This document shows positions 1-57,647 of a stretch of 57,647 nucleotides of DNA, piece after piece (within the stretch, counting starts at the first letter, position 1; every line of letters begins with the position of its first letter). The notes under the pieces are model-generated. The model saw only the letters and a list, made by a program, of their open reading frames with translations. It did not search any database and was not told the origin of the DNA. A program made the translations under genes and the position numbers. Source of the stretch: a virus (taxonomy: Duplodnaviria > Caudoviricetes); IMG/VR virus record IMGVR_UViG_3300042514_000067, positions 1 through 57,647 of that record; one strand, written 5' to 3'.

Positions 1-6
1 TAACAA

Positions 7-228
7 ATGTTAGGTGAATACTACGCAACAGGGTGGTGGGTGCTGTACCTAAACCACAGGAATCATGCAGATGTTACACGAGAGGATGACTTTGATTTTT
101 TGAAGCAATTCAAAGGATATACCTACGTTGCAGAAGGTACGTGTGGAGATATGGAAGCAATGGCAAAACTATTGAATTGCCAAGGGACAAACTTTTTTAA
201 CTATGGAGGTCTAACAAATGTTAGCTAG
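7..228 (+). CDS. hypothetical early protein
   Basis: ORF whose ATG lies within the palindrome; overlaps next ORF. Confidence 0.6.
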   Translation: MLGEYYATGWWVLYLNHRNHADVTREDDFDFLKQFKGYTYVAEGTCGDMEAMAKLLNCQGTNFFNYGGLTNVS

Positions 229-379
229 GTACTACGTGACAGGGTGGAGTGGGAGGTTTGGCATGTGGATTGCCGAGAGCCTCGAAGCCAAGAGTAAGGT
301 GGCGGCAAGGGAAAGGTTCACGACCAAGTACCCAACGCTTAAGACTATCAAAGCATACAAACTAAGGGGAGAAGCATAA
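218..379 (+). CDS. hypothetical 53-aa protein (not in ORF track)
   Basis: GGAGGT RBS at 205-210, ATG within palindrome; MLARYYVTGWSGRFGMW..., N-terminus resembles ORF 7-228 (MLGEYYATGW). Confidence 0.7.
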   Translation: MLARYYVTGWSGRFGMWIAESLEAKSKVAARERFTTKYPTLKTIKAYKLRGEA

Positions 380-388
380 GGAATTCAC

Positions 389-417
389 TTGACATACCTA
401 CTTAAATGTGGTATAAT
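389..417 (+). promoter_or_regulatory. Consensus sigma70 early promoter
   Basis: TTGACA (389-394), 17-bp spacer, TATAAT (412-417), preceded by TGTGG (extended -10). Confidence 0.9.
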
Positions 418-530
418 ATAAGTTACTTTGGATAATAATGTCCATAGTAGCGTAGGCTTAGCTCTAAATAAATGCAGAGTTAACGAAACCTAACAAATGT
501 TAGAACTATCAGCGTATTAGAAAGAACATC

Positions 531-1598
531 ATGGCAGAAATCAATTTCGGTAAATCAATTACCTTGAAGCAAGCGGCAAACCTTATCCGCACAAACCCAA
601 CGACTCGGTTCTTGTTGCAAGGCGAGCCCGGGATAGGGAAGTCCTCCCTACTAGAGAATATCGCCGACTCCCTCGGCTATGAGTATGCCTATATTGACGT
701 ACCCAATATGGACTTGGGTGACATCGCAATGCCTGTGATTGACCACGATACCAAGACTACTAGGTATTACCCCAATGCTAGGTTCGGTGTACACACTGGC
801 AAGCCGATGGTAATCATGCTCGATGAGTTCACGAAGGGTGCTGACCCTGTGAAGAACATGCTTCACCCTATGCTTGAGAAGGCGAACCCACGACTAGGTG
901 ATATATCGCTAGACCCCAACAAGTATGTTGTTTTCTTGACGGGTAATCTTACAACAGACGGAGTAGGTGACTCCCTTAAAGCGCATAGTCGCAACAGATT
1001 GGTTCCAGTGACAATTAGTAAACCTGATGCCGAGCAGTGGATTGAGTGGGCTATTGGTAAGGGACTCGAAGCCGAGGTGATTGCTTGGGTGAATCGTTTC
1101 CCTCACGTACTCGCAAGCTATACCGATGCCGCGCAAGGTGACAACCCATACATCTACAACCCACGCAAAGCTCAGCATGCGTTCGTATCACCACGCTCAT
1201 TGGAGACAGCATCGAACATTGTCCGGACTCGCAAAGAGAACGACCCTGATTCGGTGATTGCCGCTTTGACTGGTGCGATTGGTGAATCGGGTGCGCGTGA
1301 TATGCAAGCGTACATTGAGTTCTCAGATCAACTCCCTACATGGGAGGCGACGATCAAAGAGCCAAAGACTACGACTGTACCCACAAGTCCAGGGGCATGT
1401 GCCATTGTGGTGTTCGGTGCTATCGCTCGCATTACGAAAGACACCATTAGTCCATTCATGGATTACTTGTCTCGATTCGATGCCGAGTGGCAAGCCGTGT
1501 TCGCAATCAACATTGCCAAGAACCCTGCGAAGCAGAGCATTGCGTTCTCAAGCAGTGCGTTCAAGGACTGGGTCGTTAAGAACCAAGACCTACTCTAA
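531..1598 (+). CDS. MoxR/CbbQ-like AAA+ ATPase
   Basis: Walker A GEPGIGKS, Walker B IMLDEF, sensor TGN, SPRS motif; next to a vWA gene. Confidence 0.85.
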   Translation: MAEINFGKSITLKQAANLIRTNPTTRFLLQGEPGIGKSSLLENIADSLGYEYAYIDVPNMDLGDIAMPVIDHDTKTTRYYPNARFGVHTGKPMVIMLDEFTKGADPVKNMLHPMLEKANPRLGDISLDPNKYVVFLTGNLTTDGVGDSLKAHSRNRLVPVTISKPDAEQWIEWAIGKGLEAEVIAWVNRFPHVLASYTDAAQGDNPYIYNPRKAQHAFVSPRSLETASNIVRTRKENDPDSVIAALTGAIGESGARDMQAYIEFSDQLPTWEATIKEPKTTTVPTSPGACAIVVFGAIARITKDTISPFMDYLSRFDAEWQAVFAINIAKNPAKQSIAFSSSAFKDWVVKNQDLL

Positions 1599-1610
1599 GA
1601 GTTCTAACAA

Positions 1611-1838
1611 ATGTTAGGAATGAACGGCACTAAGGCAACCGACTTCAGGCGATATTTCGTCAGATGGGTAGTTGAGTACGTTAAGAACGAGAGTGGTACT
1701 GACCAAATACAGGTACTTGGGTACTGTGTATATGACGGAGAGACATGCACGACTCTGTTTGAGCATGCCGACAAGAAAGTGTGTGAGAAGGTATTAGCAA
1801 TGATGTTAAACGATGAAACGAAAGGTAACAAATGTTAG
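1611..1838 (+). CDS. hypothetical protein
   Basis: ORF bounded by two palindrome copies, between ATPase and vWA genes. Confidence 0.6.
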   Translation: MLGMNGTKATDFRRYFVRWVVEYVKNESGTDQIQVLGYCVYDGETCTTLFEHADKKVCEKVLAMMLNDETKGNKC

Positions 1839-3094
1839 AAGAACGTAAGGTACAGAAGGCGAAGATTACATTGATGCGTGACCCGAGGTTTGCCCTTTGG
1901 TCTGGTATCTTGATGGTTGGACGTACGAGTGTAGTGGATAACATCCCAACTGCATGCACCAACGGCAGAGACGAGAGGTACGGGCGCAAGTTCGTGGCTA
2001 TGCTCAAAGAGCCTGAGTTGAATTTCGTGGTACTCCATGAGAATCTGCACAAGGCTTTTCGTCACTTGACTACATGGCGTAAGTTGCATGACGAGAATCA
2101 TTCGCTGGCAAATGCGGCTTGTGACTACGTGATTAACCTCAAGCTCAAAGACCTCGATCCGAGCGAGCGCACTATATCCATGCCACGTTGGGCGGATGGT
2201 GAGTTGAAGGGTAAGCCGATGGGGTTGGTTGACGAGAAGTATCGTGGACTCAATGCCAAGCAAGTGTTCGACCTACTCAAAGAGGAGCAGAAGGGTGGTG
2301 GATCTGGCGAAGGCGATGACGAGGGCGACGGCGCAGGGAAGGGTTCGGGCGGTACAGGTACGAGCCAAGGTCAAGGTCAGGGTGGGTTCGATGACCACGA
2401 TTGGGATGGTGCGAAGGAGATGACCGAGGAGGAGAAGAAGGTTCTCGAGCGTGAGATAGATCAGGCTATTCGCCAAGGAGTAATGGCGCATCAGAAGATC
2501 GCGGGAACTGGTGGTGGTGATCTCGATCGGGACTTGCTTGAGTTGCTCGAGCCGAAGGTTGACTGGCGTGAAATGTTGCGTGAGTTCGTGAAGGCTACGT
2601 GTAGCGCAAAAGATACATCGTCATGGCGCAAGGTTAATCGTAGGTTCTTATCTACTGGTACGTACATGCCTAGCTTGGTCGGTGAGAAGGTTGGTCACAT
2701 GGTTATCGCTGTGGATACGTCAGGGTCAGTAGGTCAGGAAGAGCTGTCTGGATTCCTAACAGAAGTTAAGGGCATCGCAGAAGAAGTTAAGCCGAGCCAA
2801 GTGGACTTGATCTATTGGGATAGCCGAGTAGCCGGACACGAAGAGTACACCGAGAACGATGTGTCCAACATCATCAACTCTACTAAACCTAGAGGTGGTG
2901 GAGGTACGTCACCCTCATGTGTATCTGAGTATCTGAAAGAGAAACGCATCGTGCCTGAGTGCGTAATCATGCTGACCGATGGGTACGTGGGTAACGACTG
3001 GGGTCGGGATTGGACTGCGCCTGTACTGTGGGCGATCGTAGGAGGAAACGATTGTGTTGCAGACAACGGCAAAACGATTCTTGTCAAGGATTAA
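1832..3094 (+). CDS. Metallopeptidase-like + vWA domain protein (DUF2201-like)
   Basis: TACTNG, HENLH (HExxH), NAACDYVIN, Gly-rich linker, MIDAS DTSGS...GGGT...LTDG. Confidence 0.85.
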   Translation: MLEERKVQKAKITLMRDPRFALWSGILMVGRTSVVDNIPTACTNGRDERYGRKFVAMLKEPELNFVVLHENLHKAFRHLTTWRKLHDENHSLANAACDYVINLKLKDLDPSERTISMPRWADGELKGKPMGLVDEKYRGLNAKQVFDLLKEEQKGGGSGEGDDEGDGAGKGSGGTGTSQGQGQGGFDDHDWDGAKEMTEEEKKVLEREIDQAIRQGVMAHQKIAGTGGGDLDRDLLELLEPKVDWREMLREFVKATCSAKDTSSWRKVNRRFLSTGTYMPSLVGEKVGHMVIAVDTSGSVGQEELSGFLTEVKGIAEEVKPSQVDLIYWDSRVAGHEEYTENDVSNIINSTKPRGGGGTSPSCVSEYLKEKRIVPECVIMLTDGYVGNDWGRDWTAPVLWAIVGGNDCVADNGKTILVKD

Positions 3095-3131
3095 ATGGTG
3101 GTGGTTCATAACAAATGTTAGGAGGTATCAG

Positions 3132-3383
3132 ATGGTAGTAGTCGATATAGGTTATCGCAAGCTCGTGATGACCAAAGAGAAAGCAATGATGTTGGTCGAG
3201 TGCCTTGAGGGTGCTGACGTATACGAAGAGAAGTGGTGGAGTGATGACGTGCGCAAAGAGAAAGGAATGGACAGTACTTACACCTACCACGTGTATCCGA
3301 ATGAAGCCCACTTTGGGATGAGGATTGTTAGTGACACACATTATCAAATGGCTAGATTAGCCGGTAAACCACAGGAGAAATGA
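3132..3383 (+). CDS. hypothetical protein
   Basis: GGAGGT RBS at 3121-3126 supports ATG 3132 rather than 3054. Confidence 0.7.
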   Translation: MVVVDIGYRKLVMTKEKAMMLVECLEGADVYEEKWWSDDVRKEKGMDSTYTYHVYPNEAHFGMRIVSDTHYQMARLAGKPQEK

Positions 3384-3384
3384 A

Positions 3385-4233
3385 ATGAGTATTAGTGCAT
3401 CAGCAGTATTAGTAGAGTTGAACATCAGCGTATGGCCTGCCGCAAAGATCGATCGTGAAATCACGAGCCAAGTCAATGCAAGCGCATCAGCACACAAAGA
3501 TGCGTCACAGACCAAGAAGAATCTGTTTGCGGGTACAAGCCTACGAGCAGACATCGAGAAGTTCGCGGCCCGAGTACGTCTATACAACAACCAACACACC
3601 TTACCTTGGGCAGACAAGGGTGAGCGCATGTTGCCGACCAAGTTGTTCATGGACTACAAGCAGACCATGAATGGGTACGAGCGTACGTTCAACATGTTGT
3701 GCGATAACTTCTTTGATGAGTACGAGCGACTGGTTGAGGAAGCGAAGGTTAACTTGGGTTCTATGTACAAGGCAGAGGACTACCCCGACCTAACATCTGT
3801 TAGGACTAAGTTCAGCTTCAAGCGCAGTGTGAAACCTTTGCCCGAGGCTGGCGACTTTCGCTTGGACATTCCCGCGCATGACTTAGCGGAAATGAGATCG
3901 GCTTATGAAACACAATATTCGGAGAAGCTGGCCGAAGCAATGCGCACACCATGGGAACGCCTGCACGAAGTTCTCTTGGGTATGTCCAAGAAGTTGGAAG
4001 GTTCAGGCGATGAGAAGAAGCGGTATCACGACTCATTGATTACCAACCCATTGGAGTTGTGTGAGTTGTTGACGAAGCTGAACGTGACTAACGACCCTAA
4101 GTTGGAGGATGCACGTAGGCAAGTAGAACTAGCGATGCTCGGAGCTGACATTGAAGAGGTCAAGGATAGCCCGTTGGTTCGTGAGAATCTGAAGTCCAAG
4201 GTGGATGCTATTCTTGGTAAGTTCGAGTGGTAA
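3385..4233 (+). CDS. DUF3150-like protein
   Basis: LVELNISVW N-terminus, HTLPW, YP...F.F pattern and helical C-terminus typical of proteins accompanying AAA/vWA pairs. Confidence 0.55.
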   Translation: MSISASAVLVELNISVWPAAKIDREITSQVNASASAHKDASQTKKNLFAGTSLRADIEKFAARVRLYNNQHTLPWADKGERMLPTKLFMDYKQTMNGYERTFNMLCDNFFDEYERLVEEAKVNLGSMYKAEDYPDLTSVRTKFSFKRSVKPLPEAGDFRLDIPAHDLAEMRSAYETQYSEKLAEAMRTPWERLHEVLLGMSKKLEGSGDEKKRYHDSLITNPLELCELLTKLNVTNDPKLEDARRQVELAMLGADIEEVKDSPLVRENLKSKVDAILGKFEW

Positions 4234-4258
4234 TAACATTTGTTAGGAGTAACTGAAT

Positions 4259-5152
4259 ATGAGTATGAATACATTGAGTTTGAGCAACATAGTTGTAAGT
4301 GAAGACTTGCAGAAGTCTTTGGATAAAGAAGGGTTGAAGTTGACTGGCGTGTTCGGCATGCTAGACCCTGTGATTAGCCGACTGGCTTCATTGAATCCAC
4401 TGTGGACTTTCGTTATTGTTAACAGTGGTCATAGTATGGGTAATGATCGAGTGGCTTGCGGGTTCTCGGTCAAGCTAGATGGTGAAGAGCTAGGTCAGAT
4501 TGGCTTGTCGTACATGGGTCAGCGCGGGCGTGTGATCTCTATCTCCAACGATCGTATTGGTAAGGGCAGACAACGCTCGGACTCGTACCGCACAGTGGAT
4601 GCCGACAAAGCTATTCTCACAGCGAAGAAGATGTTCAGCAAGATGAACCCATCCGAGCGTATACAGAAGGCTAAGGATGCGGCAGAACGTGTAGTGTCTC
4701 GAGCGAGCTGGAACAAAGAGCGTGAGCGTACTCAACACCAAAGCCTTGTCAAGAATGAGATGTTGGCGTGGGTTGAGACCAAAGGACTTGCTACGTTCAT
4801 GGAGTTTATAAAAGCAGAAGCGATACCCTCGCTCAAGCACAAAGTTACTACGTCTATGGAAAAGGTAGTGCTACTCGATACCGAGATGCAGACTATCGAG
4901 AAAGTGCAACAGGACTTTAGTGCTAATAAGACTGCGCTAGTAGTCAAAGACTTGGGTAAATACCTAGTCAAGATAGGTGACAACGTAGAGCTATACGATG
5001 ATAATACGCTCCCTTTGGATATGCGTATGAAGATAGGCATGCTTAAACTTGTAGAGGACGAGCAGTATCTCACCAATGTAGGTTGCAAGGTATCGAGTGA
5101 GATATTTGTTTTGTTGGTCGATGAGCTAACAAATGTTAGCGAAGGAGTATGA
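4259..5152 (+). CDS. hypothetical protein
   Basis: 297-aa ORF with AGGAG RBS. Confidence 0.8.
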   Translation: MSMNTLSLSNIVVSEDLQKSLDKEGLKLTGVFGMLDPVISRLASLNPLWTFVIVNSGHSMGNDRVACGFSVKLDGEELGQIGLSYMGQRGRVISISNDRIGKGRQRSDSYRTVDADKAILTAKKMFSKMNPSERIQKAKDAAERVVSRASWNKERERTQHQSLVKNEMLAWVETKGLATFMEFIKAEAIPSLKHKVTTSMEKVVLLDTEMQTIEKVQQDFSANKTALVVKDLGKYLVKIGDNVELYDDNTLPLDMRMKIGMLKLVEDEQYLTNVGCKVSSEIFVLLVDELTNVSEGV

Positions 5153-5153
5153 G

Positions 5154-5321
5154 ATGAAAGAAGAAATTAAATATAGTTCGAAAGCTATACCCCTGCGGGG
5201 GTGTAACGACCCCAAGTTCAAATGGATAGATGCGGCACACACCGACATACGTAGAACATTCCGTAAGGCACGCTTGCTTATCCGTATCACCAAGGGAGCA
5301 GCGTATGAAAGCCGTACTTGA
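5154..5321 (+). CDS. hypothetical protein
   Basis: AAGGAG RBS; F.W..AA.TDIRRTF motif seen in small phage proteins; start approximate. Confidence 0.55.
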   Translation: MKEEIKYSSKAIPLRGCNDPKFKWIDAAHTDIRRTFRKARLLIRITKGAAYESRT

Positions 5322-5484
5322 GTTCACGTATCCACAAGACGAGACCAAGCTCAGGCATGCGTTGAAAGGTGAGGAGTATTACTTAGCGTTGATAGAGATC
5401 GATCGGGTGTTCAACATAGGCGGGCATCCCGAACAAATGTTAGACAGGATTGCAGATTTAGTTCAGAAAGGATTAGAAGAATGA
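5305..5484 (+). CDS. hypothetical protein
   Basis: MKAVLEFTYPQDE start after GGGAG; in frame with track ORF 5230-5484. Confidence 0.6.
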   Translation: MKAVLEFTYPQDETKLRHALKGEEYYLALIEIDRVFNIGGHPEQMLDRIADLVQKGLEE

Positions 5485-5759
5485 GCATTAAAAGTTGGAT
5501 TAGAAATTGGTTGAATAGCAATAGCACTACGGTGTTGAGAGGTGCGGATGTAGAAGCTTCGCCATCAGACCAAACAAGTATCTCAATCATGACCGCAATC
5601 AACGGCAAGGTGTTAACACTACGCACGTATCAGCCAAACAAGACAAGCAATAGCAGAAACATGCAATCGGATTGGGTTACTGAGTTATACCTAGTACCCG
5701 AGGGCGAGTCATTGACCGAAGCATTGACGATGCTATTGATGATGAGGGGTATTAAATGA
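5481..5759 (+). CDS. hypothetical protein
   Basis: ATGA-coupled ORF. Confidence 0.7.
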   Translation: MSIKSWIRNWLNSNSTTVLRGADVEASPSDQTSISIMTAINGKVLTLRTYQPNKTSNSRNMQSDWVTELYLVPEGESLTEALTMLLMMRGIK

Positions 5760-5947
5760 ATGGATTTGTAAATCGGCAACTTCAACTTGGAAGCAAGCAA
5801 CCCGTACACAAGTATAAGCTATGCAACAGGTGCGAAGAGCTTAAGCCCCCCGAGGGGGGGATTGAGTTGTCCCCACAAAGATGGTCGTGTGCTAGATGTT
5901 GGGCTAACAGAGTAATCACAAGGAGTTTATTAAATGCCAAGACCTAA
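5756..5947 (+). CDS. small Zn-finger protein
   Basis: CNRC...CARC; ATGA coupling. Confidence 0.65.
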   Translation: MNGFVNRQLQLGSKQPVHKYKLCNRCEELKPPEGGIELSPQRWSCARCWANRVITRSLLNAKT

Positions 5948-6110
5948 ACCGCCTGAGAAACTATTAGGTAGACAGGTACGAATGTCAGACAGACATTGGT
6001 TAATACTAAACCAGCTAGGTGGTGCGCAATGGCTACGTGAGTTATTGGATAAGAAAGCACCAATGCCTAAAAAATATTACGAGGGATTATTAAATGACAA
6101 CAGGAATTGA
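5934..6110 (+). CDS. putative ribbon-helix-helix DNA-binding protein, 58 aa (not in ORF track)
   Basis: AGGAG RBS; MPRPKP...RQVRMSDRHWLILNQLGGAQWLRELLD fits beta-strand/helix/helix pattern. Confidence 0.6.
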   Translation: MPRPKPPEKLLGRQVRMSDRHWLILNQLGGAQWLRELLDKKAPMPKKYYEGLLNDNRN

Positions 6111-6300
6111 AGAGTTAAAGTTAGAAAAAAAACGCAAGGGGCGAGGGGTTGGTAAGAAACCCGCGCTGTCCTGCACGAGCCTGCGTCTACCAAAGGATGT
6201 GATGGATTATTTCAACACAAACTTTGCGTATACAAAGCAAGCCAAGATGAGAGAAGTTCTTACCGAGTACGTTAACAACCAAACTAAGGAAACATCATGA
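6094..6300 (+). CDS. BrnA-antitoxin-like RHH protein
   Basis: RGRG..KKP...TSLRLPKDVMDYF...QAKMREVL. Confidence 0.6.
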   Translation: MTTGIEELKLEKKRKGRGVGKKPALSCTSLRLPKDVMDYFNTNFAYTKQAKMREVLTEYVNNQTKETS

Positions 6301-6929
6301 TCGAATTAGCAACTGAAGCAGTAAATGAAGCAGTAAATGAAGCAGTAAATGAGAAGCCCGTAACCCAAGCTGAGAGAATCCGTCAGTTTGTAGCTGAGCA
6401 TCCGTTCACTAAAGCTACTACCATAGCAAAGAAGATGGGCGTAGATCGTCAGTACGTGTACACAGTTATGTGGAACATGAAAAATAAAACTAAGCTGGCA
6501 AAGAAGGCGAAGGGTCTCGATAAGCCAATGACGTTGAAAGAAATTAAAGCCGCAACTAAGCGCGTACAGGATAAGTTCTTTCCTGAACCTAATTGGAAGA
6601 CGATCGGTTTTTCTTCATCGGAGATTCCGTTTTATGCAGACTCAGTTACGGATACAACACCTAGCCGCATGGCAGAACTTGCGTATGAAGCGGGTATAGA
6701 AATGGCAAAGTTGCGCATAGAAGGCGACCAAGGCGACGCGGTGAATCACCCTGCTCATTACAAGGTAGGTGGAATAGAGACGATCGACTTCATTGAAGCT
6801 AAGAAGTTGAACTACAACATCGGCAACGTAATAAAATATCTGACACGTGCCGACCACAAGGGCAACCGCAAGCAAGACTTAGAGAAAGCCAAGTGGTACT
6901 TGGAACGTGAGTTAAGCACCATGTCCTAA
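6297..6929 (+). CDS. HTH + DUF3310 (SaV / T7 gp1.7-like) protein
   Basis: C-terminal VNHPAHY...IETIDFI...GNVIKYLTRADHKG...DLEKAKWYL; N-terminal IAKKMGVDRQYVY HTH-like. Confidence 0.8.
   Translation: MIELATEAVNEAVNEAVNEKPVTQAERIRQFVAEHPFTKATTIAKKMGVDRQYVYTVMWNMKNKTKLAKKAKGLDKPMTLKEIKAATKRVQDKFFPEPNWKTIGFSSSEIPFYADSVTDTTPSRMAELAYEAGIEMAKLRIEGDQGDAVNHPAHYKVGGIETIDFIEAKKLNYNIGNVIKYLTRADHKGNRKQDLEKAKWYLERELSTMS
6314..6352 (+). repeat. 12-bp tandem repeat x3 (EAVN)3
   Basis: TGAAGCAGTAAA repeated three times in frame. Confidence 0.9.
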
Positions 6930-6949
6930 CATTTGTTAGGGAAACCACT

Positions 6950-6972
6950 AGCCACCTTCGGGTGGCTTTTTT
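6950..6972 (+). terminator. Rho-independent terminator ending early region
   Basis: GCCACC-TTCG-GGTGGC followed by T6. Confidence 0.92.
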
Positions 6973-6984
6973 ACGTCTGTACTA

Positions 6985-7012
6985 TTGACAAAGTAAAAAG
7001 TTATGATACTAT
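6985..7012 (+). promoter_or_regulatory. sigma70-type promoter of replication arm
   Basis: TTGACA, 16-bp spacer ending TGA, TACTAT. Confidence 0.7.
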
Positions 7013-7041
7013 CAAGACTTGAAAATAAATTGGAGTTAGTC

Positions 7042-7374
7042 ATGAGGTATGAAGACGCAAGATTAGAAGACAACATATTACTTTGCCCCCAATGTGGCGG
7101 CAACAACTTACATCAACGTACAGTCACAGTCTTCAACCGCAATGAAGACGGCAAGCATACAGAGGTTACGTGTGTTCAAGCACACACTGACACATCGACT
7201 GTAATAGTTACTGACGAGACCACAAGCAACCCAAGCCCTAGGCGTCACGGCATGCTGATTGATTTTGAGTGTGAGATATGTTACGAGGTTCAAGAGGGCG
7301 AACCCGTACACGACAGATTAGTCCTAGCTGTGTATCAGCACAAAGGATTAACGCTGATCGAGTGGGTGAAGTAA
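7042..7374 (+). CDS. Zn-ribbon hypothetical protein
   Basis: GGAG RBS; CPQC...CEIC. Confidence 0.7.
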   Translation: MRYEDARLEDNILLCPQCGGNNLHQRTVTVFNRNEDGKHTEVTCVQAHTDTSTVIVTDETTSNPSPRRHGMLIDFECEICYEVQEGEPVHDRLVLAVYQHKGLTLIEWVK

Positions 7375-7673
7375 TGGCAACCACACCTGAAGCCAAGGTC
7401 AAGGCAAAGATCAAGGCAATCCTCAAATCATATAGAGCCTACTACGTTATGCCTATCGGTACTGGCTACGGCAACAGTGGCGTCCCCGACTTTTTAGTTT
7501 GCCTCAACGGAGAGTTCTTGGCGATTGAAGCCAAGGCGGGCAGGGGCGTGCCGACTGCGTTACAAGAAAAGAACATGCGTGAGATCAAAGAAGCAGGGGG
7601 CAGGGCTTTGGTCATCAACGAAGAGAGCCTTGAGTTAAACATACTTGAAGCCGTACTGGACAACATGCTATGA
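7374..7673 (+). CDS. VRR-NUC domain nuclease
   Basis: TPEAKVK...GVPDFLVC..G.FLAIEAKA...TALQ...GG.ALVI. Confidence 0.85.
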   Translation: MATTPEAKVKAKIKAILKSYRAYYVMPIGTGYGNSGVPDFLVCLNGEFLAIEAKAGRGVPTALQEKNMREIKEAGGRALVINEESLELNILEAVLDNML

Positions 7674-7909
7674 CAGCCATTAGTCGTGCCGACCTACTCA
7701 AAGAATTGTTGCCCGGGTTGAATAAGTTATTCGGAGTAGCGTATGCAGAACGTAACCGCATCGAGTACCGCATGAAGTCAAACTATGGCAAATACAGTAT
7801 CTACAAGTGGAACTACGTTGACGACAAGCGAACAAGCACAACCCTAGCCAAAGGCTTAGACAAAGAGACTGCCACAGGCATGATGAAACTATTAAAGGAA
7901 CCAACATGA
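7670..7909 (+). CDS. Small protein with major-capsid-like N-terminus
   Basis: AISRADLLKELLPGLNKLFGVAYA matches MCP N-terminus at 20/24 residues; ATGA-coupled on both sides. Confidence 0.8.
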   Translation: MTAISRADLLKELLPGLNKLFGVAYAERNRIEYRMKSNYGKYSIYKWNYVDDKRTSTTLAKGLDKETATGMMKLLKEPT

Positions 7910-8334
7910 AACTGATTGAAAAGTTTATGCTCAAGCGTTGCTCTACCGAAGTACAGGTAATGCTCACACGCATGAAGGAACGACCCGAGGATTTCGACTA
8001 CGGCTCAGCTTGGAAGAAGCTCGTTGAGATTGCCGACGATACACGTAGCCCGTACACAAAGATTGAGCGCAAGCTAATACTCAAGTACTGGAAAGAATGT
8101 CAGTTGCAGCGGGATCGTAAAAAGTTACTCGCTCAGATCATGCAACAGACAATCAACCCAACTACTCGAGAAGATATAGAGGATGGGTTAATTAGCAAGC
8201 GGTACGCTCAAGCACTAGCCGCATCAATGCAAGCCACAAAGCAAACATTACAAAGCAACATAACCACAGGACACACCGATTCACGTGGAATGTACACGAC
8301 CCACGTTTACCCCACACAAGGCAGAGTAGTATGA
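7906..8334 (+). CDS. hypothetical protein
   Basis: AAGGA RBS, coupled ORF. Confidence 0.75.
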   Translation: MKLIEKFMLKRCSTEVQVMLTRMKERPEDFDYGSAWKKLVEIADDTRSPYTKIERKLILKYWKECQLQRDRKKLLAQIMQQTINPTTREDIEDGLISKRYAQALAASMQATKQTLQSNITTGHTDSRGMYTTHVYPTQGRVV

Positions 8335-10148
8335 ACATATTAACGATTGACTTCGAGACATATTATTCTCGGGAGTTCTCGCTAACAAAAGTTACCACAG
8401 AGGAATACATTCGTAGCCCGCAGTTTGAAGCTATTGGCGTAGCCGTACAGGTAGACGATGGTGAGCCCGAGTGGTTCAGCGGTGATGGTGAAGCCATGCA
8501 CCAGTTCCTCAAGAAGTTTGATTGGGCGAACTCTTTGGCGTTAGCGCACAACGCCCCGTTCGATGGAGCGATTTTGAAGTGGGTCTACGGACTCAGCCCC
8601 AAAGGTTGGCTTGATACTTTATCTATGGGTAGAGCCTTGCATGGTACGCAAGTAGGCGGAAGCTTAAAGGTGCTGGCAAGTTATTACAACATTGGCGAGA
8701 AGGGTACAGAAGTTGGTGACGCATTAGGTTTACGTCGTGCCGACTTCAGCCCCGAGCAGTTAGCAAGCTATGGTGAGTATTGCAAGAATGACGTAACCCT
8801 CACGTGGAATTTGTTTGGGCAGATGAGCAAAGGCTTTCCCGCAGTTGAGTTGCGCCTGATTGATTTGACTGTACGCATGTTCACCGAGCCAGTCTTGCAG
8901 TTAGATGCAAACAAACTTAGGATTCATTTGGATACAGAGCGAACCCGCAAGGAAGAGCTACTCGAAAACTTTGCAAGAGAAGACTTGATGAGCAACCCAA
9001 AGTTTGCGGCTACGTTGGTTGCGTTTGGTGTTGAGCCCCCAATGAAAGTCAGCCCCGCAACAGGTAAGCAGACTTATGCGTTCTCTAAAACAGACGAAGA
9101 GTTCAAGGCTTTACTCGAGCATGAGAACCCCGCAGTTCAATCTTTAGTGGCAGCGAGATTTGGTACTAAGTCTACGATAGAAGAAACAAGGACTGAGAGG
9201 TTTCTTGGTATTGCCAATCGTGGTGCTTTACCTATACCACTACGCTACTATGCCGCGCATACAGGGCGGTGGGGTGGTGATGACAAGTTGAACTTGCAGA
9301 ACCTACCAAGGAACTCAATGCTCAAGGAGGCGATCATTGCCCCGAACGGCTACATGATGATTGATTCAGACTCATCACAAATTGAAGCCCGTACGCTCGC
9401 ATGGCTTGCGGAACAGGACGACTTAGTTGACGCATTTGATCGGGGCGAAGATGTATACAAAATCATGGCATCTGCTATCTATGGCAAAGACGTCACGGAG
9501 ATTACGAAGGACGAGAGATTCGTTGGTAAGACCACTATCCTTGGTTGTGGGTACGGTATGGGTGCGAAGAAGTTCCAAGCTCAACTCAAAAACTTTAATG
9601 TGGCGATTGACTTGGATGAAGCAACACGGATTATCGACACGTACCGCGCAACGTATCCGAAGATTACTGAGCTATGGAAGTCTGCGGCGTCAGCCCTCAA
9701 AGCTGTATTACAGAACCAACAGACTACGTTAGGCCGAGGCGGTGTCTTAAAGATAGATGGTAGCAGTGGCGTGCTACTACCAAATGGTTTGTACCTACGC
9801 TATCCCAACCTACGCATACTTCAGAACGACGAAGGTAAGTCTGAGCTGGTGTACGACACCAAGAAGGGCAAAGCAATTATCCCAACACGCATTTATGGTG
9901 GCAAGGTAATTGAGAATGTATGTCAAGCCTTAGCTCGCATCGTGATCGGTGAGCAGATGCTCTTGGTTGCAAAGAAGTACCGAGTCGTGATGACCGTACA
10001 TGATGCCATCGCTTGTATTGTTCCGTACGAACAAGTTAAAACCGCTTTGGAGTACGTTGAGATGTGCATGCGCACCCGCCCGGATTGGGGCATGGAGTTA
10101 CCACTAAACTGCGAAGCAGGATATGGGACAGATTATGGAGCATGCTAA
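8331..10148 (+). CDS. polA: Family A DNA polymerase (3'-5' exonuclease + polymerase)
   Basis: ExoI DFET, ExoII AHNAPFD, ExoIII YCKND; NLQNLP, motif A DSSQIEAR, motif B KTTILGCGYG, motif C VHDA. Confidence 0.95.
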   Translation: MNILTIDFETYYSREFSLTKVTTEEYIRSPQFEAIGVAVQVDDGEPEWFSGDGEAMHQFLKKFDWANSLALAHNAPFDGAILKWVYGLSPKGWLDTLSMGRALHGTQVGGSLKVLASYYNIGEKGTEVGDALGLRRADFSPEQLASYGEYCKNDVTLTWNLFGQMSKGFPAVELRLIDLTVRMFTEPVLQLDANKLRIHLDTERTRKEELLENFAREDLMSNPKFAATLVAFGVEPPMKVSPATGKQTYAFSKTDEEFKALLEHENPAVQSLVAARFGTKSTIEETRTERFLGIANRGALPIPLRYYAAHTGRWGGDDKLNLQNLPRNSMLKEAIIAPNGYMMIDSDSSQIEARTLAWLAEQDDLVDAFDRGEDVYKIMASAIYGKDVTEITKDERFVGKTTILGCGYGMGAKKFQAQLKNFNVAIDLDEATRIIDTYRATYPKITELWKSAASALKAVLQNQQTTLGRGGVLKIDGSSGVLLPNGLYLRYPNLRILQNDEGKSELVYDTKKGKAIIPTRIYGGKVIENVCQALARIVIGEQMLLVAKKYRVVMTVHDAIACIVPYEQVKTALEYVEMCMRTRPDWGMELPLNCEAGYGTDYGAC

Positions 10149-10359
10149 AAAAGAGCCAAAAGTGCGGCTTGGTCAAGTTATTTCGTTTGCTATGTTGGCG
10201 GGATTACTTCCACACGACCAAGAAAATAAGTCGATTGATGAAATGGAAGTTCGCGGCGACTTTACCAGTCTGATGCAGTTTGCGGAACTAATATATCAAG
10301 ACATAAAGGCTGACGAAGACTTTGAAGAGTTGTTAAAGAAAGGACTAGACGACCTATGA
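10135..10359 (+). CDS. hypothetical protein
   Basis: ORF in tightly packed + strand operon; start uncertain. Confidence 0.6.
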   Translation: MEHAKKEPKVRLGQVISFAMLAGLLPHDQENKSIDEMEVRGDFTSLMQFAELIYQDIKADEDFEELLKKGLDDL

Positions 10360-10559
10360 CAGATGAAGAAAGAGAAATGGATTTGAACATTGCCGATTTG
10401 GAAGTTGAGAATCGGCTGATGAGAGCGCGTATAGATAGGTTGGAACGTGTTGAGTCTGCGGCTAAGGCCGTGGTGAATTCGTTTAGCAACAGCATTGATT
10501 ACAACAGTTGGGATAAAGCACTTGATAGATTAGAAACCATATTAAAGGAAAAACCATGA
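10356..10559 (+). CDS. hypothetical coiled-coil protein
   Basis: ATGA-coupled ORF. Confidence 0.7.
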   Translation: MTDEEREMDLNIADLEVENRLMRARIDRLERVESAAKAVVNSFSNSIDYNSWDKALDRLETILKEKP

Positions 10560-10741
10560 AAGATAGCACCGAAATCCAAGCGTTCCCCGATGAAAGAAAC
10601 TTTGGTATCAGCATACGCGATTATTTTGCGGCAAGAGCTTTGCAAAGTTTTCTAGCTGGGGATTACGATTTGTATCCACATGAAGCGGCACAAAAAGCGT
10701 ACGCAATTGCGGACGAAATGATAAAAGCGAGAGAGGAATGA
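10556..10741 (+). CDS. conserved small phage protein (RDYFAA motif)
   Basis: AFP...GISIRDYFAARALQ...AYAIADEMIKAR. Confidence 0.8.
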   Translation: MKDSTEIQAFPDERNFGISIRDYFAARALQSFLAGDYDLYPHEAAQKAYAIADEMIKAREE

Positions 10742-10833
10742 CTTGGCCTTTCCCACCATTTCCAAACCCCAAGGACACGGGCAACCGAGTCCCTAAGTTC
10801 AACCCTGACAACCATGAGGACGCACCGCGATGA
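10738..10833 (+). CDS. 31-aa Pro-rich peptide (not in ORF track)
   Basis: MTWPFPPFPNPKD...HEDAPR; ATGA-coupled at both ends, filling the gap exactly. Confidence 0.65.
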   Translation: MTWPFPPFPNPKDTGNRVPKFNPDNHEDAPR

Positions 10834-11057
10834 ACAGAAAAGAGATTCTTGAAATTGCAAACGAAACCGGCATACAAGCAGAGCGTCAATACAACATCAT
10901 AGATTTTGCTTCGCGTATAGCTGAAGCCGAACGCAAGGTGATGCAAGCCAAGATTGAAACCATATACGCCATGTACGAACTAGCAGTCAAGCAACGAGAT
11001 TATCTGATGGATGAACAACGGGCGCAGGTTGCGGCTATGCGGGGAAGGATGCAATGA
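10830..11057 (+). CDS. hypothetical protein
   Basis: coupled ORF. Confidence 0.7.
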   Translation: MNRKEILEIANETGIQAERQYNIIDFASRIAEAERKVMQAKIETIYAMYELAVKQRDYLMDEQRAQVAAMRGRMQ

Positions 11058-11302
11058 AACAAGAAGACATTATTCGCATGGCAAGAGAGGCGGGACTGCA
11101 CTACTCCGGTAGGTGCACCCTTACAGGTATGGAAAGCCATATTGAACGCTTTGCCGCCCTTGTCGCCTCTGCCGAGCGTGAGGCGTGTGCAAAGGATTTA
11201 GATGATGCATCAGAAGCGGCAAAAGATGTTGACCCACAAGGGTTTGTCTGGAGAGCCGTTAAAGATTGTGCTGATGCCATCCGAGCAAGGGGACAAGCAT
11301 GA
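11054..11302 (+). CDS. conserved small phage protein (EREACA motif)
   Basis: IIRMAREAG...ERFAALV...EREACA...ADAIRARG. Confidence 0.75.
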   Translation: MKQEDIIRMAREAGLHYSGRCTLTGMESHIERFAALVASAEREACAKDLDDASEAAKDVDPQGFVWRAVKDCADAIRARGQA

Positions 11303-11406
11303 CTGACCTATTAGTTGACATGACCATTGAGATCTTGTTTGTTGTTGTACTGTCATTTCTGTTTGGTTTTATTTCAGCTTGGGTAAAGGATAAAAATAAT
11401 GGATGA
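11299..11406 (+). CDS. 35-aa single-TM peptide (not in ORF track); paralog of 34389-34499
   Basis: MTDLLVDMTIEILFVVVLSFLFGFISAWVKDKNNG; ATGA coupling. Confidence 0.7.
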   Translation: MTDLLVDMTIEILFVVVLSFLFGFISAWVKDKNNG

Positions 11407-11611
11407 CTGTCCAAACTGTGAGTACCATAGGAAACGAGCACAACTATGGCGCGAGGAAGCTTACAAGCTATCAGGGCATCCGTTGCCTGATTATTTACCC
11501 ACTGTACGTAACGACGTACTAGAAGAGGTAGCTAAGGAGTTTGAAAAGATGAAGCCATTTGGCGACACCGCCGCATCGTTTGCTGTATTTGTACGGAGCA
11601 TGAAGCGATGA
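11399..11611 (+). CDS. hypothetical protein
   Basis: CPNC; RNDVLEEVA motif. Confidence 0.7.
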   Translation: MDDCPNCEYHRKRAQLWREEAYKLSGHPLPDYLPTVRNDVLEEVAKEFEKMKPFGDTAASFAVFVRSMKR

Positions 11612-11844
11612 TTAAATACGACGGCTACGACGAAGCGATCATTGGGCCCGCAAGCATTTGGCGTGACAGTACGCAAGTATCTGTATTAGTATATGACGCG
11701 GAGAAAATACGGGAAGTCCTTATGCGAGACGGCATGGATGCCGAGGAAGCACGGGAGTTCATTGAGTTCAACATTGAAGGCGGCTACTTAGGAATTGAAA
11801 CCCCTGTGCTAGTTTGGCCTAACGATATATGGGATGAAGAATGA
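11608..11844 (+). CDS. conserved phage hypothetical protein
   Basis: DGYDEAIIG...YD..K...GM..EEA.EFIEFNIEGGYLG..TP. Confidence 0.8.
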   Translation: MIKYDGYDEAIIGPASIWRDSTQVSVLVYDAEKIREVLMRDGMDAEEAREFIEFNIEGGYLGIETPVLVWPNDIWDEE

Positions 11845-12503
11845 GTATTGTTTGGTCATTCAGTAGCCTGAAAACATTTCAGCAGTGCCCTAAGAAGTAC
11901 TACCACACCAAGATAGCCAAGGATATTGTTGAACCCGATACACAGGCAACACTGTATGGAAAGACAGCGCATACTGTAGCCGAGGAATATATTAGGGACG
12001 GAACCCCGATCCCTGAACAGTTTGCGTATATGCAAGCTACCTTAGATGTTTTAAAAAGTATCCCGGGGGATAAGTTATGCGAAGTAAAACTTGGGTTGAC
12101 GAAGAACTTAGAGTCGTGCGACTTCGATGCTCCGGATGTATGGTGGCATGGGGTAGCGGATTTGGTGATTATCAATCGGACGACAGGGACAGCACACTCC
12201 ATAGACTACAAGACAAGCAAGAGTGCGAGATATGCGGACGTGAAGCAACTCGATCTTGTCGCTTGTGGATTATTCGCCAAGTTTCCGGAGATCAAAAGGG
12301 TGAAGTCGGCTCTATTGTTTGTAGTCAGCAAGGAATTCGTGAGGGCGATTCACCACTCGGAGATGATGCCAAAGTACATAGAACCCGCCGCCCGAGACGT
12401 AGCAAGAATTGAGGCGGCATTAGACAACGGGGTATGGAACCCCATCCAAGGCCCACTGTGCAAGTTCTGCTCAGTGCGGGAATGTGAATACAACAGGAAC
12501 TAA
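11841..12503 (+). CDS. PD-(D/E)xK exonuclease, Cas4/RecB-like
   Basis: WSFSSL...CP, G...H, AD...DYKT, C-terminal CKFC....C. Confidence 0.85.
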   Translation: MSIVWSFSSLKTFQQCPKKYYHTKIAKDIVEPDTQATLYGKTAHTVAEEYIRDGTPIPEQFAYMQATLDVLKSIPGDKLCEVKLGLTKNLESCDFDAPDVWWHGVADLVIINRTTGTAHSIDYKTSKSARYADVKQLDLVACGLFAKFPEIKRVKSALLFVVSKEFVRAIHHSEMMPKYIEPAARDVARIEAALDNGVWNPIQGPLCKFCSVRECEYNRN

Positions 12504-12506
12504 AGT

Positions 12507-12842
12507 ATGGCTAACGAGTTCGAAGATAAAGTTGCAGAGGTGAAAGCCAACTACCCCGACCTGACCCAGTTTGGTTTTGGTGGGGAAGGTGAGATTCGCA
12601 TGGAAGCCGTAAACCTCTGCGCCGAGTGGTTGCTTGAGCATGATGGGCTTGACCGACGCAAGACTATAAACATGGGTTTCAGCAGTTACGCACTAAAGCA
12701 TGCTGTGGAACGTGACAAGGATACGTATATAGCTAACGGCGAGTTCATTTGCGCGGCTCTAGCACTTGGTTACAAGATGCGGAGACCAAAACACAAAACC
12801 GCTAACGCGTTCTTTAACACTAAAAACTTTTTAAGGAACTAA
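12507..12842 (+). CDS. hypothetical protein (SSY.LKH...NGEFI motif)
   Basis: AGGA RBS; flanked by AGGAACTAA direct repeats. Confidence 0.75.
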   Translation: MANEFEDKVAEVKANYPDLTQFGFGGEGEIRMEAVNLCAEWLLEHDGLDRRKTINMGFSSYALKHAVERDKDTYIANGEFICAALALGYKMRRPKHKTANAFFNTKNFLRN

Positions 12843-12843
12843 T

Positions 12844-13170
12844 ATGACACAAATGCCCAATGACGAAATAGACACAGCCCTGATTCTTGAAAATGAACTT
12901 AAACGCAGGGTGCGAGAGGTTGCAATTAAGATTGTGAACGAAGAAGTAGCTAGGCAAATGGGGGTGATTTTTGCCGAGCAGAAAGCTAAAATGATGATGG
13001 AGATCAGTATTAGCATCGGGCAGATGTTAAACCTGATACAGAAAGAAGACCGCAAGCCTTTATGGGAAGCTAGCCCCGAAGACTTTGGCTTAACCCGCGA
13101 AGAGCTTAACCGCTCACACATAGAAAAGGATACTGACCATGCCCTACGTAAACAAACCCCGACCATATAA
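12844..13170 (+). CDS. hypothetical protein
   Basis: ORF with AAGGA RBS. Confidence 0.7.
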   Translation: MTQMPNDEIDTALILENELKRRVREVAIKIVNEEVARQMGVIFAEQKAKMMMEISISIGQMLNLIQKEDRKPLWEASPEDFGLTREELNRSHIEKDTDHALRKQTPTI

Positions 13171-13453
13171 AAAAGAATATCAGCAGCAGATTGCTCGTGG
13201 TGAAAGCCCAGATCGTTTAGAGCGTCAGCGTGCTAGAGAAGGTATAGATAAAAAGAATGCAGACAAAAACAAAGATGGACGTGCTGACGTCCGCGAAGGA
13301 AAAGATGTTGCTCACATCAAAGCACTATCTAAGGGTGGCACAAACGGGAACGGAGTCAAACTTCAAACCCCATCAGCCAATCGCTCGTTCAAACGTGGCT
13401 CAAACCACAAAGTCGTATCAGAAATAAGCACCAAGGAACGTAAGAAAAAATGA
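13139..13453 (+). CDS. HNH-like endonuclease
   Basis: GKDVAHIKALSKGG.N...ANRSF. Confidence 0.7.
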   Translation: MPYVNKPRPYKKEYQQQIARGESPDRLERQRAREGIDKKNADKNKDGRADVREGKDVAHIKALSKGGTNGNGVKLQTPSANRSFKRGSNHKVVSEISTKERKKK

Positions 13454-14853
13454 ACCTATCAGAATATACGTGGCCTCGTCCCCCGGGGTTCACGCCGTTC
13501 GAACATCAGAAGACAACAGCAGAGTTCCTTACAACAAACCGCAAGGCGTTCTGCTTTAACGAGCAAGGTACAGGTAAGACAGCATCAGTAATTTGGGCAG
13601 TCGACTACCTCATGACCCTTGGATTAGTGAAGCGTGTATTAGTGATCTGCCCTCTGTCGATCATGAAGTCGGCTTGGCAGAATGATTTGTTTAAGTTTGC
13701 AATACACCGTACCGTATCAGTCGCTTATGGAGCCGCACGTAAGCGCAAAGAGATTGTGAGTCTTGGTGCCGAGTTCGTTGTCATTAACTTTGATGGTGTT
13801 GGCATCGTTAAAAAAGAAATTATGGCGGGTGGGTTTGATCTCATCGTAGTAGATGAAGCGTCAGCCTATAAGAATGCGCAGACCGAGCGTTGGAAAGACC
13901 TGCGTGACCTAACAAAAGTTATCAAAGGTCTGTGGATGCTGACTGGTACGCCTGCCGCGCAATCGCCTGTGGATGCTTACGGATTGGCAAAGCTTGTGAA
14001 CCCCAAGGGCGTGTCGCCTTTCTTTGGTCAGTTCCGAGACACAGTGATGATGAAGCTCACTATGTACAAGTGGATACCTAAGCCGACGTCACAACTCATT
14101 GTGCATAAAGCACTGCAACCCGCCATTCGGTTTGAGAAAGCCGACTGCCTTGATTTGCCGCCCGTTACATTTGTTGAGCGAGATGCACCATTAACACCGC
14201 AGCAGTTAAAGTTCTACAACATACTGAAGAAGCAGATGCTGATTGAGGCCGCTGGTGAAGAGGTATCAGCAGTTAATGCTGCCGTACAAATTAACAAACT
14301 CTTGCAAATAGCTGGAGGTGCGGTGTATACGGATACGCACGAAGTAGTTGAGTTTGATGTGAGTAGTCGGCTCAACGTGGTGCAAGAGGTTATTGAAGAG
14401 TCAAGCCACAAGGTGCTTGTGTTCGTTCCGTTTACGCATACGATTGAATTACTCGAGAAGCATTTAGTAAAGCACAACATTACATGCGAAGTAATTAACG
14501 GCTCGGTCTCTGTAAACAAACGCTCCGATATTGTCAAGCAGTTTCAAGAGCAACCAGAACCAAAAGTATTAATCATTCAACCGAAGGCGGCATCACACGG
14601 GTTAACACTAACCGCCGCTAACACAATCATTTGGTATGCTCCATGCACAAGTGTTGAAACGTACTTGCAAGCCAACGCACGTATCGACCGCCCCGGGCAA
14701 GTCAACAACATGACTGTGGTACACATCAAGGGTAGCCCTATTGAGGCCAAGATGTACACGATGCTTCAGGGCAACATAAACAACCACCAAAAAGTAATTG
14801 ATCTGTACAAGCAAGAAATTTCTTCGGAAACTCTTGACAATGTAAAAAGTTAG
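13450..14853 (+). CDS. SNF2-family helicase
   Basis: QGTGKT, VDEA, TGTP, HGLTLT, QANARIDRPGQ. Confidence 0.92.
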   Translation: MNLSEYTWPRPPGFTPFEHQKTTAEFLTTNRKAFCFNEQGTGKTASVIWAVDYLMTLGLVKRVLVICPLSIMKSAWQNDLFKFAIHRTVSVAYGAARKRKEIVSLGAEFVVINFDGVGIVKKEIMAGGFDLIVVDEASAYKNAQTERWKDLRDLTKVIKGLWMLTGTPAAQSPVDAYGLAKLVNPKGVSPFFGQFRDTVMMKLTMYKWIPKPTSQLIVHKALQPAIRFEKADCLDLPPVTFVERDAPLTPQQLKFYNILKKQMLIEAAGEEVSAVNAAVQINKLLQIAGGAVYTDTHEVVEFDVSSRLNVVQEVIEESSHKVLVFVPFTHTIELLEKHLVKHNITCEVINGSVSVNKRSDIVKQFQEQPEPKVLIIQPKAASHGLTLTAANTIIWYAPCTSVETYLQANARIDRPGQVNNMTVVHIKGSPIEAKMYTMLQGNINNHQKVIDLYKQEISSETLDNVKS

Positions 14854-14861
14854 AGTACACT
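14834..14861 (+). promoter_or_regulatory. sigma70-type promoter, same class as 6985-7012
   Basis: TTGACA-ATGTAAAAAGTTAGAG-TACACT (16-bp spacer). Confidence 0.65.
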
Positions 14862-14867
14862 TGTATT

Positions 14868-14963
14868 TGTGTGGCAGTGGTGGGTATCGGGTTAGCGCCG
14901 ATACATGCGCTCCATTGTTGTTAGGACGAAACACTGCTTCATGTGAACTGCTACTGTCACACA
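14868..14963 (+). ncRNA. Candidate structured leader/sRNA
   Basis: Closing stem 14869-14880/14951-14962 (with G-U pairs), inner perfect hairpin GTATCGG/CCGATAC with loop GTTAGCG. Confidence 0.55.
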
Positions 14964-14984
14964 CTTAACCATTAGGAGAATTAG

Positions 14985-15410
14985 ATGGACGAAGAAGTCA
15001 AGGATAGAGTTACCCCCTTAGATTTGGACAAGCTGACCACAATCTATATCAAGATCAGAGACAAACGTGCCGACAACAAACGCATGTTCGAAGCTGAAGA
15101 CAACGATCTCAAAGAGCAGATGGAAGTGTTAGAAGCACAGATGCTCGATGTATGCAAAGACATGAATGCTGATAGCATTCGCACCCCACACGGCACAATT
15201 ATTCGCTCGGTAAAGTCACGGTACTGGACGAATGATTGGGATTCAATGTACGACTTCATAGAGGAGCACGGTGCATTTGGCCTGTTAGAGAAGAGACTTC
15301 ATCAAACAAACATGAAGGAGTTTTTATCTGAGAATCCCGAAGTTCTACCACTTGGTCTCAATGTGGAGAATTCTTATTCCGTGGTAGTTAGACGTTCAAA
15401 GGAAAAATGA
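14985..15410 (+). CDS. conserved phage replication-module protein
   Basis: AGGAG RBS; N-terminal coiled coil, SIRT.HGT, DWD...FI, LLEKR. Confidence 0.8.
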   Translation: MDEEVKDRVTPLDLDKLTTIYIKIRDKRADNKRMFEAEDNDLKEQMEVLEAQMLDVCKDMNADSIRTPHGTIIRSVKSRYWTNDWDSMYDFIEEHGAFGLLEKRLHQTNMKEFLSENPEVLPLGLNVENSYSVVVRRSKEK

Positions 15411-15411
15411 A

Positions 15412-16302
15412 ATGAGTAATCTCACAATCATCAACGAAGACTTGCCCGACTTCCTGCAATCAGCAGGTGTCAGCGCACTTACAAAACAACTCGCCGGTAA
15501 GACTGGCGTTAAGCGCATTGTGCCCAAAAACGGAATCTTCCGTAAGACGGTTGGTGGTGAAGAGATGGGGAAGGTCAAGGGTAGCCTAGACGTCATCATC
15601 GTTAACGCATCCCCTGCTGTGGGTCGTATCTTCTATGCAAAAGCATGGAGTCCCGATGCTGAGCCAACTGCGCCCGACTGCTTCTCTAACGACGGACGCA
15701 CACCTGATGCCGGAGCCGAGAACCCACAGTCTGAGCGTTGCGACAACTGCCAACAGAACATCAAAGGTTCAGGCATGGGCAACTCTAAGTCTTGCCGGTA
15801 CTCACGCCGTATTGCTATGGTGTTGAAAGAGGATTTCGGTACTTCACTTGAAGGCGAAGTCTATCAAATGAACTTGGCTTCTAAGTCATTGTTCGGTGAA
15901 GGCGCGGGTGAAAACACTCACACCTTTGAAAACTACTCTAAGTACTTGTCCAACAACGGCAAGAGCTTGGACTACGTTGTTACGCAGATCAGCTTCAACG
16001 AAGAGAACGACAACCAATCTGTGTTGTTCACGCCGACTGGCTACATTAACAAAGCGCAGTACGCTGTGACTAGCGAAGTAGCTAAGAAGCCTGACGTGCT
16101 GAAGATGGTCGTTATGACACCATACCAAGCTGATATGGCGGGCAAGCAAGCTAAGTTAGAAGCACCAGCCCCTAAAGCCGCCGCGCCTAAAGTTGAGTCT
16201 CCGATTGAAGAGCCGACTAAGCGTGAAAAGAAAGCTGAACCTAAACCCACAGTTAAGAAAGACCTTGACTCTGTGGTGAAGGCTTGGAGCGACGAGGAGT
16301 AA
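15412..16302 (+). CDS. putative ssDNA-binding/annealing protein
   Basis: Position before primase; PDC.S.DG, C..C, GS...KSC motif; low-complexity linker and acidic WSDEE tail. Confidence 0.6.
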   Translation: MSNLTIINEDLPDFLQSAGVSALTKQLAGKTGVKRIVPKNGIFRKTVGGEEMGKVKGSLDVIIVNASPAVGRIFYAKAWSPDAEPTAPDCFSNDGRTPDAGAENPQSERCDNCQQNIKGSGMGNSKSCRYSRRIAMVLKEDFGTSLEGEVYQMNLASKSLFGEGAGENTHTFENYSKYLSNNGKSLDYVVTQISFNEENDNQSVLFTPTGYINKAQYAVTSEVAKKPDVLKMVVMTPYQADMAGKQAKLEAPAPKAAAPKVESPIEEPTKREKKAEPKPTVKKDLDSVVKAWSDEE

Positions 16303-16304
16303 AT

Positions 16305-16574
16305 ATGTCCTATGGTTACAGCCAACGCTTAGTTGACTTCATTAAAAACGATAATTCTAAGTCGTTGGATGTGGCTTTAGGAAAGTTCATACTCCGTAAC
16401 AATATTCCGGTCGCCGAAGTATCAGAAGCTCTAGGGGTAAGTCGAATGACGATTTACAACTGGCTGACCAAAGATACCCACCCCTCAAGAGAAAACGGTG
16501 TTCGGATTATTGGATGGATGAGAACCTACAAAAAAGCCCAAAGAAAAGCAAAAGAAAAAAATGTCCCACTTTGA
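16305..16574 (+). CDS. XRE/Cro-type HTH regulator
   Basis: VAEVSEALGVSRMTIYNW; GAGGAG RBS. Confidence 0.85.
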   Translation: MSYGYSQRLVDFIKNDNSKSLDVALGKFILRNNIPVAEVSEALGVSRMTIYNWLTKDTHPSRENGVRIIGWMRTYKKAQRKAKEKNVPL

Positions 16575-19413
16575 TCTACTTAACACAGTACTGCCACCGG
16601 AAGGGCGCTACTGTGTGATGGGGATTGGTAAGTATCCTGACCAGAATTTTGTAGATACTAAGGAAGAGGTTGAAGAGCTAGCGCAGCGATTTGTTTCACG
16701 AAAGATTGACGTATTCTTTGGATGCGCCAAGTATGGTTCGTTAGATAACCGCACCCATGAAAATGCTAAATACTTCCGTGCTCTGTGGATGGACATTGAC
16801 TGTGGCCCAACCAAAGGTGTACCCGATAAAAAAGGCATTATCAAAGGCTATCTCGATCAGCAAACCGGACTCGATGAGTTCAAGAAGTTCTGCATTGCGG
16901 TCGGCTTACCAAGACCAATACTAGTAAGTTCTGGTTACGGCATACATGCGTACTGGCTACTAGAAGAAACAGTGTCTCGCCGAGAGTGGGAGCCACTAGC
17001 CAATCGGCTTCGTGAGTTGTGCGTTGAGCAAGGGTTGATTGTGGACTCCTCAGTATTTGAGGCTTCACGTATCCTGCGCATCCCCGGCACATTTAATTTC
17101 AAGCAGGAAGAGCCCAAAGAGGTAACAGTACTAAATGAACTGACGCCTCGCATGACATACCAAGAAGTTAAAGACTTGCTTGGTGCGCCTGAACCAAAGG
17201 ACGATGTACCCGATTTCATTCCGCGCTCAATGAGCCCGATGATGGAAGCACTCATGGGTAACAAGGTCAAGCGGTTTAAGACGATCATGATGAAGGGTGA
17301 AGGTGGGTGCGCCCAACTTAATCACTGCTTTGAAAACCAAAACGACATTGAAGAACCACTGTGGCGCTCCGCTCTTTCTATTGCAGCTTTTTGCGTAGAT
17401 GGAGACAAGGCCGCACATAAACTGTCGAACAAGCATGAGAGCTACGATGCCGTAGAAGTTGACAACAAAGTTAACAACCTACGTAGTAAAGGTGGCCCAC
17501 ATCACTGCGCGACATTTGCAAAACTCAATCCGCAAGGTTGTGAGGGTTGCATCCATAGAGGCAAAATTAAATCGCCCATCATGCTCGGTGTTGAGATTGA
17601 ACAAGCCGAAGCAGAAGATAACGAATATGCCGTCGAAGATTCAGACGGTGAGGTTGAGATACAACATATACCAGAGTACCCATTTCCATTCTTTCGTGGG
17701 AAGAAGGGTGGTGTCTACATTCGCCCTGAGAGCGAAGATGACGAAGCCGAGCCAAAACTTGTGTACGAGCATGACTTGTACGTGGTCAAACGCATGCGTG
17801 ACCCTGAGCTTGGCGAGATAGCTTTGTTTCGTTTGCACTTACCGCACGATGGTGTCAGAGAGTTCAGTATCCCCACGATGGGTATCTCTTCACCTGATGA
17901 GTTGCGCAAACAGTTGGCACACAACGGAGTTGTAGCCCACAAGTCACAGTACGAATTGCTTGCAAGGTATGTTGTTTTCTTTATTAAAAATTTGCAATAC
18001 ATTAAAAAGGCAGAGACCATGAGAACTCAGTTTGGTTGGGTCGAGGGGAACAGCAAGTTCATCCTTGGCGATCGGGAGATTACAAAAGACGGAGTGTTTT
18101 ACAGCCCACCGTCAAGCGTTACAAAAGATATTGCCGGAAAGTTAGTTACCAAAGGCTCGATGGAGAAGTGGAAAGAAGCGTTCAATATGTACGCTAGGCC
18201 GGGGCTTGAACCCCATGCGTTTGCCGCACTCACGGCATTCGGCTCACCACTGTTGAAATTTACAGGTCTTGAAGGCGCGATCATTAACGTGATTCACCCT
18301 GAGTCTGGTTCGGGGAAGTCGACAGCATTGTTTATGTGCAACAGTGTGTATGGTGAACCCAAAGGGTTGACCTCTATGTACAAGGATACGATGAACGCAA
18401 AGATGCACCAGCTCGGCGTAATGAACAACTTGCCCAATACCATTGACGAGATTACCAACCTTAGTGGCATGGAGTTCTCTGACTTGGCGTACAGCATCAG
18501 CCAAGGCCGGGGCAAAAACAAAATGAACGGGCAGACTAACACGTTGCGTATTAACAATACTAGCTGGCAGGGCATGACTTTATGCTCGGCAAACGCCAGC
18601 TTCTATGAAAAGCTAGGTGTGGCAAAGAGTACGCCCGATGGTGAGTCCATGCGTCTGCTTGAGTACAAGATTGAACCCAACAGCATCATTGATGTGCAAG
18701 AGGGTAAACAGATGTTTGACCACCAACTGCGCGAGAACTTTGGGCATGCGGGCGAAATCTACATCCAGTGGCTTGTCAATAACTTGGAAGAAGCAATAGC
18801 TTTGATGCGCAAGATTCAGGCTAGGCTTGATAAGGAAGTTCAGTTCAATCAGAAGGAGCGTTTTTGGTCAGCTGTTTCTGCGTGCAACATAGCTGGTGGT
18901 TTGATTGCGTCTCAGTTGGAACTGCACAACTACGACATGAAGGCGGTATACGAATGGCTCAAGGGCATGCTTGGGGAGATGCGGTTTGAGATTCAAGCAC
19001 CAAACTCAACACCCGTAACAATCCTTGGTGAGTTTGTTAACGCCCACATTATTAATGCTTTAGTTGTAAACGGTGAGGTCGATGCTCGTAGTAACCTGCA
19101 GTCCATGCCCATGCTCGAGCCCCGTGGAGAGCTACTCATACGCTACGAGCCAGATACCAAAGAACTCTTCATTGCGGCCAAACAATTTAAAGATTTTTGC
19201 GTGAAACAGCAAATCAACTACAAGACCACCTTGAAAGAATTGGGTAACGCCAAAATCTATTTAGAGGGTGTGAACAAACGAATGTCCAAGGGCATGAAGG
19301 TTGTATCTCCCGCAGTACGGGTGTTGAAGTTTGACGCATCTGCCGCCGAGTTCTTACAGATGGATGCCTTTGTAGCTAAAGATGAAAATCGAGACGGTGA
19401 CGTATCAGATTGA
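16561..19413 (+). CDS. Primase-helicase (RepB-like primase + DUF927 helicase)
   Basis: WMDID, SGYGIHAYW, RILRIPGTFN; Cys cluster; QFGW, GSGKST Walker A, IDE Walker B. Confidence 0.85.
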   Translation: MSHFDLLNTVLPPEGRYCVMGIGKYPDQNFVDTKEEVEELAQRFVSRKIDVFFGCAKYGSLDNRTHENAKYFRALWMDIDCGPTKGVPDKKGIIKGYLDQQTGLDEFKKFCIAVGLPRPILVSSGYGIHAYWLLEETVSRREWEPLANRLRELCVEQGLIVDSSVFEASRILRIPGTFNFKQEEPKEVTVLNELTPRMTYQEVKDLLGAPEPKDDVPDFIPRSMSPMMEALMGNKVKRFKTIMMKGEGGCAQLNHCFENQNDIEEPLWRSALSIAAFCVDGDKAAHKLSNKHESYDAVEVDNKVNNLRSKGGPHHCATFAKLNPQGCEGCIHRGKIKSPIMLGVEIEQAEAEDNEYAVEDSDGEVEIQHIPEYPFPFFRGKKGGVYIRPESEDDEAEPKLVYEHDLYVVKRMRDPELGEIALFRLHLPHDGVREFSIPTMGISSPDELRKQLAHNGVVAHKSQYELLARYVVFFIKNLQYIKKAETMRTQFGWVEGNSKFILGDREITKDGVFYSPPSSVTKDIAGKLVTKGSMEKWKEAFNMYARPGLEPHAFAALTAFGSPLLKFTGLEGAIINVIHPESGSGKSTALFMCNSVYGEPKGLTSMYKDTMNAKMHQLGVMNNLPNTIDEITNLSGMEFSDLAYSISQGRGKNKMNGQTNTLRINNTSWQGMTLCSANASFYEKLGVAKSTPDGESMRLLEYKIEPNSIIDVQEGKQMFDHQLRENFGHAGEIYIQWLVNNLEEAIALMRKIQARLDKEVQFNQKERFWSAVSACNIAGGLIASQLELHNYDMKAVYEWLKGMLGEMRFEIQAPNSTPVTILGEFVNAHIINALVVNGEVDARSNLQSMPMLEPRGELLIRYEPDTKELFIAAKQFKDFCVKQQINYKTTLKELGNAKIYLEGVNKRMSKGMKVVSPAVRVLKFDASAAEFLQMDAFVAKDENRDGDVSD

Positions 19414-19576
19414 CTGGTCTAAATTCCGGCGCGGTTATTCTTTCTTTGTACCTTGCATTGACGAGAAAGCCGCCCGGGAAACAATTGCGGCAATAAGTAA
19501 ACGGCTAAAGATGGCTACTGTTACGAAAGTAGTTATAGAAGAGGGCATAAAAGGTTTGCGGGTGTGGCGAGTTTAG
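19382..19576 (+). CDS. hypothetical protein
   Basis: W..F..G.SFFVP...GLRVWR motif. Confidence 0.75.
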   Translation: MKIETVTYQIDWSKFRRGYSFFVPCIDEKAARETIAAISKRLKMATVTKVVIEEGIKGLRVWRV

Positions 19577-19631
19577 GCTACACTGAAACCACTGTCATGA
19601 AGTCCTTGGTTGAGTTTTCCACTCTCCTCTT

Positions 19632-19660
19632 ATCCCCAGCTAATCACTGGGGATTTTTTT
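19632..19660 (+). terminator. Rho-independent terminator at convergence point
   Basis: ATCCCCAG-7nt-CTGGGGAT followed by T run. Confidence 0.8.
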
Positions 19661-22600
19661 CGGCCTTACGTTTAGCCGCCATCTCTTCGGCTCGGCGATC
19701 TAAGCGGTCTCGCAATTTATCTGCAGGTTCCCCAATAATTGAAACATTTTTTTCTGTAATAGCTACACCGGCGCGAGAACTTGCACGTTGTTCAGCTCTT
19801 GCAAGAAGTGAATCATAGATTGCATCGGCATCAAGCCCAAACGCTGGGTACTTCTTATTAAACTTGGCCACTTCGTTTTCAATGATGTCTTGGAACTTAT
19901 CGTCCCCTGCATCAGTTTCTTTACGGCGTTCAAAATCAAGTCTGTTCAACAACAAGTTGCGTTGGTTATTAATTTTTTGTTCGATACCAGAATATTTAAA
20001 CGCTGGCCCTTGAGTAGCCGCAAGGATGTCAGGACGGAAGCCAATGGCTTGACCAATTATTTCACCCGTCTTTACATCGTCTTTACCGACTAGCTCAACA
20101 CCACGACCGGTCTTCATGCCTTCATCTGCGTATTTGTTAGCAACCACAAGATTACGGACTACAGCGGGAAGCATGCGCTCCATCATCTTCTGATAGTCAC
20201 CCATTGCGTAGGCATCGTAGGCGTCGGCAAAACCAAGTAACAGACTTGCGGTTGGGCCACCAAAGTGGTCTAGCATAAAAGCAATTGCGCTTTCCCTAGA
20301 AGTCTTAGTCTCTTTACTATCTCGGCCCCATAGATCGGCTAGTCCAACACGCGAAGCAATATCTTCTCCAGTGATTGCATTTAACGGGCCACGAGCAATT
20401 AGGTCGCTTACGGGTACACCACCAAGCTTGACGTCACCTAAGTTCTCAGGAAGGAATACTTCAAAGAACCAAGTTTTAAAGTCAATGTCTTTAAGTTCTT
20501 CAGGCCAATCTTCATCAAGCTCTAATTGACCCCAAGCCCACCCAGCGAGTCCCATAATAGGATTGATTAGGGCCATGTTTGCCGCACCCGCAAGGAGGAA
20601 AGAAGTGCCCATCATGCCGAACAACTTAGTGGCTGCTTCTTTTTTGCCTTCTTTATTAAGGAAGGGGAGCATCTTCTTAAAGTTAGTTAGCATCAGCAAA
20701 GACATCTGCAATGGATACGTCTTAAACTGGAACGCAATCTTACCAATACCCTGTTGCATAAACCGTGGACGGTTTGTAATGTCGTAGTTACCAAGTGCTT
20801 CGTTAGTAGAGTCAACAGCTTTCTGGACAGCAGTGTCGTAGTCAAGCCCTTGCTTCTTACCTAATCTATACGCAGCGAGGTAGACGGCCTCACGACTTAA
20901 GCGCTCAGTGTTGTGCATCAAAGCGCCGACCATCAAGTTTGCAAGACGCTTACCTTTACCTACGACACCTTCAAACTGCTCGGTGGACATGCTCTTGTAG
21001 CCCCACACCAAGGAGGCATAGGTTGACTCAGATACACCGCGTGACGTCATCTCACTAATTGCTTTGCGCTCATCAGCAGGGAGGGTTTTATTATTTGCAA
21101 TACTTGGCGCAGAGATAGAGGTTGTGCCGTCTGGGTTAGGGCGGAACACGCTGTACTGATTGACTAACGTAGCCATCTTTGCAAGTTCAGTAGCCGCACC
21201 GGTAACGTTGTTGTAGTTACCACCAAGCACAGGTAAGCCGGAAATGAATACGCTAGAAGGCTGAATCAAAGCCGACGCAGCAGAAGACAGGTACCAGAAG
21301 TAAGACGCTTTGTTTGCTATACCAGCAACGGATTCACTTAGTGAACCGTGAGCGCCAGATAGCGCCATGTTGACACGCTTCTCAGCTTCTTGCACAAACG
21401 GAGACAACTCTTCACGTTCCCCAATTGAGTCACGCGCCTCTGATAATGCAAGGCGAAGTTGTGGCGCATACTTTAGGCGTGCCAACTGAATGGATTGCTT
21501 AGAAGCAGTAGTTGCAATGTTTTGCTGTAAGTCTGTGCTAAAACCAGCCCGACCCTTACGATGGGTAAACTGCCTACGGAAAGATTGCTCAGGCATTGTG
21601 GTCAGATAGATTTGGTAAACCGCATCTTTTAAACCTTCTTTAGCTTCGGGCGAGCCCATGTCTTTGGCATCAATTGCCGCAAAAACTTCCTTGAGCATTG
21701 TGCTAGCGTCCTGTGATGCGGCGCGTAACTCTTTCAAGTCATTACCTTGCACAAACTCTTTATCGGCTACTAGCTCAGCTAGGGATTTACCTCGCTCTGC
21801 CGCCATTTGTTTAGCCGCTTCGTTGCGCTCTGCGCGGGTCTCAAACAAATAAAATTGACGGTTGTCACCAGAACCAATAGCTAAGAAGAAATCACCACGG
21901 CGCACCAACGGGAAGAAAGGCCTAATCCGTGACTCGGCTTCAAACGTCTTACGCAAGACAGCCATCAAGTTTTTCTTTTCCTCGGGGGACATGCCCTGCA
22001 TGTTGCCTATTTGCTCATCTAATATGTCGGAGTACAACTCAATGATTGACTCATAGTAATCCCGCAACTGCTTGTACATGCGTTGACCAACAGAGCCGAG
22101 TGCTTTGTAGTCGGCATCAAGTTGCTTGCTACGTATACGGGTGTTGGTATCAGACGGGTCTACCTCTGCTAACGTAGTGCCGTACACAAAATCTGCAAAC
22201 TGCTTGCGGCTAAGCTTAGGGTCTTCTTTGAACCCGCGATTCATAGAATCAATAACTCGTTCAGCGCCAACCAAGAATTGCTGAGACATACCCAACATAC
22301 GCTGCAGTTGAGTGTTAGCTTTGTTTAGCGCAGGTATACCCGCATCAGCGGCCCACTTAGCCAAGAAATCAAACGTGGGAAGGCGCACAGTAGCTTCTAG
22401 TCTTGTATATCCTAGGTCGCTAGTTACGTTAGCCAAGATTTGGCGTACCGCTTTGGGGTCACGTGCCAACTGCATTAGCTCAACATTCTTAGCCGCGTCG
22501 CCCTCATTAGACAAGCGCACTTTTTCTTTTGCGATCTTTACGTCTCTGGCAAGCTGAAGCGCAGAACGCTGCACTTTACTGTCGGCTTCTTCGTTGAACT

Positions 22601-25600
22601 CGGGAGGAGTGAACTTGCCCTTTTGTTGGAGCGAAGTTCTTTTCATTTCAATTGCTGTAAGCCGTGTGCCAAGCATCTTGTCAGTAATGTCGACCAGATC
22701 AGAGAACGCAGTAGCATCACCTTGCTTGATACCAAACAAGTCACGAATGCTATTAACAAATGTAGAGAACAGGGTCGGCTCTTTGCGCGTGCCCTTTACG
22801 CGCATCAAGAACTTTTGGAACTCGGGGCTAGACATGCCGTAAGCCAAGAACTCGTAGGGGTTCTTAAATATGTCGTAGCTGTCTGTTTTGGGGTCGTAAG
22901 TTCTACTGACAATATCGTTAACGTCTTCGTCAACCATATCAAGATACGCCAAGTCTTTGTACTCTTGCTCGGCACGCTTCATTATGTCGCCCATCTCACG
23001 GATGAACTTCTGAAGACTGGCGTTTCTAAAACCTTTTAGTAGACCTGCTTGAATACGACTAGCTGTAGCTGCGTGCAACAATTCGTGTAGCACTGTTATG
23101 TTATTTATGCCTTGTAGGTCTCCGAAGCTACTACCACGCACGTATACAGTACGTTCTTTCTGGCCCGGCGTATAAACAAAAAGTCCACGCGCTTCTTTTA
23201 GCTCTTCAAGAATATTGGCCGGGGTTGCATCACCCTTTTCAACAACCACAAACTTAACACCAACCATAAAGTTGCGGATGCGCTGCGCAACAAAACGTTG
23301 GAACAAATTGCCAGTCTTAATGATTTGCGCAATTGCCTGTGAGCCGGTGGTTAAATTGTTAAATCCTGTGTCGGGCTTATCTACTCTACCTGCGGCAGAA
23401 CGTAGCTTTTTGGGGATGTCCTTTGGATCAACGTCGTCCTCAAGCATCTGCTTGGCACGTTTACGCACTGCTTCGGGCGCAGTTTTATCATTGGCAGCGT
23501 CATTAATATATTCTGCTGCACCTTGGATTTTGTCTCTACTACCGGGTGAGTTGTACGCCTCAAGCGCCGACTCTAAAGCGTTAAGCTCTACTTTAGTTTC
23601 TTGGTCTAAATCAACAGCGCCATCTTCTGACACAGCTTTAGCTGGTCGGCCTCGACCCGTAGATGCAAGTGCTTTATCAAGCTCAGCTTGGAACTTAGCA
23701 ACTTTTACAGGATCGTTTTTATCCTGTGCTTTAGCCAGATTGACAGCCGCAGTTGCTTGCTTCTGGGTATCGTAAGTTTCAGTTACTTCGCCATCGGTAA
23801 CGTGCTCGTGTTTACCCTCGGAGTTTTTAACAACTACGTGCCTTTGCTGGACAGGTGGCCGACCACGAGTCTTACCGGTTACTGCTCCGGCTGGTGATGC
23901 TTCTTGTCCTTCTTGCGTTGTTTTGATGGCTTCAATGGTTTCAGTGCCAAGTTGGGCTCCTTCAGTTTCAGTGGGTGGGTTAAGTCTGTTAAGTTCTTCG
24001 TCCGTTATCGTTACGGTTTTAGTATTTACTCTATCCCCGTTGTCATCAACACCATCAGGGTGGTTACTTACATCGACTTCAAGTTTATAAAGCGTTGGTT
24101 GCCCACGTTTTTCTTCTACACCAACTACTTTTGCAGGCGCTCCGGCAAAAGCTGATTGAACTACTTCCGCGCCGGGGTAAAAATACGTCCAAGGTTTACC
24201 ATCCTGTGTGGTAACAAGCCTGTCCTTTGGTGTTTCTTCTACTGCGGCTGGTGCAACTACTTCTGCTGCCTGCTCAACGGGTGTTTCAGCGGGTGTTTCC
24301 GCAGGTGCTACTTCTAATGTAGTCGGCTCAACTGCTTCTCCAACAGGAGCTCCTGCAACATCCTGTCCAGTAGATACCACTCCACTTGGCTCAGTGACTC
24401 CAACTCCTGCGGCGGGGGGCTCTGCACTGGGCTGTCCAGCCACCTCAACGCTTTCTCCACTTGGAGTACTGATAGGCTCAGCAATATCTGCTGTTCCTCT
24501 TGTTTCGTTCTGCGCAAGCTCATCTGATTGTGACTCCTCTTGGGCTAGCCTTTGTGCGTCAAGTACCGCCTGTTGTGGGTCAACACCAGCGGCAATTAAA
24601 TCTTGTGTGATCTGCTCAACACGACCTTCAGGTATCTTAATAGATGCAGTTTTAGCTTCGGCCTTTAACTCTGCATCAACTTTACGCGCAGCAATATTCC
24701 CCGCGTTGGGTTCGGGTATACCCTGCTGTAGATTAATTTCGGTAAGCGCGGCAATCCGCTCGGCACGAACCTGTTCAGGTGTAGTTGCTGTTGTTTGCGT
24801 AGCAGGTGGAGGGGGAGGCGCTGCCTCAAACAACTCAGAGCTTAGGTCTTTGCCCTTGGTGGTTTTAGCATCGGCCTTAGTTTCTTTGCCAAATAACTCA
24901 GAGCTTAGGTCTTTACCTTTAGCGCCACGGTTACGCGCACCTGTAGCTACTTCCGCAAGGCCACCGGGGAGGTCTGCTAAACCTTCAACAATTATGTCTA
25001 GGGGTTTGTTCTCGCCTGTCAGTACTTGACCGCCAGCCTCGCCAGCCATACCGGAGCCAACCTGAACGCCAGCTTCTTTTGCGCCAGCCGTGACCGCCGC
25101 TTTGCGTGATATACCAGTTCCCGCTGTTTTAAGTGCGCGAATAAACCGACCAGCAAAACCAGCCGACAACGCATCAAAAGCAGCAACGGGAATGCCTCGC
25201 TTTACGCCATACTCACGGGCTTCAGAAATAAACTTAGGGTCTTCTAAAAGTTTTTGTACAGCAGCTACGTTTGAGGTATCTACTTTTCTTTTCTCTAAAA
25301 GTTCACCAATTGCCGAACCAAACTCAGTGGCAAAAGAAGTTGCACCAGAGGCAACCGCAAGACCCGGGGGCCCCGCTGCAATACCTGCGCCTACGATAAC
25401 AGGCACAGTTTGTAAGGTAGCAACGGCAGACTCACCAATTAGAGAAGCTAGGGCTTTCCAGTTCTTTGGCTTGATAACTTCTTTAGCTACGTCACCAAAA
25501 CTTCCAGTTTCGTTAGCTTCTTGCAAGCGCTCCAGCCCTGCAGCTACATTACCAGAGGGTTTAATTTGCTTCTGTCGGCGAGCTAGGTCACTAATGCTCT

Positions 25601-25805
25601 CAGCATATTCTTTAGCGGTAATTGCCCCAGACTGAAATTTTAAAGCCTCTCGGGTTCCTTCCGCCTGAAGCAAGCCACGTTTGCCTACGTTTGCAACTTC
25701 ATCAGTGGCTGACGGTTCAGCAAATAAGTCCGCGCTTAAATCCCGACCCTGTTTAGAAGGTGCCGGTGTGGGAAATAACTCAGCGCTTAAATCACGACCG
25801 GCCAT
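19644..25805 (-). CDS. Large internal virion/ejection protein (polyvalent, zincin-like motif)
   Basis: 2053 aa, last gene of the structural arm; VLHELLH...EFLAY zincin-like motif; G[RK]DLS.[ED]LF x4; RGRP motifs; hydrophobic helical C-terminal region. Confidence 0.75.
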   Translation of the reverse strand: MAGRDLSAELFPTPAPSKQGRDLSADLFAEPSATDEVANVGKRGLLQAEGTREALKFQSGAITAKEYAESISDLARRQKQIKPSGNVAAGLERLQEANETGSFGDVAKEVIKPKNWKALASLIGESAVATLQTVPVIVGAGIAAGPPGLAVASGATSFATEFGSAIGELLEKRKVDTSNVAAVQKLLEDPKFISEAREYGVKRGIPVAAFDALSAGFAGRFIRALKTAGTGISRKAAVTAGAKEAGVQVGSGMAGEAGGQVLTGENKPLDIIVEGLADLPGGLAEVATGARNRGAKGKDLSSELFGKETKADAKTTKGKDLSSELFEAAPPPPPATQTTATTPEQVRAERIAALTEINLQQGIPEPNAGNIAARKVDAELKAEAKTASIKIPEGRVEQITQDLIAAGVDPQQAVLDAQRLAQEESQSDELAQNETRGTADIAEPISTPSGESVEVAGQPSAEPPAAGVGVTEPSGVVSTGQDVAGAPVGEAVEPTTLEVAPAETPAETPVEQAAEVVAPAAVEETPKDRLVTTQDGKPWTYFYPGAEVVQSAFAGAPAKVVGVEEKRGQPTLYKLEVDVSNHPDGVDDNGDRVNTKTVTITDEELNRLNPPTETEGAQLGTETIEAIKTTQEGQEASPAGAVTGKTRGRPPVQQRHVVVKNSEGKHEHVTDGEVTETYDTQKQATAAVNLAKAQDKNDPVKVAKFQAELDKALASTGRGRPAKAVSEDGAVDLDQETKVELNALESALEAYNSPGSRDKIQGAAEYINDAANDKTAPEAVRKRAKQMLEDDVDPKDIPKKLRSAAGRVDKPDTGFNNLTTGSQAIAQIIKTGNLFQRFVAQRIRNFMVGVKFVVVEKGDATPANILEELKEARGLFVYTPGQKERTVYVRGSSFGDLQGINNITVLHELLHAATASRIQAGLLKGFRNASLQKFIREMGDIMKRAEQEYKDLAYLDMVDEDVNDIVSRTYDPKTDSYDIFKNPYEFLAYGMSSPEFQKFLMRVKGTRKEPTLFSTFVNSIRDLFGIKQGDATAFSDLVDITDKMLGTRLTAIEMKRTSLQQKGKFTPPEFNEEADSKVQRSALQLARDVKIAKEKVRLSNEGDAAKNVELMQLARDPKAVRQILANVTSDLGYTRLEATVRLPTFDFLAKWAADAGIPALNKANTQLQRMLGMSQQFLVGAERVIDSMNRGFKEDPKLSRKQFADFVYGTTLAEVDPSDTNTRIRSKQLDADYKALGSVGQRMYKQLRDYYESIIELYSDILDEQIGNMQGMSPEEKKNLMAVLRKTFEAESRIRPFFPLVRRGDFFLAIGSGDNRQFYLFETRAERNEAAKQMAAERGKSLAELVADKEFVQGNDLKELRAASQDASTMLKEVFAAIDAKDMGSPEAKEGLKDAVYQIYLTTMPEQSFRRQFTHRKGRAGFSTDLQQNIATTASKQSIQLARLKYAPQLRLALSEARDSIGEREELSPFVQEAEKRVNMALSGAHGSLSESVAGIANKASYFWYLSSAASALIQPSSVFISGLPVLGGNYNNVTGAATELAKMATLVNQYSVFRPNPDGTTSISAPSIANNKTLPADERKAISEMTSRGVSESTYASLVWGYKSMSTEQFEGVVGKGKRLANLMVGALMHNTERLSREAVYLAAYRLGKKQGLDYDTAVQKAVDSTNEALGNYDITNRPRFMQQGIGKIAFQFKTYPLQMSLLMLTNFKKMLPFLNKEGKKEAATKLFGMMGTSFLLAGAANMALINPIMGLAGWAWGQLELDEDWPEELKDIDFKTWFFEVFLPENLGDVKLGGVPVSDLIARGPLNAITGEDIASRVGLADLWGRDSKETKTSRESAIAFMLDHFGGPTASLLLGFADAYDAYAMGDYQKMMERMLPAVVRNLVVANKYADEGMKTGRGVELVGKDDVKTGEIIGQAIGFRPDILAATQGPAFKYSGIEQKINNQRNLLLNRLDFERRKETDAGDDKFQDIIENEVAKFNKKYPAFGLDADAIYDSLLARAEQRASSRAGVAITEKNVSIIGEPADKLRDRLDRRAEEMAAKRKAEKNPQ

Positions 25806-25816
25806 AAATTACCTCT

Positions 25817-27382
25817 TTATTTGACAGTGTAGCCTTTGGCCTTTAATGCGTCCATGACTTCTTGTCTTGTTTTTCCGCTTGCCGTTACAGTAGCATCAAC
25901 GTCTGCCATAGATATTACCTTACTTGTGGCAGTTGGTTTTGCGGCGGCGGCAGGTGCTGCGCTTGATTTTGCGGGGGTAGCTTCAGCAGCTTGAGGGTTG
26001 TTTGTAATCCATTTTCTCTTAAATTGATTTTCCGCTGCTTCTACACCGCCCGCAGCTTCAACAGCTTTTTTCCACTCGCGGTTATTCATAAGCTTATGTT
26101 TATCAAGCGCTTTGTTGGCCTCAATATTTTCTTTAGATGTAAGCGCTTCTTGTTGTGCGCCAAGTTTATTGGAGCCGCTTTCACTAGTAGAGAACGAAGT
26201 TCTTGTCTTTGCCGCAGCGCGGGTTAGTGCGTCCACGTCTGCTTTGTTCTCTTTGGTCGGGTTTTTGGCGTATGCAAGTTCCGCCGCAGCCAATTGTTCA
26301 GCCAATTTAGGGCCACTACCAGCACCTTTGTTTACGGGGCGGTTAGCAGCCCGATATACATCAGAATCCAGCTTAGCCAGAGCTTGAGCTTTGTTCAGTT
26401 TAAATCTATTAGCATCGGCTTTTTCTTTACGCGCAGTTTCGGCTGCGGCTTGAGCACCACGAATGTCACCCATGCGTTCTTTGCGCTGTGCGTCGGCGAG
26501 AGAGAACTGCATACTCTCAATAGATCGTTGCTCGGCTAAGCCAGCACGTTTTACCTCACCCATTTGTTGCGCAAATACAGGGAAAGCTTTTGCTGCGCCA
26601 CGGGCTAGGGTGTTACCTTCAAGAATAGCTCCAGCGGCAGCTAGCAAAGCTAGACCTTCCCCTTGACTGTTATTCTTGCTCTGTGCGTCTTCTCGTTCTT
26701 TAAGACGTCTATTAGCAGGTGCGTAAATGTCGGGCCCAGCGTTTCTCTTAGCAAAATCAAGGGAGTCTTGACGAATTTTATTAAATTCATCTTGGCTTAA
26801 ACCTTCATCTTTCATACCCATAAGTTCTGCACGTGACTGCTGAACGTTTCTAGACGCTAAACTTCTCTGGTCGTCTGTACCACCGTCATCTTCCATAAGA
26901 TTGCCTTCAGCATCGGTCTTACGGCCTTGTGAGTCAGAGTAGCCAGTGTCTGAGGTTTCGCGCTGGTACTCTTCCTCGGTCTCGCCACCTAAATTAAACG
27001 CAACAATACCGCCCGCAGCGTAGTTTTCTTCGGGGGTGTACATACCAGCTAAACCGCCAGAGGCTGCTTGCATAGGGGGAGCTTGTGGGGCACGTTGTTG
27101 TGGCATCTGACCTGCGGGTGCGCCCATAGGAATCATTCCAGCCAAACCTTGTGGGGGTGCGGGGGGAGCCAAGTTTTGGGCGAGGATAGAAGGGGCGGAA
27201 GTTGGCTGTTGTGCTTTACCCGCCATGTCCATCATGTCGGCTTCTTTAACCAAGCGCAATGCGTTTAATGCAGTGTAAGAGTCTAACTTGGGGTCAGGAC
27301 TTTGACCCATTACCGCAGCGCGAAGCATGTCGGGTTGTTTTCTATACCGTGCGGCATAGACAGATGCCATATCAATTGCCAT
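25817..27382 (-). CDS. putative ejection/internal virion protein
   Basis: Ala/Gln-rich helical protein in ejection cluster; AASGG, YAAGG, FNLGG motifs. Confidence 0.65.
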   Translation of the reverse strand: MAIDMASVYAARYRKQPDMLRAAVMGQSPDPKLDSYTALNALRLVKEADMMDMAGKAQQPTSAPSILAQNLAPPAPPQGLAGMIPMGAPAGQMPQQRAPQAPPMQAASGGLAGMYTPEENYAAGGIVAFNLGGETEEEYQRETSDTGYSDSQGRKTDAEGNLMEDDGGTDDQRSLASRNVQQSRAELMGMKDEGLSQDEFNKIRQDSLDFAKRNAGPDIYAPANRRLKEREDAQSKNNSQGEGLALLAAAGAILEGNTLARGAAKAFPVFAQQMGEVKRAGLAEQRSIESMQFSLADAQRKERMGDIRGAQAAAETARKEKADANRFKLNKAQALAKLDSDVYRAANRPVNKGAGSGPKLAEQLAAAELAYAKNPTKENKADVDALTRAAAKTRTSFSTSESGSNKLGAQQEALTSKENIEANKALDKHKLMNNREWKKAVEAAGGVEAAENQFKRKWITNNPQAAEATPAKSSAAPAAAAKPTATSKVISMADVDATVTASGKTRQEVMDALKAKGYTVK

Positions 27383-27391
27383 GATATTTCC

Positions 27392-28477
27392 TTAGACCAA
27401 GTTGTTCAAAGCAAGTGCGCCAAGACCGCCACCGTTAGACATAGCCACACCGCCATTAGCACCGCCCCAAAGCTTGCTAACACCCGCCGCGCCAAGACCC
27501 AGAGCAGTAATATTCTGTGCTGTAGAAGGAGGAGCTTGGTACACGGAAGCGCCGGTCTGAGTCAATGGTACGCCACGGATAATATCGGACATAAACGACA
27601 GATTTTTGTACGGGTAGTTTTGGGCGTTGGTAAAGTCTTGATATTTTGTATCAATATCTTTTTGCATCTGCGCTTGTTGTTGCAAGCCGTATTGGTTTTG
27701 CAGTGCGTTAATGCCCATGTTCTGCTGGTACTGCTGTTGGCCTAATTGACCCAAGCCTTGAGCACCGGACAAAGCCGTCTGTAAACCTTGCAAGCCTAGA
27801 CCCGCACCAAACTGTTGCTGTTGGGCGTTAAGTTGTTGGGCCGCTTGGTTCTGCGCTTGAGATTGATTGAACTGTTGCTGAGCCTGTTGATACGCAGCTT
27901 GTAGGCCTTGGGCAGAAATGTCGCCTTTTTGACGGGCTAAATTACCGGCTGCTTGAGAACGCATTAAGTAATCACCGCTGCCACCAAACGCACCTGATTT
28001 AGCAGCTTGGGCACCCTGAACTTGTTGGGCAATTCCAGCTTGGCGTTGAGCGTCCGCTTGTTGGCGTGCAACAACTGTGTCCATATAAGGAGACATGTAC
28101 TGACCGACTGCGCCTGTACCAGCTTGAAATTTACCTTGCGCGTCGTAACTCGGCGCTGCATTTGTACCGCTTGTAAATTGCTGTGCTTCGTATGGGTTAA
28201 ACGTGTACTGTGTATTAAGTGCGCCAAGACCAGCTTGGCCAGCCATGGCAGTTGCATCTTGCAATTGACCTTGAGGTTGCATTAACGCCGCATTCTCATA
28301 AGACATCTGCTGCAGTGGAGAGAACTGCGCATTACGCTCACCCTGATACTGCATGTATGGGTTGTACTCAACATCAGTCAACGCTTGGGCTTGACCTAAT
28401 AAAGTTTCCGCATACGGTGCAATTTGGGACGCAAAGCCCGTTTGATATTCTGTTACTGAAGATGGAGTTGTAGCCAT
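27392..28477 (-). CDS. putative DNA-transfer/pilot protein
   Basis: Gln/Gly/Ala-rich; YMSPY, GAFGGS motif typical of podovirus ejection proteins. Confidence 0.7.
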   Translation of the reverse strand: MATTPSSVTEYQTGFASQIAPYAETLLGQAQALTDVEYNPYMQYQGERNAQFSPLQQMSYENAALMQPQGQLQDATAMAGQAGLGALNTQYTFNPYEAQQFTSGTNAAPSYDAQGKFQAGTGAVGQYMSPYMDTVVARQQADAQRQAGIAQQVQGAQAAKSGAFGGSGDYLMRSQAAGNLARQKGDISAQGLQAAYQQAQQQFNQSQAQNQAAQQLNAQQQQFGAGLGLQGLQTALSGAQGLGQLGQQQYQQNMGINALQNQYGLQQQAQMQKDIDTKYQDFTNAQNYPYKNLSFMSDIIRGVPLTQTGASVYQAPPSTAQNITALGLGAAGVSKLWGGANGGVAMSNGGGLGALALNNLV

Positions 28478-28486
28478 GTCTATTCC

Positions 28487-31066
28487 TTATGCGGGAAGAT
28501 GTTTGTCGGCACGGCTGTTCTTAGCCACTTTGCCTTTACCGATTGAACCTTTGCGGGCAGCTTGAACTCTGTCCATCATTGCGTATAGCTTGCGTGCGCC
28601 AGCTTCGGTTGAGCCATTACCCAACTCAGACACAATACGTGCAGGCACTACAAATTCACCGTCGGCCAAACGTGCGGGGCGCTTGTTACCAATCGTTGCG
28701 GGGATAGAGTCAGATACGCCATCACCGGGGCCGCGCAAAAGTCTACCGCCGTCAGAGTAACCACCAAGGTTAAACTGGCTAGACATACCACCACCAGCCA
28801 TAGTCAGAGCAGCTAGGCCACCACCTGCGGCAACTTGAGCACCTTTTTCGTCAAACTTATTACCGCCAGAGGTGTAGTAGAAGCCGTCGTCACGCAAGTA
28901 TGCTGACTCATTATTCCCTTGATTATCAAGAACGGTAATTGATTTACCAGCAGTCGCAGCAGCTTTAGTTGTTTCTTTGTCCGCTGCAGCTTTTTTAGCA
29001 GCTAGTACATAAGATGGTTCTACGAAGTCAGGGTTAAGCTCGTACTTACCATTCTTAAACAAGTACTTTTTGTTTTTATTTTTCTCTTGCGCTGGGAACC
29101 GACCGACAGACTCCCAATATGGTTTTTGGATTTCACCAGTAGGTGTATATGGAGTTGGGTCGTATGGTGTTTTACCCATCAAGTAATCAAGCGCAGCTTT
29201 AGAACCGCCAGTGTTCTTGTACCTTGCATTTAATTCATCAAGTGTTTTAGGAACAAAAAGGTTTTTATTAACACCTAGGCTACCACCACCAGCGGTGTAT
29301 GCGCTTTTTACTGCGTCTGCGCCAGTAAACCCACCGTATGGACGACCGGGAATGTTTGGCGTTACTGTGCGTGTGTCATCAGGATTTGTAATGATGTCGC
29401 CGGGGGTGGCAGTAGAAACCGTACGGCCAAGGTAATCAACCCCCGTAGCAGGGCCAGAGCCGTAGTTGCCAAACGCACCGTTGTCGTAAACAGTAGCGTT
29501 AGAAAGTTGTGTGGCTCCGGGAACTACACTAATTGGAGCTTGGACAACAGGGGGTTTTACTGCTGTATCAGGAAACAATTCGGCCAAAGTCTTACCTGTA
29601 GCCGCTTTTAAATCGCCAGCGCTCAAGCCAATACGGTTCATTTCAGCCACCGCAGCTCTACGAGCTTCTTGCCCAGTCATATCTCCAGAAGCTATCTGGC
29701 CTTGCAGACCTTGGGCAGCGTAGTTAATGTTGGAATATAAACCTTCTAAACCACCCTTATCACCGGGTTGTGCGCCGGGAGTGTAGCCAATGTCTGTATA
29801 AAAGTCTGTACCTTTGATACCACCAACGTCGTTTAAATTATGAGTAAGCGCATACTGCGCAGCTTGCGACATGCCTGTATTTTGGAGTGCGCTAGCTAAC
29901 CCTTGATTTTGCAACCCAACATCTTTGGTTGCTGCTAAGAACTCACTAGCATCGGTAGTTGGAGTGCTAACGGCTGTAGTAAAACGACGTTCATAGTCTG
30001 CTAGTTGATTTTGCGTACCTGTAGCCTTTGCAACATCTGCAAGGCTGTAGTTTCTATCTTGTAAGGCTTGAGCAATAGCAGCGTCGTTACCTGACTTTAA
30101 AAGTGCTTGTGTAGCAGGGTCTGCAAAGTATTTATAGATTGGGTTATTTACATCTAAAGGGCCACCATCAGCGTACCCCGCAATACCACCTTCGGCCATA
30201 CGCATAACAGGTTCACTCTGCTGAGTGAAGTCCAACTGGCCGGGGCTATAGCCTCCGTTGTTCATACCCATCAAACCACCATCCGCTGCCTTAGTAGGAG
30301 CAGTTTCGTAAGGAGTCCCGGCTGTGTATGTACCGCCGTAAGGGTCGTAAGAATAGGGGCGAATCATGCCGGGTTTAGTAACAGTTTGTGGGCCTTTAGC
30401 TTGTACATTTGCACCAGCCATAATTGCTGGGCCAGCGGCGGCGGCTAAATACTTTAAATTGTCTTTGGTGGCGTAGCCCATTGGGTTTTCAGCAACAGAT
30501 TTTGCACCCGCAGATAACTTGTCAAAGGGAGACGCCGCAGCTACGCGTTCTGCTACCTGTTGTTGTAGCGCCTGATTAGTTGCCTCTACGTTTCCTAGGC
30601 TTTGAATACCAGCATCCGTCACGCCAGCATCCGCTAGGTTAAACGCCATATCACCGGTAAGTCCAGCCCCAGCCTTAGCAGCTTCACTACCAATAGTTCC
30701 TGCGCCAGCAGTAGTTAAACCAGCAGTTAAACCGGCACCGCCATAAGCACCAAGACCTGCGGAGATACCTTTACCAATATCACCCGTGCGTACCGTTTGA
30801 ACACCACCAACAATACCGGCAGCCATCATAGGATTAATTGCGCCACCAGAGAAAAAGGTTAAACCCGCGCCAATAATAGTTGGCAACAATTTATCCAAGA
30901 AGCCAGCTTCGGGTAAACCCGTATCAGGGTTAATAGTCAGTGAGCCGCCATTCTTCATAGCCAAAGCTTGTAGCCCCTGCACTTCACGTGGGGACATGTG
31001 GATAAGCATCGAGTCAGGGCCGCGACCCTTTGATGCCATGTGGTCGGCTAGTACAGCAAGGCTCAT
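28487..31066 (-). CDS. putative ejection protein with xAxGG repeats and GDG.SDSIPA...GEFVV domain
   Basis: N-terminal GRGPDSMLIH...TINPDTGLPEA, Gly-rich TM-like segment, C-terminal GPGDGVSDSIPA...LADGEFVVPA. Confidence 0.7.
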   Translation of the reverse strand: MSLAVLADHMASKGRGPDSMLIHMSPREVQGLQALAMKNGGSLTINPDTGLPEAGFLDKLLPTIIGAGLTFFSGGAINPMMAAGIVGGVQTVRTGDIGKGISAGLGAYGGAGLTAGLTTAGAGTIGSEAAKAGAGLTGDMAFNLADAGVTDAGIQSLGNVEATNQALQQQVAERVAAASPFDKLSAGAKSVAENPMGYATKDNLKYLAAAAGPAIMAGANVQAKGPQTVTKPGMIRPYSYDPYGGTYTAGTPYETAPTKAADGGLMGMNNGGYSPGQLDFTQQSEPVMRMAEGGIAGYADGGPLDVNNPIYKYFADPATQALLKSGNDAAIAQALQDRNYSLADVAKATGTQNQLADYERRFTTAVSTPTTDASEFLAATKDVGLQNQGLASALQNTGMSQAAQYALTHNLNDVGGIKGTDFYTDIGYTPGAQPGDKGGLEGLYSNINYAAQGLQGQIASGDMTGQEARRAAVAEMNRIGLSAGDLKAATGKTLAELFPDTAVKPPVVQAPISVVPGATQLSNATVYDNGAFGNYGSGPATGVDYLGRTVSTATPGDIITNPDDTRTVTPNIPGRPYGGFTGADAVKSAYTAGGGSLGVNKNLFVPKTLDELNARYKNTGGSKAALDYLMGKTPYDPTPYTPTGEIQKPYWESVGRFPAQEKNKNKKYLFKNGKYELNPDFVEPSYVLAAKKAAADKETTKAAATAGKSITVLDNQGNNESAYLRDDGFYYTSGGNKFDEKGAQVAAGGGLAALTMAGGGMSSQFNLGGYSDGGRLLRGPGDGVSDSIPATIGNKRPARLADGEFVVPARIVSELGNGSTEAGARKLYAMMDRVQAARKGSIGKGKVAKNSRADKHLPA

Positions 31067-31100
31067 AGTTGCCTCTCAAAATGGGGGTTGTTTGATAATA

Positions 31101-31364
31101 TCATGCTTTAATTCTTAGGGGGTAACTTGTTGCAGTTCCGCCTGAAATGTCGTAGTACACATCGCCCGATCTAAGGGTGTCAAAGTCAGCGCTTGTTGGC
31201 AGGGTGTTGGTGTTTAGATTTAACGTTGCACCGCCAATATCACCGGGGTTGTTCAGTTGGTTAAAGTACAGGCGTAAAACATTGTTTAGCTGAGCAAAAT
31301 AACGGCTATCGTATTCCGCTGGAGCCAGAGGCAAGTTAGGTGGGGATGCGTTTAACTCAGCCAT
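31101..31364 (-). CDS. hypothetical virion protein
   Basis: PNLPLAP.EY...LRLYFNQL follows tail tubular gene. Confidence 0.75.
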   Translation of the reverse strand: MAELNASPPNLPLAPAEYDSRYFAQLNNVLRLYFNQLNNPGDIGGATLNLNTNTLPTSADFDTLRSGDVYYDISGGTATSYPLRIKA

Positions 31365-33442
31365 TAGCGCCTGCCATCCGGTCTAATGTCAATACGCGGT
31401 GCACCCAGTTGCCAAGCAGTGTTAATCTGATTGGAGCTAATCTTAAAGATCATCTGACGACCGCGCATGCGTGTGTAAATCTGCCCTGTAAACTGTTCTG
31501 TGATGACGTATGTATTGCTTTTAGATACAGGTTGCGAAGCAGTGCTTGTAACCCCCGAGCCAGAGTTAGCCAACCCTTGCAGCGTCATCGACACTGAAGG
31601 CACAGCGCCAGTGGGCGAGTTTGTGGAATCCTCAAACGTCAAGTCTGGAAGCACGCGCCAGACGAAACCAAAGTTATGGCCATCGCCAATATCAAACTCA
31701 GACGAAGAAATATAAGCGTCAAGCGGCAGAGTTGTAGCAGTTGCGCTGTCATTCAGACCACTTTCGTGATACACCGTTAGCCCCGTACCAGCAGTGCTGT
31801 CGTAGGTTGTAGCCATTGGAAAGTCACGCAGGCCCGAGTCCAACCAAGCCGTGCGGCTCATTGTGCCGTAATACCAGATTTTTTCAAGATAGTTGTACAC
31901 CACATAGCGGTCAACTTGCGTACTGCCAGATGAGCAATAGAACCACCAGATTTCGTTGAAGCCTTCGTTGGTTCCTGCAAATACTTGAGACGATTGGCTT
32001 GTGTTGAAGTCTTGGAACACGTATCGGCGTAGGTCACAATTAAGTGTTTGCACACGGCCATCGTACATGTAGAACTTATCTACACCCATCCAGTACACAA
32101 TACCCGAAGCAATGATGATGGCGTTCTGACCCTGAATTGAGACGTTATCGCCCATCAGTTGCGTTGCCCAAACGTAAGGGGGGCCAAGGTATTGCAAAGA
32201 ATACGCAGCCGAATCGGTTAACACAAAGATCTCTTGACGGGTTTGTACAGCGCAAATGATCTCGGAGCCGTGCGACAGCCGTGTAAAGCCTGCTTGGTTT
32301 GTTGGGTCAGGTGTCCAGTTGTGAATGTCGTTTTGACCTGACCAACGGATTAGCATTGGATCAATCTCTGTAGAGCCGTAATCGTTTGTGCCGAACACAA
32401 TAATAAAACGCGAAGAGTCAGATACTGTCAATGTGTTCTGAACAACAGGGCAGTCAACAATGTTAGACACTGCGCCCGTGCCCGCAGAAGTTGTGTTGAC
32501 CGCAGCACCTCCAGCCGTAAGAAGCTTGAACGTCAAACCGTTAACTTCAAAGACATAGTATGTAGTACCCGCAGTGATGCCCGTCGGCAAAGAGCCACCA
32601 GAGAATTGAAGCGCTGCGCCCTCTGTAAACAGAACGGTAGAAGTCACCACCGTTGGCGAAGCGTTTGTAAAGCTTACTGTACCGCCAAGAGAACTGAGTA
32701 AAACACCACGAGTGTTCACCCCAGTGTTTGCATCCCAATAGTAGAGGCCGCCACCACGGGGGCCAAACACTAAATCTTGGCCGTAGTTAATCTGACTCCA
32801 CAAACGGATTGGGAACAACGTACTTGCGCCCGTACCCCAAGGCCCAGAACCCCAAGGGCCAGCGCCCCAACCTGTGATCGGAACCGCGTACTCTGCGCCA
32901 ACGTTAATTTGGTAAGCAGCTACAACAGAAGCACCGCCCGTAGAACCTGCTGGGATAACCGTTGGCGCAGTAGATATGGTGTACGTATTCGCACTGGTAA
33001 TTGTGATCTGAAACTGTGCGTTGTACGTAGTTGCGTACGTGCCTGTAGCGCCACTGAAGGTCACAAAATCCCCAGTAACACCGCCGTGTGCAGTGTCGGT
33101 TACGGTCACAGTAGTTGTGCCGTCGCCTGTAAACGGGTTGTTGTTGATTGTGCTGCTTGCCCTGATTGGCGTGATGTCGTTATAGGCACCACCCTTTTCA
33201 ATGTAGAACTTAAGGTTTGTACCAACACCAAGAAGATTTGGGCCATTAAGCGTGATCCAATTCCAAAGCGAACGGCATACGCCTAGGAACGTATTTGTAG
33301 AAAGCCTTGTCCACCCACCAATAACTTCTGGGTTGCCTTGACGGAAGCGAACTTTGTCGCACTCGTACCAACCGCCTTCAGTTGTGTATCGCGTGTTTTC
33401 TTTATTCACGCCGGGCTTGAACAGTATTTTCTGTAATGGCAT
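31364..33442 (-). CDS. Tail tubular B / packaged-DNA stabilization (P22 gp10-like) protein
   Basis: FKPGVNKE..., IRWS, beta-propeller-like content, FNEIWWFY, RTAWLD, C-terminal R.DIRPDGRR. Confidence 0.75.
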   Translation of the reverse strand: MPLQKILFKPGVNKENTRYTTEGGWYECDKVRFRQGNPEVIGGWTRLSTNTFLGVCRSLWNWITLNGPNLLGVGTNLKFYIEKGGAYNDITPIRASSTINNNPFTGDGTTTVTVTDTAHGGVTGDFVTFSGATGTYATTYNAQFQITITSANTYTISTAPTVIPAGSTGGASVVAAYQINVGAEYAVPITGWGAGPWGSGPWGTGASTLFPIRLWSQINYGQDLVFGPRGGGLYYWDANTGVNTRGVLLSSLGGTVSFTNASPTVVTSTVLFTEGAALQFSGGSLPTGITAGTTYYVFEVNGLTFKLLTAGGAAVNTTSAGTGAVSNIVDCPVVQNTLTVSDSSRFIIVFGTNDYGSTEIDPMLIRWSGQNDIHNWTPDPTNQAGFTRLSHGSEIICAVQTRQEIFVLTDSAAYSLQYLGPPYVWATQLMGDNVSIQGQNAIIIASGIVYWMGVDKFYMYDGRVQTLNCDLRRYVFQDFNTSQSSQVFAGTNEGFNEIWWFYCSSGSTQVDRYVVYNYLEKIWYYGTMSRTAWLDSGLRDFPMATTYDSTAGTGLTVYHESGLNDSATATTLPLDAYISSSEFDIGDGHNFGFVWRVLPDLTFEDSTNSPTGAVPSVSMTLQGLANSGSGVTSTASQPVSKSNTYVITEQFTGQIYTRMRGRQMIFKISSNQINTAWQLGAPRIDIRPDGRR

Positions 33443-33452
33443 GGGCTACCTT

Positions 33453-33890
33453 TTATTTACTGGCAACGCCTTTGGTCTTCTCAAAAGAACGCATACCGGC
33501 AATGCCCAAGATGCCTGATAATATCACCCAAAGCTGGTCTGCGTCTAGTACCGGCGGGGGATCCATTCCAACAGGAACCCAGCCCATAGCTTGCAAGTAT
33601 TTCCATGCCCACTGAAATAGCGGATACAGCAAAAACTGATAAGCCATAGCCGCTACACCGATCCAACCGATGGCCGGTCGCCAGCCGCTGACAAACACGC
33701 TACTAGAGGCAGCTTCAATTTTGTTGACCTCAATCTGCGCTAGGTCTGTGGCTTGGTCAATACGCTTTTCTTCAAGATCAAGCTTACGCTGCTCAATCTC
33801 CATCTCCATCTTTTCTTTGTCAGTGGTAATCAGGTCGCCTGCAACCTTGCCCACGGCTTCGATGATTGATCCAACGGCTAGTAAGCTCAT
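33453..33890 (-). CDS. Holin of GTA 3TM type
   Basis: QIEVNKIEA...FVSGWRPAIGW...ILGIAGMRSFEK. Confidence 0.85.
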   Translation of the reverse strand: MSLLAVGSIIEAVGKVAGDLITTDKEKMEMEIEQRKLDLEEKRIDQATDLAQIEVNKIEAASSSVFVSGWRPAIGWIGVAAMAYQFLLYPLFQWAWKYLQAMGWVPVGMDPPPVLDADQLWVILSGILGIAGMRSFEKTKGVASK

Positions 33891-34402
33891 TTCAAACCTT
33901 TCAATGTGCGGTTCAGCCAGCCCTTGAGGAACTTAACCTGCACGGGGTTCTTGTTGCATATCTCAACGTAGCGGGCTATTTTTGCCAAGGCATACTGCTC
34001 CTTAAACCGCTGGCCGTCTGGAATCTGATTGAGTCGCTCGATAGTCTTTGCACCAATACCACCGTCAGGGGTAGCCCCTACTACAAGTTGCGCCAGCTTC
34101 ACAGCCATGCCCATGCCAGCATTCACACCAAAGTTAAAGATGGTGTTAGCCACGTCTTGGTTGGAAATCTCGTTGCCGCGCATCTTGTCCCAGAACTCAA
34201 CACGGTAGAACTCCCGCACCATAGGGGTCAAAGAGCCACCAAATTCTTTCTTGTCCACAAGCGCCCAGCCATTCCACTGAGGGTTCTTGTTACGGGCGAT
34301 GCCTGCATAGGTCATGCCCCCTGTGTCGCCGGGGACTTCATGGAGGACGTAGCCGCCCTCGTCTTGCATCATCAATTCAAAGGCTGGTTCAAACTGTGCC
34401 AT
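33887..34402 (-). CDS. Endolysin, glycoside hydrolase family 108 + PG-binding
   Basis: EGGY...D.GG.TYAGI, FGVNAG, DG.IG..T, FLKGWLNR. Confidence 0.92.
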   Translation of the reverse strand: MAQFEPAFELMMQDEGGYVLHEVPGDTGGMTYAGIARNKNPQWNGWALVDKKEFGGSLTPMVREFYRVEFWDKMRGNEISNQDVANTIFNFGVNAGMGMAVKLAQLVVGATPDGGIGAKTIERLNQIPDGQRFKEQYALAKIARYVEICNKNPVQVKFLKGWLNRTLKGLK

Positions 34403-34499
34403 TGTTATCCCTTATCCAAGCTGAAATTAAGCCGTACAAAAATGACAGCGTGGCAACAAGCAAGACTCCAAACGCAACGCCAATAAACGTGTCAGTCAT
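34389..34499 (-). CDS. 36-aa single-TM peptide (not in ORF track)
   Basis: AAGGA RBS; MTDTFIGVAFGVLLVATLSFLYGLISAWIRDNNGTV; overlaps endolysin start. Confidence 0.7.
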   Translation of the reverse strand: MTDTFIGVAFGVLLVATLSFLYGLISAWIRDNNGTV

Positions 34500-34509
34500 T
34501 ACTTTTCCT

Positions 34510-35121
34510 TTACTGTTTGTTCTTACTTAACATGGTTGCCGCAATATCCATCATGGTTCTTGCCACCTGAATGTCGGCGGGTTCATTATCCCACCCCACA
34601 GTAATTTGACCTACAAATCTGCTTGGATCAGGTGGCACACTGATTCGGCAAGTGTAGGTAACGCCCTTGGCGATGTACCACAAACCCATCTCAGACTGCG
34701 CTGACTTGTATTCTCCGCAAGGTATCTCACTAGCCATCAGCTTCACCACATCTGCGTTGTTAGCAGAGTTCTGTGTAAACAGACCTACATCCAAACCGTC
34801 GTTAACTTTGTCTCGACCCTCTTTGGTGTAAGCGCGGTACAGCACTCTGGTTCCAAACATAGGGTTGACTTTAAACACGGCAACAATCGTAGCGTTGGTG
34901 GTCTTGAACAAGTGCGCCGCAGCGTCTTCCACCCTGTCCTCAACAATGCTCGGCATCTTCTTAGACTCTTTATATGCGCCCATCAGCAGTTCTTGGTTCT
35001 GCCAAACAAAGTAACCAGAGAACGCAAAGATCGCCATGAGTATCAGCGCAAACAGTTTAAACGGGCTATCCACATAGGACAGCACCTTGCTTAGTACATC
35101 TGCTGGTTTCTCGTCACTCAT
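34510..35121 (-). CDS. putative T4 gpT-like (class III) holin
   Basis: One N-terminal TM then about 160-aa soluble domain with two Cys; FVWQNQ...YKESK, AVFKVNP, GQITVGW recall T4 T. Confidence 0.55.
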   Translation of the reverse strand: MSDEKPADVLSKVLSYVDSPFKLFALILMAIFAFSGYFVWQNQELLMGAYKESKKMPSIVEDRVEDAAAHLFKTTNATIVAVFKVNPMFGTRVLYRAYTKEGRDKVNDGLDVGLFTQNSANNADVVKLMASEIPCGEYKSAQSEMGLWYIAKGVTYTCRISVPPDPSRFVGQITVGWDNEPADIQVARTMMDIAATMLSKNKQ

Positions 35122-35255
35122 ATTCCAAACATCCCCAATACTTTTTTAGCAACCTCGTCTGGCAGGAAGCGGAGCAGGCCAAGCACCCACCACGCAATAC
35201 ACAGCCTGACAAAGACTTTACAGAAGAGGTCAAACTGCTTTTGGTATTCATTCAC
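35118..35255 (-). CDS. 45-aa membrane peptide (not in ORF track)
   Basis: GTG start coupled to upstream stop; MNEYQKQFDLFCKVFVRLCIAWWVLGLLRFLPDEVAKKVLGMFGI. Confidence 0.6.
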   Translation of the reverse strand: MNEYQKQFDLFCKVFVRLCIAWWVLGLLRFLPDEVAKKVLGMFGI

Positions 35256-35746
35256 CGACCACACCTTCTGCCGGTTGCACAAAACTCCATCAACTCATAG
35301 ATTCCGATGGCAACCAAAAACAAAACAAACGCACAGCCGCCAATAATCATGGCAAGCTCGTTCATCTGCTCTTCTTTCTCTTTGGCTTTTTTCTCAGCCC
35401 GCTCTAATGCACGGAGTTCTCTTGCATCATCTATGTCCATCTGGGCTTGGCGGTCTTTAATCTTATTCCAAACGTCAACTTTGCCTGTGGTCATAAAGAG
35501 CATCTTTAACTCTTCTTCAAACACTCTGGCCTGCTCAAGCGCCATCTCAATTTGTAGCGCGGTTCCCATGTTGGAACCCTTGGTTTTCTTCGCCTCAATC
35601 AACGCTTTTGTCGCGGTGCTCTTGGCATCAAACATCTTGCCAATCATTGGGGCAAGACTTCCTAAGTCATTGGCAACCTTGCTGGCCTTCTTGACCATGC
35701 TGATTGCGTTCTGTATGCCAGCTAGGGCTAACATCGGATCAATCAT
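35252..35746 (-). CDS. coiled-coil protein with C-terminal TM
   Basis: MIDP start, coiled coil, hydrophobic C-terminal segment; in lysis cassette. Confidence 0.75.
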   Translation of the reverse strand: MIDPMLALAGIQNAISMVKKASKVANDLGSLAPMIGKMFDAKSTATKALIEAKKTKGSNMGTALQIEMALEQARVFEEELKMLFMTTGKVDVWNKIKDRQAQMDIDDARELRALERAEKKAKEKEEQMNELAMIIGGCAFVLFLVAIGIYELMEFCATGRRCGR

Positions 35747-35898
35747 TTTCGCTCAACCTTTTCCCACTGTAGGCAAACAACTTTGCGGTTATAAACATCA
35801 CCCGTCCACGCCCACCGCACACAGCGGTATTCAGTCTTCCTATCTTGGCTGGCTGCTCCCGGTAGAAACACCAAAAAGAGCATCAGTAACCAGCGCAT
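35743..35898 (-). CDS. 51-aa secreted peptide with two Cys (not in ORF track)
   Basis: MRWLLMLFLVFLPGAAS signal-like; YRCVRWAWTGDVYNRKVVCLQW. Confidence 0.6.
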   Translation of the reverse strand: MRWLLMLFLVFLPGAASQDRKTEYRCVRWAWTGDVYNRKVVCLQWEKVERK

Positions 35899-35994
35899 TC
35901 ACCATGTCCCAGCCCATGCAATTATGTACGTGCCAAAGATCACGAAGGCCACAAGAAGGGCCGCCGCAATAAAAGCTTCAGCCCAATCCCACAT
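35899..35994 (-). CDS. 31-aa TM peptide (not in ORF track)
   Basis: MWDWAEAFIAAALLVAFVIFGTYIIAWAGTW fills gap exactly. Confidence 0.55.
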   Translation of the reverse strand: MWDWAEAFIAAALLVAFVIFGTYIIAWAGTW

Positions 35995-35996
35995 GA

Positions 35997-36272
35997 TTAT
36001 GTTGGTGGCACAGGCCAGTCGATAGCATCAGGGAAACCTTGTTGCGCAGGTACATCGCGTAAAGCTTGACGGTACGTTGCCCACGCCTGTTTGTCTACAG
36101 GGCTATCAGACACCTGCGTCCAATCCGATACAGCAAGTAATTGGTTTCTTTCACGACGTGCTAACTCAGCGTCATACGAAGTGTCTGCGCGGCGGCGCAA
36201 GACTTCTTCAATTTCTGCTGCTGTTAAATCAACACGCTCGCCTTCTACTATTTTAAAAAATTCGCTTGTCAT
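35997..36272 (-). CDS. Tail fibre assembly chaperone
   Basis: RRERNQLL..SDWTQ..D...W..YRQALRDVP.Q.GFP..I.WP. Confidence 0.88.
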   Translation of the reverse strand: MTSEFFKIVEGERVDLTAAEIEEVLRRRADTSYDAELARRERNQLLAVSDWTQVSDSPVDKQAWATYRQALRDVPAQQGFPDAIDWPVPPT

Positions 36273-36339
36273 TTTTAGAGCCTTTAAGTTGGAATGCCGT
36301 ATAAATAAAAATTACCACTCATTGCAACAGAAGTATTCA

Positions 36340-36924
36340 TCAAACATTACTAATACCGTACAAAGAGAAATTACCGAACATTCCGACACTAGTATTCATT
36401 ATAAATTTAATACGGTTAATTGTTGTGTTTGTGGCCAATGTAACTCCTGCAAAAAACGGAACTCGCCCACCGTTAAAGGGAACTGAAAATCCGCCAAGTG
36501 TAGGGCGGTTAAAATCCGTTGAATTTCCGGGATATATAGTTAATTCGCCATATACGCCCGTAGATGGTTGATTACCGCTATTGATATTGCCTTCGCAAAT
36601 TCGCCCCGACGCTTGGCCAGAAGTTGATTGCGCAGTTACAGGATTGCCACCTATTGTGCCCCATTGATACCCCGTAGTATAGTAACTAGCGCCGCTATCG
36701 GCTGAAAATTGGCATTCAAGCGCGCCGTTAGAGTTTGTGTAAAACCCGGTGTAAAATATTTTATATACCAGATAGCTACTCGATAATTGAATTTCTACCG
36801 CAGTACCCCCCGACGCTGCTGAATTACTTATAAATATCCATTTTGGCGAACTACCAGTAGCCGCAGTGGTCTGAATAGTTGAGTCGGGAAATTGAATTCC
36901 CGTTGATACAAGAGAGACTGCCAT
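36340..36924 (-). CDS. putative fibre tip / receptor-binding module
   Basis: GIQFPDSTIQTTAA N-terminus, beta-rich body, FSLYGI end. Confidence 0.65.
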   Translation of the reverse strand: MAVSLVSTGIQFPDSTIQTTAATGSSPKWIFISNSAASGGTAVEIQLSSSYLVYKIFYTGFYTNSNGALECQFSADSGASYYTTGYQWGTIGGNPVTAQSTSGQASGRICEGNINSGNQPSTGVYGELTIYPGNSTDFNRPTLGGFSVPFNGGRVPFFAGVTLATNTTINRIKFIMNTSVGMFGNFSLYGISNV

Positions 36925-36937
36925 TTAAATGCTCCTA

Positions 36938-38461
36938 TTAAGGTGTGCCGTTGCCGGTGATGTCGCTGATAGTTGTAAATACACCAGCACTTGTCATGCT
37001 TGCAATTGTAGTTGCGCCGTATTTAAAAACAAGTTTACCGCCGACCTCAGAGATGCTGAAGTTTGTTGTTTGAAGCAGGGGCGTGCTATTAGCAGTGGTC
37101 GCTGTTGTAGCCGTGGTCGCTGTTGTAGCCGTGGTCGCGGTGGTCGCTGTTGTAGCAGTAGCCGCATTACCTGTTGTGTTTTGGTTAAACGTAGGCCAAG
37201 TAAATGTGCCGGTGCTGAAATTGCCAGACTGCGGTGTACCAAGGATAGGTGTTCCCAACGTTGGCGAAGTTGCCAACACTACAGCGCCGGAGCCAGTTGA
37301 AGTCGAACCCCCCGTACCACCATTTGCTACAGCTAGTGTACCGCTTAATGTGACTGCGCCTGAAGTTGCCGTTGCGGGAGTTAACCCAGTTGTGCCAGCA
37401 CTGAAAGAAACTACGCCAGAAGCAATAGCGCCAATCTGGTTCTGGACAAACGCTGTGGTTGCAATCTGAGTTGTGTTTGTGCCTGTAGTAGCAGTGGGCG
37501 CAAGTGGTGTACCGCTAAGCGTAGGGCTTGCAGAAAGAACCACGCTTCCTGTGCCGGTTGACGTTGTAGTTCCAGTACCACCACTACCGACCACTAACGT
37601 TGCAGACAATCCCGCAGCAGTGCCCGTTGTGTTTTGGTTAAACGTCGGCCAAGTAAATGTGCCTGAACTGAAATTACCAGAAGCAGGGGTGCCAAGAACA
37701 GGGGTTACGAGTACAGGACTTGTAAGTGTTGGTGCAGTTGACAACACCACATTGCCTGTACCCGTGGAAGTAGTCACGCCCGTACCGCCGTTGGCCACTG
37801 GAAGAGTGCCGGTTACGTTGGTTGTCAGGTTGGCAAAAGTTGTAGATGTTGTGCCTGTACCGCCGTTGGCAATCGGCAATGTGCCCGTGACTTGAGATGT
37901 CAGGTTTACGTTGGCTAACGTGCCGCCAAGGGTCAAACTGCCTGTGCTTGTGACTGTGCCTGTAAGGGTTATCCCGTTGACTGTGCCTGTACCGCTGACG
38001 CTTGTAACGCCGTCGGCTACGCTTGAAGCCACTTTAACAAAGTCTGTGCCGTTGAAATACACAACACACTTCTCGCCTACAGCTACGGAGATACCCGTCT
38101 GGCCATAAGCTTTGAAAGTTACCACACCGCCAGTAGCGGCATTGTCCACCACGTAGATTTTACTTACAGCGGGGGAACTAACCGTACCGACTGTGATGAT
38201 CTTGGTTGTGGTCAGCGTACCTGCCACCTTGATGATGGCGTACTGCCCAGAGTTTGCTGTGATGTTTGAAACTGTGTCATCACCGGCAGTGTTATCAAGC
38301 GTGACTGCGCCGTCACCCGTAAAAGTGGACGTACCTGCGATTGCAATGTCCAAGTAGTTGGTCAGCGCGTTGTTAACCAGATCGCCCCATGAGCCATCAA
38401 AGTAGCCTTCAACTGGAAGGGGAAGATCCAGTAGGGCTGTGTTGCTAAGTCCGGCGGGCAT
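36938..38461 (-). CDS. Tail fibre protein with internal repeats
   Basis: Repeated L.VANGGTG, STGTG.VVL, NFS.GTFTWPTFNQNTTG x2, (ATT)n. Confidence 0.8.
   Translation of the reverse strand: MPAGLSNTALLDLPLPVEGYFDGSWGDLVNNALTNYLDIAIAGTSTFTGDGAVTLDNTAGDDTVSNITANSGQYAIIKVAGTLTTTKIITVGTVSSPAVSKIYVVDNAATGGVVTFKAYGQTGISVAVGEKCVVYFNGTDFVKVASSVADGVTSVSGTGTVNGITLTGTVTSTGSLTLGGTLANVNLTSQVTGTLPIANGGTGTTSTTFANLTTNVTGTLPVANGGTGVTTSTGTGNVVLSTAPTLTSPVLVTPVLGTPASGNFSSGTFTWPTFNQNTTGTAAGLSATLVVGSGGTGTTTSTGTGSVVLSASPTLSGTPLAPTATTGTNTTQIATTAFVQNQIGAIASGVVSFSAGTTGLTPATATSGAVTLSGTLAVANGGTGGSTSTGSGAVVLATSPTLGTPILGTPQSGNFSTGTFTWPTFNQNTTGNAATATTATTATTATTATTATTATTANSTPLLQTTNFSISEVGGKLVFKYGATTIASMTSAGVFTTISDITGNGTP
37090..37165 (-). 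repeat. (Ala-Thr-Thr)n coding tandem repeat
   Basis: GTGGTCGCTGTTGTAGCC-type 9/18-bp units on + strand. Confidence 0.85.
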
Positions 38462-38479
38462 AGGGAATCCTTTAAGCTT

Positions 38480-38674
38480 TTATTTTGCTAATTCAGCGGC
38501 GCTTGGTGGGGGTGGGCGAATACCGTTTTGTTGAGCGGCTTGGAAGTCTTGTCCCATCTTGCTCAGTCGCATAAACAGATCAATGCACTCACCCAATTGT
38601 CCGGAAGACAACTGTTTCATGATGATGTTGAAATCTTGTACGGTTACTTCGCCAATGTTGATTTTGTCGTTCAT
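38480..38674 (-). CDS. hypothetical (fibre chaperone-like) protein
   Basis: small ORF between fibre genes with RBS. Confidence 0.65.
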   Translation of the reverse strand: MNDKINIGEVTVQDFNIIMKQLSSGQLGECIDLFMRLSKMGQDFQAAQQNGIRPPPPSAAELAK

Positions 38675-38685
38675 GCAGGTTCCTA

Positions 38686-39039
38686 TTAAGGTGTTGGTGG
38701 AGTTGGTGTGGGTTCAGCCCAAGGTAAATCAGGCTGAGTCACGGGGTCAATTTTAAGAGCAATTTGCTCTGCAATCACGCCATTTACGTGTTCTTCGTAG
38801 CTGCCTGTAACAAAAGGCTGAATCCAACCAATCACAATTTCTTGCGTCAGTTGGTCATAAGGGATGAAGTTTGGCTGCGCTGGATCGGGATCCAAGGGCG
38901 TAGCACCGCTGAATGTGCCGGTGTTGCCGTTCTCGTCCGTGCCAATTTTATTCCAATAGGTCTGAACAACGTAGTCGGACTCAGTGCCGACTGTGGTTAC
39001 TTTCATGCCGGTGACGGCCCATGTGTATGTGATTGCCAT
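38686..39039 (-). CDS. fibre-associated protein
   Basis: TYTW.V..., FIPYDQLT.E.VIGW, LPW; family commonly follows S74 fibres. Confidence 0.75.
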   Translation of the reverse strand: MAITYTWAVTGMKVTTVGTESDYVVQTYWNKIGTDENGNTGTFSGATPLDPDPAQPNFIPYDQLTQEIVIGWIQPFVTGSYEEHVNGVIAEQIALKIDPVTQPDLPWAEPTPTPPTP

Positions 39040-39041
39040 TT

Positions 39042-42000
39042 TTAGATCCTTGCTTCAAGAGATTTAACACGAGTTGATAATTCGGCCACTGCCGCAAAAG
39101 CCAGCGCACTGAGCTTTTCGTAGTCTACCGCGAGAGAGCCGTCTGGTCTAGTGCGAACTGCAACTGGGAACACTGCTTGGACGTCTTGGGCAATTACGCC
39201 AAAGTCTTCTTTTTGGACGAAGTAACCGTCTTCACCGCCGTGTTCTTCAATGTATTCGTCGTTCCAATCAAACAACTTGCCACCAATGCTTTCAACGGTT
39301 TCTATGGCATTGGGAATCGTGCGCACGTTTGTCTTAAACTTGATGTCTGAAGAATAATAAGCCGTGACGTTAGCCGTTGCGCGAATTTCACCTGTTGTAC
39401 CGGAACCTGCTGTACCCACGCCAAGCGTTACGATCTGCACATTGTTTAAGTTTGAAGTACTGGCAGGATCTAAGTAGTAAGCGGTGTTGTCGTAGTCGTA
39501 GAAAAGCGATGCGCGGAACGAACCTGTTGCGTAACCAACACCGGCATCGGAATCTAAGAAAATACGTGCTACGCCATTGGAAGCAACGTAAAAACCCCAA
39601 TTACCAATTATGCCAATACCCGATATGTTTCCAACTGTGTAGCCAACACCGTACATGTTACCAAGCGATGTAGTGCCGGGAACATATGAGCCGCCAATAC
39701 TGTAAATAGCGCCTGATGTACTACCGTTTTCGTAAGTTGGATACTGCCCGTTTAAATAACCTTTGCTAGCAGCCTGACGATAGTATGGCCCTGCAGTTTC
39801 AACATACGAAGAAGCAATTACGGAAGTTGCGCTAACCGTGCCGCCTGACTGATTGGTGGCTGTTGTGGCTGTTGCAGCGTTGCCTGTACAAGAAGCGGAA
39901 GAGCCTGTTACGTTACCGCCGGATGTAATGTTTGTACCAGCAACAGTACTTGCCATTGTCAAAGCACCGGCCATTGTTATCTGCAAAAGGTTTGCAGGGG
40001 CAGACCAACCGCCAAGACGGAATATGTTATCCGAATCAAGGCCCATGTTGATGGCGTAGTAGCCGCCACGGTGGAAGGCCATGATTGCACCGCTAGCATT
40101 GTTTGAGTAAGCCTGTAATGGTGGGTTAGATCCTGAAGTGTTTTGGTTAGAATAAAAATAGTTACTTGCATAATAATTACTGCTTCCGTTAACAGTAATA
40201 GTGTTTAAATTTGACGTGCTTGCAGGGTCTACGTAGTAGCCGGTATTGCTATAGTCGTAGAAAAGCGTGCCGCGCACATCCGAGGGGGTTCTTAAACTAC
40301 CGCCGCCCCAAGCACCTTGAAACCCACCGTTCTCAAGCATGAGTATGCCGTGGGAAGCAAGGTTTGCCGCAGCGCCGCCAGCATTTGGGTGTGACCAAGC
40401 AATACCGTACAAGTTACCTGTGGTCGTTCCGTTGGCGGGGAGAATATAGGCTTCCCCCATTGAAAACACGGCTTGGTATTTAGTTGAATCGTAAAGGCCA
40501 ACTTGTCCAATGCCATAGTTCCTAGAAACCATGTTGGAGTTGTAGTAGACCTTGTTTAACTCTGATGTGCTTGCAGGGTCTAAGTAGTAAGCGGTGTTGT
40601 CGCTGTCGTAGAAGATGGGGGCACGCCAATCGGACGTTGCGTAACCTGTCCCCGCCAAGTGAATGTTGTACGCGGGATTTGTGACGTTGTTAAACCCTGC
40701 GTTAGCCCCCAAAAAAGTTAGTCCGTGGATACCTGCGAGGTTGTTGTATGCGGCATAAAAATGGCCGTCTCCCACGCCCATTGAATAATACGCAGGGGTT
40801 CCTGCAGTGCCTTGTATATTCAATACACCGTAGTTGGCGCCCTGAATACCTATTTGTTTGGTGGTAGACGCAGTGCCAAAAGCAGTATTTACGGGGGACA
40901 AAGATCCAACACCGACACTACCCGCAAGAATTGCTGAAGTAGTTGAATTGGGGTCTAAGTAGTATGTGGTGTCGTTGCTGTCGTAGAAGATGGGGGCGCG
41001 GTAGTCACCGCTGGTTGTGTACGTTCCTGTGCCGCTTGCTTTGTTTGTCAGGTTGGCAAAATCAACTGATCCCGCTGAGCCGCTTGTGCTGTCTGAAATA
41101 CGTGCAGAGTCAACACGAACACCATAAGTGTTAGCTCCGTTCCATCCCATCAATGTGGGATATGTGGAAGACCAAGCCGCCGCTGAATTAGTGTTATTTA
41201 CTGCACCGCCACTTGGGGATGTGCCTGCGGAAGCATCAAAAATAACGTGGGAGTTACCGTAGTTTTTCCACGCCAGCATACCAACGACATTGTTGATAAC
41301 CCCTGTACCAACCCAATTGGATTGACCGCTTGACAGCGCAGTTGCTGTCGCCGCGTTACCCGAAGTAGATCCTGAAGACCCCGTAATGTTAATACCCCAA
41401 GTACCCGAAGCGCCTGTACCTGTCAGTGTGGGGGCGTAGCTGTTGTAGTTTGCAGCGGTGAGGACTTGACTGCCACCTTGTTGCAACGCTCCGGTAACAT
41501 TGGCAACAGACCCAGATAGTTGAAGCGCAGCACTTCCGCCGTTCAAGTTAAGCGTGCTTGAGGTACTAATATTTAGTATGCCATAGGTATTAGTGTTACG
41601 GTCGTAAGGAATAATGTACCCTTGACCGCCTGACACGCCAACTTCAACAGCAAATCCTGTTGCGGCGTTTCCTGAATACCAGCCCGTAAACCTACCTTGC
41701 CCGGTGGTGCTGATGTCATCAGAGAATGCGCGTTGAGAAGTGGTAGTTGAATTAGTGGCCGAAGTTGCGTTACCACTCAGAGTCGCAGTAATCGTACCGG
41801 CAGAGAAGTTACCAGAAGCATCCCGTGCCACTACTTTGGAAGCTGTGTTTGCAGATGTGGCGTCCACTGTCCACGTCTGTGCAGCCGAGCCGTTGTATGC
41901 TGTGCCGGTCAGGTATGTGCCTGCCGTTAAGCTATTCAAGTTAGAGCCAAGCGGTACGCCAGAGATTGTTCCAGCAGACCATGTAAACGCAGAGCCGTTG

Positions 42001-43373
42001 AAGCTCAGAACCGTATTTGTGCCAGAGGCTGCAGTGATGAACGCTGTTGCGCCTGAACCTGTTTGGTAGGGAATCTGATTGGCTGCGCCGCCTGCAAGGT
42101 TTGTTGCAGATGTTGTGTTACCAGAGAAAGTCGCTGTAATTGTCCCAGCCGAGAAGTTACCAGACGCATCACGAGCAACAACCTTAGAAGCCGTGTTAGC
42201 AGAGGTCGCATCCACTGTGGCCGTCACAGCCCCAGAGCCGTTGTATGTACCGCCCGTCAAATATGTACCGAGCGTCAATGCGTTAGCGACCGAGCCAGCA
42301 GAGCCAGAAATGTTGCCCGACACCGCAGAGCCGTTAATTGCAATCGCTGTATTGGTTACAGATGTGACCTGACCTTGCGCGTTGGTGACGAACACCGGCA
42401 CAAAAGAAGATGAGCCGTATGTGCCCGCAGTGCCGGTGTTGGCAATGTTAAATGTGTATGTTGGAGACTCGCTCAGTCCTGTGCCAGCCGTATAGGTGAT
42501 GGGCGCAGAGAACTGCTGAAACACAAGTGCGGTTGTGCCAATCGTTATGGGGGGAGGAGTCTGCTGTACCCAAGCGGTATTGACGTTGGCCGTGCCGCTA
42601 GTCACCAAGAAGAAGTCGCCTTCGTCGATCTCGTTAACGCCGGTTCCAACGGAATCAAAGTCTGTGGCGCGGGTCAAGATGTAGGGTGTTCCAGCGGAGC
42701 CAACTTGCGTCACGGTGTACACACCGTTATTTGCACCGGCTGCTTCGTTCTTGACTAAGATTCTTTCTGAAACAACAGTAAGCGTTGAATCCACAGACAG
42801 AGCGCCGTTGGCGTTTCCTGTAAGCGTTGCCCCTACCCCAGAAGTTCCGTTGTTGTATGTGTTGGCTGGCAGTGCTGCGGTAGTCGCCAAGTTCACCGCT
42901 TCGTGGAAGTGGATGCCAGATGCAATCGCGTCAGCGTACTGTTTGTTAACAATGTCTGTGTTGTTAACAGGAGCCGTGGTAATTGTGCCTGTAGTCAGTG
43001 CAGCAGAGGTAGCTGTAATCGCGCCAAAAGACTGTTGAACTACTTGCGTTCCTGCTTCGTTTTGATACGCCGACCGTGAGGATGGGTATGTAACAAACAC
43101 ATCTACTGCGCCAGTGAAATTGACTAGTGCTCCACCAGCCGAAGAAGACAACGGCGTAGCGTTACGAGTCAGCGTTGTACCGGAAGACGTGTAAGTGCCA
43201 TAGTTAACTTCCCAATCACCCGAGACTGGGTCAACAATTGCAAAGTAAGTTGTGTTGGCGTTGCCAACCGAAGCAAAAGATTGAAAACCTGTAGCTGTAG
43301 CACCCAACGTAATGGTGCCAGTGCCCGGTGCGGCAGCCGCTTGTTTGACCCGGTCTTTTAGTACTAAAGCCAT
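39042..43373 (-). CDS. Long tail fibre with C-terminal intramolecular chaperone (peptidase S74)
   Basis: N-terminal LVLKDRVK...GTG anchor; YSSDIKFKTNV...FDW...GVIAQDVQ.VFP.AV...VDYEKL + coiled coil. Confidence 0.9.
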   Translation of the reverse strand: MALVLKDRVKQAAAAPGTGTITLGATATGFQSFASVGNANTTYFAIVDPVSGDWEVNYGTYTSSGTTLTRNATPLSSSAGGALVNFTGAVDVFVTYPSSRSAYQNEAGTQVVQQSFGAITATSAALTTGTITTAPVNNTDIVNKQYADAIASGIHFHEAVNLATTAALPANTYNNGTSGVGATLTGNANGALSVDSTLTVVSERILVKNEAAGANNGVYTVTQVGSAGTPYILTRATDFDSVGTGVNEIDEGDFFLVTSGTANVNTAWVQQTPPPITIGTTALVFQQFSAPITYTAGTGLSESPTYTFNIANTGTAGTYGSSSFVPVFVTNAQGQVTSVTNTAIAINGSAVSGNISGSAGSVANALTLGTYLTGGTYNGSGAVTATVDATSANTASKVVARDASGNFSAGTITATFSGNTTSATNLAGGAANQIPYQTGSGATAFITAASGTNTVLSFNGSAFTWSAGTISGVPLGSNLNSLTAGTYLTGTAYNGSAAQTWTVDATSANTASKVVARDASGNFSAGTITATLSGNATSATNSTTTSQRAFSDDISTTGQGRFTGWYSGNAATGFAVEVGVSGGQGYIIPYDRNTNTYGILNISTSSTLNLNGGSAALQLSGSVANVTGALQQGGSQVLTAANYNSYAPTLTGTGASGTWGINITGSSGSTSGNAATATALSSGQSNWVGTGVINNVVGMLAWKNYGNSHVIFDASAGTSPSGGAVNNTNSAAAWSSTYPTLMGWNGANTYGVRVDSARISDSTSGSAGSVDFANLTNKASGTGTYTTSGDYRAPIFYDSNDTTYYLDPNSTTSAILAGSVGVGSLSPVNTAFGTASTTKQIGIQGANYGVLNIQGTAGTPAYYSMGVGDGHFYAAYNNLAGIHGLTFLGANAGFNNVTNPAYNIHLAGTGYATSDWRAPIFYDSDNTAYYLDPASTSELNKVYYNSNMVSRNYGIGQVGLYDSTKYQAVFSMGEAYILPANGTTTGNLYGIAWSHPNAGGAAANLASHGILMLENGGFQGAWGGGSLRTPSDVRGTLFYDYSNTGYYVDPASTSNLNTITVNGSSNYYASNYFYSNQNTSGSNPPLQAYSNNASGAIMAFHRGGYYAINMGLDSDNIFRLGGWSAPANLLQITMAGALTMASTVAGTNITSGGNVTGSSASCTGNAATATTATNQSGGTVSATSVIASSYVETAGPYYRQAASKGYLNGQYPTYENGSTSGAIYSIGGSYVPGTTSLGNMYGVGYTVGNISGIGIIGNWGFYVASNGVARIFLDSDAGVGYATGSFRASLFYDYDNTAYYLDPASTSNLNNVQIVTLGVGTAGSGTTGEIRATANVTAYYSSDIKFKTNVRTIPNAIETVESIGGKLFDWNDEYIEEHGGEDGYFVQKEDFGVIAQDVQAVFPVAVRTRPDGSLAVDYEKLSALAFAAVAELSTRVKSLEARI

Positions 43374-43382
43374 TTTTTATCC

Positions 43383-44336
43383 TTACGATGGTAGGTCATT
43401 CCACCCGGGGGTAGAGGGGTTGGAAATCAACACCCAACCTGCGCTTTGCGCACTATTGATATTTTGCCAGTTTGCGTTCTGGCTGTCATCTATTACAGCC
43501 CAAACAAGTACGTCGCCAATAGAAACAATCAACTGAATCCCGTCTGGGCGAGCGTTTACGGTTTTTAAGACAGTGAGGTTATCAACAGCGGTGGCGAACT
43601 CAGCAATACTACCAAGGAATTGAACCTGAACCGTCTGTGAATTAGATGCAGTTGCACCTTCGGCAACCGCCACAAAGTACCCAGCACTTGTCGTTATCCT
43701 ATCCAATGCAGTGGCGGACTCGTTCAACGCGGCAAAGAATGCCGCTTGTGCGGCTTGAGTGTTAGATGCCCTAGCTGATTCAGAAAGAGCCGCCAACACA
43801 TCCGACCTAGCTGTGACTATCGCAGATGCCGTAGCCTGTTCTGTAATAGCCGCTAAAAATGCGCCAACTGCTGTTTGAGAAGCTGTAGCCGTACAAGTCT
43901 CCGCCACTGCCGCAAAAAATCCAGCGGCGCTAGCGTACGAATCCGCGCCCGAGGCCAACTCACTGATTGCGCCTTGCAAAGCACCGACCGCAGTAACCGT
44001 ATCAGAAGCTGAGGCACTGGCAGTAATTGCCGCTAGGAATGCGCCTGCCGCTGTCTGACTATCTGACGCCGTAGCCGTTTCTGCTTGGGTTGCGAGCATT
44101 GCGCCAGATGCGCTTTGCGTAGCTGATGTCTGAGATGTCTCTGCCTGCGTAGCAGTCATGTTGCCCAAAACAGAGAAGGTATTAGCAACGGTGGAACTCT
44201 CGTTTATAAGCCCACCATAATTGGTAAGGGCGTCGACTACTGCCGATGCGGAAGCCGCCTCTGATAAAGAGACAAAAACGGCATTGCCGCCTAAAGCGGC
44301 AAAGGGTGTCTGAGCAAAAGCAACATCTCCAAACAC
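43383..44336 (-). CDS. Ala/Ser/Thr-rich virion protein
   Basis: MFG..FAQTPFA start, periodic E.A.AS repeats, Trp-spaced C-terminus. Confidence 0.75.
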   Translation of the reverse strand: MFGDVAFAQTPFAALGGNAVFVSLSEAASASAVVDALTNYGGLINESSTVANTFSVLGNMTATQAETSQTSATQSASGAMLATQAETATASDSQTAAGAFLAAITASASASDTVTAVGALQGAISELASGADSYASAAGFFAAVAETCTATASQTAVGAFLAAITEQATASAIVTARSDVLAALSESARASNTQAAQAAFFAALNESATALDRITTSAGYFVAVAEGATASNSQTVQVQFLGSIAEFATAVDNLTVLKTVNARPDGIQLIVSIGDVLVWAVIDDSQNANWQNINSAQSAGWVLISNPSTPGWNDLPS

Positions 44337-44348
44337 CGCATTACCTGA

Positions 44349-44936
44349 TTAAACAGCGTCGAGAGAGAATTCGTATGTAACAGTTAATGTATCGCCACTG
44401 TCCACAGTCTTGTTACCGCCGGTAAAGTTCCCTACAGAGAACAAAATGCCAGATGTGCCAGAAGATACAGAGCACAAAAACGCACCTGCAATATTCTGAG
44501 CATTTGCGTTCATTGTGAATACGGCGGGTGTTCCGCCGGTGGCTACAGCGTTGTTAATGACCGAAGGGTCTGCCGTAGTTGCTGTGCCAAACGTAGCCGC
44601 CTTGCGGTTGCCTGTGTAAGCTGTGTTTTCTGTCCAGCCTGCATGAGAAGCAAGTGTATTAGCAGGGAGATAAGTGTTACCAGAACCGGGGCCAGTCACC
44701 AGACCCAAGTACCAAGCAGCCGTGTAACCGGAGCCGCTGAAATACTTAGAGTTCATGTCTTGCAAGCCTTGGTTGACAACCAAGTTATGGAAGCTGTCAG
44801 ACCACTTCATATTGCCACTTGCATCGTGGCAAACAACTGTGTAAACACCGCCAGCACCAACGCCTTCAGCGCTACGGGGGCGAACTGCTATGCCAGCAGA
44901 CACGGTGTCTTGGGCGGTGCTTTTTTCTGTATGCAT
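44349..44936 (-). CDS. virion structural protein
   Basis: NLVVNQG...WYLGL...GDTLTVTY. Confidence 0.75.
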   Translation of the reverse strand: MHTEKSTAQDTVSAGIAVRPRSAEGVGAGGVYTVVCHDASGNMKWSDSFHNLVVNQGLQDMNSKYFSGSGYTAAWYLGLVTGPGSGNTYLPANTLASHAGWTENTAYTGNRKAATFGTATTADPSVINNAVATGGTPAVFTMNANAQNIAGAFLCSVSSGTSGILFSVGNFTGGNKTVDSGDTLTVTYEFSLDAV

Positions 44937-44945
44937 GATTAATCC

Positions 44946-45404
44946 TTAAGAGATGCGCACAATGGCGCTGTTGGCATCGGGGGTTGGGAAGATGATTTGG
45001 AAAGTATCGTTGTTTACTGTCTTGTCTGAACCAAAGTCCAGCACAGCAACAGACGGGTCACCTGCAACAGAGTCGTTGTAAATCAATGCACCACGCGCTG
45101 TAAATGTGGCGTTTGTCCAACTTGTATTACTGAACGAAATAAACGCTGTAGGAACACTACTAGAATTGTTGCCAGAAGTTGGTGATATTGAAATTACCAG
45201 TGTGTTTCCACCGGTTGTGTAACCGCCGCCACTAGCCACTTCACCCGTCATTCCTACTGTGTATGCAGTAGTAGTTGCACTGAGATTTGCTGCGGCTGTA
45301 AACAGCGCCACTTTAAAAGTGTTGGGCGATGTTGGGCCAAAGTTATGAACCGCTTGAAGCAGTTCAACTTTAAAGCTAGTGGTTGCTGTTTGCGAAATTG
45401 CCAT
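44946..45404 (-). CDS. virion structural protein
   Basis: SFKVELL..HNF..FKVALF...GYTTGG...TARGALIYN...VLDFGSDK. Confidence 0.8.
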   Translation of the reverse strand: MAISQTATTSFKVELLQAVHNFGPTSPNTFKVALFTAAANLSATTTAYTVGMTGEVASGGGYTTGGNTLVISISPTSGNNSSSVPTAFISFSNTSWTNATFTARGALIYNDSVAGDPSVAVLDFGSDKTVNNDTFQIIFPTPDANSAIVRIS

Positions 45405-45405
45405 A

Positions 45406-46062
45406 TCAAGTCACCTTTTGTCGGAACTGTCCAGAACGATACGCGTCTTGACGCTCCATACCATCGGCCAAACGTTTTGCTAGAGCAACGGCTTCTTGAT
45501 ATTTGCCGTTATACAACGCCATCATATCTTGCTCGCCCTTCATGTAGGTATAAGCTTCAACCAATGAGCCGTACAACAGTACAGAGTCAAAGTTATCGCC
45601 AAGCCATGTAGTACTTGCAGTCACAATAGACGGTGGGTAGTAGTAATAGTGAAGCTCCACAACGTATGTAGCATCTGGTGTTGGGCCAACAATAAACGTT
45701 AACTCGTTAACGTCATTACTCTGGGGGCCAAACAGTGCATAGTATCGTGGTAAGCCTGTGTCTGTAGGAACGGGATACGCTTGGCGAATAAAGTTAACGT
45801 CTTTATTTAGCAAGTACTCATACGCACCCGTACCATCCACAACTGCCATTGAGTACACAGCCAAGAAGTCGCTTGGGCAACCCAAATATTTGTTGTTAGT
45901 TGATACTGAGCCCGTCACGTTCTTACGAATGGACGGGAACTGCATAGAGTTGTAAATACGCTGCTCAGCCTGCTCAACAAACACGGGGATATTAGCCACG
46001 AAATCTGCTTCCGTGTTCTCCGTGTACGCTTGAATAGCAGCGCTGAGTTCAGCGTAATTCAT
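45406..46062 (-). CDS. Head-tail adaptor / tail tubular A-like protein
   Basis: MNY.EL...AEQRI...G.PRYY...PTPD..Y...LLYGSL.EA. Confidence 0.7.
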   Translation of the reverse strand: MNYAELSAAIQAYTENTEADFVANIPVFVEQAEQRIYNSMQFPSIRKNVTGSVSTNNKYLGCPSDFLAVYSMAVVDGTGAYEYLLNKDVNFIRQAYPVPTDTGLPRYYALFGPQSNDVNELTFIVGPTPDATYVVELHYYYYPPSIVTASTTWLGDNFDSVLLYGSLVEAYTYMKGEQDMMALYNGKYQEAVALAKRLADGMERQDAYRSGQFRQKVT

Positions 46063-46319
46063 GCCATTGGGCCTCTGGCCATCAAGCCTTTAGTCGCAGC
46101 ACCTGTACCGCGAACTTTAATGCCTGAAGTTTTAGTTTCATTCTGGCCGTTGTTGTAGTTACCAACACTCATCTTCATGGTGCTAAGGCTGCTAATGCTG
46201 GAATCCTTGCCGGGGTTAGTCGACATTACCAGAGGCTTGCCATTCATTTTGTGCGGTGCAGCATAAGTGGCGGCATCGCCAACTTCTTTACCCATTACTT
46301 TTTTACTAAATTTAGCCAT
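46059..46319 (-). CDS. small basic protein with variant C-terminal tag
   Basis: ends VRGTGAATKGLMARGPMA. Confidence 0.75.
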   Translation of the reverse strand: MAKFSKKVMGKEVGDAATYAAPHKMNGKPLVMSTNPGKDSSISSLSTMKMSVGNYNNGQNETKTSGIKVRGTGAATKGLMARGPMA

Positions 46320-46321
46320 GA

Positions 46322-46498
46322 TTATTTCCCTTGATTTGCGGCGCGGGACAGGTTACGTCCTAAGCGCATGCGGTCATCGGTTGTAGGGCCACCAGCTTTA
46401 AGCTTTGTAGGCTTCTTGCCGGGATGCATGTTTTTCTCGTGCTTACCGACAGCAGACTTAATCATCTTTTTGTCTTGAGCTAAATCTTTCTTGTCCAT
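46322..46498 (-). CDS. 58-aa basic protein (not in ORF track)
   Basis: AGGAG RBS; MDKKDLAQDKK...KLKAGGPTT...GRNLSRAANQGK. Confidence 0.7.
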   Translation of the reverse strand: MDKKDLAQDKKMIKSAVGKHEKNMHPGKKPTKLKAGGPTTDDRMRLGRNLSRAANQGK

Positions 46499-46499
46499 A

Positions 46500-46931
46500 T
46501 TAGACTCCTATTTGTATCGTTACTGTACCAATTTGTACGCCTAATGCCAAGTAGTTTGGTGTTAACACACTATCAAAATTCCTTGACCCACCAACCGGAT
46601 TCCAGCCCCACTGAATATCCCGAGAACCACCTGTTGTAAACCCAGCCGCGTTTTGATCGGTGCTATTTGAGTTTACTATCTGCAGACCGTTTGTACCAGC
46701 CGTATAGTAGGTTGTATCCCTACGCGGATTGCGTACTGCTTGCGGATCATCCACCGGGTACATACCCAATTGCAACTGCGGCTGATCTGGATCCCAGCAC
46801 TCAGGACACACAAGCAAATTATAAATCTTGGTCTTTTTAATTTCTTTACGAAGCTTTGTAAGTTTGAACTGGAATCCACAGCGATCGCACATAGCGATAC
46901 TGTTCTTACCGGAAGCAAACCTGCTGCCCAT
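46500..46931 (-). CDS. Zn-binding virion-module protein
   Basis: CDRCGF...VCPECWDPDQPQL. Confidence 0.8.
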   Translation of the reverse strand: MGSRFASGKNSIAMCDRCGFQFKLTKLRKEIKKTKIYNLLVCPECWDPDQPQLQLGMYPVDDPQAVRNPRRDTTYYTAGTNGLQIVNSNSTDQNAAGFTTGGSRDIQWGWNPVGGSRNFDSVLTPNYLALGVQIGTVTIQIGV

Positions 46932-47861
46932 TTACGAACCACCACCAATATACATTTGACGCGGAACAAATCGCAAGGAGGCGTGTTCCTGATCTTCACC
47001 CGCAGCTAACTGCCAAGCTTCATCGTATTGAGCTTTAAGGACTTCCAAGCGCTGAGCGCCGTTCTCTACCTTAAGTGCAAGGTAATAGGCGAGTCCAGCA
47101 ACCAAGCAGGGCAAGAAACGGAAAGGTACATCCATAGTCCGAGTGCCATTGCCTGCGTCATCAATACGGCGCATGCGCCAATAAACGAATTGGTAGGTTT
47201 GTGATCCATCAGGAGTCGGCCAAACAGTTACGGATGGCAAGTTTTGTGAGTAAACAGCGACTGCGGTTGAGTGCGCCACTGCGGTTGTGTTGTTCTGTCC
47301 ACGGAAGCAATTCATCAACTGATTGCCGTCAATATACCCGTACTGCACTGTCTCGTTCTCAATCAGAACAAATCCATTTGTGGCTAGACCAGCAGTAGAA
47401 GTTAGCGTAATCGTAGTGGCTGTGGCAGAAATTCCACCATTTAATGTAGTCCCTATGGACGATGTTTGGCCATCTAAACGCTGGAACCACACCTGAATTG
47501 GGCGGGCTTGTTGTAGTTTGTTGGGGATCGTGGCATAAGTAGAAACACTAATACGTGTGATTGTTAAGTCAGACTGCGTAGAAACGTTACCTTCACCCGT
47601 ACGGATTACATGTTCTAGTAAGTCTACTGTATCAGTTGGTAGTGCGTAAGTAGCCAAACCTTGGGTTAAGGTAAGCGTACCCTGCTCAAACGTCCACATG
47701 TTAATGCCACGGTTTGCCCAGTCAGCAAACAGCAAGTTCAACGAACGGCGAGCTGTACGTAAGTCGTAGCCTGTACGAAGCTCTGAGCCCGCACGCTCAA
47801 ACGCTTCCTCAACAATCTCATTGAGGTCAAGATTAAACGCTGCAACTCCAGAAGTAGTCAT
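46932..47861 (-). CDS. Head-tail adaptor / tail tubular A-like protein
   Basis: EEAFERAG...ARRSLNLL..WANRG.N.W...RFLPCLVAGLAYYLA. Confidence 0.7.
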   Translation of the reverse strand: MTTSGVAAFNLDLNEIVEEAFERAGSELRTGYDLRTARRSLNLLFADWANRGINMWTFEQGTLTLTQGLATYALPTDTVDLLEHVIRTGEGNVSTQSDLTITRISVSTYATIPNKLQQARPIQVWFQRLDGQTSSIGTTLNGGISATATTITLTSTAGLATNGFVLIENETVQYGYIDGNQLMNCFRGQNNTTAVAHSTAVAVYSQNLPSVTVWPTPDGSQTYQFVYWRMRRIDDAGNGTRTMDVPFRFLPCLVAGLAYYLALKVENGAQRLEVLKAQYDEAWQLAAGEDQEHASLRFVPRQMYIGGGS

Positions 47862-48091
47862 CTAAATCCCGCCGTTTTCTTTGCAATTGTTTTGGGTTGG
47901 GCTACGAATTGTTTACCGGCGGCTTTTCCTGCTCGCTTGGCTTTGGTCGTCGCAGCGTACTCAGCAGGGCTGAGACTTTTGATCGCAGCTTTTGGAAGGT
48001 ATCTTTCACCAGTGTCAGAAGATTTTTTACCACTTTTGGTTCTCCATTTTTGGTCGCCCCAATCTTTAAGGGATTTTTGAGGCGCTTTCAA
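47858..48091 (-). CDS. DUF5872-like protein, C-terminal half
   Basis: Probable TTG start overlapping upstream TGA; QKSLKDW..QKW.T...GERYLP...GKQFV. Confidence 0.6.
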   Translation of the reverse strand: MKAPQKSLKDWGDQKWRTKSGKKSSDTGERYLPKAAIKSLSPAEYAATTKAKRAGKAAGKQFVAQPKTIAKKTAGFR

Positions 48092-48363
48092 TCTCGATAA
48101 CCCCCGCCAGCCGCCTTGTACTTCTTGGCAACTAGCTGAGCTTTGCGGGCTGACCACTGACCTGCGCCGGTACCCTGCGTTGCTGCGGACTTTACTTGGG
48201 ACACGATCCTCTTGCGAAGACTGGGTTTAGTGTAATTACCAGCAGCGTTAACTTTACCACCTTCAGCATACTGCGTGAAATCAGTGTCATCCCGACGAGC
48301 TTTACGCTTGCCTTTGGGCATTTTGCTGGGGGAGATGGCTCCCATTCCACGGCTGGCTATCAT
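48088..48363 (-). CDS. DUF5872-like protein, N-terminal half
   Basis: YAEGG then NYTKP.LR...GQWSARKAQL...YKAAGGGY. Confidence 0.65.
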   Translation of the reverse strand: MIASRGMGAISPSKMPKGKRKARRDDTDFTQYAEGGKVNAAGNYTKPSLRKRIVSQVKSAATQGTGAGQWSARKAQLVAKKYKAAGGGYRD

Positions 48364-48365
48364 GA

Positions 48366-48698
48366 TTACATCATCTTTCCACGTGTCTTACCCTTGGTAC
48401 AGCAGCCATCAGCACGGCTAGAGGCGGTCATACCACCCTTAGCCATCTCACGGGGAGATGGTGGTTTACCTTTTTCCTTGGTATAAATACCAGCATCTTG
48501 TTTACGCTCATAGTCTGCTAGTTCTTTAGCTGTAGGGCCGCCTTGCTTACCACGACCGGCACCTGCAGACTCAGCCTGCCGTATACGTTCAGATAGATTT
48601 CTTAGGCGTGCTTTTGTCTCATTAGAACGCATCATTCCGCTATCTGACTGTTCTACTCTTTCTTGCATGTCCCGTAACTCTTTTGCGTAGTCAGCCAT
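48366..48698 (-). CDS. small protein with C-terminal RADG..KGKT.G tag
   Basis: ends MAKGGMTASSRADGCCTKGKTRGKMM. Confidence 0.8.
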   Translation of the reverse strand: MADYAKELRDMQERVEQSDSGMMRSNETKARLRNLSERIRQAESAGAGRGKQGGPTAKELADYERKQDAGIYTKEKGKPPSPREMAKGGMTASSRADGCCTKGKTRGKMM

Positions 48699-48707
48699 GA
48701 TATTTCC

Positions 48708-49166
48708 TTAACACATTTTGCCGCGAGTCTTACCTTTTACAGCAATACCGTCGGCGCGTTTAGAAGCTGAAGAAGTCATACCACCGGAAGCCATCTTAGT
48801 TGCACCACCGCTTTTCATGCCAAAAGCAGAGCGTAAACGTTGGCTAACTGAACGTGTATCAGTTGGGCCGCTGACGGATGGGTTTTCACGACTTAATTTT
48901 CTGCGTTCAGCCACAGAGAGCTTAGTCACATCAACAGGGGCTGCTTTAGCGGCGGGCTTAGACTCAGACTTAGCAACGGGCTTAGGGGCGGCTTTAGGGG
49001 CAGCCTTGGGGGTAGCTTTAGGCGTAGCTTTTGCTGTTTCAGAAGTACCGGCATCACCAAACTCTTTAGCGTTGGGGTTTGACAACATACCCTCTGTGCT
49101 TTTGTTAGCCGCTTCTTCAGGATCCATTTCAACTTTACTACCATCTTCACCGTTATAACGTTTCAT
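48708..49166 (-). CDS. small basic protein (KAAP repeats) with C-terminal tag
   Basis: ends MASGGMTSSASKRADGIAVKGKTRGKMC. Confidence 0.8.
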   Translation of the reverse strand: MKRYNGEDGSKVEMDPEEAANKSTEGMLSNPNAKEFGDAGTSETAKATPKATPKAAPKAAPKPVAKSESKPAAKAAPVDVTKLSVAERRKLSRENPSVSGPTDTRSVSQRLRSAFGMKSGGATKMASGGMTSSASKRADGIAVKGKTRGKMC

Positions 49167-49181
49167 GTTTAGCTCCTTAGA

Positions 49182-49607
49182 TTAGCAGGCTTTGCCGCCC
49201 TTAGACATCATCTTACCTTTGGTCTTGCCTTTAACAGCAACACCATCAGCGCGTTTAGAGGCGGAACCGCCAGCGGCCATCTTTTTCATCGGCATTTCTG
49301 CTTTGCCACCTGCTTTAGCTCCGGCTTTTTTCTTGGCTATCATTGCCATAAACCCGGGATTCATTTTGCTCGCCATAGTATCACCGCCTTCTTTCATGAT
49401 TGACATCTTGCCATGAAGTGTCTTAGGTTTGTTAACTTTTTGAAGATCGGGGCGGGACGTATTTGTGTCCTTACCAAACTTCATTCCTTTGCTCGCGCCG
49501 CTAAATTCTTTAGCAACCGATACCGGTACGCCCGCAGCCTTTGCAAACTTTGGGTTATGTGCAGCCGCGTCCATGAACTGCTTTTGTTTTTCACTCTTCG
49601 CTGGCAT
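49182..49607 (-). CDS. small basic protein with C-terminal tag
   Basis: MPAKSEKQ..FM.AAAHNPKFAK start; ends MAAGGSASKRADGVAVKGKTKGKMMSKGGKAC. Confidence 0.8.
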   Translation of the reverse strand: MPAKSEKQKQFMDAAAHNPKFAKAAGVPVSVAKEFSGASKGMKFGKDTNTSRPDLQKVNKPKTLHGKMSIMKEGGDTMASKMNPGFMAMIAKKKAGAKAGGKAEMPMKKMAAGGSASKRADGVAVKGKTKGKMMSKGGKAC

Positions 49608-49785
49608 TTGTGGCCTTTTTGCGCTTGGTTACTTCACGAACAGTATCAGACTCCCAGATGCGAAGACCGAGGTAAATAATTGTGAACAGAGAAGCCAAAG
49701 GTGGTAGCCACGTAGCCATAACACCAACAGTCGTTAAGACTGCTGCGCCATCTGCGACTGCTTTAGCTGTGTCATGCTGGGTCAT
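49591..49785 (-). CDS. small membrane protein (holin-like)
   Basis: Hydrophobic core WLPPLASLFTIIYLGLRIWE, basic C-terminus. Confidence 0.65.
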   Translation of the reverse strand: MTQHDTAKAVADGAAVLTTVGVMATWLPPLASLFTIIYLGLRIWESDTVREVTKRKKATNASEE

Positions 49786-50096
49786 ACCATCCGCCCTCTT
49801 GTCTTGCCTTGTGTAGCGCAGCCATCAGCCGCAGTTACATAGCCACCTTCCGCGCAGTTCCAAGCCCTCAAAGATTTATTGATCCGTGAATCCGGATCGT
49901 TCGCTGTCTTTGCGCTGGTCAGTTTCTTTTTCATTCCGCTCATCCTCGCACAGAAAGAGTCGCGCCGGGAGCCGCCTTCGGGCTGGGGACGTTTCAAATT
50001 CATGCCTTGCGCTTTGGCGGAGGCTCGTCCCTTGGCGTTCAAGCCACCCTCGGGGTTCTTGCCTTCTTTCCTCTGCCATGCTGCGCTCTTAGCCAT
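49782..50096 (-). CDS. small basic protein with C-terminal tag
   Basis: AWQRKEGKN..GGLN.KGR...SFCARM...SLRAWNC then AEGGYVTAADGCATQGKTRGRMV. Confidence 0.8.
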   Translation of the reverse strand: MAKSAAWQRKEGKNPEGGLNAKGRASAKAQGMNLKRPQPEGGSRRDSFCARMSGMKKKLTSAKTANDPDSRINKSLRAWNCAEGGYVTAADGCATQGKTRGRMV

Positions 50097-50370
50097 AAAA
50101 CACCGTGATTTTTGCGTTTGTAGGCAAAGTTATGTGGACATCTGTATAAAACAAAACGCCCTCGCCGGGTACCGTAAACGACAACGGATTTGTTGGCGTA
50201 GTAGCAATATTAAATTGCAAACGAATAGGGCCACCAGAACCACCGTCACGAAATTCAATATCGCCAGCAGTACCACCAGTCAAAAACTGATAGCCTTTAA
50301 TCCTAGTACGGCCAGAGACCGCCGTGCCAGTTGCCTCTAAATGAGAGGCTTTTACGTCTGTCTGCATCAT
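50089..50370 (-). CDS. small virion protein
   Basis: MQTDVK...PGEGVLF...TVFYG; AAGGAG RBS. Confidence 0.8.
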   Translation of the reverse strand: MMQTDVKASHLEATGTAVSGRTRIKGYQFLTGGTAGDIEFRDGGSGGPIRLQFNIATTPTNPLSFTVPGEGVLFYTDVHITLPTNAKITVFYG

Positions 50371-50384
50371 AATTAATCTCCTTT

Positions 50385-50405
50385 AAGAAAGGGGCCGAAG
50401 CCCCC
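50385..50405 (-). terminator. Rho-independent terminator
   Basis: Minus strand GGGGC-TTCG-GCCCC-TTTCTT. Confidence 0.8.
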
Positions 50406-50413
50406 TAGACTAA

Positions 50414-50899
50414 TTAGACTTGGCTGGGGTTAGCAGCGCCGTTAGATTCACGCACAACGTACACGCATGTAATCGTAGCAGCACCGCCGCTGGCTGTACC
50501 AGCACAAGCGTAGATTGCTTGAACGATTAAGTCAGTTGAGCCAACATTCAGGTATGTACCAATCTGTGCGCCTGTAACAGTCACAGTTGCGCGGCCAACA
50601 GCCAAAGGTGTAGTTGTAGCACCACCAACAGTAGCCAAAGAGTTACCAGCGGCGGTTTGAATAGTGATGGTGTTACCAGTAGTACCAGCGTAAGCGGTGG
50701 TAATGTCTACAAAAAATTCTATGATTTGTGCGCCAGCAGGCAAAACAAACTCTGTAGTAGCAGTTGTATCGCTAACAGTGGTCAGGCCAGTCTGTGTAAC
50801 AACAGTTGCGCCCATATTGCGGATCGTGCCAGCAGTAGTGCCAGTAGTGTTTTTAACAGTGCCGAGCAGCCAAGGGCCAAGGTGTGATGCGAATCCCAT
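50414..50899 (-). CDS. putative capsid decoration/minor virion protein
   Basis: Thr/Gly-rich beta protein (LPAGAQI) following MCP. Confidence 0.65.
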   Translation of the reverse strand: MGFASHLGPWLLGTVKNTTGTTAGTIRNMGATVVTQTGLTTVSDTTATTEFVLPAGAQIIEFFVDITTAYAGTTGNTITIQTAAGNSLATVGGATTTPLAVGRATVTVTGAQIGTYLNVGSTDLIVQAIYACAGTASGGAATITCVYVVRESNGAANPSQV

Positions 50900-50909
50900 G
50901 ATTTTTCCT

Positions 50910-50981
50910 TACATACAAGTTAAGTGCATCAATCTGTATGTCGTCAGCCGGGACTGTTTGATGCACCGGAAAGCCCGGATT
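50910..50981 (-). ncRNA. Pseudoknotted RNA downstream of capsid gene (possibly Mu-gpT-DE motif)
   Basis: Three complementary pairs: GTGCATCAA/TTGATGCAC, CCGGG/CCCGG, CATACAG/TTGTATG; location matches the described motif. Confidence 0.6.
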
Positions 50982-50997
50982 AAAGTCAATATACACC

Positions 50998-51027
50998 AAA
51001 AGAAAAGGGGGCACAAGGCCCCCCTTC
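50998..51027 (-). terminator. Rho-independent terminator after MCP
   Basis: Minus strand AAGGGGGC-CTTGT-GCCCCCTT followed by TTCTTTT. Confidence 0.85.
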
Positions 51028-51046
51028 AAATATTTCCTAAGAAATA

Positions 51047-51958
51047 TTAGGCTGAACCGGGTGAACCGAAGGTACCCAATGGATCAGACCAGCCGAAGCT
51101 ATAACGCTCGCGGGCTTTGTAACGAACGTTACCTGTGTCAAAGTCACCGTCCATCTTGTTCTCCAAAGGAGAGCGGATGAAATGCTTCAGACCGTTAGGC
51201 ACATCAGTAGTCAAATACCAGCCGTTTGTGTCGGTCAGGTAGTGGTTAATGGTGTAGCCTTCAGGGATTGAACCGTTGTTCTTCAACGCATTGATATCGT
51301 TGTCAGTTGTACCAACGCGGAGGCTGGTTTCCAACAAACGAGTAGCAACGAATTGCAGAGCTGGGGGAACAATCAATTTCTTAGGCTTAGCAGCGATCAA
51401 AAGACCACGCTCGTCTGTCCAAGCAGCGATTTGAATAACGGCGGCTTCCAAAGAAGTCTCGTTCAAGTCAGCGGCTGTAGAAGGACGATTGCTGTTAGTG
51501 CCACCAGAAATCAGGGGGTGAGCAGTGCTGAACAAAGGTACACCATCACCACCAACATAGGCTGAGCTAAAACCGTTGTTGATAACGGCGGCAGCTTTAA
51601 CCTGCTTGGTGTAAGCCATAGCGCGAGCCAATGCTTTGGTGTAACGAGCTGACAAAGAGTCATACAAGTTATCTTCCACAGCTTCTTCAGTGATGGAGAA
51701 GCCTAAAGCGATGGTTTCGTGGTTATAGCGAGTTGTCCATGCCTCTTGTGCATTGTCATAAGCGATGGCAGAGCCCTCGTTCTTAACAGGTGCAGCAGAG
51801 AAGCCAGACAGCTTGGTCTCTTCTTCGAAGGAACGCTCAGAGGTCTCTGTTTCGTAGAGTTCTTTGTGCTCTTCGCCGTAACGAGCATACTCCATACCGA
51901 ACAATGCGTTCAGGCCGGGGAGGAGTTCCTTAAGTAGTTGTGCGCGTGAAATTGCCAT
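51047..51958 (-). CDS. Major capsid protein (Mu gpT-like, HK97 fold)
   Basis: AISRAQLLKELLPGLNALFG, ITEEA.EDNLY, GDGV.LFS..HP, LIVPP.L, RYKARERYSFGWSD. Confidence 0.92.
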   Translation of the reverse strand: MAISRAQLLKELLPGLNALFGMEYARYGEEHKELYETETSERSFEEETKLSGFSAAPVKNEGSAIAYDNAQEAWTTRYNHETIALGFSITEEAVEDNLYDSLSARYTKALARAMAYTKQVKAAAVINNGFSSAYVGGDGVPLFSTAHPLISGGTNSNRPSTAADLNETSLEAAVIQIAAWTDERGLLIAAKPKKLIVPPALQFVATRLLETSLRVGTTDNDINALKNNGSIPEGYTINHYLTDTNGWYLTTDVPNGLKHFIRSPLENKMDGDFDTGNVRYKARERYSFGWSDPLGTFGSPGSA

Positions 51959-51971
51959 TTTAAGTTACTCC

Positions 51972-52796
51972 TTAAGCAATGCTGGTACCAGCATAATACT
52001 GATGCTGACCAAAGTTGATCTTGACCAGAATTTCTGGGTACTGCATCAACACAATAGTAGTGTTCAATGTAGCAACAGGAGCTTGGTTCAAAATAAACGA
52101 TGTAGCACCGGCAGATGCGGCGGTGTCGACGAAAGAACCCGAAGAAACATAGTTTCCAGAAGAGTCCAACGAGCCAACGTCTGTACCAACGGGTAACGCA
52201 AACGGCAGAGCCGAGCAAGTTACAGTAGCGGTAGAAATGCTGGTGTAAGTCACAGTTCCAAGTGAAACAGCCGTATCAGGCACCAAACCAAGCACGCGGA
52301 CGGGCAAGGAAGAAGTGGTGGCAGGCGTATCGCTAGGTGCGAGAATGGCGTTCTTAGAATTGCCAGTTGTAGTGCTACCTGTGTTGTTAATCATGGCCAA
52401 GTTTTGACCAATCATAGCGCGAGCGCCAGAAGCAACAGCGGTAGTAGCAGAACAAACAACACCCTTGAACACTTGGTCAGGATCATCAGCAACAATAGCT
52501 ACTGCATCACCAGCCGCAGTTGATGCGGGCCAGTATTGCGAGAAAGTCAACTGTTTAGTGACGGGGTTTGTGTAACGGCATCCCAAGAAGATACCTGTTT
52601 GATTGCCTGCTGTGCCAGTAGACACAGACAGACGCACGATTTCACCACGAGACAATCCTACGTAATCGCCGTAGAAAATAGCCGTGCTGTAACCGTTAGT
52701 GATCGGGTAATCACGAGTAGAACCCGCAAATACCTGACCTCCGATCAGATTGATCGGTTTTAGCCCGTAAGGGGCATCAACAACCGGATAAGCCAT
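51972..52796 (-). CDS. putative capsid cement/decoration protein
   Basis: APYGLKP...IFYGD.V...GIFLGC.YT...DDPD; immediately upstream of MCP. Confidence 0.65.
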   Translation of the reverse strand: MAYPVVDAPYGLKPINLIGGQVFAGSTRDYPITNGYSTAIFYGDYVGLSRGEIVRLSVSTGTAGNQTGIFLGCRYTNPVTKQLTFSQYWPASTAAGDAVAIVADDPDQVFKGVVCSATTAVASGARAMIGQNLAMINNTGSTTTGNSKNAILAPSDTPATTSSLPVRVLGLVPDTAVSLGTVTYTSISTATVTCSALPFALPVGTDVGSLDSSGNYVSSGSFVDTAASAGATSFILNQAPVATLNTTIVLMQYPEILVKINFGQHQYYAGTSIA

Positions 52797-52811
52797 AAAG
52801 GACTCCTAAAT

Positions 52812-53285
52812 TTAAGTACCAGAACCGAAAGTGACCTTGGTTCTCTTCTCGGAGAAAAGAGGCATCCTAGGATCATTTTCACGAAGGAAATTATTGTCCA
52901 CTGAATCCACCTGAGACTTGTTTAGGTTCTCGTAGTACTTGGATCGTTGATCCATGAACTCGGTTGGAATACGACAGAGCAATAAACCGCCCACTTCAAT
53001 GTTGCCTTTAAAGCGACCTTCAGTGGAAGCGTGCATCATGAGCTCGGGATAGTCTTCACCTTTGCAGGGTTCGTATCCTTCGCGTAACTTTGAAGAGATG
53101 TTACTTGGATCGGCAGTTCCCATGGTACTAATACGTACATACCTATGAGTCCAACCGGGACGGTCGTCAGGCATAGGCAGTGTCTCAGGAGGACGCCACG
53201 CCGCTGGGCGAGCGAACGTTTCCCGAGTGTCTAGTTCACGTGAAGCGCGATTTTGTGTCTTTCCAGACGTCAATACTTGATCCAT
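52812..53285 (-). CDS. conserved head-module protein
   Basis: W.PP..LP...G...RYVR...REGYEP...GGLLLCRIP. Confidence 0.75.
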   Translation of the reverse strand: MDQVLTSGKTQNRASRELDTRETFARPAAWRPPETLPMPDDRPGWTHRYVRISTMGTADPSNISSKLREGYEPCKGEDYPELMMHASTEGRFKGNIEVGGLLLCRIPTEFMDQRSKYYENLNKSQVDSVDNNFLRENDPRMPLFSEKRTKVTFGSGT

Positions 53286-53287
53286 TT

Positions 53288-54292
53288 TTAACCTCTTTTA
53301 AGTTGAGCAACCTGTTTAGCGTATTCTTCCAAAGGAACCCCAAGACGGCGAGCGATCGCTGCTTCAGATGCCTTCAGCCTAATACGATTAGGCGGAGTGC
53401 TACGTGAGGCCGGAGCCACAACAGTAGCGGGTTTTGTTGCACGGCGCGGAGGTTCATCCTCGTAAGCCGGTTCTGATGCCTTTTTAGAAGGGGCGTCATC
53501 TTCATAGCTCTGAGCATCTTCATAATACTCAGGAAATCGTCTACGCATTGTAGCGTCTACTCGTTTGTAGTAGTCATCAGACCCCACAAAGCCAGCACCG
53601 TGTTCCTTAGCCAACTTCTGATGCAACCCGAGGGCGGAAGCTGTCATTTCAGGATCGGTACCAAACCAAGTGTTTTTCTGCATCCAACTTTGATCTTTTG
53701 GGGTAACAGAAGGTTGATTTGTACTACGTTGTTGTATTTGTACTTCATTTTCTTCGACTTGTAAAGGCCTCATGTTCTGAACTTTGTCTAAATTCAGTGT
53801 TGCCCGTGAAACTTCTGCTTGTGCATCTACCACAGCATCGGAATCTCCGGACTCATAAGCCTCTTTGTATTTCTTTTTGGCGTTCTCAAATTCCATTTCA
53901 GCGGAACTCTTTGACTGCTCAATGTACGCTTTTGACCCAAGCAATACTTGTTCTTGCAACTTGCGGTTTTGCTCCCACAATTGCTTGGTCATATTCTCAG
54001 CCGCCTCGCGCTCGCGCAGTGCTTCTTCTTTGGCACGTCGCTCGTCGTGGTAGCCCTTACCTAATTTCTTGATACGGGCTTGGACTTTTTCGTCGTATTC
54101 GGATAGTTCATTCTCGGTAACATCTTCCACCTGCGCCTTCATGGGCCTGCGGCCACGGTCTTCTGGTGGGGTGTCATCCTCAATTTCTACTTCAAATCCG
54201 CCATCATCTTCTTCTACTTCGGGTTTACCCTTAGCTTCTTCATCTACTTCATGAGGAAACTTAAAGTCATCTTTAAACTCAGTTTGTGCCAT
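53288..54292 (-). CDS. Capsid scaffolding protein
   Basis: Acidic N-terminus, long coiled coil, W...N.WFG, C-terminal IARRLGVPLEEYAK. Confidence 0.75.
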   Translation of the reverse strand: MAQTEFKDDFKFPHEVDEEAKGKPEVEEDDGGFEVEIEDDTPPEDRGRRPMKAQVEDVTENELSEYDEKVQARIKKLGKGYHDERRAKEEALREREAAENMTKQLWEQNRKLQEQVLLGSKAYIEQSKSSAEMEFENAKKKYKEAYESGDSDAVVDAQAEVSRATLNLDKVQNMRPLQVEENEVQIQQRSTNQPSVTPKDQSWMQKNTWFGTDPEMTASALGLHQKLAKEHGAGFVGSDDYYKRVDATMRRRFPEYYEDAQSYEDDAPSKKASEPAYEDEPPRRATKPATVVAPASRSTPPNRIRLKASEAAIARRLGVPLEEYAKQVAQLKRG

Positions 54293-54303
54293 GTGTTAGC
54301 TCC

Positions 54304-54714
54304 TTATGCTGCACGTGTAATACCACGGGGGTCTTCCACAACTGCTTCAACCGAATCATCATTGAGGATGCGGAATTCACGGCCATGAATCTTCAGACGG
54401 GTGCCTGAATTTGGTCGGACGATGATGAAATCACCTTCCTTGCAACTCGGGCCGCTAGGGAACCGAGTGGTGTCTTTGTAGCAGTCAGGCCCAAGCTTGA
54501 CGACAAATAGAACGGGGGTAAGTACTTCTTCAAAGTGCATAGATTGGCTAGATTTAATAATCCCAGCTTCGCTCTCTGCATACTCTTGCATAGCTTCAGG
54601 CACCACACACAAAATGTGAAATGTACGTGGGTCAGGCAACTGCTTAGCTTTGTCTTCAGAGGGCTTGTTAAGAATGCCAGACAGGTCTACGGCAGCGATG
54701 TTAAATTCAGTCAT
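54304..54714 (-). CDS. groES: GroES/Cpn10-like co-chaperonin
   Basis: LP.P...IL..., GII, VVKLGPDCY, CKEGDFI, G.EFRILNDD.V.AVV. Confidence 0.8.
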   Translation of the reverse strand: MTEFNIAAVDLSGILNKPSEDKAKQLPDPRTFHILCVVPEAMQEYAESEAGIIKSSQSMHFEEVLTPVLFVVKLGPDCYKDTTRFPSGPSCKEGDFIIVRPNSGTRLKIHGREFRILNDDSVEAVVEDPRGITRAA

Positions 54715-54904
54715 CAGATCTCTCCATTTTTTGCACGAGGTCATTAATAATGTTTTCTGCTAGGTTAAGGCCTCGGATCACCCCACAGATACTTCGATAC
54801 TCTTCTATGTCAGCGGCTCTGCCGTTGGCAAGATGAAAAGCTTGCTCTGCTCTAAGTCGCTCTATCTCATTAGCGATATGCGACAAAAGTTTGTAGTCGT
54901 TCAA
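54707..54904 (-). CDS. conserved hypothetical protein
   Basis: LA.G......EY...CG.IRGL..AE, between portal and groES. Confidence 0.75.
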   Translation of the reverse strand: MNDYKLLSHIANEIERLRAEQAFHLANGRAADIEEYRSICGVIRGLNLAENIINDLVQKMERSDD

Positions 54905-57396
54905 TCTCTCTCCCTCTTAGGTTTTTGGGACGTTCTTTGTGCCATTTGCATGGCCATCTGAGCGCGGTTCTTGGCAATATCAACGCCAATTTTGGTACCC
55001 TCAATAAGCTGTTGCTTCTCGAGTTTGTCTTTTGCAGCAGCTGCGCTTGCACCAACCTGCATAGCCGCGATTTCTTTCTGAGCCGCAATACGTGACTCTT
55101 CAATACGAAGCTGGTCAGCTTTAGCTGCTGCATCGATCTGTTGCTTCTGCGCTTTAAGTTGGAGCTCTTGCATCTTGATTTGCAACTCTTGCTGCTGCAT
55201 CTGAATCAGTGGGTCTTGAGCTTGCTGTTGGGCTTGCTGTTGCGCCGCTGCTGATTGAGCTTGTTGAGTCATGCGCATCGATGCTTGTGCAGAAAGTTGT
55301 GCAACTTGTGCGGCCACTTCGGGGGCCATATTCTTTTCTTGCTCCTCTGTTGGTAACAGGAGGCCCACAGTCTGCTCAATCTCTTTGCGGTATGCGTATG
55401 CCAAGTGCTCGTTGATGTGAGCCTGCATGCCAGCCATGATTGCTTGACCTTGTGGGGTCTGCTGGATCATGCCCATGATCTTAGGGTTCTGAAGCATGCT
55501 TGTGTGCACTGCAATATGAGCTTGATGATCTTGCTCAATAAACGCCTTAACAGGTTTGCCTGTCAACACGTTCTGGTTCTCTTGCACTGGGTCTGTAGCC
55601 GTTGCATCGTCCTCGATAGGAATTAACTTAGCTGCGTTCTTGATGCCCAACACCTCAATCATTTGGCGGTGCAGGAGTGGCAAGTTGTAGAGTTGTGGTG
55701 CTGTCTGTGCGAGTTGAAGTGCGGCTTGGTACTGCACAATTTTCTGCGCCATCGTCGCAGCGTTTGGATCGCTCACAGGAATCACAGCGACCATGTCGTA
55801 GTCAGACTTCTTAGCACGACGTGAACCATCGACTGGCTCGTAGTCATACTCTTCTGGTGTGTAGTCAGCAATGATGGCTTTCAACAGCCGGAACTCTTGA
55901 CGCATCGAATAGTGCATACGCGCTTGCACTGCACCCATCACCTTTAACGTACGCTCAAGAATAGCCAGTGTTGTACCCACGGGTGCTTGCGCACTCATGT
56001 CACTGACGTTCATGTCTCCTGCGGAAGCGAACTGTCTACCCTCTTGCACAATGTTCTGGAACAAGGCAAAGAGAACCTGACTGGGTTCCTTGTAAGGCAA
56101 CGGCAAGATGTTGTCTCTGATGGATCCACTCGGTACATCAACATCACGAAACTCTCCCGGTGCGATAGGGGTGTCGTCACCCTTGACTCTGAGGCCCCGT
56201 GATTTGAGTCCGCCCGGTAAGTTAGATAGCGTACCTGCATCAACGAGCTGCCTGATGAGCATGGTCGCGCTCTTCGCATATCCGCCGATAAGGTGAATGA
56301 GACCATATCCATAAAATCCAAACCCCGGTATATATTGGTAATGTACAAAGTGCTGGCGCTTAATGTGCAGCGTATCATCTTCGTACCAATTGCGGCGAAT
56401 GGCAAGAATCTTAGTTGTCGCTTTCTCAACAGTCACAACATACGGCAGCGCAATACCTGTGGGCTCACCATCTTTATCTTTGTGCTCGTAACCTTTTAAG
56501 TCGAGGTCAACGTGCATCTCAAGTATGCGATACCTATCGTCCTGCACCGCTGACATACCTGTCTCTTCGTTCTTCTGCTTCTCAATATCATCGAGTTCAT
56601 TCGACGGATCACCCAAGTCCACGTCGCTGTAGAACCCAGCTTCTTGCAACTTGATAATCTCATTCTCAGTCTTACGCATCACGTGCGTAACGCGCTCGGC
56701 ACGCTCTAAGTTAGATGCGCCGTATGGCACAACAATGTCTTCTGCTGGGATGAACATTGCAACTTGACGTCCAATGCTTGGGTCGTAGTAGACCTTCTTA
56801 AACGCTGAGCCAGACAACGGCAAATTCCACAGCAGCTTCTCATGCTCTGGGCGATACTCAACCATCACCTCAGTGAGTTGGTAGTTCATGTCTTCTCTTA
56901 CGCGAGCAGATGCTTCTTCTTTTACAGGAGTATCTTTCCCCAAGATTTGCGTCTTCACTGGGCCAGCGGCGGGGAACGTCTCCATAATTCCCTCGGACTG
57001 AAAGCGCACAACAGACTCAGTCAACATAGGGTGGAACACACCACAAGCACCAGCCCATGGCTCTGTTCTTTCCTCATACTTGAGTCCAAGCAATTTCAGA
57101 CCTTCAACGTAGGTTCTGATCCAATCTTTGCGGTCGTTAATGTCTTTATCAAAGTCAGAAACTAATTCACCACCGAGTGCATCAAGTGCACTGTCATCCA
57201 TGAAATCAGCAAGGTTGGCGTCAAACTCTTCATCGCCCTCTTCAGTATCAGGAGAGAGTTCAATCTCAATATCACCCATACCGATGCGCACGCTCTCTGG
57301 GTCTTCAATCTCAATCTCCAATGGAGCCATGCCCATCTCTTCTTCAAGACCGAGAGGGGCTGCGTACAAACCTTTGTCCATAGAACTCGTTGCCAT
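54901..57396 (-). CDS. Portal protein (P22-like, long C-terminal barrel)
   Basis: 831 aa after terminase; HPMLTE, GSAFKKVYYD, FYGYGL, Gln-rich coiled-coil C-terminus. Confidence 0.9.
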   Translation of the reverse strand: MATSSMDKGLYAAPLGLEEEMGMAPLEIEIEDPESVRIGMGDIEIELSPDTEEGDEEFDANLADFMDDSALDALGGELVSDFDKDINDRKDWIRTYVEGLKLLGLKYEERTEPWAGACGVFHPMLTESVVRFQSEGIMETFPAAGPVKTQILGKDTPVKEEASARVREDMNYQLTEVMVEYRPEHEKLLWNLPLSGSAFKKVYYDPSIGRQVAMFIPAEDIVVPYGASNLERAERVTHVMRKTENEIIKLQEAGFYSDVDLGDPSNELDDIEKQKNEETGMSAVQDDRYRILEMHVDLDLKGYEHKDKDGEPTGIALPYVVTVEKATTKILAIRRNWYEDDTLHIKRQHFVHYQYIPGFGFYGYGLIHLIGGYAKSATMLIRQLVDAGTLSNLPGGLKSRGLRVKGDDTPIAPGEFRDVDVPSGSIRDNILPLPYKEPSQVLFALFQNIVQEGRQFASAGDMNVSDMSAQAPVGTTLAILERTLKVMGAVQARMHYSMRQEFRLLKAIIADYTPEEYDYEPVDGSRRAKKSDYDMVAVIPVSDPNAATMAQKIVQYQAALQLAQTAPQLYNLPLLHRQMIEVLGIKNAAKLIPIEDDATATDPVQENQNVLTGKPVKAFIEQDHQAHIAVHTSMLQNPKIMGMIQQTPQGQAIMAGMQAHINEHLAYAYRKEIEQTVGLLLPTEEQEKNMAPEVAAQVAQLSAQASMRMTQQAQSAAAQQQAQQQAQDPLIQMQQQELQIKMQELQLKAQKQQIDAAAKADQLRIEESRIAAQKEIAAMQVGASAAAAKDKLEKQQLIEGTKIGVDIAKNRAQMAMQMAQRTSQKPKRERD

Positions 57397-57405
57397 AATT
57401 TATCC

Positions 57406-57647
57406 TTAAACTGTATAGAACCGCTCGCGGCGGTGGCTCTTAAACCATTGAATCTCTTCAGGCTCATCGCTTGGTAAACGTAGGAACCCACCCTGACGGA
57501 AACGCATTAACGCTAGTGTCGTCGCGTCAACCAAGTCATCATGCTCCCCAGATGGGAACGCAGCAATCTCGTCAACTAACTCTTCTGCCCAGCGGGTCTG
57601 TGGAATCCATACTTTTCCACTCGCAATTATGTCTGAGACTGAGTTCA
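57406..57647 (-). CDS. terL: Terminase large subunit, C-terminal fragment (5' truncated)
   Basis: Translated ...WAEELVDEIAAFPSGEHDDLVDATTLAL..., RNase H-like nuclease motif; directly upstream of portal. Confidence 0.88.
   Translation of the reverse strand, partial: NSVSDIIASGKVWIPQTRWAEELVDEIAAFPSGEHDDLVDATTLALMRFRQGGFLRLPSDEPEEIQWFKSHRRERFYTV

Follow-up and report, generated by a model that had tools for sequence, protein, structure and literature searches.

ORF79 and its genomic setting

The window, by which we mean the whole 57,647-nucleotide stretch of DNA analyzed here, carries ORF79 in a plus-strand replication block, where the original prediction had also placed it. The genes and features considered are listed in Table 1. 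ORF79 encodes a 9-kDa protein and overlaps both of its neighbors by ATGA, its ATG with the stop codon of the VRR-NUC gene and its own stop codon with the ATG of the next open reading frame. A putative hairpin and promoter farther upstream possibly mark the start of the unit holding ORF79. No clear Shine-Dalgarno match was seen 5' of the ORF79 start, whereas the gene for the major capsid protein (MCP) has AAGGAG.

Table 1. Positions in the window of the genes and features discussed.
Feature	Position	Strand	Description
Terminator-like hairpin (6950-6967), then sigma-70-like promoter match (6985-7012)	6950..7012	+	Consensus scan
VRR-NUC-type endonuclease	7278..7673	+	Upstream neighbor; phrog_93, E 5.7e-16
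ORF79	7670..7909	+	79 aa; basic accessory protein, pI 9.65, 15 K+R vs 9 D+E
MCP N-arm-like module	7676..7753	+	ORF79 residues 3-28; predicted helix 6-28 (AF2)
Payload domain	7757..7906	+	ORF79 residues 30-79; three long strands and C-terminal helix
orf142	7906..8334	+	Downstream neighbor; start overlaps ORF79 stop
Family A DNA polymerase	8331..10148	+	Far border of variable slot; phrog_17, E 3.7e-88
Major capsid protein (MCP)	51047..51958	-	303 aa; HK97 fold, Mu gpT-like / Phage_capsid_4
MCP N-arm	51875..51958	-	MCP residues 1-28; predicted helix 5-28, low confidence; original of copied module
Scaffold-like protein	53288..54292	-	334 aa, acidic, pI 5.0; phrog_28737; between portal and MCP
Scaffold C-terminal helix-turn-helix-like segment	53291..53380	-	Basic; pattern conserved in 10 scaffolds

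Among 79 related loci, the VRR-NUC gene precedes ORF79 in the same orientation in 77, and the DNA polymerase gene follows 0-1272 bases downstream in 72, the other seven loci ending less than 1 kb past ORF79. As orf142 occurs within about 420 bases downstream in 14 of the 79 loci, it is not an obligatory partner of ORF79. A BLASTP match between orf142 and the spine helix of the MCP (15/30, E 1e-4) was rejected as probably due to chance; the profiles miss it, and it is weaker in 12 homologues. ORF79 is an accessory gene, absent from all five complete relatives that were picked via their MCP and have the same N-arm, and the slot between VRR-NUC and the DNA polymerase has a different content in all five.

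Homologues of ORF79, with lengths of ~72-100 aa, make up 219 clusters. In 780 pairs from 40 sequences of the family, dN/dS was 0.18 for codons 3-26 and 0.20 for codons 31-78; in the 164 closer pairs the values were 0.16 and 0.27, respectively. The original prediction had allowed for a one-off capture of capsid sequence free of purifying selection. ORF79 is not of that kind, since both of its halves are under purifying selection (dN/dS ~0.2). No family was matched by ORF79 in Pfam (E <= 0.01) or PHROGs (E <= 0.001), a tblastn search against 50,697 phage records returned 11 chance rows only (all E >= 3), and a blastn search with the surrounding 6 kb gave no match. Among six records of cultured relatives the gene was found in none, and in four of these the family profile matched the MCP N-terminus only.

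A helix shared with the major capsid protein

The MCP was matched by the Pfam families Phage_capsid_4 (E 6.1e-15) and Mu-like gpT (E 3e-9), and is related to the MCPs of Pag-Yong1 (71%) and HTVC023P (63%). A search of its sequence against solved structures gave no match at E <= 1, and its model (pLDDT 67) matches HK97-fold capsids generically only, encapsulins among them. The N-arm is strongly conserved; residues 1-21 have two variable positions only in 198 distinct MCPs of 73-98% identity, and the motif is kept as far as HTVC023P and CRP-902. The putative scaffold was named by its position and composition, and its homologues in nine related records share 38-92% identity. The pI of its last 40 aa is 11.4, and its C-terminal segment is presumed, from P22 and 80alpha, to be the partner of the MCP N-arm. 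Among the proteins of the head module scanned (Pfam, PHROGs), no prohead protease was identified.

Residues 3-26 of ORF79 are identical to MCP residues 2-25 at 20 of 24 positions (BLASTP, pair E 5e-11), as had been noticed originally. The numbers given for the MCP segment (51884-51955) are also correct, with the addition that its strand is minus. Six of the 20 identical residues use the same codon and 14 a different one, including Ser AGT versus TCA, and a codon-by-codon comparison in this phage gave 46 identical bases out of 72. The motif DNA is 55-65% identical between ORF79 and the MCP gene in all six records holding both genes, and in all six most of the shared residues use different codons, which bears out the proposal that the likeness is held at the protein level and does not stem from a recent DNA copy. 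The proposal that the rest of ORF79 is unlike capsid agrees with the hhalign comparison of the two families, where only residues 1-28 could be aligned (probability 98.3%, E 2.6e-14). An N-arm profile built from MCPs alone scored ORF79 at 48 bits (iE 1.6e-12) in a local set of 34,931 ORF fragments. Conversely, the ORF79 family profile found two sites only across the whole 57.6-kb record, ORF79 itself and the MCP N-terminus. We rejected a shortened MCP paralogue with an HK97 fold, as the likeness ends at residue 28, does not extend to the E-loop, spine helix, or P and A domains, and BLASTP adds no further segment.

The MCP-like helix of ORF79 is a separate module. Insertions and deletions in the family concentrate at residues 27-31, and members of 53-70 aa consist of the payload part alone, without the helix; in these the payload domain is self-standing. 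L13, P15, and F21 are invariant in the helix of the family profile, and S5-R6 and P15-G16 are kept in 118 sequences. The helix is only 11/23 identical in one record where the MCP is 98% like that of the window, and it is much more diverged in two complete relatives. N17 of the MCP is invariant in 59 aligned MCPs, and also in more distant cultured relatives, while the matching position of ORF79 is most often E. Because the helix drifts or is lost while the cognate MCP N-arm stays fixed, exact mimicry is inessential to the ORF79 family.

Only the ends of the MCP are copied. Sliding 30-column MCP profiles gave non-MCP matches at columns 1-30 and at the C-terminal end, and the interior gave a single weak non-MCP profile match (iE 0.0037). 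ORF79 is very unlikely to be either an assembly artefact or the neutral remnant of a former copy of the MCP gene. Chimeric records joining the 5' end of an MCP gene to unrelated genes are common in metagenome proteins (P0302, P0320, P0367, and others; P0287), but the MCP part of these chimeras passes residue 28 and is identical to MCP, whereas ORF79 stops at residue 28 and its codons differ. Relics would also sample the MCP interior, which is not sampled here. With 219 clusters, a constant position, a dN/dS of about 0.2, and a confident fold, ORF79 is a real gene.

The AF2 model of ORF79 is a single confident chain (mean pLDDT 91.9) of a helix, three strands, and a helix, with the payload elements at residues 30-38, 41-50, and 53-63 (strands) and 65-76 (helix). 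Unnamed small uncharacterized phage proteins in BFVD match the payload domain with a target TM of 0.8 and E about 0.01. In the PDB nothing significant was found for the model, either with Foldseek or in a wide structural search (Z <= 4.5); the alpha-beta-beta-beta-alpha order of ORF79 is reminiscent of double-stranded RNA-binding domains, which were weakly listed first by Foldseek (E 0.1-0.6, query TM <= 0.36). In the ESM Atlas the payload part resembles integrase arm-binding domains at a TM of about 0.5, which is a lead only. The basic charge of ORF79 would suit nucleic-acid binding, a possible role of the payload domain. Such likenesses would be in keeping with an exapted helix, descended from an MCP fragment but with no link to the capsid today, that serves only as a structural or oligomerizing part of a small nucleic-acid-binding replication protein. 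The location of this basic protein between a nuclease (77/79 loci) and a polymerase (72/79 loci) would fit, as would a helix that has drifted in some lineages, becoming generically amphipathic, and been lost in others.

The module on other small proteins

Standalone N-arm fusions in related phages, a search that the original prediction had suggested, were found on several unrelated small proteins of the early region. Outside ORF79 the module is N-terminal in three families and C-terminal in one, and each of the proteins concerned occurs on several contigs. A 119-aa protein carries it at the C-terminus, where 15 of 22 residues are identical to MCP 5-26 (E 2e-7); 13 of the 15 shared residues use different codons, and the module is conserved in an 83%-identical relative. 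In the P0348/P0323 family, known from seven viral loci, an N-terminal module scores 41-49 bits against the N-arm profile made from MCPs alone. The P0340 family has the module N-terminally, and P0303 also bears it. All module-bearing genes of known context belong to the replication region. Three such families (ORF79, the P0340 family, and the gene for the 119-aa protein) occupy the slot bounded by VRR-NUC and the DNA polymerase, and the P0348 pair sits between an exonuclease and a helicase. In addition, a copy of the MCP C-terminus was found at the start of one neighboring gene.

Some members of the P0340 family carry the N-arm-like module and others, in its place, one that resembles the C-terminal helix-turn-helix of the scaffold (BLASTP E 1e-5 against one scaffold; hhalign E 2.7e-4). 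A profile of the scaffold tail, run over the 34,931 ORF fragments, matched the P0340-family variants L416 and L417 with 18.6-18.9 bits (iE 0.002-0.003), the next unrelated match having an iE of 7.6. Some DUF3310 proteins are also matched, with up to 31.6 bits, and ORF79 is not among the matches. The scores of the scaffold-like module are modest, and it resembles helix-turn-helix motifs in general. The N-arm-like and scaffold-like modules are presumed to be the two sides of one interface.

Several candidates were set aside in these searches. P0287 was dropped as a probable chimera, its residues 1-30 being identical to a marine MCP and the remainder homologous to another gene, and eleven matches to the N-motif only were regarded as MCP fragments or chimeras because their MCP part extends beyond residue 28. 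A relic of a duplicated MCP gene was rejected as the source of the module, which is also found C-terminally and internally and is not accompanied by copies of the MCP interior. No P0340 was found in viral contigs; one metagenome scan gave five P0340 loci. The cognate MCP of the P0348-family phages was absent from the four records searched. In the viral-contig scan with P0323, MCP matches dominate.

The distribution of the module also bears on the exapted helix, which we consider unlikely. A helix retained in one replication protein leaves unexplained why the same 22-26 residues, their synonymous differences saturated, are found at one end or the other of at least three further unrelated proteins. 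It likewise leaves unexplained why only the ends of the MCP are copied, and why S5-R6 and P15-G16 were retained in the 118 sequences, as a plain amphipathic helix has no need of them.

A possible address tag for capsid assembly

Since the same copy occurs on several unrelated small proteins, the module looks like a portable address tag. We tentatively suggest, with a probability of roughly 0.4, that the helix serves the assembly interface between scaffold and MCP as a handle by which payload domains are taken to or into the procapsid. The coat N-arm of P22 is the binding site of the scaffold helix-turn-helix, which also carries fused cargo into the capsid (PMC9962691); in 80alpha the C-terminal helix of the scaffold packs on the N-arm helix alpha1 (PMC5644958). 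The P0340-family variants with a scaffold-like N-terminal module resemble a natural version of the engineered P22 loading, which is man-made, whereas the handle of ORF79 is the opposite partner, the N-arm. ORF79 would then be a translated accessory protein of two modules, a copied amphipathic N-arm helix (residues 1-28) and a self-standing domain (residues 30-79). The helix would bind whatever the capsid N-arm binds during procapsid assembly, most likely, if P22 and 80alpha are a guide, the basic C-terminal helix-turn-helix of the scaffold. The payload domain would thereby reach the procapsid during its assembly and probably enter it, in a manner resembling that of the internal proteins of T4 with their capsid targeting sequence (CTS).

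Encapsulins load cargo of various kinds into their HK97-fold shell by means of short terminal peptides, and here too a short terminal peptide is found on varied payloads. To our knowledge, the encapsulin peptides do not copy an end of the shell protein itself, and we know of no scaffold in these systems. The CTS of T4 acts via the scaffolding core and is removed by the prohead protease. In T4, the internal proteins are diverse and have only the targeting sequence in common; this short N-terminal peptide loads IPI, IPII, IPIII, and Alt into the prohead, and several of the proteins bearing it are counter-defence factors (PMC3012670). The module described here is likewise one short terminal peptide common to diverse small payloads, being found on at least four unrelated small proteins at variable loci. 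Unlike the CTS, which is not described as a copy of a capsid protein in the passages cited (PMC3012670), the tag copies the MCP N-arm and can be C-terminal.

The same binding logic would serve a modulator of assembly, with the helix binding scaffold or MCP in competition with the MCP and thus delaying or tuning nucleation, or spoiling the assembly of co-infecting relatives. A precedent is CpmB of SaPI1, a small copy of a scaffold terminus that redirects assembly (PMC5644958). CpmB resembles ORF79 in its size of ~70-80 aa and in having a helix at one terminus that mimics one of the two faces of the scaffold-capsid contact, and competes with the 80alpha scaffolding protein (PMC5644958). However, the side copied is that of the scaffold in CpmB, a product of a phage parasite, and that of the capsid in ORF79, which the phage itself encodes. 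Judged by the scaffold-tail profile, scaffold-terminus mimicry of the CpmB type is found in some members of the P0340 family and not in ORF79. Both presumed sides of the interface occur as tags, as a competitor would require, and a place in the replication block would suit a role in timing. We nevertheless regard a modulator as rather unlikely. With an N-arm that is near-constant in 198 MCPs, the phage's own assembly would be struck as hard as that of a rival, and a gene missing from five of five complete relatives with the same N-arm is no core timer. The lack of a clear Shine-Dalgarno match, compared with AAGGAG for the MCP, speaks against amounts sufficient to titrate the MCP, and a tag acting by itself would hardly account for several unrelated payload domains.

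The original prediction had proposed four candidate functions. We favor the cargo and scaffold-binding readings because the module is found on unrelated payloads, at either terminus, in variable early-region slots, and is swappable with a scaffold-like module. The least favored is a decoy or sponge that would occupy a host sensor of the MCP N-arm, or of the scaffold, without activating it. Capsid and scaffold proteins do trigger CapRel and type I CBASS or are escape loci of these systems (PMC13728456), and an accessory gene in a hypervariable slot of the replication block, as is often seen for counter-defence genes, would fit. We consider a decoy improbable because it has no need of a variety of payload domains, and because a trigger copy produced ahead of the capsid should itself activate the sensor. 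A November 2026 review of phage countermeasures describes no capsid-peptide decoy in the passages cited (PMC13728456).

Some observations argue against the address tag. The ORF79 helix drifts or is lost, and opposite N17 of the MCP it most often has E. Packaged proteins are usually made late, and the location of ORF79 among the replication genes, downstream of a sigma-70-like promoter match, also speaks against such a tag. In this phage type, timing is reported not to be readable from gene position (PMC12753301). As cargo, a protein of 9 kDa might in addition leak out via capsid pores.

Among the papers covered, a full-text literature search returned the T4 CTS, CpmB, and engineered P22 fusions, and no description of a capsid N-arm copy as a tag. 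Such a copy would be a variety of its own among the capsid-targeting tags. Should the module serve for loading or docking, no earlier natural example was found in which a phage turns the end of its own capsid protein into an address for different payloads. A number of small proteins of uncultured phages would then stand out as likely virion cargo, and a ready-made tag of 26 residues would be at hand for loading proteins into HK97-type shells. A wider picture, which we regard as doubtful, is that of an abundant aquatic podophage clade with a natural system of modular capsid addressing. Accessory proteins encoded in variable slots of the replication region would bear swappable copies of the MCP N-arm, the MCP C-terminus, or the scaffold helix-turn-helix as loading tags, and their payloads would be packed in virions and delivered with the DNA to the next host, for example as a counter-defence kit. 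The clade's MCP abounds in public data, with at least 8000 clusters.

The N-terminus shared by ORF79 and the capsid protein

ORF79, a small accessory protein gene, and the major capsid protein (MCP) have a stretch of 24 residues in common, located at the extreme N-terminus of each. The stretch is identical in 20 of the 24 residues (BLASTP, E 5e-11), while its DNA is identical at 46 of 72 bases and 14 of the 20 common residues are differently coded; the original prediction, which proposed a capsid mimic or decoy, described the likeness accurately in every detail. When the two family profiles were compared by hhalign, residues 1-28 alone aligned (probability 98.3%, E 2.6e-14), and predicted helices cover the same residues in the MCP N-arm (residues 1-28) and the ORF79 N-terminus. 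Over the 57.6-kb record, the ORF79 profile gave two matches only, ORF79 itself and the MCP N-terminus.

The window has an estimated completeness of 92%. The plus-strand genes, up to 19.4 kb, encode, among others, an ATPase, an HNH protein, a DUF3310 protein and a VRR-NUC nuclease, ORF79 and orf142, as well as a family A DNA polymerase, an exonuclease, a helicase and a primase. The minus strand, from 57.6 down to 19.6 kb, carries structural genes, such as those of the portal, a GroES-like protein, an acidic, scaffold-like protein of 334 aa, two unknowns and the MCP. By MCP, the closest cultured phages are Planktothrix phage Pag-Yong1 (71%) and pelagiphages HTVC023P/027P (63%), with DSL-LC04 and roseophages CRP-901/902 also close. 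ORF79 overlaps both neighbours, the end of the VRR-NUC gene with its start codon and the beginning of orf142 with its stop codon. About 650 bases 5' of ORF79 are a terminator-like hairpin and a sigma-70-like promoter match, both identified by consensus only. No clear Shine-Dalgarno match precedes ORF79; the MCP is preceded by AAGGAG. Since HTVC023P-type phages have a mosaic arrangement of temporal classes (PMC12753301), "early" refers here to the position of ORF79 and not to its expression.

Features of the window discussed in the text
Feature	Position	Strand	Length	Remarks
ORF79	7670..7909	+	79 aa	
orf142	7906-8334	+		
Very large ORF	19644-25805	-	2053 aa	structural arm
Very large ORF	39042-43373	-	1443 aa	structural arm
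MCP	51047..51958	-	303 aa	Pfam Phage_capsid_4, E 6.1e-15
GroES-like co-chaperonin	54304-54744	-		phrog_3188, E 9.4e-8

Residues 87-113 of orf142 resemble MCP 90-119 (15/30, BLASTP E 1e-4), a likeness that the profiles miss, that homologues show more weakly and that is probably due to chance. The GroES-like gene lies between the portal and scaffold genes and is annotated in Pag-Yong1 too, which points to a capsid that, like that of T4, relies on the host chaperonin for its folding.

ORF79 as an accessory gene under selection

A word-indexed search gave 219 clusters of ORF79 homologues, compared with at least 8000 for the MCP. The 120 clusters listed measure 72-100 aa, with 62-96% identity along almost the whole protein. 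In 77 of 79 related viral loci a same-strand VRR-NUC gene is directly upstream of the homologue; the other two are a contig end and a locus that holds an additional, inverted copy. A second, inverted ORF79-like copy (L016:10210-10836, minus strand) extends past the normal end, lies near the contig end and is likely an assembly chimera. The DNA polymerase follows 0-1272 bases downstream in 72 loci, and the remaining seven end within 1 kb. The gene was found in none of 16 records picked solely through their MCP, including all five of at least 99% completeness, and in none of six cultured relatives. In five complete relatives (G031-G035, regions L235-L239), the stretch from VRR-NUC to polymerase holds unrelated small genes, different in each, and ranges from one small ORF to ~4.8 kb of such genes. 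ORF79 is thus an accessory gene, and this stretch is a hypervariable slot.

Both halves of ORF79 are conserved across 118 aligned sequences, with L13, P15 and F21 invariant in the helix and Y33, G40, Y45, S56, T58, A68 and a GMM.L tail invariant beyond it. Of the 79 loci, 74 yielded coding DNA, with 52 unique sequences, of which the 40 with canonical [ST]R and P15 were used for dN/dS and the 12 without were excluded. The Nei-Gojobori ratios were 0.18 for codons 3-26 and 0.20 for codons 31-78 (780 pairs), and 0.16 and 0.27, respectively, for 164 closer pairs; they are descriptive, as the pairs are non-independent. The dN/dS check suggested with the original prediction thus gave ~0.2 on both halves, and ORF79 is a real gene under selection.

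The AlphaFold2 model built from the family alignment (mean pLDDT 91.9) has a helix at 6-28, strands at 30-38, 41-50 and 53-63, and a helix at 65-76. Indels in the family cluster at residues 27-31. Among 199 proteins found by exhaustive profile search (E <= 0.001), members of 53-70 aa comprise nothing but the strand-helix part, while unrelated N-termini are found on others. Small phage proteins of ~50 aa also match the strand-helix part structurally (target TM 0.8, rmsd 1.4-2.0 Å, E ~0.01-0.03). The N-terminal helix is hence a module.

Seven records that hold both genes agree fully in the MCP N-terminus, and the identity of the ORF79 helix to it varies between 19/23 and 11/23. Motif DNA of the two genes is 55-65% identical in the six records compared, with most common residues differently coded, and there is no gene conversion between them. 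In two complete relatives the ORF79 helix is far more diverged and keeps the hydrophobic spacing alone. Among 198 distinct MCPs of 73-98% identity, collected with a pattern that itself demanded part of the motif, the first 21 residues differ at positions 6 and 8 only, and the motif reaches the MCPs of HTVC023P and CRP-902 with changes. The N-arm is therefore old and nearly frozen, and it is the ORF79 copy that moves. No co-variation of the helix with the cognate N-arm was seen, the latter being identical in the seven records. In cluster P0030 (locus L011), a second, degenerate N-arm motif lies in frame directly 5' of the normal start.

The N-arm module on other proteins

The search for N-arm fusions set by the original prediction provided our main new result: judged by sequence likeness, the module recurs on proteins other than ORF79. 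One complete relative without ORF79 encodes, in the VRR-NUC-polymerase slot, a 119-aa protein whose C-terminal end is the motif, preceded by an acidic, proline-rich linker. Its motif is identical to MCP 5-26 in 15 of 22 residues (E 2e-7), with 37/69 bases identical and 13 of the 15 common residues differently coded. Only two related clusters exist (98% and 83% identity), and both keep the motif, with a single substitution in the latter. The P0348/P0323 family (107-110 aa) carries the motif at the N-terminus and is found in seven viral loci, in the exonuclease-helicase interval of a more distant podophage (polymerase 33-37% identical where covered). The P0340 family (107 aa, directly 5' of the polymerase) also has an N-terminal motif, and in P0303 it is internal or at a possible alternative start. 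Each of these four is present on several contigs. A profile built from MCPs only and searched over 34,931 ORF fragments, drawn from the whole of the DNA retrieved, scored 15-59 bits for the ORF79 family, 41-49 bits for the P0348 family and 28 bits (iE 2.6e-6) for the 119-aa protein.

Many matches to the N-motif only are MCP fragments or assembly chimeras, in which the MCP part continues beyond residue 28; they were set aside, as was P0287. Metagenome chimeras (P0302, P0320, P0338, P0367, P0278, P0287) fuse the 5' end of the MCP gene with unrelated genes, namely an aminotransferase, the GroES-like gene and the 157-aa head gene, and are a trap in searches of public data for N-arm fusions. In structural loci of marine relatives (L308, L318, L326, L333, L357, L359, L378, L382, L390), small, very basic ORFs begin with 7-9 residues as in the MCP and continue with lysine-rich tails (weak, iE 0.03-0.7).

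Other assembly peptides appear to be copied as well. In the P0348 loci (L399-L405, e.g. L401:6001-6700), the next gene is joined by an ATGA overlap and encodes, after five residues, a copy of MCP 277-299 from the C-terminus (26-27 bits, iE ~4e-6), followed by ~90 unrelated residues. In 30-column profiles slid over the entire MCP as a control, non-MCP matches were confined to the first window, its overlapping window and the last window, apart from one weak interior match (iE 0.0037). Copying is thus aimed at the capsid protein ends, which speaks against chance remnants of a decaying gene copy, and a neutral relic or artefact is very improbable. The interior match (18 bits) is a 106-aa ORF directly downstream of the ORF79 homologue in L076, whose C-terminal 16 residues resemble the start of the MCP E-loop.

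Three of five metagenome loci of the P0340 family (L416-L418) have, in place of the N-arm module, one that resembles the helix-turn-helix-like C-terminus of the scaffold; in L414 and L415 the N-module is MCP N-arm-like. The scores are modest: identity to one scaffold at 11/24 residues (E 1e-5), E 2.7e-4 and probability 42% against ten scaffolds (hhalign), and E 0.29 against the window's own. A scaffold-tail profile gave 18.6-18.9 bits (iE 0.002-0.003) for the variants L416 and L417, the next unrelated match being at iE 7.6 and ordinary helix-turn-helix proteins at ~3 bits. The profile also matches an internal DUF3310 stretch in four loci (L064, L062, L022, L077; 19-32 bits, top 31.6), in genes of the replication region upstream of the ORF79 homologue, and a 61-aa ORF in L017 (22 bits), which may reflect either mimicry or a shared helix-turn-helix type.

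A possible role at the scaffold-capsid interface

The coat N-arm of P22 takes a helical form in procapsids and is bound by the scaffold C-terminal helix-turn-helix; fusion to this scaffold tail leads to encapsidation of cargo (PMC9962691). The scaffold-like protein of the window has a conserved, strongly basic, helix-turn-helix-like C-terminal tail. The most economical reading, to which we give a probability of about 0.4, is that the N-arm copy would serve as a handle for the scaffold-capsid N-arm interface, taking payload domains of various kinds as far as the procapsid and probably inside it; we infer the binding, the packaging and the timing. In 80alpha, the scaffold C-terminal helix packs on N-arm helix alpha1, where SaPI1 CpmB competes (PMC5644958). 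The same binding step might instead modulate or spoil assembly, which we consider unlikely.

We count as weak points that some members of the ORF79 family have a degenerate helix or can do without it, and that the invariant N17 of the MCP is mostly E in ORF79. ORF79 is basic (pI 9.65). A doubtful alternative is that this small protein binds nucleic acid and that its helix, having been exapted, is today unconnected with the capsid. A decoy for capsid sensors, one of the roles raised in the original prediction, seems to us quite improbable.

Our literature searches brought up no account of a copied capsid N-arm that serves as a tag. Encapsulin cargo peptides are one close comparison. The closest systems in the sources are the T4 capsid targeting sequence (CTS), CpmB and engineered P22 scaffold fusions. 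CpmB competes at the 80alpha scaffold-N-arm contact, and the handle proposed here would act at a like interface. In T4, the targeting sequence is all that diverse internal proteins share (PMC3012670); similarly, one N-arm module appears here on varied proteins.
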